This document shows, one piece after another, positions 1 through 64,000 of a stretch of 64,000 nucleotides of DNA. Source of the DNA: the human T2T-CHM13v2.0 reference genome, Homo sapiens. The notes beneath the pieces were generated by a model, which searched no databases, was not told where the DNA came from, and was given only the letters and a program-made list of their open reading frames with translations. Location of the stretch: the NCBI RefSeq assembly GCF_009914755.1, contig NC_060932.1; one strand, 5' to 3'. How positions within the stretch are numbered: the first letter of the stretch is position 1; each line of letters starts with the position of its first letter. The translations under genes and the position numbers were made by a program.

Positions 1-2882
<2,882 letters not shown>

Positions 2883-3446
2883 GATCACACTTTAAAGACC
2901 AAAAGGTAGAAGCGCAAAGACGTTATCTGTCCAATATTACAAACCTAGTAAGTGGTGGAATTTGGCCTTGAACCCAGATCTGTAACTCCAGAGCCGAAGT
3001 GCTTCACCCACCTCCCTGTGGTGCCTCTACAGAAAAAGAGGTAAGCAGGCATTCCGAAAGCTGGTGGGCCGGGGGGCTGGCCTTGTACTCAGAAGCCATG
3101 GAAGTCCCACGTGGGGTGGCTAGTGGTGTAAGGACAGAGGTCTCGGATGGGCAGAGGGATGTGGACAGGCGCGAGGGCGCGCGGCAGGGACTCGGGGGAC
3201 TGGGAGTGGCGGCTCGGGGCTGCGGGAGGCGATTGGTGGAAGGACAGAGGTCTGGGAGGGGCAGAGGGATGTGGACAGGCCCGAGGGGCCGCGGCAGGGA
3301 TTCCGGGGGACCGGGAGTGGGGGGTTGGGGTTACTCTTGGCTTTTTGCCCTCTCCTGCCGCCGGCTGCTCCAGTTTCTTTCGCTTTGCGGCGAGGTGGGC
3401 AGGGTGAGCTCTCGGGACTGATGGCGGTTTTGGAAGAGGCCTGGGG

Positions 3447-5474
3447 CTAAGGACAGGCCAGGGCGGCGGGAGAGGCGGACCGGTGGCGTGGCTGGATCTG
3501 GGCGCGCTGTCGGACCTTCCACATCACCAGCTGCAGGCAGGCGTTTGCGTCCTCGCTGGAGTTGTGGCCGTCCTGGCTGTCCTGGATGATCTGTGCCAGG
3601 TAGTCGGCCGCGAGATTCCTGAGGGAGCGCTTGTAGGGGAAACCCAGGTAGTGCGGGAAGAGCACGGCCGTGTCCACCACGGTGCTGTGGATGAGCTTCA
3701 GGGCCAGCAGGTCGCTCTCCAGGCTGTGCCCGATGAGGATGGTTTGGGCGCTGAAAAAGCTCAGCAGGATGGCTTGGACTTGGGGCAACGTGATGCTCGT
3801 CTTGGCGACGTCGGCCTCGGTGACTCCGGAAAACCTGGTGTTGTAGTCCACGATCTCGTTGTCGGGCTTGACGAAGGTGTCGTACACCACTCGCATGTCG
3901 GCGTCCACCACGGTGACGCGGGTCAGCTCTAGGCCATGCGTGGTGTAGCACATCTCACAGTCCAAGGCATAGATTCCTGGATAAGCGTCTCTGGACAACT
4001 CTTTCTTGAAGGTCTCCACGAAGCCATCGAGGCTCTCCTTGCGGCCGTCCCGCACGTGCTGCTTTGCCACCTGGCAGCCCACAGAGCCAGGAGCAGCTGC
4101 ACAGCAGGTGTACTGGCTAACCCGGCCTCCAGCCACCTGGCTCGAGCGGACCCGCCCCCAGTGATAATAACACAACTGGTCGCGTACACAGCGGCCCGAG
4201 GAGGACACCAGGTACTCGGTGCCACAACGGCAGCAGACCCTGCAGGAGGAGTCGCCGGGCCCCTTCCCCTGGCCAGTGAAGAGGACGGCGCCTCCGGGCC
4301 GCTCGGGGTGCGGGAAGGGGTAGCCGTTCTCCTTGAGCTGGTCCTGGGTGAGCAGGAACTCCTGGAGGCGGCTGTACAGGGCGGCCCTGCTGAGGCCGGG
4401 CATGGAGCTGGGGGTCAGGCCCTTCAGTCTCTTGAGGGTGTTCAGGACCACGTTCAGGTACCTGTTCTTGTTGGGGCTGCAGTCGTAGGCCACCTTCTCC
4501 TCGTTCAGCGCCTTCTCCTCGGCCTCCTGCTTGGAGGCGCAGAACTTGAGACACTCTTCGGTGAACAGTTGGAGATAGCCTCGGCGGAGGACGGTGGGGA
4601 CTTGGCACCCAGAGCTTCGGAGGATAATGGGTTTCTTCAAACTCAAACTCGGTAAGGATGCACGACGGACGATTCGCTTAGAGCTGGTGGTGGCGGTGGT
4701 CTTGCATGCCATCCCTGACCTGTTGCGCGTCTTCCCTGGCTGTCTGCCGACCTTGGAGCCACGGGAGCGTTGGCTGCTGCTGGCCACCCGGGTTCTCTTG
4801 GCATCTGTGTAACCTGTGACCAAGCAAGGGCTGGAAGAGTGGGCGATCGTCTTCCTCTTCCTGGGGGCTGAGATGCGGACTCCCGAGGGCCTCTCTGTCA
4901 GCCTTGGGGCGGCTGGCAAGCGGCAGGCCGATCCCCTCTGCGCAGGGAAGTAGCACGACTCCGTCACCATCTTGGGCCACGCTGGGGGCACCGCCGGACC
5001 CCTGTTCTGGGGCTCCGCCTGGATGTCCACAAATGCTGAGGCCTGCTTGTGCATCTGGGGCACCCAGAGCCCGAAGCTCTGGGCAGGCTGATGAGAGGGC
5101 AGTGGGAATTCTGGAGCCTCGAGGGCCGCCTCCTCGGCCACCTTCTTAGCTTCTGGGTATCCAGGTGGGAACCAGCAGGGAGCTGTGGCTCGCAACATCT
5201 TGCTGCCTTCGGGAGCACCGGCCGGGCTCTGCTCCGCTCCCAAATGGCGGCTTGCCTCCGGGGCCGCCTCCTTGGCCACCTTCTTAGCTTCTGGGTATCC
5301 AGGGCGGAACCAGCAGGGAGCTGTGGCTCGCAACATCTTGCTGCCTTCGGGAGCACCGGCCTGGCTCTGCTCCCCTCCCAAATGGCGGCTTGCCTCCAGG
5401 GCCGCCTCCTCGGCCACCTTCTTAGCTTCTGGGTATCCAGGGGGGAACCAGCAGGGAGCTGTGGCTCGCAACAT
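3447..5474 (-). CDS. REXO1L1: REXO1-like exonuclease GOR, copy 1 (675 aa from first ATG, intronless; often annotated as a pseudogene)
   Basis: Open frame with DEDDh motifs [23 protein letters not shown]; Cys/His cluster; 3x46-aa N-terminal repeat; the ORF-track start at 5519 is a TTG. Confidence 0.88.
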
Positions 5475-5529
5475 CTTGCTGCCTTCGGGAGCACCGGCCT
5501 GGCTCTGCTCCTCTCCCAACTGGCGGCTT
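5116..5529 (-). repeat. 138-bp (46-codon) tandem repeat x3 at the gene 5' end, present in every copy
   Basis: [10 protein letters not shown](P/R)[10 protein letters not shown] repeated three times; ATGs 138 bp apart. Confidence 0.95.
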
Positions 5530-5530
5530 C

Positions 5531-5691
5531 AATGAGTGCTGCGGCCGCCACTTGTCGCCTTTATATAGGCACAGGGCAGACTGGGTGGGACTTCTCCTTG
5601 ATAGGTTGGTGCTTCAGTCCAATCACACTGAGCCTCATCTTCCACCAGACTCCAGCTTGGGAATGCCTCAGGGGGTGCGCTAATGGAATCA
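5531..5691 (-). promoter_or_regulatory. Core promoter, copy 1 (TATA, CCAAT, Inr, DUX4-type motif)
   Basis: TATATAAA ~30 bp upstream of a TCATT initiator-like motif; CCAAT box; TAATGGAATCA at 5681-5691. Confidence 0.65.
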
Positions 5692-6013
5692 ACTGGAACT
5701 CCCGGTTGCTAAACTTGGAGCTAGGTTGCTTTTCCTGAGTTAAGTAACTGTCCCTGCAGGGCAGTCCTATAATGGCTACTGGAATTGGGCTACCTAGGAT
5801 TAAATTAAGGTTCAGGGAGGTTGGTCAACTTGCTTGGGCCCACACAGCACCCCTTGGAGCCAGGACTGGGCCAGCAGTCTGCTGCATGCTGGAGGGCGGG
5901 ATCCCTCTGGGGCTGCCTTTCCCTGCTCTGTGCACTCCGCCGCTGCGGGCAAATTGAGGACAGGAAGCGGACCGCACCCACTTCTCTCCCAGGACTTGGG
6001 CAATGTTCAACAC

Positions 6014-6900
6014 AGGTGGTCTTCCAAAGGTTCATAGAAAATGCACATGGTGAAGAAACTATGCATGGATTTCCACTGGTTTGCACTAAAATAAACTTGT
6101 CCTAACTTCTGATAACCTTTCTGAACTAGATCTAGTTTGAGGCACTAAGAAGGATGAGACATCCACTGAAAAGGACTCCCGTCAGAGCAACTTGAATTCC
6201 ACGAAAATTGCAGCAAGAGGAAACATCAAATTTATGGTGAAGCTTGGGTGGAAGATTGAAGAAATCATTGACGTTTTAAGAAAAGCTTGTAAGGACACTA
6301 CCCCAAAGAAATGAACTCTTTACGAATGTATAGCTTGTTTCAAGAAGAGGTGAGAAGATGTGGAAGATGAATCCTTCAGTGGCTGTGAAAACCACTGTGC
6401 CCAGATCAGCCGCAGTTACGACGAGAGCTATCAGTGGAAATTTTAAACAGGAGGGATCACGATCCTGACGCATCCCTCTGACAAATTGTAAGCGGCAGTT
6501 GGAACATGGCTTCACCAATATGATCTCGAAGGCAAAGCATCATGAAAGCGATGGCTACCAAGAGGTGGCAGTGGTCCAGTCAAAGGAAAAGGAGGCCAGT
6601 CAGGAGCCCACATCATGGCATCAGTGTTTTGGGACACTCAACGCATTTTGCTTGTTGACTTTCTGAAAGGCCAAACATCTGCTTATTAGGAGAGTGTTCT
6701 GAGAAGCTTAGATAAAGCTTTGGTAGAAACATGCTGGGAAAGTCTCACTAGATCCTTGTTCACCACATCAATGCTCTGCTCATTCCTCTCATCAAACAAG
6801 GGCAATTTTGTCAGTTTCAATGGGCAGTCCTTAGGAATTCACCTTACGGGCTGCTTTCATTCCTTCTAAATTCTTTTTGTTTCCTAATGATAAAAAGTCT
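6014..6900 (+). mobile_element. HSMAR2 mariner DNA transposon remnant (5' TIR plus decayed, internally deleted transposase)
   Basis: TIR-like GGTCTTCCAAAGGTTCATAGAAAATGC; translates to NSTKIAARGNIKFMVKLGWK... and WLPRGGSGPVK...VFWD with stops. Confidence 0.85.
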
Positions 6901-6959
6901 CCTTGCCTTGCTTGGAAAGATGAGAGAAAGTCTCCTTGCCTTGTTTGGACAGATGAGAG
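6894..6959 (+). repeat. 33-bp direct duplication at the HSMAR2 break
   Basis: AAAGTCTCCTTGCCTTGYTTGGAMAGATGAGAG x2. Confidence 0.85.
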
Positions 6960-9169
6960 ATGAGATCCTCCTCTTCTCTCCCAGGACAGAATGGTGAGAC
7001 TTGAGTTTCCTTTCTCCTCACTCTTCTCCTCCTTGAGGGAGCTGCTGTGCCGGACAGACCTGCCCCCGTGTCTAGACACTGGTAGACTCGTTTAAGTTCC
7101 TCACAGGCAATCCTCCATGGGGTCAAAGTGGAAGGACTTATTTCTTCAGGGCTCAGTAGTCCACATCCTGGCGCGCACCTTCACCAGCCCAGGGCGGGGT
7201 AGAGGAGGGTGAAAGGGCGTGGCTCACAGCCCGCTTCTTCCGCTCGGGCGTATCCTGGGAGGAACCCTTGTCCGGTGAGCATGTCTTCGTCTCTACCAAA
7301 TTCCCTAGTGGGACATTTCTGGCAGCCCTACTTGTTCAGCAGCTTACGGGGGTCAGGTGGACCTCTGCTAGTCACCAGCCTGAAGCCCTTTCTCCATTTC
7401 AGCTATTTTGGCAGTTGCCTAGGTGACTTTTGAACCTCATTATCCAGAACAGCAAACGGACGAGGGGTGAGAAGAGTGGCCGTCTGGGTTTGCAGCATAG
7501 TGCCGCCTTCTAGGAGTTGTGCAGTCTTCGATTGTGTGAAACTTCACCTGGCTGATTTGTGGCAATGCCTCCACAAATTCGCTAAATTCAGTAGCTTTTG
7601 CCTTCCAAGATTCATTTACACAATGTTGAATGCTTTAAATGAATGAGCATGAAGAGTGCTGGGCTGGAAAGTGATGAGATGGGTGGTAGGGACTCCTCGG
7701 AGTAGAGGAGTAGAGTTTTACTATTATGACTAGGAGGCAAATAAAAAGAAGCTGAACGTGATCCATAATAAAAGAAGCACACACTCACAGAGCTCCATAC
7801 CAACTACATTAAAATGGAAATCATGATATTTGGAAATACAACTTAATTGGAAATCATTAAGTAATCTCATCAACCTTTTTACAGTGGGTGGCAGGGCTAT
7901 GGAGGGAAAACAGCAATGGTTCTGGCACCTACTTAACTTGATTCCATTAAATTCACCCAACAGGCCTCCAGAGAACATATTACTGCTTTGATATTACAAA
8001 GGGAAAAACAGCTATGGCGTCTCTGAAAAGCACAACGTGCTAGGACTGGAATGACTTTAAAACCACACATAAATTTCTGAGAGATTTTTGCCATAAGGTA
8101 CCATCCACCTTACTGTAAACCACATCCTAAAATTGTCTGCAGTGCAAATGGATTATGTGCATCCAACAGGAAACAGCATAGGTTGAGAAGCTGTTACTTA
8201 ATAGCTTCATTGTCACCACGAGTGTAAAGTGTGGGGTCTCATCACTTTTGCACCCACGTTTTGCCTGTTGGTTTCTCCACACTGTCAGGAGCATTTGACC
8301 AACTCACTGTGGCTCAGGGTCCCTTACGCAGCCTGTTGGGGAAACCAGTGGGTATTGAAGACCTGCCTCTGGTGTGCCAGGAGGTTGTGCCTGCCGGCCA
8401 CTCTGACTTGCGATCTTCCGCCTCAGTGTATGGCTTCCTACACCTGGGTAATTAACATTGCCAGCATGATAAGGAGGTCCTTTCATCACTATTGCCACTA
8501 GTCCTTCCGACTCCTGTGCCCTGTTTCTCCTTTATTGGAACCCAAGAACGAGTAAACATAGCATTTTCAAACATCCCGCCCCCTTCCCTGGTAACACCAA
8601 TATTCCACCATCCTAATTCCCTCACAAGCATTGAGTCTCTCCACCCTGAGGTGGTGAAATCCCTGCAGGCATTTATAAGTATACCTGGACAGAAGAAATA
8701 CAAGATACCGTTCTATTAACTCAATATAGTGTTGCTAAGTTCGTACTTGTGCTTGGTTTATGTTATTTTATAAATACGTATCACTCGCATGGTTCCAAAT
8801 GCGGTAGGCACAGAGAGTATATATGATGGAATTACATCCTCCTTCCCTGCACTCAGCAACCGAGATCTTCCCGCTACGGGCACTCAAAGGTTTCATTGTC
8901 TGAAATATCAGCCTAAACGTAGTTTATGTTTAGGAAGCAACAACCGTAAATAGGCCCACATCCAAACGGAGTGGATTTAGGTTTCACTTTTTCAAGGAAA
9001 AACCATCAAAGAATTTTTCCACATACTTATAAACCATCCCACGTATAGAATCCATTTTTACTGACACAAATTTAGTACCAATAAACGACTCTTCTTCTCA
9101 ATTTGTTTTATTTAACAATAAGTCTTGAACGTCATTCCCAGTTAACATTTTGAAGAGTTTCCTCTCTTT

Positions 9170-9330
9170 CGTTCTGTTTTAGCTGCAAAGTATTCTTCCG
9201 TAAGGATGAACGTACTATAATTTATTAGCCAGCCACTTAGTGATGTACAATTAAGCAGTTTTAAATCTTTGACTCTTGAAAATATTGTTTCTCACACATA
9301 AATATTTCTATAAAATAAATTAGTTGAATT
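9170..9330 (-). mobile_element. Probable ancient L1ME-like fragment
   Basis: TAGCTGCAAAGTATTC...ATAATTTATTAGCCAG...TGATGTACA resembles an L1M 3' end. Confidence 0.45.
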
Positions 9331-9339
9331 AGAATTGTT

Positions 9340-9552
9340 GGAGTTCAAGACCAGCCTGGCCAACATGGTGAAACCCCATCTCTACTAGAAACACAAAATT
9401 AGCCGGACATGCCGGTACATGCCTCTAATCTCAGGTGAGGCAGGAGAATCACTTCAACCTGGGAGGCAGAGGTTGTAGTGACTCGAAATCACGCCACTGC
9501 ACTCCAGCCTGGGCGACGCGAGCGAAACTCTGTCTCAAAAAACCAAAAAAAA
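9340..9552 (+). mobile_element. 5'-truncated Alu (AluS-like)
   Basis: GGAGTTCAAGACCAGCCTGGCCAACATGGTGAAACCCC...CACTGCACTCCAGCCTGGGCGAC plus A tail. Confidence 0.9.
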
Positions 9553-9564
9553 TTAAACATAAAA

Positions 9565-10420
9565 AGAAAAGCGGTACATATTCCCAATAGAACACAATTC
9601 AGCCTTAAAAAAGAAAGAAATCATCTCATTGGCAACACGAATGAGCCTAGAGGATGGTACACTGAGTGAAAGAAAGCAAAGGCCAGGCACGGTGGCTCAT
9701 GCCTGTAATCCCAGTACTTTGGGAGGCCAAGGCAGGTGGAAGCGTTGAGCCCAGGAGTTGGAGATGAACCTGGGCAACATGGTGAAACCCCATCTCTAAA
9801 AGAAACACAAAAATTAGCCAAGTGTGGCGTTGGACGCCTGTAGTCCTAGCTATTCAGGAGGCTGAAGCGGGAGGAACTCTCGACCCCGGGAGGTGGAGGC
9901 CGTGGTGGGTGAGTGAGCCGTGTTTGTGTCACTGTACTCCAGCCTGGGTGACAGACTGAGACCCTGTCTCAAAAAATAAATAATTACATAATAAAATTTA
10001 AAAAGCAAGCACAAAAAGACAAATACTGCATGATCTCACTTATATGTGCAATCTCAAACAATGCAACTCATAGCTGTAGAGAGCAGAACGGTGGTTACCC
10101 GAGGCAGGGGTCAGGGAGGGACTGGAGAGATGATAGTCTCATGATACAAAATTTCAGAGAGGAATGGTTCTAGAGATCTATTGAACAGCCTGGCATCTAC
10201 AGTGTATAACTATGTATTGTATACTTGAAAATTGCTATAAGAGTAGATTTTAGACATGTCCTCATCACATTAAAATCAGTATGTGAGGAAACGAGTGTGT
10301 TAATTAGCTTGATTTTGTCATTCCACAATGTATACACGTATGAAACATCATGTTGTATGCCATAAATATATATAATTTTTATTTGTCAAGTTAAAATTAA
10401 AATTCATATAAATTATAAAA
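9565..10420 (+). mobile_element. Old L1M (L1MA/MB-like) 3' end, interrupted by the AluJ; repeated in each unit
   Basis: CAGCCTTAAAAAAGAAAGAAATC...AAAGACAAATACTGCATGATCTCACTTATATGTG...ATTGTATACTTGAAAATTGCTA. Confidence 0.8.
9681..9990 (+). mobile_element. Full-length Alu (AluJ-like) inserted in an L1M fragment
   Basis: GGCCAGGCACGGTGGCTCATGCCTGTAATCCCAG...TTGAGCCCAGGAGTT; possible TSD AAAGCAA. Confidence 0.9.
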
Positions 10421-10614
10421 ATAAAATGAAATAACATACACTACAAAAGACGTTTATTTATTAAATCCCCACAGAAGGGGTCTAAGTGATAAAGGAAAAT
10501 AAAATTCCGGGAACGGTAAAATCAATCAGAAATGCCCTACTTCAGTGCTTTCCGAAATTTGTCTGACAGAGTGGAAATCCAGTTTTTCACTAAGTCACTG
10601 TTCTGGAACAGTTT

Positions 10615-10736
10615 GTGTGTGTGTATGTATGTGTGTGAGGGCTCACATACACAAATTGAACTAATGGAAGTGTAAGCATTCAAATTATCAGTTTAATTTA
10701 GTTCTATACATATACACACACACACACTCACACACC
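10615..10736. repeat. Short (TG)n and (CA)n microsatellite tracts
   Basis: gtgtgtgtgtatgtatgtgtgtg and tacacacacacacactcacacac. Confidence 0.7.
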
Positions 10737-10944
10737 GAAAACATTGATAAAATCAGCCATTCCAGCAAAACTAGCTACTTAGTGTCTATCTCTCCTTGAA
10801 GATTCAAACTAGAAATGAGGATTTAGAGAGGCATGATGGTTCGTTCTCTCTTGGAGCCCAGTTCGAAGTTGACTGACTGATTCAGTCATTGTAATTGGTT
10901 GGTCTTGGGGAAGAATCCACTTTGACTCTTGGGAAGTCAGCTAG

Positions 10945-11170
10945 GTCAGCGGACAGAGCAGGGGCTCTGGAGCCAGACTGCCTGCACCCGACTTCTAGCT
11001 ATGATACCTTGGATAAACTACTTATCACCTGGGCTTCAGGTTCCTCATCTGTAAAATGGGGATAAGAATGCTATCTCTCTCACAACTATTAGGAGGACTG
11101 ACTGGGTTAATACGTGCAAAGTACCAAGTACATAAGAAACCAACAGCCAGTGCTCATTACAATCATTATT
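10945..11170 (+). mobile_element. MIR SINE (also at ~23139, ~35328, ~36967, ~49161, ~61355)
   Basis: GGCTCTGGAGCCAGACTGCCTG...TTCCTCATCTGTAAAATGGGGATAA core. Confidence 0.85.
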
Positions 11171-11309
11171 ATTTTGGGCAAGTTAAGCCGCACGGTTTCT
11201 TTAGGTATAAAATTAGGCTTTATTTACCTACCTGTTGGGTTGTTCCAAGGATTAATCACATAGTGTTCATGAATTCCCTTTATAAACTATTATAGAAAAG
11301 AAATATAGT

Positions 11310-11403
11310 TAACATTAATTGAACACCTACTATGTGCGATCGTTTTAAGGCTTGCCATGTGCTGCTTCATTCAGTCCGCACCATGACATTAGGATCACAC
11401 TTT
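11310..11403 (-). mobile_element. MIR 3' part, split from its 5' part (15076-15200) by the L1PA insertion
   Basis: AACATTAATTGAACACCTACTATGTGC... continues after the L1 as ...CTAGTAAGTGGTGG...GAACCCAGATCTGTAACTCCAGAGCC. Confidence 0.65.
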
Positions 11404-15075
<3,672 letters not shown>

Positions 15076-15639
15076 GATCACACTTTAAAGACCAAAAGGT
15101 AGAAGCGCAAAGACGTTATCTGTCCAATATTACAAACCTAGTAAGTGGTGGAATTTGGCCTTGAACCCAGATCTGTAACTCCAGAGCCGAAGTGCTTCAC
15201 CCACCTCCCTGTGGTGCCTCTACAGAAAAAGAGGTAAGCAGGCATTCCGAAAGCTGGTGGGCCGGGGGGCTGGCCTTGTACTCAGAAGCCATGGAAGTCC
15301 CACGTGGGGTGGCTAGTGGTGTAAGGACAGAGGTCTCGGATGGGCAGAGGGATGTGGACAGGCGCGAGGGCGCGCGGCAGGGACTCGGGGGACTGGGAGT
15401 GGCGGCTCGGGGCTGCGGGAGGCGATTGGTGGAAGGACAGAGGTCTGGGAGGGGCAGAGGGATGTGGACAGGCCCGAGGGGCCGCGGCAGGGATTCCGGG
15501 GGACCGGGAGTGGGGGGTTGGGGTTACTCTTGGCTTTTTGCCCTCTCCTGACGCCGGCTGCTCCAGTTTCTTTCGCTTTGCGGCGAGGTGGGCAGGGTGA
15601 GCTCTCGGGACTGATGGCGGTTTTGGAAGAGGCCTGGGG

Positions 15640-17667
15640 CTAAGGACAGGCCAGGGCGGCGGGAGAGGCGGACCGGTGGCGTGGCTGGATCTGGGCGCGC
15701 TGTCGGACCTTCCACATCACCAGCTGCAGGCAGGCGTTTGCGTCCTCGCTGGAGTTGTGGCCGTCCTGGCTGTCCTGGATGATCTGTGCCAGGTAGTCGG
15801 CCGCGAGATTCCTGAGGGAGCGCTTGTAGGGGAAACCCAGGTAGTGCGGGAAGAGCACGGCCGTGTCCACCACGGTGCTGTGGATGAGCTTCAGGGCCAG
15901 CAGGTCGCTCTCCAGGCTGTGCCCGATGAGGATGGTTTGGGCGCTGAAAAAGCTCAGCAGGATGGCTTGGACTTGGGGCAACGTGATGCTCGTCTTGGCG
16001 ACGTCGGCCTCGGTGACTCCGGAAAACCTGGTGTTGTAGTCCACGATCTCGTTGTCGGGCTTGACGAAGGTGTCGTACACCACTCGCATGTCGGCGTCCA
16101 CCACGGTGACGCGGGTCAGCTCTAGGCCATGCGTGGTGTAGCACATCTCACAGTCCAAGGCGTAGATTCCTGGATAAGCGTCTCTGGACAACTCTTTCTT
16201 GAAGGTCTCCACGAAGCCATCGAGGCTCTCCTTGCGGCCGTCCCGCACGTGCTGCTTTGCCACCTGGCAGCCCACAGAGCCAGGAGCAGCTGCACAGCAG
16301 GTGTACTGGCTAACCCGGCCTCCAGCCACCTGGCTCGAGCGGACCCGCCCCCAGTGATAATAACACAACTGGTCGCGTACACAGCGGCCCGAGGAGGACA
16401 CCAGGTACTCGGTGCCACAACGGCAGCAGACCCTGCAGGAGGAGTCGCCGGGCCCCTTCCCCTGGCCAGTGAAGAGGACGGCGCCTCCGGGCCGCTCGGG
16501 GTGCGGGAAGGGGTAGCCGTTCTCCTTGAGCTGGTCCTGGGTGAGCAGGAACTCCTGGAGGCGGCTGTACAGGGCGGCCCTGCTGAGGCCGGGCATGGAG
16601 CTGGGGGTCAGGCCCTTCAGTCTCTTGAGGGTGTTCAGGACCACGTTCAGGTACCTGTTCTTGTTGGGGCTGCAGTCGTAGGCCACCTTCTCCTCGTTCA
16701 GCGCCTTCTCCTCGGCCTCCTGCTTGGAGGCGCAGAACTTGAGACACTCTTCGGTGAACAGTTGGAGATAGCCTCGGCGGAGGACGGTGGGGACTTGGCA
16801 CCCAGAGCTTCGGAGGATAATGGGTTTCTTCAAACTCAAACTCGGTAAGGATGGACGACGGACGATTCGCTTAGAGCTGGTGGTGGCGGTGGTCTTGCAT
16901 GCCATCCCTGACCTGTTGCGCGTCTTCCCTGGCTGTCTGCCGACCTTGGAGCCACGGGAGCGTTGGCTGCTGCTGGCCACCCGGGTTCTCTTGGCATCTG
17001 TGTAACCTGTGACCAAGCAAGGGCTGGAAGAGTGGGCGATCGTCTTCCTCTTCCTGGGGGCTGAGATGCGGACTCCCGAGGGCCTCTCTGTCAGCCTTGG
17101 GGCGGCTGGCAAGCGGCAGGCCGATCCCCTCTGCGCAGGGAAGTAGCACGACTCCGTCACCATCTTGGGCCACGCTGGGGGCACCGCCGGACCCCTGTTC
17201 TGGGGCTCCGCCTGGATGTCCACAAATGCTGAGGCCTGCTTGTGCATCTGGGGCACCCAGAGCCCGAAGCTCTGGGCAGGCTGATGAGAGGGCAGTGGGA
17301 ATTCTGGAGCCTCGAGGGCCGCCTCCTCGGCCACCTTCTTAGCTTCTGGGTATCCAGGTGGGAACCAGCAGGGAGCTGTGGCTCGCAACATCTTGCTGCC
17401 TTCGGGAGCACCGGCCGGGCTCTGCTCCGCTCCCAAATGGCGGCTTGCCTCCGGGGCCGCCTCCTTGGCCACCTTCTTAGCTTCTGGGTATCCAGGGCGG
17501 AACCAGCAGGGAGCTGTGGCTCGCAACATCTTGCTGCCTTCGGGAGCACCGGCCTGGCTCTGCTCCCCTCCCAAATGGCGGCTTGCCTCCAGGGCCGCCT
17601 CCTCGGCCACCTTCTTAGCTTCTGGGTATCCAGGGGGGAACCAGCAGGGAGCTGTGGCTCGCAACAT
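15640..17667 (-). CDS. REXO1L1: REXO1-like exonuclease GOR, copy 2 (P272 variant)
   Basis: Same 675-aa ORF; IVRRPSL instead of IVRRASL. Confidence 0.88.
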
Positions 17668-17723
17668 CTTGCTGCCTTCGGGAGCACCGGCCTGGCTCTG
17701 CTCCTCTCCCAACTGGCGGCTTC

Positions 17724-17884
17724 AATGAGTGCTGCGGCCGCCACTTGTCGCCTTTATATAGGCACAGGGCAGACTGGGTGGGACTTCTCCTTGATAGGTT
17801 GGTGCTTCAGTCCAATCACACTGAGCCTCATCTTCCACCAGACTCCAGCTTGGGAATGCCTCAGGGGGTGCGCTAATGGAATCA
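17724..17884 (-). promoter_or_regulatory. Core promoter, copy 2
   Basis: Same motifs as copy 1. Confidence 0.65.
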
Positions 17885-18206
17885 ACTGGAACTCCCGGTT
17901 GCTAAACTTGGAGCTAGGTTGCTTTTCCTGAGTTAAGTAACTGTCCCTGCAGGGCAGTCCTATAATGGCTACTGGAATTGGGCTACCTAGGATTAAATTA
18001 AGGTTCAGGGAGGTTGGTCAACTTGCTTGGGCCCACACAGCACCCCTTGGAGCCAGGACTGGGCCAGCAGTCTGCTGCATGCTGGAGGGCGGGATCCCTC
18101 TGGGGCTGCCTTTCCCTGCTCTGTGCACTCCGCCGCTGCGGGCAAATTGAGGACAGGAAGCGGACCGCACCCACTTCTCTCCCAGGACTTGGGCAATGTT
18201 CAACAC

Positions 18207-19093
18207 AGGTGGTCTTCCAAAGGTTCATAGAAAATGCACATGGTGAAGAAACTATGCATGGATTTCCACTGGTTTGCACTAAAATAAACTTGTCCTAACT
18301 TCTGATAACCTTTCTGAACTAGATCTAGTTTGAGGCACTAAGAAGGATGAGACATCCACTGAAAAGGACTCCCATCAGAGCAACATGAATTCCACGAAAA
18401 TTGCAGCAAGAGGAAACATCAAATTTATGGTGAAGCTTGGGTGGAAGATTGAAGAAATCATTGACGTTTTAAGAAAAGCTTGTAAGGACACTACCCCAAA
18501 GAAATGAACTCTTTACGAATGTATAGCTTGTTTCAAGAAGAGGTGAGAAGATGTGGAAGATGAATCCTGCAGTGGCTGTGAAAACCACTGTGCCCAGATC
18601 AGCTGCAGTTACGACGAGAGCTATCAGTGGAAATTTTAAACAGGAGGGATCACGATCCTGACGCATCCCTCTGACAAATTGTAAGCGGAAGTTGGAACAT
18701 GGCTTCACCAATATGATCTCCAAGGCAAAGCATCATGAAAGCGATGGCTACCAAGAGGTGGCAGTGGTCCAGTCAAAGGAAAAGGAGGCCAGTCAGGAGC
18801 CCACATCATGGCATCAGTGTTTTGGGACACTCAAGGCATTTTGCTTGTTGACTTTCTGAAAGGCCAAACATCTGCTTATTAGGAGAGTGTTCTGAGAAGC
18901 TTAGATAAAGCTTTGGTAGAAACATGCTGGGAAAGTCTCACTAGATCCTTGTTCACCACATCAATGCTCTGCTCATTCCTCTCATCAAACAAGGGCAATT
19001 TTGTCAGTTTCAATGGGCAGTCCTTAGGAATTCACCTTACGGGCTGCTTTCATTCCTTCTAAATTCTTTTTGTTTCCTAATGATAAAAAGTCT
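18207..19093 (+). mobile_element. HSMAR2 remnant, unit 2
   Basis: Copy of 6014-6900; retains the transposase ATG (aacATGaattcc). Confidence 0.85.
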
Positions 19094-21532
19094 CCTTGCC
19101 TTGCTTGGAAAGATGAGAGAAAGTCTCCTTGCCTTGTTTGGACAGATGAGAGATGAGATCCTCCTCTTCTCTCCCAGGACAGAATGGTGAGACTTGAGTT
19201 TCCTTTCTCCTCACTCTTCTCCTCCTTGAGGGAGCTGCTGTGCCGGACAGACCTGCCCCCGTGTCTAGACACTGGTAGACTCGTTTAAGTTCCTCACAGG
19301 CAATCCTCCATGGGGTCAAAGTGGAAGGACTTATTTCTTCAGGGCTCAGTAGTCCACATCCTGGCGCGCACCTTCACCAGCCCAGGGCGGGGTAGAGGAG
19401 GGTGAAAGGGCGTGGCTCAGAGCCCGCTTCTTCCGCTCGGGCGTATCCTGGGAGGAACCCTTGTCCGGTGAGCATGTCTTCGTCTCTACCAAATTCCCTA
19501 GTGGGACATTTCTGGCAGCCCTACTTGTTCAGCAGCTTACGGGGGTCAGGTGGACCTCTGCTAGTCACCAGCCTGAAGCCCTTTCTCCATTTCAGCTATT
19601 TTGGCAGTTGCCTAGGTGACTTTTGAACCTCATTATCCAGAACAGCAAACGGACGAGGGGTGAGAAGAGTGGCCGTCTGGGTTTGCAGCATAGTGCTGCC
19701 TTCTAGGAGTTGTGCAGTCTTCGATTGTGTGAAACTTCACCTGGCTGATTTGTGGCAATGCCTCCACAAATTCGCTAAATTCAGTAGCTTTTGCCTTCCA
19801 AGATTCATTTACACAATGTTGAATGCTTTAAATGAATGAGCATGAAGAGTGCTGGGCTGGAAAGTGATGAGATGGGTGGTAGGGACTCCTCGGAGTAGAG
19901 GAGTAGAGTTTTACTATTATGACTAGGAGGCAAATAAAAAGAAGCTGAACGTGATCCATAATAAAAGAAGCACACACTCACAGAGCTCCATACCAACTAC
20001 ATTAAAATGGAAATCATGATATTTGGAAATACAACTTAATTGGAAATCATTAAGTAATCTCATCAACCTTTTTACAGTGGGTGGCAGGGCTATGGAGGGA
20101 AAACAGCAATGGTTCTGGCACCTACTTAACTTGATTCCATTAAATTCACCCAACAGGCCTCCAGAGAAGATATTACTGCTTTGATATTACAAAGGGAAAA
20201 ACAGCTATGGCGTCTCTGAAAAGCGCAACGTGCTAGGACTGGAATGACTTTAAAACCACACATAAATTTCTGAGAGATTTTTGCCATAAGGTACCATCCA
20301 CCTTACTGTAAACCACATCCTAAAATTGTCTGCAGTGCAAATGGATTATGTGCATCCAACAGGAAACAGCATAGGTTGAGAAGCTGTTACTTAATAGCTT
20401 CATTGTCACCACGAGTGTAAAGTGTGGGGTCTCATCACTTTTGCACCCACGTTTTGCCTGTTGGTTTCTCCACACTGTCAGGAGCATTTGACCAACTCAC
20501 TGTGGCTCAGGGTCCCTTACGCAGCCTGTTGGGGAAACCAGTGGGTATTGAAGACCTGCCTCTGGTGTGCCAGGAGGTTGTGCCTGCCGGCCACTCTGAC
20601 TTGCGATCTTCCGCCTCAGTGTATGGCTTCCTACACCTGGGTAATTAACATTGCCAGCATGATAAGGAGGTCCTTTCATCACTATTGCCACTAGTCCTTC
20701 CGACTCCTGTGCCCTGTTTCTCCTTTATTGGAACCCAAGAACGAGTAAACATAGCATTTTCAAACATCCCGCCCCCTTCCCTGGTAACACCAATATTCCA
20801 CCATCCTAATTCCCTCACAAGCATTCAGTCTCTCCACCCTGAGGTGGTGAAATCCCTGCAGGCATTTATAAGTATACCTGGACAGAAGAAATACAAGATA
20901 CCGTTCTATTAACTCAATATAGTGTTGCTAAGTTCGTACTTGTGCTTGGTTTATTTTATTTTATAAATAGGTATCACTCGCATGGTTCCAAATGCGGTAG
21001 GCACAGAGAGTATATATGATGGAATTACATCCTCCTTCCCTGCACTCACCAACCGAGATCATCCCGCTACGGGCACTCAAAGGTTTCATTGTCTGAAATA
21101 TCAGCCTAAACGTAGTTTATGTTTAGGAAGCAACAACCGTAAATAGGCCCACATCCAAACGGAGTGGATTTAGGTTTCACTTTTTCAAGGAAAAACCATC
21201 AAAGAATTTTTCCACATACTTATAAACCATCCCACGTATAGAATCCATTTTTACTGACACAAATTTAGTACCAATAAACGACTCTTCTTCTCAATTTGTT
21301 TTATTTAACAATAAGTCTTGAACGTCATTCCCAGTTAACATTTTGAAGAGTTTCCTCTCTTTCGTTCTGTTTTAGCTGCAAAGTATTCTTCCGTAAGGAT
21401 GAACGTACTATAATTTATTAGCCAGCCACTTAGTGATGTACAATTAAGGAGTTTTAAATCTTTGACTCTTGAAAATATTGTTTCTCACACATAAATATTT
21501 CTATAAAATAAATTAGTTGAATTAGAATTGTT

Positions 21533-21745
21533 GGAGTTCAAGACCAGCCTGGCCAACATGGTGAAACCCCATCTCTACTAGAAACACAAAATTAGCCGGA
21601 CATGCCGGTACATGCCTCTAATCTCAGGTGAGGCAGGAGAATCACTTCAACCTGGGAGGCAGAGGTTGTAGTGACTCGAAATCACGCCACTGCACTCCAG
21701 CCTGGGCGACGCGAGCGAAACTCTGTCTCAAAAAACCAAAAAAAA
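21533..21745 (+). mobile_element. Truncated Alu, unit 2
   Basis: Copy of 9340-9552. Confidence 0.9.
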
Positions 21746-21873
21746 TTAAACATAAAAAGAAAAGCGGTACATATACCCAATAGAACACAATTCAGCCTTA
21801 AAAAAGAAAGAAATCATCTCATTGGCAACACGAATGAGCCTAGAGGATGGTACACTGAGTGAAAGAAAGCAAA

Positions 21874-22183
21874 GGCCAGGCACGGTGGCTCATGCCTGTA
21901 ATCCCAGTACTTTGGGAGGCCAAGGCAGGTGGAAGCGTTGAGCCCAGGAGTTGGAGATGAACCTGGGCAACATGGTGAAACCCCATCTCTAAAAGAAACA
22001 CAAAAATTAGCCAAGTGTGGCGTTGGACGCCTGTAGTCCTAGCTATTCAGGAGGCTGAAGCGGGAGGAACTCTCGACCCCGGGAGGTGGAGGCCGTGGTG
22101 GGTGAGTGAGCCGTGTTTGTGTCACTGTACTCCAGCCTGGGTGACAGACTGAGACCCTGTCTCAAAAAATAAATAATTACATA
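21874..22183 (+). mobile_element. AluJ-like, unit 2
   Basis: Copy of 9681-9990. Confidence 0.9.
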
Positions 22184-23597
22184 ATAAAGATTTAAAAAGC
22201 AAGCACAAAAAGACAAATACTGCATGATCTCACTTATATGTGCAATCTCAAACAATGCAACTCATAGCTGTAGAGAGCAGAACGGTGGTTACCCGAGGCA
22301 GGGGTCAGGGAGGGACTGGAGAGATGATAGTCTCATGATACAAAATTTCAGAGAGGAATGGTTCTAGAGATCTATTGAACAGCCTGGCATCTACAGTGTA
22401 TAAGTATGTATTGTATACTTGAAAATTGCTATAAGACTAGATTTTAGACATGTCCTCATCACATTAAAATCAGTATGTGAGGAAACGAGTGTGTTAATTA
22501 GCTTGATTTTGTCATTCCACAATGTATACACGTATGAAACATCATGTTGTATGCCATAAATATATATAATTTTTATTTGTCAAGTTAAAATTAAAATTCA
22601 TATAAATTATAAAAATAAAATGAAATAACATACACTACAAAAGACGTTTATTTATTAAATCCCCACAGAAGGGGTCTAAGTGATAAAGGAAAATAAAATT
22701 CCGGGAACGGTAAAATCAATCAGAAATGCCCTACTTCAGTGCTTTCCGAAATTTGTCTGACAGAGTGGAAATCCAGTTTTTCACTAAGTCACTGTTCTGG
22801 AACAGTTTGTGTGTGTGTATGTATGTGTGTGAGGGCTCACATACACAAATTGAACTAATGGAAGTGTAAGCATTCAAATTATCAGTTTAATTTAGTTCTA
22901 TACATATACACACACACACACTCACACACCGAAAACATTGATAAAATCAGCCATTCCAGCAAAACTAGCTACTTAGTGACTATCTCTCCTTGAAGATTCA
23001 AACTAGAAATGAGGATTTAGAGAGGCATGATGGTTCGTTCTCTCTTGGAGCCCAGTTCGAAGTTGACTGACTGATTCAGTCATTGTAATTGGTTGGTCTT
23101 GGGGAAGAATCCACTTTGACTCTTGGGAAGTCAGCTAGGTCAGCGGACAGAGCAGGGGCTCTGGAGCCAGACTGCCTGCACCCGACTTCTAGCTATGATA
23201 CCTTGGATAAACTACTTATCACCTGGGCTTCAGGTTCCTCATCTGTAAAATGGGGATAAGAATGCTATCTCTCTCACAACTGTTAGGAGGACTGACTGGG
23301 TTAATACGTGCAAAGTACCAAGTACATAAGAAACCAACAGCCAGTGCTCATTACAATCATTATTATTTTGGGCAAGTTAAGCCACACGGTTTCTTTAGGT
23401 ATAAAATTAGGCTTTATTTACCTACCTGTTGGGTTGTTCCAAGGATTAATCACATAGTGTTCATGAATTCCCTTTATAAACTATTATAGAAAAGAAATAT
23501 AGTTAACATTAATTGAACACCTACTATGTGCGATCGTTTTAAGGCTTGCCATGTGCTGCTTCATTCAGTCCGCACCATGACATTAGGATCACACTTT

Positions 23598-27268
<3,671 letters not shown>

Positions 27269-27832
27269 GATCACACTTTAAAGACCAAAAGGTAGAAGCG
27301 CAAAGACGTTATCTGTCCAATATTACAAACCTAGTAAGTGGTGGAATTTGGCCTTGAACCCAGATCTGTAACTCCAGAGCCGAAGTGCTTCACCCACCTC
27401 CCTGTGGTGCCTCTACAGAAAAAGAGGTAAGCAGGCATTCCGAAAGCTGGTGGGCCGGGGGGCTGGCCTTGTACTCAGAAGCCATGGAAGTCCCACGTGG
27501 GGTGGCTAGTGGTGTAAGGACAGAGGTCTCGGATGGGCAGAGGGATGTGGACAGGCGCGAGGGCGCGCGGCAGGGACTCGGGGGACTGGGAGTGGCGGCT
27601 CGGGGCTGCGGGAGGCGATTGGTGGAAGGACAGAGGTCTGGGAGGGGCAGAGGGATGTGGACAGGCCCGAGGGGCCGCGGCAGGGATTCCGGGGGACCGG
27701 GAGTGGGGGGTTGGGGTTACTCTTGGCTTTTTGCCCTCTCCTGACGCCGGCTGCTCCAGTTTCTTTCGCTTTGCGGCGAGGTGGGCAGGGTGAGCTCTCG
27801 GGACTGATGGCGGTTTTGGAAGAGGCCTGGGG

Positions 27833-29860
27833 CTAAGGACAGGCCAGGGCGGCGGGAGAGGCGGACCGGTGGCGTGGCTGGATCTGGGCGCGCTGTCGGA
27901 CCTTCCACATCACCAGCTGCAGGCAGGCGTTTGCGTCCTCGCTGGAGTTGTGGCCGTCCTGGCTGTCCTGGATGATCTGTGCCAGGTAGTCGGCCGCGAG
28001 ATTCCTGAGGGAGCGCTTGTAGGGGAAACCCAGGTAGTGCGGGAAGAGCACGGCCGTGTCCACCACGGTGCTGTGGATGAGCTTCAGGGCCAGCAGGTCG
28101 CTCTCCAGGCTGTGCCCGATGAGGATGGTTTGGGCGCTGAAAAAGCTCAGCAGGATGGCTTGGACTTGGGGCAACGTGATGCTCGTCTTGGCGACGTCGG
28201 CCTCGGTGACTCCGGAAAACCTGGTGTTGTAGTCCACGATCTCGTTGTCGGGCTTGACGAAGGTGTCGTACACCACTCGCATGTCGGCGTCCACCACGGT
28301 GACGCGGGTCAGCTCTAGGCCATGCGTGGTGTAGCACATCTCACAGTCCAAGGCGTAGATTCCTGGATAAGCGTCTCTGGACAACTCTTTCTTGAAGGTC
28401 TCCACGAAGCCATCGAGGCTCTCCTTGCGGCCGTCCCGCACGTGCTGCTTTGCCACCTGGCAGCCCACAGAGCCAGGAGCAGCTGCACAGCAGGTGTACT
28501 GGCTAACCCGGCCTCCAGCCACCTGGCTCGAGCGGACCCGCCCCCAGTGATAATAACACAACTGGTCGCGTACACAGCGGCCCGAGGAGGACACCAGGTA
28601 CTCGGTGCCACAACGGCAGCAGACCCTGCAGGAGGAGTCGCCGGGCCCCTTCCCCTGGCCAGTGAAGAGGACGGCGCCTCCGGGCCGCTCGGGGTGCGGG
28701 AAGGGGTAGCCGTTCTCCTTGAGCTGGTCCTGGGTGAGCAGGAACTCCTGGAGGCGGCTGTACAGGGCGGCCCTGCTGAGGCCGGGCATGGAGCTGGGGG
28801 TCAGGCCCTTCAGTCTCTTGAGGGTGTTCAGGACCACGTTCAGGTACCTGTTCTTGTTGGGGCTGCAGTCGTAGGCCACCTTCTCCTCGTTCAGCGCCTT
28901 CTCCTCGGCCTCCTGCTTGGAGGCGCAGAACTTGAGACACTCTTCGGTGAACAGTTGGAGATAGCCTCGGCGGAGGACGGTGGGGACTTGGCACCCAGAG
29001 CTTCGGAGGATAATGGGTTTCTTCAAACTCAAACTCGGTAAGGATGGACGACGGACGATTCGCTTAGAGCTGGTGGTGGCGGTGGTCTTGCATGCCATCC
29101 CTGACCTGTTGCGCGTCTTCCCTGGCTGTCTGCCGACCTTGGAGCCACGGGAGCGTTGGCTGCTGCTGGCCACCCGGGTTCTCTTGGCATCTGTGTAACC
29201 TGTGACCAAGCAAGGGCTGGAAGAGTGGGCGATCGTCTTCCTCTTCCTGGGGGCTGAGATGCGGACTCCCGAGGGCCTCTCTGTCAGCCTTGGGGCGGCT
29301 GGCAAGCGGCAGGCCGATCCCCTCTGCGCAGGGAAGTAGCACGACTCCGTCACCATCTTGGGCCACGCTGGGGGCACCGCCGGACCCCTGTTCTGGGGCT
29401 CCGCCTGGATGTCCACAAATGCTGAGGCCTGCTTGTGCATCTGGGGCACCCAGAGCCCGAAGCTCTGGGCAGGCTGATGAGAGGGCAGTGGGAATTCTGG
29501 AGCCTCGAGGGCCGCCTCCTCGGCCACCTTCTTAGCTTCTGGGTATCCAGGTGGGAACCAGCAGGGAGCTGTGGCTCGCAACATCTTGCTGCCTTCGGGA
29601 GCACCGGCCGGGCTCTGCTCCGCTCCCAAATGGCGGCTTGCCTCCGGGGCCGCCTCCTTGGCCAGCTTCTTAGCTTCTGGGTATCCAGGGCGGAACCAGC
29701 AGGGAGCTGTGGCTCGCAACATCTTGCTGCCTTCGGGAGCACCGGCCTGGCTCTGCTCCCCTCCCAAATGGCGGCTTGCCTCCAGGGCCGCCTCCTCGGC
29801 CACCTTCTTAGCTTCTGGGTATCCAGGGGGGAACCAGCAGGGAGCTGTGGCTCGCAACAT
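27833..29860 (-). CDS. REXO1L1: REXO1-like exonuclease GOR, copy 3 (L66, P272 variants)
   Basis: Same 675-aa ORF; KKLAKE and IVRRPSL. Confidence 0.88.
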
Positions 29861-29916
29861 CTTGCTGCCTTCGGGAGCACCGGCCTGGCTCTGCTCCTCT
29901 CCCAACTGGCGGCTTC

Positions 29917-30077
29917 AATGAGTGCTGCGGCCGCCACTTGTCGCCTTTATATAGGCACAGGGCAGACTGGGTGGGACTTCTCCTTGATAGGTTGGTGCTT
30001 CAGTCCAATCACACTGAGCCTCATCTTCCACCAGACTCCAGCTTGGGAATGCCTCAGGGGGTGCGCTAATGGAATCA
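29917..30077 (-). promoter_or_regulatory. Core promoter, copy 3
   Basis: Same motifs as copy 1. Confidence 0.65.
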
Positions 30078-30399
30078 ACTGGAACTCCCGGTTGCTAAAC
30101 TTGGAGCTAGGTTGCTTTTCCTGAGTTAAGTAACTGTCCCTGCAGGGCAGTCCTATAATGGCTACTGGAATTGGGCTACCTAGGATTAAATTAAGGTTCA
30201 GGGAGGTTGGTCAACTTGCTTGGGCCCACACAGCACCCCTTGGAGCCAGGACTGGGCCAGCAGTCTGCTGCATGCTGGAGGGCGGGATCCCTCTGGGGCT
30301 GCCTTTCCCTGCTCTGTGCACTCCGCCGCTGCGGGCAAATTGAGGACAGGAAGCGGACCGCACCCACTTCTCTCCCAGGACTTGGGCAATGTTCAACAC

Positions 30400-31286
30400 A
30401 GGTGGTCTTCCAAAGGTTCATAGAAAATGCACATGGTGAAGAAACTATGCATGGATTTCCACTGGTTTGCACTAAAATAAACTTGTCCTAACTTCTGATA
30501 ACCTTTCTGAACTAGATCTAGTTTGAGGCACTAAGAAGGATGAGACATCCACTGAAAAGGACTCTCATCAGAGCAACATGAATTCCACGAAAATTGCAGC
30601 AAGAGGAAACATCAAATTTATGGTGAAGCTTGGGTGGAAGATTGAAGAAATCATTGACGTTTTAAGAAAAGCTTGTAAGGACACTACCCCAAAGAAATGA
30701 ACTCTTTACGAATGTATAGCTTGTTTCAAGAAGAGGTGAGAAGATGTGGAAGATGAATCCTGCAGTGGCTGTGAAAACCACTGTGCCCAGATCAGCTGCA
30801 GTTACGACGAGAGCTATCAGTGGAAATTTTAAACAGGAGGGATCACGATCCTGACGCATCCCTCTGACAAATTGTAAGCGGCAGTTGGAACATGGCTTCA
30901 CCAATATGATCTCGAAGGCAAAGCATCATGAAAGCGATGGCTACCAAGAGGTGGCAGTGGTCCAGTCAAAGGAAAAGGAGGCCAGTCAGGAGCCCACATC
31001 ATGGCATCAGTGTTTTGGGACACTCAAGGCATTTTGCTTGTTGACTTTCTGAAAGGCCAAACATCTGCTTATTAGGAGAGTGTTCTGAGAAGCTTAGATA
31101 AAGCTTTGGTAGAAACATGCTGGGAAAGTCTCACTAGATCCTTGTTCACCACATCAATGCTCTGCTCATTCCTCTCATCAAACAAGGGCAATTTTGTCAG
31201 TTTCAATGGGCAGTCCTTAGGAATTCACCTTACGGGCTGCTTTCATTCCTTCTAAATTCTTTTTGTTTCCTAATGATAAAAAGTCT
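30400..31286 (+). mobile_element. HSMAR2 remnant, unit 3
   Basis: Copy of 6014-6900. Confidence 0.85.
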
Positions 31287-33725
31287 CCTTGCCTTGCTTG
31301 GAAAGATGAGAGAAAGTCTCCTTGCCTTGTTTGGACAGATGAGAGATGAGATCCTCCTCTTCTCTCCCAGGACAGAATGGTGAGACTTGAGTTTCCTTTC
31401 TCCTCACTCTTCTCCTCCTTGAGGGAGCTGCTGTGCCGGACAGACCTGCCCCCGTGTCTAGACACTGGTAGACTCGTTTAAGTTCCTCACAGGCAATCCT
31501 CCATGGGGTCAAAGTGGAAGGACTTATTTCTTCAGGGCTCAGTAGTCCACATCCTGGCGCGCACCTTCACCAGCCCAGGGCGGGGTAGAGGAGGGTGAAA
31601 GGGCGTGGCTCAGAGCCCGCTTCTTCCGCTCGGGCGTATCCTGGGAGGAACCCTTGTCCGGTGAGCATGTCTTCGTCTCTACCAAATTCCCTAGTGGGAC
31701 ATTTCTGGCAGCCCTACTTGTTCAGCAGCTTACGGGGGTCAGGTGGACCTCTGCTAGTCACCAGCCTGAAGCCCTTTCTCCATTTCAGCTATTTTGGCAG
31801 TTGCCTAGGTGACTTTTGAACCTCATTATCCAGAACAGCAAACGGACGAGGGGTGAGAAGAGTGGCCGTCTGGGTTTGCAGCATAGTGCTGCCTTCTAGG
31901 AGTTGTGCAGTCTTCGATTGTGTGAAACTTCACCTGGCTGATTTGTGGCAATGCCTCCACAAATTCGCTAAATTCAGTAGCTTTGGCCTTCCAAGATTCA
32001 TTTACACAATGTTGAATGCTTTAAATGAATGAGCATGAAGAGTGCTGGGCTGGAAAGTGATGAGATGGGTGGTAGGGACTCCTCGGAGTAGAGGAGTAGA
32101 GTTTTACTATTATGACTAGGAGGCAAATAAAAAGAAGCTGAACGTGATCCATAATAAAAGAAGCACACACTCACAGAGCTCCATACCAACTACATTAAAA
32201 TGGAAATCATGATATTTGGAAATACAACTTAATTGGAAATCATTAAGTAATCTCATCAACCTTTTTACAGTGGGTGGCAGGGCTATGGAGGGAAAACAGC
32301 AATGGTTCTGGCACCTACTTAACTTGATTCCATTAAATTCACCCAACAGGCCTCCAGAGAAGATATTACTGCTTTGATATTACAAAGGGAAAAACAGCTA
32401 TGGCGTCTCTGAAAAGCGCAACGTGCTAGGACTGGAATGACTTTAAAACCACACATAAATTTCTGAGAGATTTTTGCCATAAGGTACCATCCACCTTACT
32501 GTAAACCACATCCTAAAATTGTCTGCAGTGCAAATGGATTATGTGCATCCAACAGGAAACAGCATAGGTTGAGAAGCTGTTACTTAATAGCTTCATTGTC
32601 ACCACGAGTGTAAAGTGTGGGGTCTCATCACTTTTGCACCCACGTTTTGCCTGTTGGTTTCTCCACACTGTCAGGAGCATTTGACCAACTCACTGTGGCT
32701 CAGGGTCCCTTACGCAGCCTGTTGGGGAAACCAGTGGGTATTGAAGACCTGCCTCTGGTGTGCCAGGAGGTTGTGCCTGCCGGCCACTCTGACTTGCGAT
32801 CTTCCGCCTCAGTGTATGGCTTCCTACACCTGGGTAATTAACATTGCCAGCATGATAAGGAGGTCCTTTCATCACTATTGCCACTAGTCCTTCCGACTCC
32901 TGTGCCCTGTTTCTCCTTTATTGGAACCCAAGAACGAGTAAACATAGCATTTTCAAACATCCCGCCCCCTTCCCTGGTAACACCAATATTCCACCATCCT
33001 AATTCCCTCACAAGCATTCAGTCTCTCCACCCTGAGGTGGTGAAATCCCTGCAGGCATTTATAAGTATACCTGGACAGAAGAAATACAAGATACCGTTCT
33101 ATTAACTCAATATAGTGTTGCTAAGTTCGTACTTGTGCTTGGTTTATTTTATTTTATAAATAGGTATCACTCGCATGGTTCCAAATGCGGTAGGCACAGA
33201 GAGTATATATGATGGAATTACATCCTCCTTCCCTGCACTCACCAACCGAGATCTTCCCGCTACGGGCACTCAAAGGTTTCATTGTCTGAAATATCAGCCT
33301 AAACGTAGTTTATGTTTAGGAAGCAACAACCGTAAATAGGCCCACATCCAAACGGAGTGGATTTAGGTTTCACTTTTTCAAGGAAAAACCATCAAAGAAT
33401 TTTTCCACATACTTATAAACCATCCCACGTATAGAATCCATTTTTACTGACACAAATTTAGTACCAATAAACGACTCTTCTTCTCAATTTGTTTTATTTA
33501 ACAATAAGTCTTGAACGTCATTCCCAGTTAACATTTTGAAGAGTTTCCTCTCTTTCGTTCTGTTTTAGCTGCAAAGTATTCTTCCGTAAGGATGAACGTA
33601 CTATAATTTATTAGCCAGCCACTTAGTGATGTACAATTAAGCAGTTTTAAATCTTTGACTCTTGAAACTATTGTTTCTCACACATAAATATTTCTATAAA
33701 ATAAATTAGTTGAATTAGAATTGTT

Positions 33726-33938
33726 GGAGTTCAAGACCAGCCTGGCCAACATGGTGAAACCCCATCTCTACTAGAAACACAAAATTAGCCGGACATGCCG
33801 GTACATGCCTCTAATCTCAGGTGAGGCAGGAGAATCACTTCAACCTGGGAGGCAGAGGTTGTAGTGACTCGAAATCACGCCACTGCACTCCAGCCTGGGC
33901 GACGCGAGCGAAACTCTGTCTCAAAAAACCAAAAAAAA
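33726..33938 (+). mobile_element. Truncated Alu, unit 3
   Basis: Copy of 9340-9552. Confidence 0.9.
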
Positions 33939-34066
33939 TTAAACATAAAAAGAAAAGCGGTACATATACCCAATAGAACACAATTCAGCCTTAAAAAAGA
34001 AAGAAATCATCTCATTGGCAACACGAATGAGCCTAGAGGATGGTACACTGAGTGAAAGGAAGCAAA

Positions 34067-34372
34067 GGCCAGGCACGGTGGCTCATGCCTGTAATCCCAG
34101 TACTTTGGGAGGCCAAGGCAGGTGGAAGCGTTGAGCCCAGGAGTTGGAGATGAACCTGGGCAACATGGTGAAACCCCATCTCTAAAAGAAACACAAAAAT
34201 TAGCCAAGTGTGGCGTTGGACGCCTGTAGTCCTAGCTATTCAGGAGGCTGAAGCGGGAGGAACTCTCGACCCCGGGAGGTGGAGGCCGTGGTGAGTGAGC
34301 CGTGTTTGTGTCACTGTACTCCAGCCTGGGTGACAGACTGAGACCCTGTCTCAAAAAATAAATAATTACATA
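34067..34372 (+). mobile_element. AluJ-like, unit 3 (4-bp-shorter allele)
   Basis: Copy of 9681-9990. Confidence 0.9.
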
Positions 34373-35786
34373 ATAAAGATTTAAAAAGCAAGCACAAAAA
34401 GACAAATACTGCATGATCTCACTTATATGTGCAATCTCAAACAATGCAACTCATAGCTGTAGAGAGCAGAACGGTGGTTACCCGAGGCAGGGGTCAGGGA
34501 GGGACTGGAGAGATGATAGTCTCATGATACAAAATTTCAGAGAGGAATGGTTCTAGAGATCTATTGAACAGCCTGGCATCTACAGTGTATAACTATGTAT
34601 TGTATACTTGAAAATTGCTATAAGACTAGATTTTACACATGTCCTCATCACATTAAAATCAGTATGTGAGGAAACGAGTGTGTTAATTAGCTTGATTTTG
34701 TCATTCCACAATGTATACACGTATGAAACATCATGTTGTATGCCATAAATATATATAATTTTTATTTGTCAAGTTAAAATTAAAATTCATATAAATTATA
34801 AAAATAAAATGAAATAACATACACTACAAAAGACGTTTATTTATTAAATCCCCACAGAAGGGGTCTAAGTGATAAAGGAAAATAAAATTCCGGGAACGGT
34901 AAAATCAATCAGAAATGCCCTACTTCAGTGCTTTCCGAAATTTGTCTGACAGAGTGGAAATCCAGTTTTTCACTAAGTCACTGTTCTGGAACAGTTTGTG
35001 TGTGTGTATGTATGTGTGTGAGGGCTCACATACACAAATTGAACTAATGGAAGTGTAAGCTTTCAAATTATCAGTTTAATTTAGTTCTATACATATACAC
35101 ACACACACACTCACACACCGAAAACATTGATAAAATCAGCCATTCCAGCAAAACTAGCTACTTAGTGTCTATCTCTCCTTGAAGATTCAAACTAGAAATG
35201 AGGATTTAGAGAGGCATGATGGTTCGTTCTCTCTTGGAGCCCAGTTCGAAGTTGACTGACTGATTCAGTCATTGTAATTGGTTGGTCTTGGGGAAGAATC
35301 CACTTTGACTCTTGGGAAGTCAGCTAGGTCAGCGGACAGAGCAGGGGCTCTGGAGCCAGACTGCCTGCACCCGACTTCTAGCTATGATACCTTGGATAAA
35401 CTACTTATCACCTGGGCTTCAGGTTCCTCATCTGTAAAATGGGGATAAGAATGCTATCTCTCTCACAACTATTAGGAGGACTGACTGGGTTAATACGTGC
35501 AAAGTACCGAGTACATAAGAAGCCAACAGCCAGTGCTCATTATAATCATTATTATTTTGGGCAAGTTAAGCCGCATGGTTTCTTTAGGTATAAAATTAGG
35601 CTTTATTTACCTACCTGTTGGGTTGTTCCAAGGATTAATCACATAGTGTTCATGAATTCCCTTTATAAACTATTATAGAAAAGAAATATAGTTAACATTA
35701 ATTGAACACCTACTATGTGCGATCGTTTTAAGGCTTGCCATGTGCTGCTTCATTCAGTCCGCACCATGACATTAGGATCACACTTT

Positions 35787-36722
35787 CGTTTTCCATTTTT
35801 TTTTAAATTATACTTTAATTACTAGGGTACATGTGCACAACGTGCAGGTTTATTACGTATGTAAGCACGTGCCATGTTGGTGTGCTGCACCCATTCACTA
35901 GTCATTTACATTAGGTATATCTCTTAATGTTATCCCTCCCCCTCCCCCCGCCCATGACAGGCCCCGGTGTGTGATGTTCCCCTTTCTGCGTCCAAGTGTT
36001 CTCCTAGTTCAATTCCCACCTATGAGTGGGATCACGCGGTGTTTGGTTTTTTTGTCCTTGCGATAGTTTGCTAAGAATGATGGTTTCCAGCTTCATCCGT
36101 GTCCCTCCGAAGGGCATGAACACATGCTTTTTTATGGCTGCATAGTATTCCACGGTGTATTTGTGCCACGTTTCCTTAATCCAGTCTATCATTGATGGAC
36201 ATCTGGGCTGGTTCCAAGTCTTTGCTACTGTGAACGGTGCTGCAATAAACATACGTCTGCGTGTGTCCTTTTAGCAGCATGATTTATAGTCCTATGGGTG
36301 TATACCCAGTAATGGGACGGCTGAGTCAAATGGTATTTCTAATTCTAGATCCTTGAGGATTCGCCACACTATCTTCCACAACCGCTGAACTGGTTTACAG
36401 TCCCACCAGCAGTGTAAAAGTGTCCCTATTTCTCCACTACCTCTCCAGCACCTGTTGTTTCCTGACTTTTTTATTGATCGCTATTCTAACTGGTGTGAGA
36501 CGATATCTCTTTGCGGATTTGATTTGCATTTCTCTGATGACCAGTGTTGATGAGCATTTTTTCATGTGTCTGTTGGCTGCATAAATGTCTTCTTTTTAGA
36601 AGTGTCTCTTCATATCCTTCCCGCACTTATTGATGGGGTTGTTTGGTTTTTCTTGTAACTCTGTTTGAGTTCTTAGTAGATTCTGGATATTAGCCCTTTG
36701 TCAGATGAGTAGATTGCAAAAA
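35787..36722 (-). mobile_element. 3' ~0.93-kb fragment of the L1PA, cut by the inversion; forms the palindrome spacer
   Basis: L1 3'UTR and ORF2 end, stopping at ...agattgcaaaaa. Confidence 0.93.
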
Positions 36723-38147
36723 AATGGAAAACGAAAGTGTGATCCTAATGTCATGGTGCGTACTGAATGAAGCAGCACATGGCAAGCCTTAAAACGATCG
36801 CACATAGTAGGTGTTCAATTAATGTTAACTATATTTCTTTTCTATAATAGTTTATAAAGGGAATTCATGAACACTATGTGATTAATCCTTGGAACAACCC
36901 AACAGGTAGGTAAATAAAGCCTAATTTTATACCTAAAGAAACCATGCGGCTTAACTTGCCCAAAATAATAATGATTGTAATGAGCACTGGCTGTTGGTTT
37001 CTTATGTACTTGGTACTTTGCACGTATTAACCCAGTCAGTCCTCCTAACAGTTGTGAGAGAGATAGCATTCTTATCCCCATTTTACAGATGAGGAACCTG
37101 AAGCCCAGGTGATAAGTAGTTTATCCAAGGTATCATAGCTAGAAGTCGGGTGCAGGCAGTCTGGCTCCAGAGCCCCTGCTCTGTCCGCTGACCTAGCTGA
37201 CTTCCCAAGAGTCAAAGTGGATTCTTCCCCAAGACCAACCAATTACAATGACTGAATCAGTCAGTCAACTTCGAACTGGGCTCCAAGAGAGAACGAACCA
37301 TCATGCCTCTCTAAATCCTCATTTCTAGTTTGAATCTTCAAGGAGAGATAGACACTAAGTAGCTAGTTTTGCTGGAATGGCTGATTTTATCAATGTTTTC
37401 GGTGTGTGAGTGTGTGTGTGTGTATATGTATAGAACTAAATTAAACTGATAATTTGAATGCTTACACTTCCATTAGTTCAATTTGTGTATGTGAGCCCTC
37501 ACACACATACATACACACACACAAACTGTTCCAGAACAGTGACTTAGTGAAAAACTGGATTTCCACTCTGTCAGACAAATTTCGGAAAGCACTGAAGTAG
37601 GGCATTTCTGATTGATTTTACCGTTCCCGGAATTTTATTTTCCTTTATCACTTAGACCCCTTCTGTGGGGATTTAATAAATAAACGTCTTTTGTAGTGTA
37701 TGTTATTTCATTTTATTTTTATAATTTATATGAATTTTAATTTTAACTTGACAAATAAAAATTATATATATTTATGGCATACAACATGATGTTTCATACG
37801 TGTATACATTGTGGAATGACAAAATCAAGCTAATTAACACACTCGTTTCCTCACATACTGATTTTAATGTGATGAGGACATGTCTAAAATCTACTCTTAT
37901 AGCAATTTTCAAGTATACAATACATAGTTATACACTGTAGATGCCAGGCTGTTCAATAGATCTCTAGAACCATTCCTCTCTGAAATTTTGTATCATGAGA
38001 CTATCATCTCTCCAGTCCCTCCCTGACCCCTGCCTCGGGTAACCACCGTTCTGCTCTCTACAGCTATGAGTTGCATTGTTGGAGATTGCACATATAAGTG
38101 AGATCATGCAGTATTTGTCTTTTTGTGCTTGCTTTTTAAATCTTTAT

Positions 38148-38457
38148 TATGTAATTATTTATTTTTTGAGACAGGGTCTCAGTCTGTCACCCAGGCTGGA
38201 GTACAGTGACACAAACACGGCTCACTCACCCACCACGGCCTCCACCTCCCGGGGTCGAGAGTTCCTCCCGCTTCAGCCTCCTGAATAGCTAGGACTACAG
38301 GCGTCCAACGCCACACTTGGCTAATTTTTGTGTTTCTTTTAGAGATGGGGTTTCACCATGTTGCCCAGGTTCATCTCCAACTCCTGGGCTCAACGCTTCC
38401 ACCTGCCTTGGCCTCCCAAAGTACTGGGATTACAGGCATGAGCCACCGTGCCTGGCC
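38148..38457 (-). mobile_element. AluJ-like, inverted block
   Basis: Reverse-complement copy. Confidence 0.9.
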
Positions 38458-38585
38458 TTTGCTTTCTTTCACTCAGTGTACCATCCTCTAGGCTCATTCG
38501 TGTTGCCAATGAGATGATTTCTTTCTTTTTTAAGGCTGAATTGTGTTCTATTGGGTATATGTACCGCTTTTCTTTTTATGTTTAA

Positions 38586-38798
38586 TTTTTTTTGGTTTTT
38601 TGAGACAGAGTTTCGCTCGCGTCGCCCAGGCTGGAGTGCAGTGGCGTGATTTCGAGTCACTACAACCTCTGCCTCCCAGGTTGAAGTGATTCTCCTGCCT
38701 CACCTGAGATTAGAGGCATGTACCGGCATGTCCGGCTAATTTTGTGTTTCTAGTAGAGATGGGGTTTCACCATGTTGGCCAGGCTGGTCTTGAACTCC
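38586..38798 (-). mobile_element. Truncated Alu, inverted block
   Basis: Reverse-complement copy. Confidence 0.9.
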
Positions 38799-41237
38799 AA
38801 CAATTCTAATTCAACTAATTTATTTTATAGAAATATTTATGTGTGAGAAACAATATTTTCAAGAGTCAAAGATTTAAAACTGCTTAATTGTACATCACTA
38901 AGTGGCTGGCTAATAAATTATAGTACGTTCATCCTTACGGAAGAATACTTTGCAGCTAAAACAGAACGAAAGAGAGGAAACTCTTCAAAATGTTAACTGG
39001 GAATGACGTTCAAGACTTATTGTTAAATAAAACAAATTGAGAAGAAGAGTCGTTTATTGGTACTAAATTTGTGTCAGTAAAAATGGATTCTATACGTGGG
39101 ATGGTTTATAAGTATGTGGAAAAATTCTTTGATGGTTTTTCCTTGAAAAAGTGAAACCTAAATCCACTCCGTTTGGATGTGGGCCTATTTACGGTTGTTG
39201 CTTCCTAAACATAAACTACGTTTAGGCTGATATTTCAGACAATGAAACCTTTGAGTGCCCGTAGCGGGAAGATCTCGGTTGCTGAGTGCAGGGAAGGAGG
39301 ATGTAATTCCATCATATATACTCTCTGTGCCTACCGCATTTGGAACCATGCGAGTGATACCTATTTATAAAATAAAATAAACCAAGCACAAGTACGAACT
39401 TAGCAACACTACATTGAGTTAATAGAACGGTATCTTGTATTTCTTCTGTCCAGGTATACTTATAAATGCCTGCAGGGATTTCACCACCTCAGGGTGGAGA
39501 GACTCAATGCTTGTGAGGGAATTAGGATGGTGGAATATTGGTGTTACCAGGGAAGGGGGCGGGATGTTTGAAAATGCTATGTTTACTCGTTCTTGGGTTC
39601 CAATAAAGGAGAAACAGGGCACAGGAGTCGGAAGGACTAGTGGCAATAGTGATGAAAGGACCTCCTTATCATGCTGGCAATGTTAATTACCCAGGTGTAG
39701 GAAGCCATACACTGAGGCGGAAGATCGCAAGTCAGAGTGGCCGGCAGGCACAACCTCCTGGCACACCAGAGGCAGGTCTTCAATACCCACTGGTTTCCCC
39801 AACAGGCTGCGTAAGGGACCCTGAGCCACAGTGAGTTGGTCAAATGCTCCTGACAGTGTGGAGAAACCAACAGGCAAAACGTGGGTGCAAAAGTGATGAG
39901 ACCCCACACTTTACACTCGTGGTGACAATGAAGCTATTAAGTAACAGCTTCTCAACCTATGCTGTTTCCTGCTGGATGCACATAATCCATTTGCACTGCA
40001 GACAATTTTAGGATGTGGTTTACAGTAAGGTGGATGGTACCTTATGGCAAAAATCTCTCAGAAATTTATGTGTGGTTTTAAAGTCATTCCAGTCCTAGCA
40101 CGTTGCGCTTTTCAGAGACGCCATAGCTGTTTTTCCCTTTGTAATATCAAAGCAGTAATATCTTCTCTGGAGGCCTGTTGGGTGAATTTAATGGAATCAA
40201 GTTAAGTAGGTGCCAGAACCATTGCTGTTTTCCCTCCATAGCCCTGCCACCCACTGTAAAAAGGTTGATGAGATTACTTAATGATTTCCAATTAAGTTGT
40301 ATTTCCAAATATCATGATTTCCATTTTAATGTAGTTGGTATGGAGCTCTGTGAGTGTGTGCTTCTTTTATTATGGATCACGTTCAGCTTCTTTTTATTTG
40401 CCTCCTAGTCATAATAGTAAAACTCTACTCCTCTACTCCGAGGAGTCCCTACCACCCATCTCATCACTTTCCAGCCCAGCACTCTTCATGCTCATTCATT
40501 TAAAGCATTCAACATTGTGTAAATGAATCTTGGAAGGCCAAAGCTACTGAATTTAGCGAATTTGTGGAGGCATTGCCACAAATCAGCCAGGTGAAGTTTC
40601 ACACAATCGAAGACTGCACAACTCCTAGAAGGCAGCACTATGCTGCAAACCCAGACGGCCACTCTTCTCACCCCTCGTCCGTTTGCTGTTCTGGATAATG
40701 AGGTTCAAAAGTCACCTAGGCAACTGCCAAAATAGCTGAAATGGAGAAAGGGCTTCAGGCTGGTGACTAGCAGAGGTCCACCTGACCCCCGTAAGCTGCT
40801 GAACAAGTAGGGCTGCCAGAAATGTCCCACTAGGGAATTTGGTAGAGACGAAGACATGCTCACCGGACAAGGGTTCCTCCCAGGATACGCCCGAGCGGAA
40901 GAAGCGGGCTCTGAGCCACGCCCTTTCACCCTCCTCTACCCCGCCCTGGGCTGGTGAAGGTGCGCGCCAGGATGTGGACTACTGAGCCCTGAAGAAATAA
41001 GTCCTTCCACTTTGACCCCATGGAGGATTGCCTGTGAGGAACTTAAACGAGTCTACCAGTGTCTAGACACGGGGGCAGGTCTGTCCGGCACAGCAGCTCC
41101 CTCAAGGAGGAGAAGAGTGAGGAGAAAGGAAACTCAAGTCTCACCATTCTGTCCTGGGAGAGAAGAGGAGGATCTCATCTCTCATCTGTCCAAACAAGGC
41201 AAGGAGACTTTCTCTCATCTTTCCAAGCAAGGCAAGG

Positions 41238-42124
41238 AGACTTTTTATCATTAGGAAACAAAAAGAATTTAGAAGGAATGAAAGCAGCCCGTAAGGTGAA
41301 TTCCTAAGGACTGCCCATTGAAACTGACAAAATTGCCCTTGTTTGATGAGAGGAATGAGCAGAGCATTGATGTGGTGAACAAGGATCTAGTGAGACTTTC
41401 CCAGCATGTTTCTACCAAAGCTTTATCTAAGCTTCTCAGAACACTCTCCTAATAAGCAGATGTTTGGCCTTTCAGAAAGTCAACAAGCAAAATGCCTTGA
41501 GTGTCCCAAAACACTGATGCCATGATGTGGGCTCCTGACTGGCCTCCTTTTCCTTTGACTGGACCACTGCCACCTCTTGGTAGCCATCGCTTTCATGATG
41601 CTTTGCCTTGGCGATCATATTGGTGAAGCCATGCTCCAACTGCCGCTTACAATTTGTCAGAGGGATGCGTCAGGATCGTGATCCCTCCTGTTTAAAATTT
41701 CCACTGATAGCTCTCGTCGTAACTGCAGCTGATCTGGGCACAGTGGTTTTCACAGCCACTGCAGGATTCATCTTCCACATCTTCTCACCTCTTCTTGAAA
41801 CAAGCTATACATTCGTAAAGAGTTCATTTCTTTGGGGTAGTGTCCTTACAAGCTTTTCTTAAAACGTCAATGATTTCTTCAATCTTCCACCCAAGCTTCA
41901 CCATAAATTTGATGTTTCCTCTTGCTGCAATTTTCGTGGAATTCAAGTTGCTCTGACGGGAGTCCTTTTCAGTGGATGTCTCATCCTTCTTAGTGCCTCA
42001 AACTAGATCTAGTTCAGAAAGGTTATCAGAAGTTAGGACAAGTTTATTTTAGTGCAAACCAGTGGAAATCCATGCATAGTTTCTTCACCATGTGCATTTT
42101 CTATGAAGCTTTGGAAGACCACCT
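41238..42124 (-). mobile_element. HSMAR2 remnant, inverted block
   Basis: Reverse-complement copy. Confidence 0.85.
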
Positions 42125-42446
42125 GTGTTGAACATTGCCCAAGTCCTGGGAGAGAAGTGGGTGCGGTCCGCTTCCTGTCCTCAATTTGCCCGCAGCGGCG
42201 GAGTGCACAGAGCAGGGAAAGGCAGCCCCAGAGGGATCCCGCCCTCCAGCATGCAGCAGACTGCTGGCCCAGTCCTGGCTCCAAGGGGTGCTGTGTGGGC
42301 CCAAGCAAGTTGACCAACCTCCCTGAACCTTAATTTAATCCTAGGTAGCCCAATTCCAGTAGCCATTATAGGACTGCCCTGCAGGGACAGTTACTTAACT
42401 CAGGAAAAGCAACCTAGCTCCAAGTTTAGCAACCGGGAGTTCCAGT

Positions 42447-42607
42447 TGATTCCATTAGCGCACCCCCTGAGGCATTCCCAAGCTGGAGTCTGGTGGAAGA
42501 TGAGGCTCAGTGTGATTGGACTGAAGCACCAACCTATCAAGGAGAAGTCCCACCCAGTCTGCCCTGTGCCTATATAAAGGCGACAAGTGGCGGCCGCAGC
42601 ACTCATT
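42447..42607 (+). promoter_or_regulatory. Core promoter, copy 4
   Basis: TGATTCCATTA 42447-42457, ATTGG 42515-42519, TATATAAA 42571-42578, TCATT 42603-42607. Confidence 0.65.
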
Positions 42608-42608
42608 G

Positions 42609-43022
42609 AAGCCGCCAGTTGGGAGAGGAGCAGAGCCAGGCCGGTGCTCCCGAAGGCAGCAAGATGTTGCGAGCCACAGCTCCCTGCTGGTTCCCCCCTG
42701 GATACCCAGAAGCTAAGAAGGTGGCCGAGGAGGCGGCCCTGGAGGCAAGCCGCCATTTGGGAGGGGAGCAGAGCCAGGCCGGTGCTCCCGAAGGCAGCAA
42801 GATGTTGCGAGCCACAGCTCCCTGCTGGTTCCGCCCTGGATACCCAGAAGCTAAGAAGGTGGCCAAGGAGGCGGCCCCGGAGGCAAGCCGCCATTTGGGA
42901 GCGGAGCAGAGCCCGGCCGGTGCTCCCGAAGGCAGCAAGATGTTGCGAGCCACAGCTCCCTGCTGGTTCCCACCTGGATACCCAGAAGCTAAGAAGGTGG
43001 CCGAGGAGGCGGCCCTCGAGGC
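42609..43022 (+). repeat. 138-bp tandem repeat x3, copy 4
   Basis: ATG at 42664, 42802 and 42940. Confidence 0.95.
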
Positions 43023-44691
43023 TCCAGAATTCCCACTGCCCTCTCATCAGCCTGCCCAGAGCTTCGGGCTCTGGGTGCCCCAGATGCACAAGCAGGCCTC
43101 AGCATTTGTGGACATCCAGGCGGAGCCCCAGAACAGGGGTCCGGCGGTGCCCCCAGCGTGGCCCAAGATGGTGACGGAGTCGTGCTACTTCCCTGCGCAG
43201 AGGGGATCGGCCTGCCGCTTGCCAGCCGCCCCAAGGCTGACAGAGAGGCCCTCGGGAGTCCGCATCTCAGCCCCCAGGAAGAGGAAGACGATCGCCCACT
43301 CTTCCAGCCCTTGCTTGGTCACAGGTTACACAGATGCCAAGAGAACCCGGGTGGCCAGCAGCAGCCAACGCTCCCGTGGCTCCAAGGTCGGCAGACAGCC
43401 AGGGAAGACGCGCAACAGGTCAGGGATGGCATGCAAGACCACCGCCACCACCAGCTCTAAGCGAATCGTCCGTCGTGCATCCTTACCGAGTTTGAGTTTG
43501 AAGAAACCCATTATCCTCCGAAGCTCTGGGTGCCAAGTCCCCACCGTCCTCCGCCGAGGCTATCTCCAACTGTTCACCGAAGAGTGTCTCAAGTTCTGCG
43601 CCTCCAAGCAGGAGGCCGAGGAGAAGGCGCTGAACGAGGAGAAGGTGGCCTACGACTGCAGCCCCAACAAGAACAGGTACCTGAACGTGGTCCTGAACAC
43701 CCTCAAGAGACTGAAGGGCCTGACCCCCAGCTCCATGCCCGGCCTCAGCAGGGCCGCCCTGTACAGCCGCCTCCAGGAGTTCCTGCTCACCCAGGACCAG
43801 CTCAAGGAGAACGGCTACCCCTTCCCGCACCCCGAGCGGCCCGGAGGCGCCGTCCTCTTCACTGGCCAGGGGAAGGGGCCCGGCGACTCCTCCTGCAGGG
43901 TCTGCTGCCGTTGTGGCACCGAGTACCTGGTGTCCTCCTCGGGCCGCTGTGTACGCGACCAGTTGTGTTATTATCACTGGGGGCGGGTCCGCTCGAGCCA
44001 GGTGGCTGGAGGCCGGGTTAGCCAGTACACCTGCTGTGCAGCTGCTCCTGGCTCTGTGGGCTGCCAGGTGGCAAAGCAGCACGTGCGGGACGGCCGCAAG
44101 GAGAGCCTCGATGGCTTCGTGGAGACCTTCAAGAAAGAGTTGTCCAGAGACGCTTATCCAGGAATCTACGCCTTGGACTGTGAGATGTGCTACACCACGC
44201 ATGGCCTAGAGCTGACCCGCGTCACCGTGGTGGACGCCGACATGCGAGTGGTGTACGACACCTTCGTCAAGCCCGACAACGAGATCGTGGACTACAACAC
44301 CAGGTTTTCCGGAGTCACCGAGGCCGACGTCGCCAAGACGAGCATCACGTTGCCCCAAGTCCAAGCCATCCTGCTGAGCTTTTTCAGCGCCCAAACCATC
44401 CTCATCGGGCACAGCCTGGAGAGCGACCTGCTGGCCCTGAAGCTCATCCACAGCACCGTGGTGGACACGGCCGTGCTCTTCCCGCACTACCTGGGTTTCC
44501 CCTACAAGCGCTCCCTCAGGAATCTCGCGGCCGACTACCTGGCACAGATCATCCAGGACAGCCAGGACGGCCACAACTCCAGCGAGGACGCAAACGCCTG
44601 CCTGCAGCTGGTGATGTGGAAGGTCCGACAGCGCGCCCAGATCCAGCCACGCCACCGGTCCGCCTCTCCCGCCGCCCTGGCCTGTCCTTAG
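42664..44691 (+). CDS. REXO1L1: REXO1-like exonuclease GOR, copy 4 (inverted block)
   Basis: ATG at 42664 (aagATGt), TAG at 44689-44691; DEDDh motifs intact. Confidence 0.88.
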
Positions 44692-44817
44692 CCCCAGGCC
44701 TCTTCCAAAACCGCCATCAGTCCCGAGAGCTCACCCTGCCCACCTCGCCGCAAAGCGAAAGAAACTGGAGCAGCCGGCGGCAGGAGAGGGCAAAAAGCCA
44801 AGAGTAACCCCAACCCC

Positions 44818-45014
44818 CCACTCCCGGTCCCCCGGAATCCCTGCCGCGGCCCCTCGGGCCTGTCCACATCCCTCTGCCCCTCCCAGACCTCTGTCCTTCC
44901 ACCAATCGCCTCCCGCAGCCCCGAGCCGCCACTCCCAGTCCCCCGAGTCCCTGCCGCGCGCCCTCGCGCCTGTCCACATCCCTCTGCCCATCCGAGACCT
45001 CTGTCCTTACACCA
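44818..45014 (+). repeat. ~111-bp-period duplication just 3' of the stop codon (all copies, e.g. ~3124-3320)
   Basis: CCACTCCC(G/A)GTCCCCCG...CCTGTCCACATCCCTCTGCCC...GACCTCTGTCCTT(C/A)CACCA x2. Confidence 0.85.
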
Positions 45015-45255
45015 CTAGCCACCCCACGTGGGACTTCCATGGCTTCTGAGTACAAGGCCAGCCCCCCGGCCCACCAGCTTTCGGAATGCCTGCTTACCTC
45101 TTTTTCTGTAGAGGCACCACAGGGAGGTGGGTGAAGCACTTCGGCTCTGGAGTTACAGATCTGGGTTCAAGGCCAAATTCCACCACTTACTAGGTTTGTA
45201 ATATTGGACAGATGACGTCTTTGCGCTTCTACCTTTTGGTCTTTAAAGTGTGATC

Positions 45256-48927
<3,672 letters not shown>

Positions 48928-50341
48928 AAAGTGTGATCCTAATGTCATGGTGCGGACTGAATGAAGCAGCACATGGCAAGCCTTAAAACGATCGCACATA
49001 GTAGGTGTTCAATTAATGTTAACTATATTTCTTTTGTATAATAGTTTATAAAGGGAATTCATGAACACTATGTGATTAATCCTTGGAACAACCCAACAGG
49101 TAGGTAAATAAAGCCTAATTTTATACCTAAAGAAACCATGCGGCTTAACTTGCCCAAAATAATAATGATTGTAATGAGCACTGGCTGTTGGTTTCTTATG
49201 TACTTGGTACTTTGCACGTATTAACCCAGTCAGTCCTCCTAATAGTTGTGAGAGAGATAGCATTCTTATCCCCATTTTACAGATGAGGAACCTGAAGCCC
49301 AGGTGATAAGTAGTTTATCCAAGGTATCATAGCTAGAAGTCGGGTGCAGGCAGTCTGGCTCCAGAGCCCCTGCTCTGTCTGCTGACCTAGCTGACTTCCC
49401 AAGAGTCAAAGTGGATTCTTCCCCAAGACCAACCAATTACAATGACTGAATCAGTCAGTCAACTTCGAACTGGGCTCCAAGAGAGAACGAACCATCATGC
49501 CTCTCTAAATCCTCATTTCTAGTTTGAATCTTCAAGGAGAGATAGACACTAAGTAGCTAGTTTTGCTGGAATGGCTGATTTTATCAATGTTTTCGGTGTG
49601 TGAGTGTGTGTGTGTGTATATGTATAGAACTAAATTAAACTGATAATTTGAATGCTTACACTTCCATTAGTTCAATTTGTGTATGTGAGCCCTCACACAC
49701 ATACATACACACACACAAACTGTTCCAGAACAGTGACTTAGTGAAAAACTGGATTTCCACTCTGTCAGACAAATTTCGGAAAGCACTGAAGTAGGGCATT
49801 TCTGATTGATTTTACCGTTCCCGGAATTTTATTTTCCTTTATCACTTAGACCCCTTCTGTGGGGATTTAATAAATAAACGTCTTTTGTAGTGTATGTTAT
49901 TTCATTTTATTTTTATAATTTATATGAATTTTAATTTTAACTTGACAAATAAAAATTATATATATTTATGGCATACAACATGATGTTTCATACGTGTATA
50001 CATTGTGGAATGACAAAATCAAGCTAATTAACACACTCGTTTCCTCACATACTGATTTTAATGTGATGAGGACATGTCTAAAATCTACTCTTATAGCAAT
50101 TTTCAAGTATACAATACATACTTATACACTGTAGATGCCAGGCTGTTCAATAGATCTCTAGAACCATTCCTCTCTGAAATTTTGTATCATGAGACTATCA
50201 TCTCTCCAGTCCCTCCCTGACCCCTGCCTCGGGTAACCACCGTTCTGCTCTCTACAGCTATGAGTTGCATTGTTGGAGATTGCACATATAAGTGAGATCA
50301 TGCAGTATTTGTCTTTTTGTGCTTGCTTTTTAAATCTTTAT

Positions 50342-50651
50342 TATGTAATTATTTATTTTTTGAGACAGGGTCTCAGTCTGTCACCCAGGCTGGAGTACAG
50401 TGACACAAACACGGCTCACTCACCCACCACGGCCTCCACCTCCCGGGGTCGAGAGTTCCTCCCGCTTCAGCCTCCTGAATAGCTAGGACTACAGGCGTCC
50501 AACGCCACACTTGGCTAATTTTTGTGTTTCTTTTAGAGATGGGGTTTCACCATGTTGCCCAGGTTCATCTCCAACTCCTGGGCTCAACGCTTCCACCTGC
50601 CTTGGCCTCCCAAAGTACTGGGATTACAGGCATGAGCCACCGTGCCTGGCC
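50342..50651 (-). mobile_element. AluJ-like, inverted block
   Basis: Reverse-complement copy. Confidence 0.9.
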
Positions 50652-50779
50652 TTTGCTTTCTTTCACTCAGTGTACCATCCTCTAGGCTCATTCGTGTTGC
50701 CAATGAGATGATTTCTTTCTTTTTTAAGGCTGAATTGTGTTCTATTGGGTATATGTACCGCTTTTCTTTTTATGTTTAA

Positions 50780-50992
50780 TTTTTTTTGGTTTTTTGAGAC
50801 AGAGTTTCGCTCGCGTCGCCCAGGCTGGAGTGCAGTGGCGTGATTTCGAGTCACTACAACCTCTGCCTCCCAGGTTGAAGTGATTCTCCTGCCTCACCTG
50901 AGATTAGAGGCATGTACCGGCATGTCCGGCTAATTTTGTGTTTCTAGTAGAGATGGGGTTTCACCATGTTGGCCAGGCTGGTCTTGAACTCC
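50780..50992 (-). mobile_element. Truncated Alu, inverted block
   Basis: Reverse-complement copy. Confidence 0.9.
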
Positions 50993-53431
50993 AACAATTC
51001 TAATTCAACTAATTTATTTTATAGAAATATTTATGTGTGAGAAACAATATTTTCAAGAGTCAAAGATTTAAAACTGCTTAATTGTACATCACTAAGTGGC
51101 TGGCTAATAAATTATAGTACGTTCATCCTTACGGAAGAATACTTTGCAGCTAAAACAGAACGAAAGAGAGGAAACTCTTCAAAATGTTAACTGGGAATGA
51201 CGTTCAAGACTTATTGTTAAATAAAACAAATTGAGAAGAAGAGTCGTTTATTGGTACTAAATTTGTGTCAGTAAAAATGGATTCTATACGTGGGATGGTT
51301 TATAAGTATGTGGAAAAATTCTTTGATGGTTTTTCCTTGAAAAAGTGAAACCTAAATCCACTCCGTTTGGATGTGGGCCTATTTACGGTTGTTGCTTCCT
51401 AAACATAAACTACGTTTAGGCTGATATTTCAGACAATGAAACCTTTGAGTGCCCGTAGCGGGAAGATCTCGGTTGCTGAGTGCAGGGAAGGAGGATGTAA
51501 TTCCATCATATATACTCTCTGTGCCTACCGCATTTGGAACCATGCGAGTGATACGTATTTATAAAATAACATAAACCAAGCACAAGTACGAACTTAGCAA
51601 CACTATATTGAGTTAATAGAACGGTATCTTGTATTTCTTCTGTCCAGGTATACTTATAAATGCCTGCAGGGATTTCACCACCTCAGGGTGGAGAGACTGA
51701 ATGCTTGTGAGGGAATTAGGATGGTGGAATATTGGTGTTACCAGGGAAGGGGGCGGGATGTTTGAAAATGCTATGTTTACTCGTTCTTGGGTTCCAATAA
51801 AGGAGAAACAGGGCACAGGAGTCGGAAGGACTAGTGGCAATAGTGATGAAAGGACCTCCTTATCATGCTGGCTATGTTAATTACCCAGGTGTAGGAAGCC
51901 ATACACTGAGGCGGAAGATCGCAAGTCAGAGTGGCCGGCAGGCACAACCTCCTGGCACACCAGAGGCAGGTCTTCAATACCCACTGGTTTCCCCAACAGG
52001 CTGCGTAAGGGACCCTGAGCCACAGTGAGTTGGTCAAATGCTCCTGACAGTGTGGAGAAACCAACAGGCAAAACGTGGGTGCAAAAGTGATGAGACCCCA
52101 CACTTTACACTCGTGGTGACAATGAAGCTATTAAGTAACAGCTTCTCAACCTATGCTGTTTCCTGTTGGATGCACATAATCCATTTGCACTGCAGACAAT
52201 TTTAGGATGTGGTTTACAGTAAGGTGGATGGTACCTTATGGCAAAAATCTCTCAGAAATTTATGTGTGGTTTTAAAGTCATTCCAGTCCTAGCACGTTGT
52301 GCTTTTCAGAGACGCCATAGCTGTTTTTCCCTTTGTAATATCAAAGCAGTAATATCTTCTCTGGAGGCCTGTTGGGTGAATTTAATGGAATCAAGTTAAG
52401 TAGGTGCCAGAACCATTGCTGTTTTCCCTCCATAGCCCTGCCACCCACTGTAAAAAGGTTGATGAGATTACTTAATGATTTCCAATTAAGTTGTATTTCC
52501 AAATATCATGATTTCCATTTTAATGTAGTTGGTATGGAGCTCTGTGAGTGTGTGCTTCTTTTATTATGGATCACGTTCAGCTTCTTTTTATTTGCCTCCT
52601 AGTCATAATAGTAAAACTCTACTCCTCTACTCCGAGGAGTCCCTACCACCCATCTCATCACTTTCCAGCCCAGCACTCTTCATGCTCATTCATTTAAAGC
52701 ATTCAACATTGTGTAAATGAATCTTGGAAGGCAAAAGCTACTGAATTTAGCGAATTTGTGGAGGCATTGCCACAAATCAGCCAGGTGAAGTTTCACACAA
52801 TCGAAGACTGCACAACTCCTAGAAGGCAGCACTATGCTGCAAACCCAGACGGCCACTCTTCTCACCCCTCGTCCGTTTGCTGTTCTGGATAATGAGGTTC
52901 AAAAGTCACCTAGGCAACTGCCAAAATAGCTGAAATGGAGAAAGGGCTTCAGGCTGGTGACTAGCAGAGGTCCACCTGACCCCCGTAAGCTGCTGAACAA
53001 GTAGGGCTGCCAGAAATGTCCCACTAGGGAATTTGGTAGAGACGAAGACATGCTCACCGGACAAGGGTTCCTCCCAGGATACGCCCGAGCGGAAGAAGCG
53101 GGCTCTGAGCCACGCCCTTTCACCCTCCTCTACCCCGCCCTGGGCTGGTGAAGGTGCGCGCCAGGATGTGGACTACTGAGCCCTGAAGAAATAAGTCCTT
53201 CCACTTTGACCCCATGGAGGATTGCCTGTGAGGAACTTAAACGAGTCTACCAGTGTCTAGACACGGGGGCAGGTCTGTCCGGCACAGCAGCTCCCTCAAG
53301 GAGGAGAAGAGTGAGGAGAAAGGAAACTCAAGTCTCACCATTCTGTCCTGGGAGAGAAGAGGAGGATCTCATCTCTCATCTGTCCAAACAAGGCAAGGAG
53401 ACTTTCTCTCATCTTTCCAAGCAAGGCAAGG

Positions 53432-54318
53432 AGACTTTTTATCATTAGGAAACAAAAAGAATTTAGAAGGAATGAAAGCAGCCCGTAAGGTGAATTCCTA
53501 AGGACTGCCCATTGAAACTGACAAAATTGCCCTTGTTTGATGAGAGGAATGAGCAGAGCATTGATGTGGTGAACAAGGATCTAGTGAGACTTTCCCAGCA
53601 TGTTTCTACCAAAGCTTTATCTAAGCTTCTCAGAACACTCTCCTAATAAGCAGATGTTTGGCCTTTCAGAAAGTCAACAAGCAAAATGCCTTGAGTGTCC
53701 CAAAACACTGATGCCATGATGTGGGCTCCTGACTGGCCTCCTTTTCCTTTGACTGGACCACTGCCACCTCTTGGTAGCCATCGCTTTCATGATGCTTTGC
53801 CTTGGAGATCATATTGGTGAAGCCATGTTCCAACTTCCGCTTACAATTTGTCAGAGGGATGCGTCAGGATCGTGATCCCTCCTGTTTAAAATTTCCACTG
53901 ATAGCTCTCGTCGTAACTGCAGCTGATCTGGGCACAGTGGTTTTCACAGCCACTGCAGGATTCATCTTCCACATCTTCTCACCTCTTCTTGAAACAAGCT
54001 ATACATTCGTAAAGAGTTCATTTCTTTGGGGTAGTGTCCTTACAAGCTTTTCTTAAAACGTCAATGATTTCTTCAATCTTCCACCCAAGCTTCACCATAA
54101 ATTTGATGTTTCCTCTTGCTGCAATTTTCGTGGAATTCATGTTGCTCTGATGGGAGTCCTTTTCAGTGGATGTCTCATCCTTCTTAGTGCCTCAAACTAG
54201 ATCTAGTTCAGAAAGGTTATCAGAAGTTAGGACAAGTTTATTTTAGTGCAAACCAGTGGAAATCCATGCATAGTTTCTTCACCATGTGCATTTTCTATGA
54301 ACCTTTGGAAGACCACCT
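53432..54318 (-). mobile_element. HSMAR2 remnant, inverted block
   Basis: Reverse-complement copy. Confidence 0.85.
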
Positions 54319-54640
54319 GTGTTGAACATTGCCCAAGTCCTGGGAGAGAAGTGGGTGCGGTCCGCTTCCTGTCCTCAATTTGCCCGCAGCGGCGGAGTGC
54401 ACAGAGCAGGGAAAGGCAGCCCCAGAGGGATCCCGCCCTCCAGCATGCAGCAGACTGCTGGCCCAGTCCTGGCTCCAAGGGGTGCTGTGTGGGCCCAAGC
54501 AAGTTGACCAACCTCCCTGAACCTTAATTTAATCCTAGGTAGCCCAATTCCAGTAGCCATTATAGGACTGCCCTGCAGGGACAGTTACTTAACTCAGGAA
54601 AAGCAACCTAGCTCCAAGTTTAGCAACCGGGAGTTCCAGT

Positions 54641-54801
54641 TGATTCCATTAGCGCACCCCCTGAGGCATTCCCAAGCTGGAGTCTGGTGGAAGATGAGGC
54701 TCAGTGTGATTGGACTGAAGCACCAACCTATCAAGGAGAAGTCCCACCCAGTCTGCCCTGTGCCTATATAAAGGCGACAAGTGGCGGCCGCAGCACTCAT
54801 T
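54641..54801 (+). promoter_or_regulatory. Core promoter, copy 5
   Basis: Same motifs as copy 4. Confidence 0.65.
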
Positions 54802-54857
54802 GAAGCCGCCAGTTGGGAGAGGAGCAGAGCCAGGCCGGTGCTCCCGAAGGCAGCAAG

Positions 54858-56885
54858 ATGTTGCGAGCCACAGCTCCCTGCTGGTTCCCCCCTGGATACC
54901 CAGAAGCTAAGAAGGTGGCCGAGGAGGCGGCCCTGGAGGCAAGCCGCCATTTGGGAGGGGAGCAGAGCCAGGCCGGTGCTCCCGAAGGCAGCAAGATGTT
55001 GCGAGCCACAGCTCCCTGCTGGTTCCGCCCTGGATACCCAGAAGCTAAGAAGGTGGCCAAGGAGGCGGCCCCGGAGGCAAGCCGCCATTTGGGAGCGGAG
55101 CAGAGCCCGGCCGGTGCTCCCGAAGGCAGCAAGATGTTGCGAGCCACAGCTCCCTGCTGGTTCCCACCTGGATACCCAGAAGCTAAGAAGGTGGCCGAGG
55201 AGGCGGCCCTCGAGGCTCCAGAATTCCCACTGCCCTCTCATCAGCCTGCCCAGAGCTTCGGGCTCTGGGTGCCCCAGATGCACAAGCAGGCCTCAGCATT
55301 TGTGGACATCCAGGCGGAGCCCCAGAACAGGGGTCCGGCGGTGCCCCCAGCGTGGCCCAAGATGGTGACGGAGTCGTGCTACTTCCCTGCGCAGAGGGGA
55401 TCGGCCTGCCGCTTGCCAGCCGCCCCAAGGCTGACAGAGAGGCCCTCGGGAGTCCGCATCTCAGCCCCCAGGAAGAGGAAGACGATCGCCCACTCTTCCA
55501 GCCCTTGCTTGGTCACAGGTTACACAGATGCCAAGAGAACCCGGGTGGCCAGCAGCAGCCAACGCTCCCGTGGCTCCAAGGTCGGCAGACAGCCAGGGAA
55601 GACGCGCAACAGGTCAGGGATGGCATGCAAGACCACCGCCACCACCAGCTCTAAGCGAATCGTCCGTCGTGCATCCTTACCGAGTTTGAGTTTGAAGAAA
55701 CCCATTATCCTCCGAAGCTCTGGGTGCCAAGTCCCCACCGTCCTCCGCCGAGGCTATCTCCAACTGTTCACCGAAGAGTGTCTCAAGTTCTGCGCCTCCA
55801 AGCAGGAGGCCGAGGAGAAGGCGCTGAACGAGGAGAAGGTGGCCTACGACTGCAGCCCCAACAAGAACAGGTACCTGAACGTGGTCCTGAACACCCTCAA
55901 GAGACTGAAGGGCCTGACCCCCAGCTCCATGCCCGGCCTCAGCAGGGCCGCCCTGTACAGCCGCCTCCAGGAGTTCCTGCTCACCCAGGACCAGCTCAAG
56001 GAGAACGGCTACCCCTTCCCGCACCCCGAGCGGCCCGGAGGCGCCGTCCTCTTCACTGGCCAGGGGAAGGGGCCCGGCGACTCCTCCTGCAGGGTCTGCT
56101 GCCGTTGTGGCACCGAGTACCTGGTGTCCTCCTCGGGCCGCTGTGTACGCGACCAGTTGTGTTATTATCACTGGGGGCGGGTCCGCTCGAGCCAGGTGGC
56201 TGGAGGCCGGGTTAGCCAGTACACCTGCTGTGCAGCTGCTCCTGGCTCTGTGGGCTGCCAGGTGGCAAAGCAGCACGTGCGGGACGGCCGCAAGGAGAGC
56301 CTCGATGGCTTCGTGGAGACCTTCAAGAAAGAGTTGTCCAGAGACGCTTATCCAGGAATCTACGCCTTGGACTGTGAGATGTGCTACACCACGCATGGCC
56401 TAGAGCTGACCCGCGTCACCGTGGTGGACGCCGACATGCGAGTGGTGTACGACACCTTCGTCAAGCCCGACAACGAGATCGTGGACTACAACACCAGGTT
56501 TTCCGGAGTCACCGAGGCCGACGTCGCCAAGACGAGCATCACGTTGCCCCAAGTCCAAGCCATCCTGCTGAGCTTTTTCAGCGCCCAAACCATCCTCATC
56601 GGGCACAGCCTGGAGAGCGACCTGCTGGCCCTGAAGCTCATCCACAGCACCGTGGTGGACACGGCCGTGCTCTTCCCGCACTACCTGGGTTTCCCCTACA
56701 AGCGCTCCCTCAGGAATCTCGCGGCCGACTACCTGGCACAGATCATCCAGGACAGCCAGGACGGCCACAACTCCAGCGAGGACGCAAACGCCTGCCTGCA
56801 GCTGGTGATGTGGAAGGTCCGACAGCGCGCCCAGATCCAGCCACGCCACCGGTCCGCCTCTCCCGCCGCCCTGGCCTGTCCTTAG
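54858..56885 (+). CDS. REXO1L1: REXO1-like exonuclease GOR, copy 5 (inverted block)
   Basis: Protein identical to copies 1 and 4 in the ORF track. Confidence 0.88.
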
Positions 56886-57449
56886 CCCCAGGCCTCTTCC
56901 AAAACCGCCATCAGTCCCGAGAGCTCACCCTGCCCACCTCGCCGCAAAGCGAAAGAAACTGGAGCAGCCGGCGGCAGGAGAGGGCAAAAAGCCAAGAGTA
57001 ACCCCAACCCCCCACTCCCGGTCCCCCGGAATCCCTGCCGCGGCCCCTCGGGCCTGTCCACATCCCTCTGCCCCTCCCAGACCTCTGTCCTTCCACCAAT
57101 CGCCTCCCGCAGCCCCGAGCCGCCACTCCCAGTCCCCCGAGTCCCTGCCGCGCGCCCTCGCGCCTGTCCACATCCCTCTGCCCATCCGAGACCTCTGTCC
57201 TTACACCACTAGCCACCCCACGTGGGACTTCCATGGCTTCTGAGTACAAGGCCAGCCCCCCGGCCCACCAGCTTTCGGAATGCCTGCTTACCTCTTTTTC
57301 TGTAGAGGCACCACAGGGAGGTGGGTGAAGCACTTCGGCTCTGGAGTTACAGATCTGGGTTCAAGGCCAAATTCCACCACTTACTAGGTTTGTAATATTG
57401 GACAGATAACGTCTTTGCGCTTCTACCTTTTGGTCTTTAAAGTGTGATC

Positions 57450-61121
<3,672 letters not shown>

Positions 61122-62535
61122 AAAGTGTGATCCTAATGTCATGGTGCGGACTGAATGAAGCAGCACATGGCAAGCCTTAAAACGATCGCACATAGTAGGT
61201 GTTCAATTAATGTTAACTATATTTCTTTTCTATAATAGTTTATAAAGGGAATTCATGAACACTATGTGATTAATCCTTGGAACAACCCAACAGGTAGGTA
61301 AATAAAGCCTAATTTTATACCTAAAGAAACCGTGCGGCTTAACTTGCCCAAAATAATAATGATTGTAATGAGCACTGGCTGTTGGTTTCTTATGTACTTG
61401 GTACTTTGCACGTATTAACCCAGTCAGTCCTCCTAATAGTTGTGAGAGAGATAGCATTCTTATCCCCATTTTACAGATGAGGAACCTGAAGCCCAGGTGA
61501 TAAGTAGTTTATCCAAGGTATCATAGCTAGAAGTCGGGTGCAGGCAGTCTGGCTCCAGAGCCCCTGCTCTGTCCGCTGACCTAGCTGACTTCCCAAGAGT
61601 CAAAGTGGATTCTTCCCCAAGACCAACCAATTACAATGACTGAATCAGTCAGTCAACTTCGAACTGGGCTCCAAGAGAGAACGAACCATCATGCCTCTCT
61701 AAATCCTCATTTCTAGTTTGAATCTTCAAGGAGAGATAGACACTAAGTAGCTAGTTTTGCTGGAATGGCTGATTTTATCAATGTTTTCGGTGTGTGAGTG
61801 TGTGTGTGTGTATATGTATAGAACTAAATTAAACTGATAATTTGAATGCTTACACTTCCATTAGTTCAATTTGTGTATGTGAGCCCTCACACACATACAT
61901 ACACACACACAAACTGTTCCAGAACAGTGACTTAGTGAAAAACTGGATTTCCACTCTGTCAGACAAATTTCGGAAAGCACTGAAGTAGGGCATTTCTGAT
62001 TGATTTTACCGTTCCCGGAATTTTATTTTCCTTTATCACTTAGACCCCTTCTGTGGGGATTTAATAAATAAACGTCTTTTGTAGTGTATGTTATTTCATT
62101 TTATTTTTATAATTTATATGAATTTTAATTTTAACTTGACAAATAAAAATTATATATATTTATGGCATACAACATGATGTTTCATACGTGTATACATTGT
62201 GGAATGACAAAATCAAGCTAATTAACACACTCGTTTCCTCACATACTGATTTTAATGTGATGAGGACATGTCTAAAATCTACTCTTATAGCAATTTTCAA
62301 GTATACAATACATACTTATACACTGTAGATGCCAGGCTGTTCAATAGATCTCTAGAACCATTCCTCTCTGAAATTTTGTATCATGAGACTATCATCTCTC
62401 CAGTCCCTCCCTGACCCCTGCCTCGGGTAACCACCGTTCTGCTCTCTACAGCTATGAGTTGCATTGTTTGAGATTGCACATATAAGTGAGATCATGCAGT
62501 ATTTGTCTTTTTGTGCTTGCTTTTTAAATCTTTAT

Positions 62536-62841
62536 TATGTAATTATTTATTTTTTGAGACAGGGTCTCAGTCTGTCACCCAGGCTGGAGTACAGTGACAC
62601 AAACACGGCTCACTCACCACGGCCTCCACCTCCCGGGGTCGAGAGTTCCTCCCGCTTCAGCCTCCTGAATAGCTAGGACTACAGGCGTCCAACGCCACAC
62701 TTGGCTAATTTTTGTGTTTCTTTTAGAGATGGGGTTTCACCATGTTGCCCAGGTTCATCTCCAACTCCTGGGCTCAACGCTTCCACCTGCCTTGGCCTCC
62801 CAAAGTACTGGGATTACAGGCATGAGCCACCGTGCCTGGCC
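62536..62841 (-). mobile_element. AluJ-like, last partial unit (4-bp-shorter allele)
   Basis: Reverse-complement copy. Confidence 0.9.
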
Positions 62842-62969
62842 TTTGCTTTCTTTCACTCAGTGTACCATCCTCTAGGCTCATTCGTGTTGCCAATGAGATG
62901 ATTTCTTTCTTTTTTAAGGCTGAATTGTGTTCTATTGGGTATATGTACCGCTTTTCTTTTTATGTTTAA

Positions 62970-63182
62970 TTTTTTTTGGTTTTTTGAGACAGAGTTTCGC
63001 TCGCGTCGCCCAGGCTGGAGTGCAGTGGCGTGATTTCGAGTCACTACAACCTCTGCCTCCCAGGTTGAAGTGATTCTCCTGCCTCACCTGAGATTAGAGG
63101 CATGTACCGGCATGTCCGGCTAATTTTGTGTTTCTAGTAGAGATGGGGTTTCACCATGTTGGCCAGGCTGGTCTTGAACTCC
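62970..63182 (-). mobile_element. Truncated Alu, last partial unit
   Basis: Reverse-complement copy. Confidence 0.9.
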
Positions 63183-64000
63183 AACAATTCTAATTCAACT
63201 AATTTATTTTATAGAAATATTTATGTGTGAGAAACAATATTTTCAAGAGTCAAAGATTTAAAACTGCTTAATTGTACATCACTAAGTGGCTGGCTAATAA
63301 ATTATAGTACGTTCATCCTTACGGAAGAATACTTTGCAGCTAAAACAGAACGAAAGAGAGGAAACTCTTCAAAATGTTAACTGGGAATGACGTTCAAGAC
63401 TTATTGTTAAATAAAACAAATTGAGAAGAAGAGTCGTTTATTGGTACTAAATTTGTGTCAGTAAAAATGGATTCTATACGTGGGATGGTTTATAAGTATG
63501 TGGAAAAATTCTTTGATGGTTTTTCCTTGAAAAAGTGAAACCTAAATCCACTCCGTTTGGATGTGGGCCTATTTACGGTTGTTGCTTCCTAAACATAAAC
63601 TACGTTTAGGCTGATATTTCAGACAATGAAACCTTTGAGTGCCCGTAGCGGGAAGATCTCGGTTGCTGAGTGCAGGGAAGGAGGATGTAATTCCATCATA
63701 TATACTCTCTGTGCCTACCGCATTTGGAACCATGCGAGTGATACGTATTTATAAAATAACATAAACCAAGCACAAGTACGAACTTAGCAACACTATATTG
63801 AGTTAATAGAACGGTATCTTGTATTTCTTCTGTCCAGGTATACTTATAAATGCCTGCAGGGATTTCACCACCTCAGGGTGGAGAGACTGAATGCTTGTGA
63901 GGGAATTAGGATGGTGGAATATTGGTGTTACCAGGGAAGGGGGCGGGATGTTTGAAAATGCTATGTTTACTCGTTCTTGGGTTCCAATAAAGGAGAAACA

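What the first reader, a model, noticed from the sequence alone, without database searches (positions are those of the whole stretch)
42330..42607. DUX4-type and paired-homeodomain motifs in a TATA promoter: candidate embryonic genome activation or germline gene array
Seen: TAATGGAATCA (5681-5691; reverse complement at 42447-42457) lies ~150 bp upstream of the predicted start site. TAATTTAATCC (5797-5807, reverse strand) contains the TAATCC site, followed by CCAAT, TATATAAA and an initiator-like motif. Established: the DUX4 consensus is TAAYBBAATCA; TAATCC is the K50 paired-like homeodomain site; cleavage-stage DUX4 targets are often multicopy tandem gene families. Inference: the array could provide a burst of RNA exonuclease at embryonic genome activation, for example in maternal RNA turnover. 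This is the best candidate here for an undescribed system, but it rests on motifs only.
Basis: partly seen in the sequence, partly recalled or inferred. Interest (0 to 1): 0.72.

Follow-up and report, generated by a model that had tools for sequence, protein, structure and literature searches.

The report
REXO1L1/GOR array promoter with homeodomain-type sites
This is the TATA-box promoter of the many-copy human REXO1L1 (GOR) exonuclease gene; it does carry DUX4-like sites, but the one embryo dataset that lists the gene shows its RNA falling, not rising, as the embryo's genome switches on.

Summary
In the plus-oriented unit they are TAATTTAATCC (42331-41), CCAAT (42350), TAATGGAATCA (42447-57, minus strand), an inverted CCAAT (42515), TATATAAA (42571-78) and an initiator-like CTCATT (42602-07), about 60 nt before the ATG of an intact 675-aa ORF. 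The window belongs to the known 8q21.2 REXO1L1/GOR 12.19-kb VNTR, so the ten hits are two independent sites repeated five times.

One strict DUX4-consensus hit in a 405-bp promoter is rare by chance (about 0.001 per promoter). TAATCC alone is not enriched. The strict hit carries G at positions 5 and 6, an untested and probably weak variant.

No open paper links REXO1L1 to DUX4 or genome activation. REXO1L is absent from six supplement sets searched, including DUX4 induction and knock-down tables. It appears once in Töhönen 2015, among transcripts significantly decreased from the 4-cell to the 8-cell stage, and in neither accumulated list.

Best reading: a CpG-poor germline or maternal-type promoter whose RNA is cleared at genome activation. 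Direct DUX4 control is unproven (about 15%). The array is already known; only the regulatory idea is new.

The parts
42331..42341 (+). Site A: TAATTTAATCC, a tandem homeodomain-type site that contains the K50 hexamer TAATCC. It lies about 265 bp upstream of the inferred start.
   Evidence: It differs from the strict DUX4 consensus only at the last base (C instead of A). Zhang 2016's SELEX2 oligo TAATTCAATCC also ends in C; it was transcriptionally active and shifted strongly. The site is intact in 53 of 53 units compared.
42350..42354 (+). Distal CCAAT
   Evidence: CCAAT occurs 22 times per unit, so this copy alone means little.
42447..42457 (-). Site B: TAATGGAATCA, a strict match to TAAYBBAATCA, about 150 bp upstream of the inferred start.
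   Evidence: A 25-mer that includes it occurs at 70 places in the genome, all on chr8 between 86.09 and 86.93 Mb. It is intact in 53 of 53 units compared. The GG variant itself has not been tested in any paper I read.
42515..42519 (-). Proximal inverted CCAAT box (GATTGG on the + strand), about 85 bp upstream of the inferred start. This is the usual NF-Y position; that assignment is recalled, not tested.
42571..42578 (+). TATA box, TATATAAA
   Evidence: It is the only TATATAAA in the 12.19-kb unit. CTATATAAAGG is intact in 53 of 53 units.
42602..42607 (+). Initiator-like CTCATT; the inferred start lies at about 42601-42605.
   Evidence: The position 30-34 bp after the TATA box is what suggests it. 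This is an inference and I saw no 5'-end data.
42200..42663 (+). Promoter and 5' leader of this unit. It is CpG-poor: one CpG in 42225-42424.
   Evidence: CpG observed/expected is 0.07 in 42225-42424, and all five window copies are identical; 40 of the 40 scored genome copies are 100% identical, out of 72 candidates, all on chr8.
42664..44691 (+). REXO1L1/GOR ORF of 675 aa, with an EloA-BP1 domain and a C-terminal DEDDh-type exonuclease domain (aa 499-659). The first 500 bp are 138-nt (46-aa) repeats.
40189..40199 (+). Site C: a second exact TAATGGAATCA, 2.26 kb upstream of site B and in the opposite orientation.
   Evidence: One search matched only array copies (73 candidates, 40 scored), so there is no sign of a dispersed repeat at that sensitivity. 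The site is intact in 53 of 53 units.
54394..54857 (+). Identical promoter copy of the next plus-oriented unit (ORF 54858-56885)
5475..5938 (-). Identical promoter copy of a minus-oriented unit (ORF 3447-5474).
17668..18131 (-). Identical promoter copy (ORF 15640-17667, LOC124906707)
29861..30324 (-). Identical promoter copy (ORF 27833-29860, LOC124906708)

Best explanation
The span is the core promoter of one unit of the REXO1L1/GOR gene array, the 8q21.2 12.19-kb VNTR. It is a CpG-poor promoter with a TATA box at about -30, an inverted CCAAT box at about -85, and two tandem-homeodomain-type sites at about -150 and -265. It drives an intronless, intact 675-aa ORF that encodes an Elongin-A-binding domain and a DEDDh 3'-5' exonuclease domain.

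The most likely activity pattern is germline or oocyte (maternal) expression. The RNA is present in 4-cell blastomeres and is actively removed by the 8-cell stage, so it is cleared at genome activation rather than made then. The homeodomain-type sites are candidate binding sites for paired-like factors of the oocyte or early embryo.

Shown: the promoter anatomy, the open ORFs, the domains, and one published row on stage dynamics. Inferred: the start site, the maternal origin, and any binding by a factor.
For: Anatomy.

Array identity. The period is 12,193-12,194 bp with orientation switches. There are 70 promoter copies, all on chr8. Logsdon 2021 (passages) describes the 12.192-kb REXO1L1 unit, with 67 full and 7 partial copies in five domains of alternating orientation.

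Gene product. Pfam EloA-BP1 matches at E 2e-38. Residues 499-659 align to SDN1 (5z9x, E 1.6e-27), ISG20 and ISG20L2, with DxE, D and H-x4-D visible in the alignment. The ORF is open in 63 of the 66 scored copies and in 53 of 53 units compared from the ATG.

Embryo data, Töhönen 2015. A search of 7 supplement files gave one REXO1L row: TFE FE527666, annotated as CDS of REXO1L1, score -67.2, q 0, row 79 of 1,512 in file s6. That file is Supplementary Data 5, 'significantly decreased 4-cell to 8-cell'. Decreases there are tested after correcting for cell divisions. There is no row in Data 2 (32 accumulated, oocyte to 4-cell) or Data 4 (129 accumulated, 4-cell to 8-cell). A transcript absent from oocytes yet this robust at the 4-cell stage should have appeared in Data 2, so a maternal supply is the simpler reading. 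BMP15, a classical oocyte transcript, is also in Data 5.

Somatic methylation. The 3-kb gene part is methylated in CHM13. A REXO1L2P amplicon is 84% methylated in non-tumour liver against 54% in hepatocellular carcinoma.
Against: The stage evidence is one row in one study. I could not see counts for oocytes, nor check that the TFE is sense to the gene. It spans 1.67 kb inside the CDS rather than the 5' end, which the authors read as typical of partly degraded RNA.

GDF9, ZP3 and BMP15 all appear in Data 3 (decreased oocyte to 4-cell), but REXO1L1 does not. It therefore does not behave like those classical maternal transcripts.

No paper in the open library reports oocyte or testis expression of REXO1L1. 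'REXO1L' with 'oocyte' gave 1 unrelated paper, and with 'testis' gave 5 papers, 4 of them listed, none reporting such expression by title or in the passages I read. RT-PCR signals in cancer lines and irradiated HEK293 show the gene is not strictly germline.

Variation among units shows no clear constraint on the protein: 23 nonsynonymous to 12 synonymous changes, against a neutral nonsynonymous fraction of 0.76, p 0.17.
Confidence: 0.45

Rival explanations
1. The motifs are chance matches with no regulatory role. The promoter is largely silent and methylated in most cells. The array matters mainly as structure: a copy-number-variable macrosatellite, a neocentromere site, and a PU.1/PIRAT binding platform in monocytes. 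The single embryo row reflects low-level or degraded RNA.
For: About 20 human promoters would carry a strict hit by chance, at 0.001 per 405-bp promoter (the extrapolation is mine). TAATCC is not enriched. No site matches the four-variant consensus TAAYYYAATCA (0 in the unit).

The sites' invariance in 53 of 53 units is uninformative, because 33 bp would carry only about one variant at the observed SNV density. The ORF shows no significant constraint. REXO1L is absent from six supplement sets.

The known roles of the array are structural or act as a sink: neocentromere and CENP-A, and PU.1/PIRAT binding.
Against: Three relaxed tandem sites (TAAYNNAATCM) per unit against 0.347 expected (P 0.006), all within 2.4 kb upstream of the ATG. 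Two of them lie in the 405-bp promoter, which 0 of 20,000 shuffles reached. I defined the relaxed pattern after seeing the data, so this overstates the case.

The Töhönen row is highly significant: rank 79 of 1,511 data rows.
Confidence: 0.35
2. REXO1L1 is a direct DUX4 target of the minor wave. DUX4, which peaks at the 4-cell stage, binds sites A and B and perhaps C. It switches on many units briefly, and the RNA then falls by the 8-cell stage as DUX4 itself disappears.
For: Site B is a strict consensus match. Site A resembles the active SELEX2 sequence. Zhang 2016 found that single sites are weak but two sites synergise.

DUX4 peaks at the 4-cell stage, according to a review passage. REXO1L1 RNA is present at the 4-cell stage and has fallen by the 8-cell stage.

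The GG variant is the form abundant in HSat2-like satellite: 37,680 genome copies against 1,248 for the reversed control, and 5-10 per 10 kb in the chr1 and chr16 stretches sampled. DUX4 is reported to activate HSATII.

Near-identical copies could hide the gene from pipelines that keep only unique reads.
Against: REXO1L1 is not among the 32 TFEs accumulated from oocyte to 4-cell, where ZSCAN4, DUXA, TRIM48, PRAMEF1 and KHDC1L do appear.

REXO1L is absent from the 4.5 million characters held for Vuoristo 2022. Those tables cover NET-CAGE and STRT after DUX4 induction in hESC and DUX4 knock-down in embryos. It is also absent from the 4.2 million characters held for the DUX4/DUXA/DUXB study. I cannot tell whether those tables were cut when stored.

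No paper holds both terms in a functional context: 7 co-mentions, none functional by title or in the passages I read. G at positions 5 and 6 is off the preferred C and T. That DUX4 binds HSATII through this 11-mer is my own conjecture; no DUX4 paper appears among the 20 listed of 33 that print it.
Confidence: 0.15
3. One reading: the array fires at the major wave of embryonic genome activation (8-cell) and supplies a burst of exonuclease for maternal RNA turnover.
For: Only the motifs and the multicopy architecture. The exonuclease domain looks intact.
Against: The RNA decreases from the 4-cell to the 8-cell stage beyond dilution. It is not among the 129 TFEs accumulated at the 8-cell stage. 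REXO1L is absent from the held supplements of the 8-cell-like-cell paper and the preimplantation isoform atlas.
Confidence: 0.03

Closest known systems
REXO1L1 (GOR) gene cluster, the 8q21.2 12.192-kb VNTR or macrosatellite (Warburton 2008, Tyson 2014, Brahmachary 2014, Logsdon 2021)
   Same: This is that array. It has the same unit length, the same gene, domains that alternate in orientation, and a GC-rich gene part of about 3 kb.
   Different: Nothing differs structurally. The cited papers call the gene a pseudogene or say its function is unknown. In CHM13 the ORF is open in every copy I read from the ATG (53 of 53). I found no description of the promoter in the passages read.
Direct DUX4 target promoters of cleavage-stage multicopy families (ZSCAN4, TRIM43/48, PRAMEF, KHDC1L, DUXA, LEUTX)
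   Same: It is a multicopy tandem gene family. It has a strict TAAYBBAATCA match plus a second tandem site within 300 bp of the inferred start, and a TATA-type promoter.
   Different: The site has G at positions 5 and 6 rather than C or T. The gene is not in the lists of transcripts accumulated at the 4-cell or 8-cell stage and instead decreases from 4-cell to 8-cell. It was not found in the DUX4-induction tables I could search. No occupancy data were available.
Maternal transcripts cleared around genome activation
   Same: The RNA is present at the 4-cell stage and falls beyond dilution by the 8-cell stage. BMP15 is in the same list.
   Different: Unlike GDF9, ZP3 and BMP15, it is not in the oocyte-to-4-cell decreased list. 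Its presence in oocytes was not seen directly.
REXO1 / SDN1 / ISG20 DEDDh 3'-5' exonucleases
   Same: The C-terminal domain (residues 499-659) aligns to SDN1, ISG20 and ISG20L2 with the acidic and H-x4-D motifs visible. It also carries the EloA-BP1 domain, as REXO1 does.
   Different: It is intronless and shorter, with an N-terminus built of 46-aa repeats whose number varies between units. No activity data exist. Pfam's own exonuclease model gave no hit even at E 10.

Membership tests
Direct DUX4 target gene | DUX4 consensus site (TAAYBBAATCA) close to the transcription start | tested here: met
   Site B at 42447-57 matches the IUPAC consensus. It is not one of the four variants (TT, CT, TC, CC) that Zhang 2016 treats as the ChIP consensus: TAAYYYAATCA has 0 hits in the unit.
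Direct DUX4 target gene | DUX4 occupancy in ChIP-seq or CUT&RUN | not testable with these tools
   No read-level data are available. No paper in the open library reports it.
Direct DUX4 target gene | Induced when DUX4 is expressed | tested here: inconclusive
   REXO1L is absent from the held supplements of Vuoristo 2022 (5 files, 4.5 M characters), PMC10514451 (3 files, 4.2 M), Resnick 2019 (2 files) and PMC12057663 (1 file). Multi-mapping filters, or tables cut in storage, could hide it.
Direct DUX4 target gene | Accumulates in cleavage-stage embryos at the minor or major wave | tested here: not met
   Töhönen 2015: REXO1L is absent from Data 2 (32 TFEs) and Data 4 (129 TFEs) and present in Data 5, decreased 4-cell to 8-cell.
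Maternal transcript cleared at genome activation | Present before the major wave and reduced beyond dilution by the 8-cell stage | tested here: met
   Data 5 row with score -67.2 and q 0. The test corrects for cell divisions.
Maternal transcript cleared at genome activation | Present in oocytes | tested here: inconclusive
   No oocyte counts were seen. Maternal origin is inferred only from the gene's absence in the oocyte-to-4-cell accumulated list. 'REXO1L' with 'oocyte' gave 1 unrelated paper.
DEDDh exonuclease (REXO1 family) | Exonuclease domain with the D-E-D-D-h motifs | tested here: met
   Aligned to SDN1 5z9x at E 1.6e-27 over residues 499-659. DCEM, SDL and H-x4-D are visible in the alignment. 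Pfam's exonuclease model itself gave no hit.
DEDDh exonuclease (REXO1 family) | Nuclease activity | not testable with these tools
   None
8q21.2 REXO1L1 VNTR | Unit of about 12.19 kb carrying REXO1L1, in domains of alternating orientation | tested here: met
   Spacings are 12,189-12,194 bp and inverted arms reach 14.3 kb. The 70 promoter copies show strand switches. This agrees with Logsdon 2021.

The most novel reading that the evidence does not exclude
The roughly 70-per-haplotype, fully open REXO1L1 genes form an early-embryo gene battery specific to primates, and multi-mapping has hidden it. The units would be switched on through sites A and B by DUX4 or another paired-like factor (DUXA, LEUTX, TPRX, OTX2) in the oocyte-to-4-cell period. 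They would supply an Elongin-A-binding 3'-5' exonuclease that acts in the clearance of maternal RNA, and would then be shut off by the 8-cell stage. The GG form of the DUX4 site, which is also the HSat2 form, would then be a real in vivo DUX4 site class.
Probability: 0.1. Interest if true: 0.7.

Novelty: new member of a known kind. Interest (0 to 1): 0.33.

Why it matters
REXO1L1 is one of the most copy-number-variable protein-coding arrays in humans, with 108-266 diploid copies, and more in chimpanzee and gorilla. Its function is still called unknown. If its promoter answers to early-embryo homeodomain factors, a large and highly polymorphic dose of an exonuclease would act in the first cell divisions, when maternal RNA is cleared. 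That is a testable link between macrosatellite copy number and early development.

As things stand the sequence gives only a lead. The one accessible embryo dataset shows the RNA is there at the 4-cell stage but falling, which redirects the question from 'activated at genome activation?' to 'maternal, or minor wave?'.

Tried and rejected
1. An inverted duplication of the promoter as the source of the two TAATGGAATCA hits per unit. Rejected: there is no inverted repeat in 38500-43200 and the flanks are unrelated.

2. A promoter or site C derived from a dispersed transposon such as MaLR. Genome searches with 464 bp and 401 bp matched only array copies: 72 and 73 candidates, 40 scored each. The first look is word-based and can miss old repeats, so this is not excluded.

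3. Invariance of the sites among units as evidence of constraint. Rejected as uninformative: the sites are intact in 53 of 53 units, but only about one variant would be expected in 33 bp.

4. Co-variation of REXO1L probes with DUX4, DUB3/USP17, TCEB3C, FAM90A7 and NBPF9 in a blood microarray. I read this as the signature of genomic DNA carry-over acting on intronless multicopy genes, not as co-regulation. That is an inference.

5. Papers not held: Hendrickson 2017 and Jagannathan 2016, and Koike 2001 on the human GOR gene. Their data may bear on the claim. Geng 2012, Yao 2014 and Young 2013 were not tried.

6. One paper search was too loose and gave nothing useful.

Full report
What is there.

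The window is part of the human 8q21.2 REXO1L1/GOR tandem array. It holds five units with a period of 12,193-12,194 bp. Three have the gene on the minus strand (ORFs 3447-5474, 15640-17667, 27833-29860) and two on the plus strand (42664-44691, 54858-56885). The orientation switches near 36 kb, at inverted arms 34290-35802 and 36718-38230. This agrees with Logsdon 2021, of which I read passages: a 12.192-kb unit, 67 full and 7 partial copies in CHM13, five domains of alternating orientation, the 3-kb gene part methylated and the rest hypomethylated, and a neocentromere site. Brahmachary 2014 (passages) reports 108-266 diploid copies in people, more in chimpanzee and gorilla, and function unknown.

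The finding's span, 42330-42607, lies directly upstream of the plus-strand ORF at 42664.

The observation.

- Site A, TAATTTAATCC, 42331-41 (+)
- CCAAT, 42350
- Site B, TAATGGAATCA, 42447-57 (-)
- inverted CCAAT, 42515
- TATATAAA, 42571-78, the only copy in the unit
- CTCATT, 42602-07
- ATG, 42664

The start at about 42601-42605 is inferred from the TATA spacing; I saw no 5'-end data. The 464 bp before the ATG are identical in all five window copies and in 40 of the 40 scored genome copies, out of 72 candidates, all on chr8. A 25-mer that includes site B occurs at 70 places, all on chr8 between 86.09 and 86.93 Mb, with none for the reversed control.

The promoter is CpG-poor: one CpG in 42225-42424, observed/expected 0.07. 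The ORF is 57-71% G+C, with island-like CpG content in its 3' half.

Is it more than chance?

The ten strict hits in the window (expected 0.69) are two independent sites seen five times. The second, site C at 40189-99, lies 2.26 kb upstream in unrelated sequence.

On a single unit:
- Strict consensus: 2 against 0.117 expected; 10 of 1000 shuffles reach 2.
- A relaxed tandem pattern, TAAYNNAATCM, which I chose after reading Zhang 2016: 3 against 0.347 expected, P 0.006.
- TAATCC: 7 against 5.4 expected, P 0.30.

In the 405-bp promoter the chance of one strict hit is 0.00105. Two relaxed hits were reached in 0 of 20,000 shuffles. So the hexamer means nothing on its own. The tandem sites are unusual for one promoter, but they are what about 20 promoters genome-wide would show by chance, and the relaxed test is post hoc.

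The sites and the TATA box are intact in 53 of 53 units compared, out of 70. SNV density is 3.5, 2.2 and 1.7 per 100 bp in the upstream, promoter and coding parts, so zero changes in 33 bp carries no weight.

How good are the sites?

A review (passage) confirms TAAYBBAATCA as the ChIP-seq consensus and TAATCTAATCA as the optimum. From Zhang 2016 I read the abstract and passages:
- C at position 5 and T at position 6 are preferred.
- The ChIP consensus is treated as four variants: TT, CT, TC and CC.
- The MaLR site TAATTGAATCA, with G at position 6, 'deviates'. It gives 2.4-fold against about 8-fold reporter activity and competes less well.
- Half-sites are inactive.
- Single sites are weak and two sites synergise.
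- The second-ranked SELEX sequence, TAATTCAATCC, which ends in C, was active and shifted strongly.

Site B has G at both variable positions and was not tested there. It is therefore at least as credible a DUX4-type site as site B. Together they could in principle act as a pair. This is an inference.

The exact 11-mer of site B occurs 37,680 times in the genome, against 1,248 for the reversed control. That is because it is a variant of HSat2-like satellite: 5 and 10 copies per 10 kb in the chr1 and chr16 stretches sampled. DUX4 is reported to activate HSATII (review passage). Whether it does so through this 11-mer I could not establish. No DUX4 paper appears among the 20 listed of 33 papers that print it.

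What the literature says.

Full-text searches:
- 'REXO1L': 61 papers, 40 listed
- with 'DUX4': 7
- with 'embryo': 19
- with 'oocyte': 1
- with 'testis': 5
- 'exonuclease GOR': 6

None links the gene to DUX4, genome activation or the germline, by title or in the passages I read.

The co-mentions are copy-number surveys or expression lists. In one blood microarray the REXO1L probes rise together with DUX4, DUB3, TCEB3C, FAM90A7 and NBPF9. I read this as DNA carry-over acting on intronless multicopy genes.

Other known facts:
- PU.1 and the lincRNA PIRAT bind alternately along the array in monocytes.
- RT-PCR signal is seen in cancer lines, with induction by X-rays in HEK293.
- A REXO1L2P amplicon is 84% methylated in non-tumour liver and 54% in hepatocellular carcinoma.

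Supplementary tables.

REXO1L is absent from the text held for six papers:
- the 8-cell-like-cell paper (4 files)
- PMC12057663 (1 file)
- Resnick 2019 (2 files)
- Vuoristo 2022 (5 files, 4.5 M characters). The tables are described as NET-CAGE and STRT after DUX4 induction in hESC, and STRT after DUX4 knock-down in embryos.
- the DUX4/DUXA/DUXB study (3 files, 4.2 M characters)
- the preimplantation isoform atlas (8 files)

I cannot tell whether long tables were cut in storage, or whether multi-mapped reads were dropped upstream.

The one hit is in Töhönen 2015: TFE FE527666, hg19 chr8:86786050-86787723, minus strand, position 'CDS', gene REXO1L1, score -67.2, q 0, row 79 of 1,512 in file s6. 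[quoted passage not shown] Decreases are tested after correcting for cell divisions. There is no REXO1L row among the 32 TFEs accumulated from oocyte to 4-cell, the 129 accumulated from 4-cell to 8-cell, or the 33,794 rows decreased from oocyte to 4-cell. For calibration, GDF9, ZP3 and BMP15 lie in the oocyte-to-4-cell decreased list, and BMP15 is also in Data 5.

Reading.

The RNA exists in 4-cell blastomeres and is actively lost by the 8-cell stage. This speaks against a burst at the major wave. A transcript that was absent from oocytes yet robust at the 4-cell stage should have been called 'accumulated'. A maternal, germline-made transcript cleared at genome activation is therefore the simplest reading (0.45).

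A DUX4-driven minor-wave pulse (0.15) stays possible. DUX4 peaks at the 4-cell stage, and the gene is easily lost to multi-mapping. Against it stand the up-lists, the DUX4 induction tables and the weak site variant.

A purely chance motif on a mostly silent promoter (0.35) cannot be excluded.

The gene product.

The 675-aa ORF carries Pfam EloA-BP1 (E 2e-38) and a C-terminal domain that aligns to SDN1, ISG20 and ISG20L2 with the DEDDh motifs visible. Pfam's exonuclease model itself gave no hit. Of the 66 scored copies, 63 have no stop. The three flagged 'TGA' copies are units lacking one 138-bp repeat, read through upstream of their ATG.

Read from the ATG, all 53 units compared are open: 47 of 675 aa, 5 of 629 aa and 1 of 673 aa. 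Variants among units are 23 nonsynonymous, 12 synonymous and no stops. The neutral nonsynonymous fraction is 0.76 (p 0.17), so there is no clear sign of constraint in this young, homogenised array.

Verdict.

The array and gene are known. The promoter's motif content and the 4-cell-to-8-cell decline have not been discussed in any paper I could search. Interest is moderate to low until read-level re-analysis is done.

Noticed in passing
window 40189-40199, 42447-42457 and equivalents; L009 and L010 (G000 chr1 130.0 Mb, chr16 40.0 Mb): The exact 11-mer TAATGGAATCA occurs 37,680 times in the genome, against 1,248 for the reversed control. It is a common variant of HSat2-like satellite, with 5-10 copies per 10 kb there. 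The 'GG' form of the DUX4 consensus is therefore the satellite form, which may bear on how DUX4 activates HSATII.
   Followed up: partly
window 34290-38230: The array switches orientation here. Inverted arms 34290-35802 and 36718-38230 are 99% complementary and separated by a 915-nt spacer. This is one of the domain boundaries described for this VNTR.
   Followed up: partly
window 42609-43160 and equivalents: The 5' leader and the first ~500 bp of the ORF consist of 138-nt (46-aa) tandem repeats, each with its own in-frame ATG context. Five of the 53 units compared lack one repeat (629-aa ORF), and one unit has an in-frame 6-bp deletion.
   Followed up: partly
window 42664-44691 (aa 281-357 and beyond): REXO1L1 keeps the Elongin-A-binding domain (Pfam EloA-BP1). 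Brahmachary 2014 shows the REXO1L1 and TCEB3C (Elongin A3) arrays both largest in chimpanzee and gorilla, so a binding pair may be co-expanding. TCEB3C has no row in the Töhönen supplements.
   Followed up: no
window 46945-46952 and equivalents: There is a single PU.1-type core, GAGGAAGT, per unit, 2.2 kb 3' of the ORF and inside a stretch the hub lists as masked repeat. It is a candidate for the PU.1 peaks reported along the array in monocytes.
   Followed up: no
window 3447-5474 and 54858-56885, plus 42664-44691: Three of the five intact 675-aa ORFs in the window have no gene row in the hub's RefSeq table, which lists only 15640-17667 and 27833-29860.
   Followed up: no
PMC4305227, Tables 4-15: In a blood microarray, probes for intronless multicopy arrays (REXO1L1-7P, DUB3, DUX4, DUX1, TCEB3C, FAM90A7, NBPF9) change together by 10- to 40-fold. 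This looks like genomic DNA carry-over rather than biology.
   Followed up: no

What the first reader, a model, noticed from the sequence alone, without database searches (positions are those of the whole stretch)
44161..44620. All five 'pseudogene' copies keep a full ORF and a complete DEDDh catalytic set
Seen: ExoI (ALDCEM), ExoII (GHSLESD) and ExoIII (HNSSED) motifs, plus the upstream Cys/His cluster (CCRC...C.YHWG...YTCC...GC), are intact in 5/5 copies. I see only two amino-acid differences among copies (V66L, A272P), while the adjacent L1 shows many more variants. Established: these residues define active DEDDh 3'-5' exonucleases of the REX1 family. Inference: an amplified, potentially active RNA exonuclease retrogene whose dosage is set by array length.
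Basis: partly seen in the sequence, partly recalled or inferred. Interest (0 to 1): 0.7.

Follow-up and report, generated by a model that had tools for sequence, protein, structure and literature searches.

The report
Human "pseudogene" array hides selected exonuclease
All 72 copies of a so-called pseudogene in this human chromosome 8 repeat array keep an unbroken, evolutionarily protected gene for what is likely an RNA-trimming enzyme, which would be a real, highly copy-variable human gene, predicted to act in germ cells or early embryos.

Summary
Observation confirmed and extended. The window is part of the known REXO1L1/GOR array at 8q21.2. All 5 window copies and all 72 copies found in this genome keep an open frame, the catalytic set (D505, E507, D588, H637, D642), the CHORD ligands and a TATA box. 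Sameness among near-identical copies is weak evidence. The lineage test is strong: 64 amino-acid changes on the GOR branch, none at 80 family-conserved columns, and simian orthologues differ 36-38% in the linker but 8-10% in the nuclease. GOR is a Rex3/REXO1-type protein (KIX-CHORD-DEDDh), not Rex1-type. It is a retrocopy of a REXO1 RNA that kept one intron; the upstream exon relics are dead, and the retained intron supplies promoter-like elements and a new N-terminus. That N-terminus starts with a motif nearly invariant across simians, found in short relatives from other mammals and tripled in 63 of 72 human copies. Its spacing resembles PAM2w (poly(A)-binding-protein docking), but it fails the PAM2 profile. 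Activity, expression site and dosage effect are untested; the gene is methylated in somatic cells. The intact ORF is partly known; my searches found no report of the selection, origin or motif.

The parts
42664..44691 (+). GOR/REXO1L ORF, copy 4 (675 aa, single exon); holds the finding's coordinates
3447..5474 (-). GOR ORF, copy 1 (intact; no row in the supplied RefSeq table)
15640..17667 (-). GOR ORF, copy 2 (P272)
27833..29860 (-). GOR ORF, copy 3 (L66, P272)
54858..56885 (+). GOR ORF, copy 5 (intact; no row in the supplied RefSeq table)
40750..41206 (+). Dead relics of two upstream REXO1 exons, joined without their intron; stops and frameshifts in the REXO1 frame; an internal control of the same age as the ORF
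   Evidence: 68-76% identity to REXO1 exons
41798..42663 (+). Retained REXO1 intron (3' part), 64-70% identical to the parent; carries the promoter-like elements and the predicted 5' UTR
42515..42519 (-). Inverted CCAAT-box-like element, also present at the aligned place in the REXO1 intron
   Evidence: function inferred
42571..42578 (+). TATA-box match about 90 bp before the ATG, no ATG in between; present in 72 of 72 copies, degenerate in REXO1
   Evidence: function inferred
42609..43022 (+). Three 138-bp repeats (5' UTR piece plus first 28 codons) that triple the N-terminal motif; 3 repeats in 63 copies, 2 in 7, 1 in 2
42943..42972 (+). Conserved N-terminal motif, spacing L-x3-A-x2-W-x-P (third repeat, aa 94-103; first at 42667-42696; the second, 42805-42834, has R for the last P)
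43543..43722 (+). Three-helix KIX-like bundle (aa 294-353), inside Pfam EloA-BP1
   Evidence: Gal11 KIX, Z 8.4, rmsd 4.5, 74 aligned; PMC12129344
43903..44082 (+). CHORD-type Cys/His domain (C414, C417, C435, H438, C457, C458, C467, H473)
   Evidence: PMC12129344
44161..44640 (+). DEDDh exonuclease domain (D505, E507, D588, H637, D642)
44644..45068 (+). Sequence derived from the REXO1 3' UTR; an 11-bp gap spans the parent stop, and the GOR stop TAG aligns with a TAG in the parent UTR
45300..47900 (+).
   Evidence: L1 name recalled from the translation

Best explanation
Each repeat unit carries an intact, purifying-selected retrogene for a short REXO1-type protein that is likely an active 3'-to-5' RNA exonuclease, likely made only where the array is demethylated (germ cells or early embryo) and likely docked on poly(A)-binding protein through its N-terminal motif to shorten or clear mRNAs. 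SHOWN: (1) 72 of 72 copies are open; (2) the gene derives from a REXO1 RNA spliced at every downstream intron, skipping one exon and keeping one intron; (3) the upstream exon relics decayed while the ORF did not; (4) change on the GOR lineage avoided the family-conserved positions; (5) the N-terminal motif is conserved and lies in intron-derived sequence. INFERRED: the retained intron brought an internal promoter (70%); the enzyme is active (80%); expression is germline or embryonic (60%); the motif binds the MLLE domain (about 40%); the substrate is mRNA, as for fly Prage. The gene-level claim (a selected protein-coding gene in simians) I put at about 0.9; the confidence given here is for the whole mechanism.
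For: 72 of 72 copies open with all motifs and TATA; past the repeats 19 missense, 14 silent, 1 in-frame 6-bp indel, 0 disruptive variants. In aa 290-660, 81 differences to REXO1, 0 at 80 columns conserved in at least 85% of 92 other homologues, p 3e-10; 64 changes map to the GOR branch, 6 to REXO1, 10 ambiguous. Human against 4 New World monkey proteins: linker 36-38% different, DEDDh 8-10%, p 1e-8 or smaller in each; gibbon 17% against 2%. dN/dS against REXO1 in DEDDh 0.24-0.32, dS 0.42-0.53. Model of aa 290-660 at pLDDT 93.6 matches SDN1, ISG20 and Pan2 (Z 19.6, 18.5, 17.0). Exon-by-exon match to REXO1, retained intron, dead upstream relics. Motif: 1 of 14 columns varies among 9 simian proteins against 103 of 174 in the next stretch; the pattern occurs in 22 of 268 fetched proteins, all short GOR-like forms, 21 within the first 16 residues, about 2 expected by chance. 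PAM2/PAM2w anchors are L, A and F/W at this spacing (PMC7356810). P0015 has an intron-type N-terminus with the motif and a core identical to a pig REXO1 protein, so the parent gene can make such a short form. Prage, a Rex3-clade protein, is needed for maternal mRNA turnover (PMC12129344, PMC4889664). RT-PCR signal in cell lines after DNase (PMC4422118).
Against: No nuclease assay was found in print; PMC4422118 says activity remains to be shown. The motif lacks the PAM2 asparagine, has no PF07145 match, scores 1.2 bits against 16-33 for 10 canonical human PAM2 motifs (that set held no W variant), and finds no PAM2 peptide in the PDB. The KIX bundle is kept, which points to a nuclear role and is absent from Prage. 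dN/dS against REXO1 in the KIX stretch is 0.68-0.87 with an interval that includes 1. Within-array pN/pS is 0.45-0.56, only borderline (p 0.02-0.07), and 1.0-1.2 in aa 281-490. Titi monkey models P0013 and P0032 look frameshifted and gorilla P0003 lacks 9 residues in DEDDh. No REXO1L row in the searched supplements of three human embryo, oocyte or DUX4 papers (they may simply not list it). Only one peptide-spectrum match. I found no direct evidence of germline expression.
Confidence: 0.4

Rival explanations
1. A real, selected exonuclease gene that works in the nucleus like REXO1/Rex3: the KIX bundle would bring it to RNA polymerase II or an Elongin A paralogue to trim or degrade nascent or small RNAs, possibly paired with the ELOA3 retrogene array; the N-terminal motif would bind some other partner.
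For: KIX, CHORD and DEDDh are all kept. Yeast Rex3 needs its KIX region, and REXO1 was found as an Elongin A binder (PMC12129344). REXO1L1 and TCEB3C/ELOA3 arrays both reach their highest copy numbers in gorilla and chimpanzee (PMC4063668). The motif fails the PAM2 profile.
Against: GOR lacks the first roughly 660 residues of REXO1. The ELOA3 paper's main text has no occurrence of REXO (PMC10664989). The most conserved stretch outside the folded core is the new N-terminal motif, which full-length REXO1 does not carry. Parallel copy numbers in a few apes are not a test of co-evolution.
Confidence: 0.35
2. A formerly functional simian retrogene that is silent or relaxed in humans; the 72 copies look intact only because recent expansion and gene conversion copied one intact unit.
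For: Copies are over 99.5% identical; only 1.7 nonsense variants expected among them; the gene region is methylated in CHM13 and 84% methylated in non-tumour liver (PMC4460673); protein evidence is one spectrum; copy number varies 108-266 among HapMap individuals.
Against: Human differs from chimpanzee and gorilla more in the linker (8%, 6%) than in DEDDh (2%, 1%), p 0.01-0.02. Within the array DEDDh has 2 missense against 4 silent variants (p 0.03-0.06). Repeat-number changes and the one indel are all in frame. The CDS is 5-6 times less variable than the flanks although CpG-rich.
Confidence: 0.2
3. A neutral processed pseudogene since insertion; the motifs are inherited from REXO1 and survive by chance.
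For: Named a pseudogene in PMC8099727 and in bioRxiv 10.64898/2025.12.23.696241; intronless copy.
Against: dS about 0.4 to the parent with 0 of 64 lineage changes at conserved columns; the upstream relics of the same insertion carry stops and frameshifts; ORF open in apes and four New World monkeys, where 6-7 nonsense changes alone would be expected at an assumed neutral distance of 0.10-0.12 (recalled value).
Confidence: 0.03

Closest known systems
REXO1L1 / GOR (Q8IX06, 'putative exonuclease GOR'), 8q21.2 12.2-kb VNTR
   Same: It is this locus. The array, its copy-number range, its inverted domains, the 675-aa model and the DEDDh assignment are in print (PMC4063668, PMC8099727, PMC4422118); KIX and CHORD in GOR are noted in PMC12129344.
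   Different: PMC8099727 and the 2025 neocentromere preprint call it a pseudogene. New here: 72 of 72 intact, lineage-level purifying selection, origin from an intron-retaining RNA, the conserved and tripled N-terminal motif, and the human stop being the ancestral one.
REXO1 (EloA-BP1) / yeast Rex3 clade of DEDDh exoribonucleases
   Same: KIX-CHORD-DEDDh order, DCEM, DL and IQ signatures, Tyr after ExoI; about 78% identical to REXO1 in aa 290-660 (81 of 371 differ).
   Different: Lacks the long REXO1 N-terminus and one exon inside EloA-BP1; has an intron-derived N-terminus and a UTR-derived tail; intronless and amplified.
ELOA3 (TCEB3C) macrosatellite retrogene array
   Same: Tandem primate retrogenes annotated as pseudogenes, intact ORFs, concerted evolution, variable copy number, purifying selection (PMC10664989).
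   Different: ELOA3 protein was shown to act; GOR has not been. GOR-like short proteins also occur outside primates.
Drosophila Prage
   Same: Rex3-clade exonuclease with a disordered N-terminus, needed for maternal mRNA turnover (PMC12129344, PMC4889664).
   Different: Prage lacks KIX; orthology to GOR is not claimed; no Prage sequence was examined here.
PAM2w motif of LARP4/LARP4B
   Same: Near-N-terminal motif with L, A and W at the anchor spacing LNxxAxx[F/W] (PMC7356810).
   Different: GOR has R in place of the conserved N; profile score is low; binding is untested.

Membership tests
DEDDh 3'-5' exonucleases | ExoI D-x-E, ExoII D, ExoIII H-x4-D | tested here: met
   D505, E507, D588, H637, D642 align with SDN1 and ISG20; present in 72 of 72 copies
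DEDDh 3'-5' exonucleases | DEDD fold | tested here: met
   Model pLDDT 93.6; 5z9x Z 19.6, rmsd 2.9, 191 aligned; 1wlj Z 18.5, rmsd 1.9, 155 aligned; PF00929 34 bits over cut-off 24
DEDDh 3'-5' exonucleases | Metal-dependent exonuclease activity | not testable with these tools
   No assay possible; none found in the papers read
Rex3/REXO1 clade | KIX three-helix bundle upstream | tested here: met
   Helices at aa 294-308, 315-331, 336-353; Gal11 KIX Z 8.4, rmsd 4.5, 74 aligned, a middling score; Y339 conserved in 82 of 92 homologues; PF15870 E 2e-38
Rex3/REXO1 clade | Single CHORD (two C3H sets) next to a C-terminal DEDDh | tested here: met
   Six Cys and two His match columns conserved in 91-92 of 92 homologues; the CHORD fold match itself is taken from PMC12129344 and was not listed
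Rex1/REXO5/SDN5 clade | DEDDh domain inserted in an AlkP domain | tested here: not met
   DEDDh is C-terminal, preceded by CHORD and followed by about 16 residues; definition from PMC12129344
Retrogene of REXO1 | Parent exons joined without introns | tested here: met
   Twelve coding exon blocks, each bounded by AG/GT in the parent, are contiguous in GOR; one intron is retained
Retrogene of REXO1 | Poly(A) relic and target-site duplication | tested here: inconclusive
   Similarity to the parent UTR ends near 45068; no A run of 8 or more in the 1.5 kb after the stop; target-site duplication not sought
Processed pseudogene | Disabled ORF and neutral decay | tested here: not met
   0 of 72 disabled; strong constraint
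PAM2 (PF07145) | Profile match to LNxxAxEFxP | tested here: not met
   No hit at E 10; 1.2 bits against 16-33
PAM2w variant | Anchors L, A, W at positions 1, 5, 8, with N at position 2 | tested here: inconclusive
   L, A, W (and P at 10) are present and conserved; N is absent
PAM2w variant | Binding to the MLLE domain | not testable with these tools
   Needs a binding assay

The most novel reading that the evidence does not exclude
GOR is the mammalian working counterpart of fly Prage: a short REXO1 form, handed over in simians from the parent's internal promoter to a tandem retrogene array, that docks on poly(A)-binding protein through a PAM2w-like motif (tripled on the human line) and clears maternal or germline mRNAs, so that the 2.5-fold human copy-number range tunes fertility or early development.
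Probability: 0.15. Interest if true: 0.85.

Novelty: new variant of a known kind. Interest (0 to 1): 0.6.

Why it matters
One of the largest and most variable tandem arrays in the human genome is treated as pseudogene DNA and so can drop out of expression tables. The evidence here says it encodes a protein that selection has guarded across apes and monkeys, a second case like ELOA3 of a real gene family hidden in a macrosatellite. It gives the long-open question of what GOR does testable handles: a promoter, a catalytic mutant, a short conserved motif whose number differs among human copies, and a candidate partner domain. It also shows a way for a retrocopy to be expressed from birth: copying an intron-retaining RNA that carries an internal promoter.

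Tried and rejected
Complex prediction of the GOR N-terminal 36 residues with an MLLE domain (L053): score 0.15 against a mark of 0.34, verdict no answer, controls not folded; neither for nor against. Pfam PAM2 scans, a PAM2 matrix and a PDB profile search gave no match. A first fold of aa 93-675 with 31 close rows was poor (pLDDT 42) and was replaced by a core fold with 106 rows. The chr9 multi-exon REXO1-like relic as parent: rejected, only 64-65% identical in DNA to both GOR and REXO1 in the one exon that aligned, against about 86% for GOR-REXO1 there, and no match to the GOR upstream region in the 11.5 kb read. The '1 TGA' flags are artefacts of copies with two repeats; those ORFs are open at 629 aa. 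The antisense ORFs (239 and 215 aa) overlap the CDS and were taken as shadows, not tested. A DUX4 site in the promoter was considered by eye (two mismatches to the recalled consensus), not pursued; no REXO1L row in PMC8990217 supplements. One eutherian origin of all short forms: they fall on one side of the tree with support 81, long branches, not shown (both quick trees). Atlas look-up of P0006 returned only REXO1/GOR/Rex3 clusters. Five papers were not held: Tyson 2014, the 2001 GOR paper, and three expression resources. Flanks were compared for the 5 window copies and 30 protein-identical copies only; the latter set is biased and was not used as evidence.

Full report
WHAT THE WINDOW IS. 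The window holds five copies of a 12.19-kb unit, three on the minus strand and two on the plus strand, over 99.5% identical, with an inversion junction at 35802/36718. Each has a 2028-bp single-exon ORF. It is the REXO1L1/GOR VNTR at 8q21.2: about 71 units in five alternating domains in CHM13 (PMC8099727, passages), 108-266 diploid copies in HapMap and up to about 860 in a gorilla (PMC4063668, passages and supplement rows).

THE OBSERVATION. Confirmed. The five CDSs differ at 3 sites: V66L, A272P and a silent change at codon 502. The L1 stretch has 24 variable sites in 2.6 kb (p 3e-4). The trough of variation extends several hundred bases past the CDS on both sides, and sites in a homogenised array are not independent, so this contrast is suggestive only. 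Three genome searches gave the same set of copies (66; 72; the tool calls such counts lower bounds). I read all 72: 62 of 675 aa, 7 of 629, and one each of 673, 583 and 581. All end in TAG, all carry ExoI-III, the Cys/His motifs and a TATA match; length differences are the number of 138-bp repeats and one 6-bp indel. Past the repeats there are 19 missense and 14 silent variants and none disruptive; pN/pS 0.45-0.56 (p 0.02-0.07), DEDDh 2 against 4, but 6 against 2 in aa 281-490; only 1.7 nonsense variants were expected. The array alone does not prove function.

SELECTION ON THE LINEAGE. A homologue search (197 hits among 7992 scored candidates, 120 listed) gave full-length GOR proteins from chimpanzee, gorilla, gibbon, four New World monkeys and one unnamed record (P0005). 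They form one clade with support 100 in roughly species order (quick tree). Against human, the four monkey proteins differ at 36-38% of linker positions and 8-10% of DEDDh positions (p 1e-8 or smaller); gibbon 17% against 2%; chimpanzee 8% against 2%. A neutral sequence would diverge evenly. I rebuilt the matching REXO1 coding sequence from its exons (all AG/GT; 501 of 512 residues identical to a monkey REXO1). dS is 0.37-0.45 overall; dN/dS is 0.24-0.32 in DEDDh, 0.30-0.38 in CHORD and 0.65-0.87 in the N-terminal and KIX stretches. If only GOR were neutral about 0.5 would be expected (inference), so this pairwise test is modest. The sharper test: of 371 core positions, 80 are at least 85% conserved in 92 other homologues (rows 15-106 of alignment A3, which holds 106 of the 268 proteins fetched). 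GOR differs from REXO1 at 81 positions, none among the 80 (p 3e-10); 64 changes are on the GOR branch. The homologues were found with GOR as query, a mild bias. Against this: two titi monkey models look frameshifted and the gorilla model lacks 9 residues, so broken copies or poor models exist.

DOMAINS. A model of aa 290-660 (pLDDT 93.6) shows a three-helix bundle, a beta-rich Cys/His domain and the nuclease fold; best matches SDN1, ISG20 and Pan2, with the Gal11 KIX domain on the bundle at a middling Z of 8.4. PMC12129344 (passages and section 8) defines KIX + CHORD + C-terminal DEDDh as the Rex3/REXO1 clade, names GOR among its members, and separates it from Rex1.

ORIGIN. GOR matches REXO1 exon by exon with the introns gone and one exon skipped. 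Its first 60 codons, counted from the third repeat, match the end of a REXO1 intron, in frame with the next exon; 41798-42663 matches more of that intron at 64-70%; 40750-41206 matches the two exons before it, spliced together and now full of stops and frameshifts. The template was therefore an RNA that kept this one intron. The retained part holds an inverted CCAAT-like element shared with REXO1 and a TATA match 90 bp before the ATG. In human REXO1 an ATG opens the same frame. P0015, whose core is identical to a pig REXO1 protein, starts with this kind of intron-type N-terminus, which suggests that REXO1 has a short form from an internal start. I infer that the retrocopy carried that promoter with it. 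Short proteins of this build occur in mouse lemur, galago, loris, hare, beaver, squirrel and bats. They group apart from REXO1 with weak support (81), and some include the exon that GOR skips, so one origin or several is open. The GOR stop aligns with a TAG in the REXO1 3' UTR and is shared with gorilla and four New World monkeys; the chimpanzee model reads through into the tail. I recall that the pseudogene label traces to a 2001 report of a human stop before the chimpanzee GOR epitope; that paper was not held, so this is recall. The data here show that the stop lies after the whole nuclease and is the ancestral state.

THE N-TERMINAL MOTIF. The first 14 residues vary at 1 column among 9 simian proteins, against 103 of the next 174. 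The pattern L-x3-A-x2-[WF]-x-P is in 22 of 268 fetched proteins, all short forms, none full-length REXO1 (the pattern was written from GOR, so finding it in GOR's kin is partly circular). Human REXO1 has C for W. Human copies mostly have three repeats (63 of 72); the ape and monkey records have one, as do the two outermost human copies, and the left-edge copies also keep ape-like residues. The spacing fits the PAM2/PAM2w anchors LNxxAxx[F/W] (PMC7356810, passages), and a canonical motif at L082 continues with the same P-x-G-Y tail (the name PAIP1 is recalled). But the asparagine is missing, Pfam PAM2 does not hit and my matrix from 10 of 13 fetched motifs (3 were not parsed) scores it 1.2 against 16-33. 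It works like a conserved docking peptide; it is not filed as PAM2. I put MLLE binding at about 40%.

EXPRESSION. Weak. RT-PCR in cell lines, raised by irradiation (PMC4422118, first part of the text and passages). One spectrum of one GOR-specific peptide, below the authors' two-peptide rule (PMC7320927, table passage). The gene's 3 kb is methylated in CHM13; 84% in non-tumour liver and 54% in tumours (PMC4460673, passage). Supplement searches of PMC8990217, PMC9873803 and PMC9427852 found no REXO1L row (five files of the last were not searched and two were cut). Germline or embryonic expression is an inference from somatic methylation and from analogy with Prage (PMC4889664, abstract). The dosage claim is untested; the only REXO1L1 row in the expression table of PMC4063668 concerns a neighbouring gene. 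Supplements of the bioRxiv preprint are closed and could bear on transcription of the array.

NOVELTY. Known: locus, array, 675-aa model, DEDDh assignment, KIX and CHORD; RefSeq already models 2 of the 5 window copies as coding. Not found in print by my searches: REXO1 with PAM2, 0 papers; REXO1L with retrogene, 0; REXO1L1, 40 papers, 37 seen as listings, five opened in passages; exonuclease GOR 6, with oocyte 1, with testis 5; REXO1 with Elongin 10. Most subscription papers are outside the library. The closest precedent is ELOA3 (PMC10664989, passages), whose main text does not mention REXO.

VERDICT. Observation confirmed; interpretation partly supported. A selected protein-coding retrogene family, about 0.9. 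PABP-docked germline mRNA exonuclease 0.4; nuclear REXO1-like role 0.35; silent in humans 0.2; neutral pseudogene 0.03. Interest 0.6.

Noticed in passing
window 35802-36722: Inversion junction of the array: the two arms are separated by about 915 bp present in one orientation only, with 5 bp of overlap at 36718-36722; the left breakpoint sits at a T run that looks like an L1 3' end.
   Followed up: partly
window 3447-5474, 42664-44691, 54858-56885; L051: Three intact window copies have no row in the supplied RefSeq table, and the 195-bp 'REXO1L10P pseudogene' place falls on the 5' end of an intact 675-aa copy (L051).
   Followed up: partly
L033, L034, L037 (array edges): The two outermost copies have a single 138-bp repeat; the two left-edge copies lack a 6-bp insertion and keep I263 as in apes, so the edges escape homogenisation. 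Copies at the left edge are spaced about 6.8 kb, not 12.2 kb.
   Followed up: partly
L089-L092 (G000:C9:27.26-27.29 Mb): A decayed multi-exon REXO1-like paralogue, far from both GOR and REXO1 (45-64% protein identity per exon); REXO6P by recall.
   Followed up: partly
L031:9785-9390 (-), REXO1 intron end: Human REXO1 keeps an in-frame ATG in good Kozak context and a degenerate copy of the motif, a possible short isoform start.
   Followed up: partly
PMC9427852 supplement file 11, row 12529: Mouse Rexo1 RNA rises from about 2-7 in GV oocytes to 10-33 in MII oocytes, which would fit a maternal role for the parent gene.
   Followed up: no
window 41178-41251: A 33-bp tandem duplication sits exactly at the end of the dead exon relic.
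   Followed up: no
window 43483-44202 (-) and 42400-43047 (-): Antisense ORFs of 239 and 215 codons overlap every window copy; probably shadows of the GC-rich CDS.
   Followed up: no
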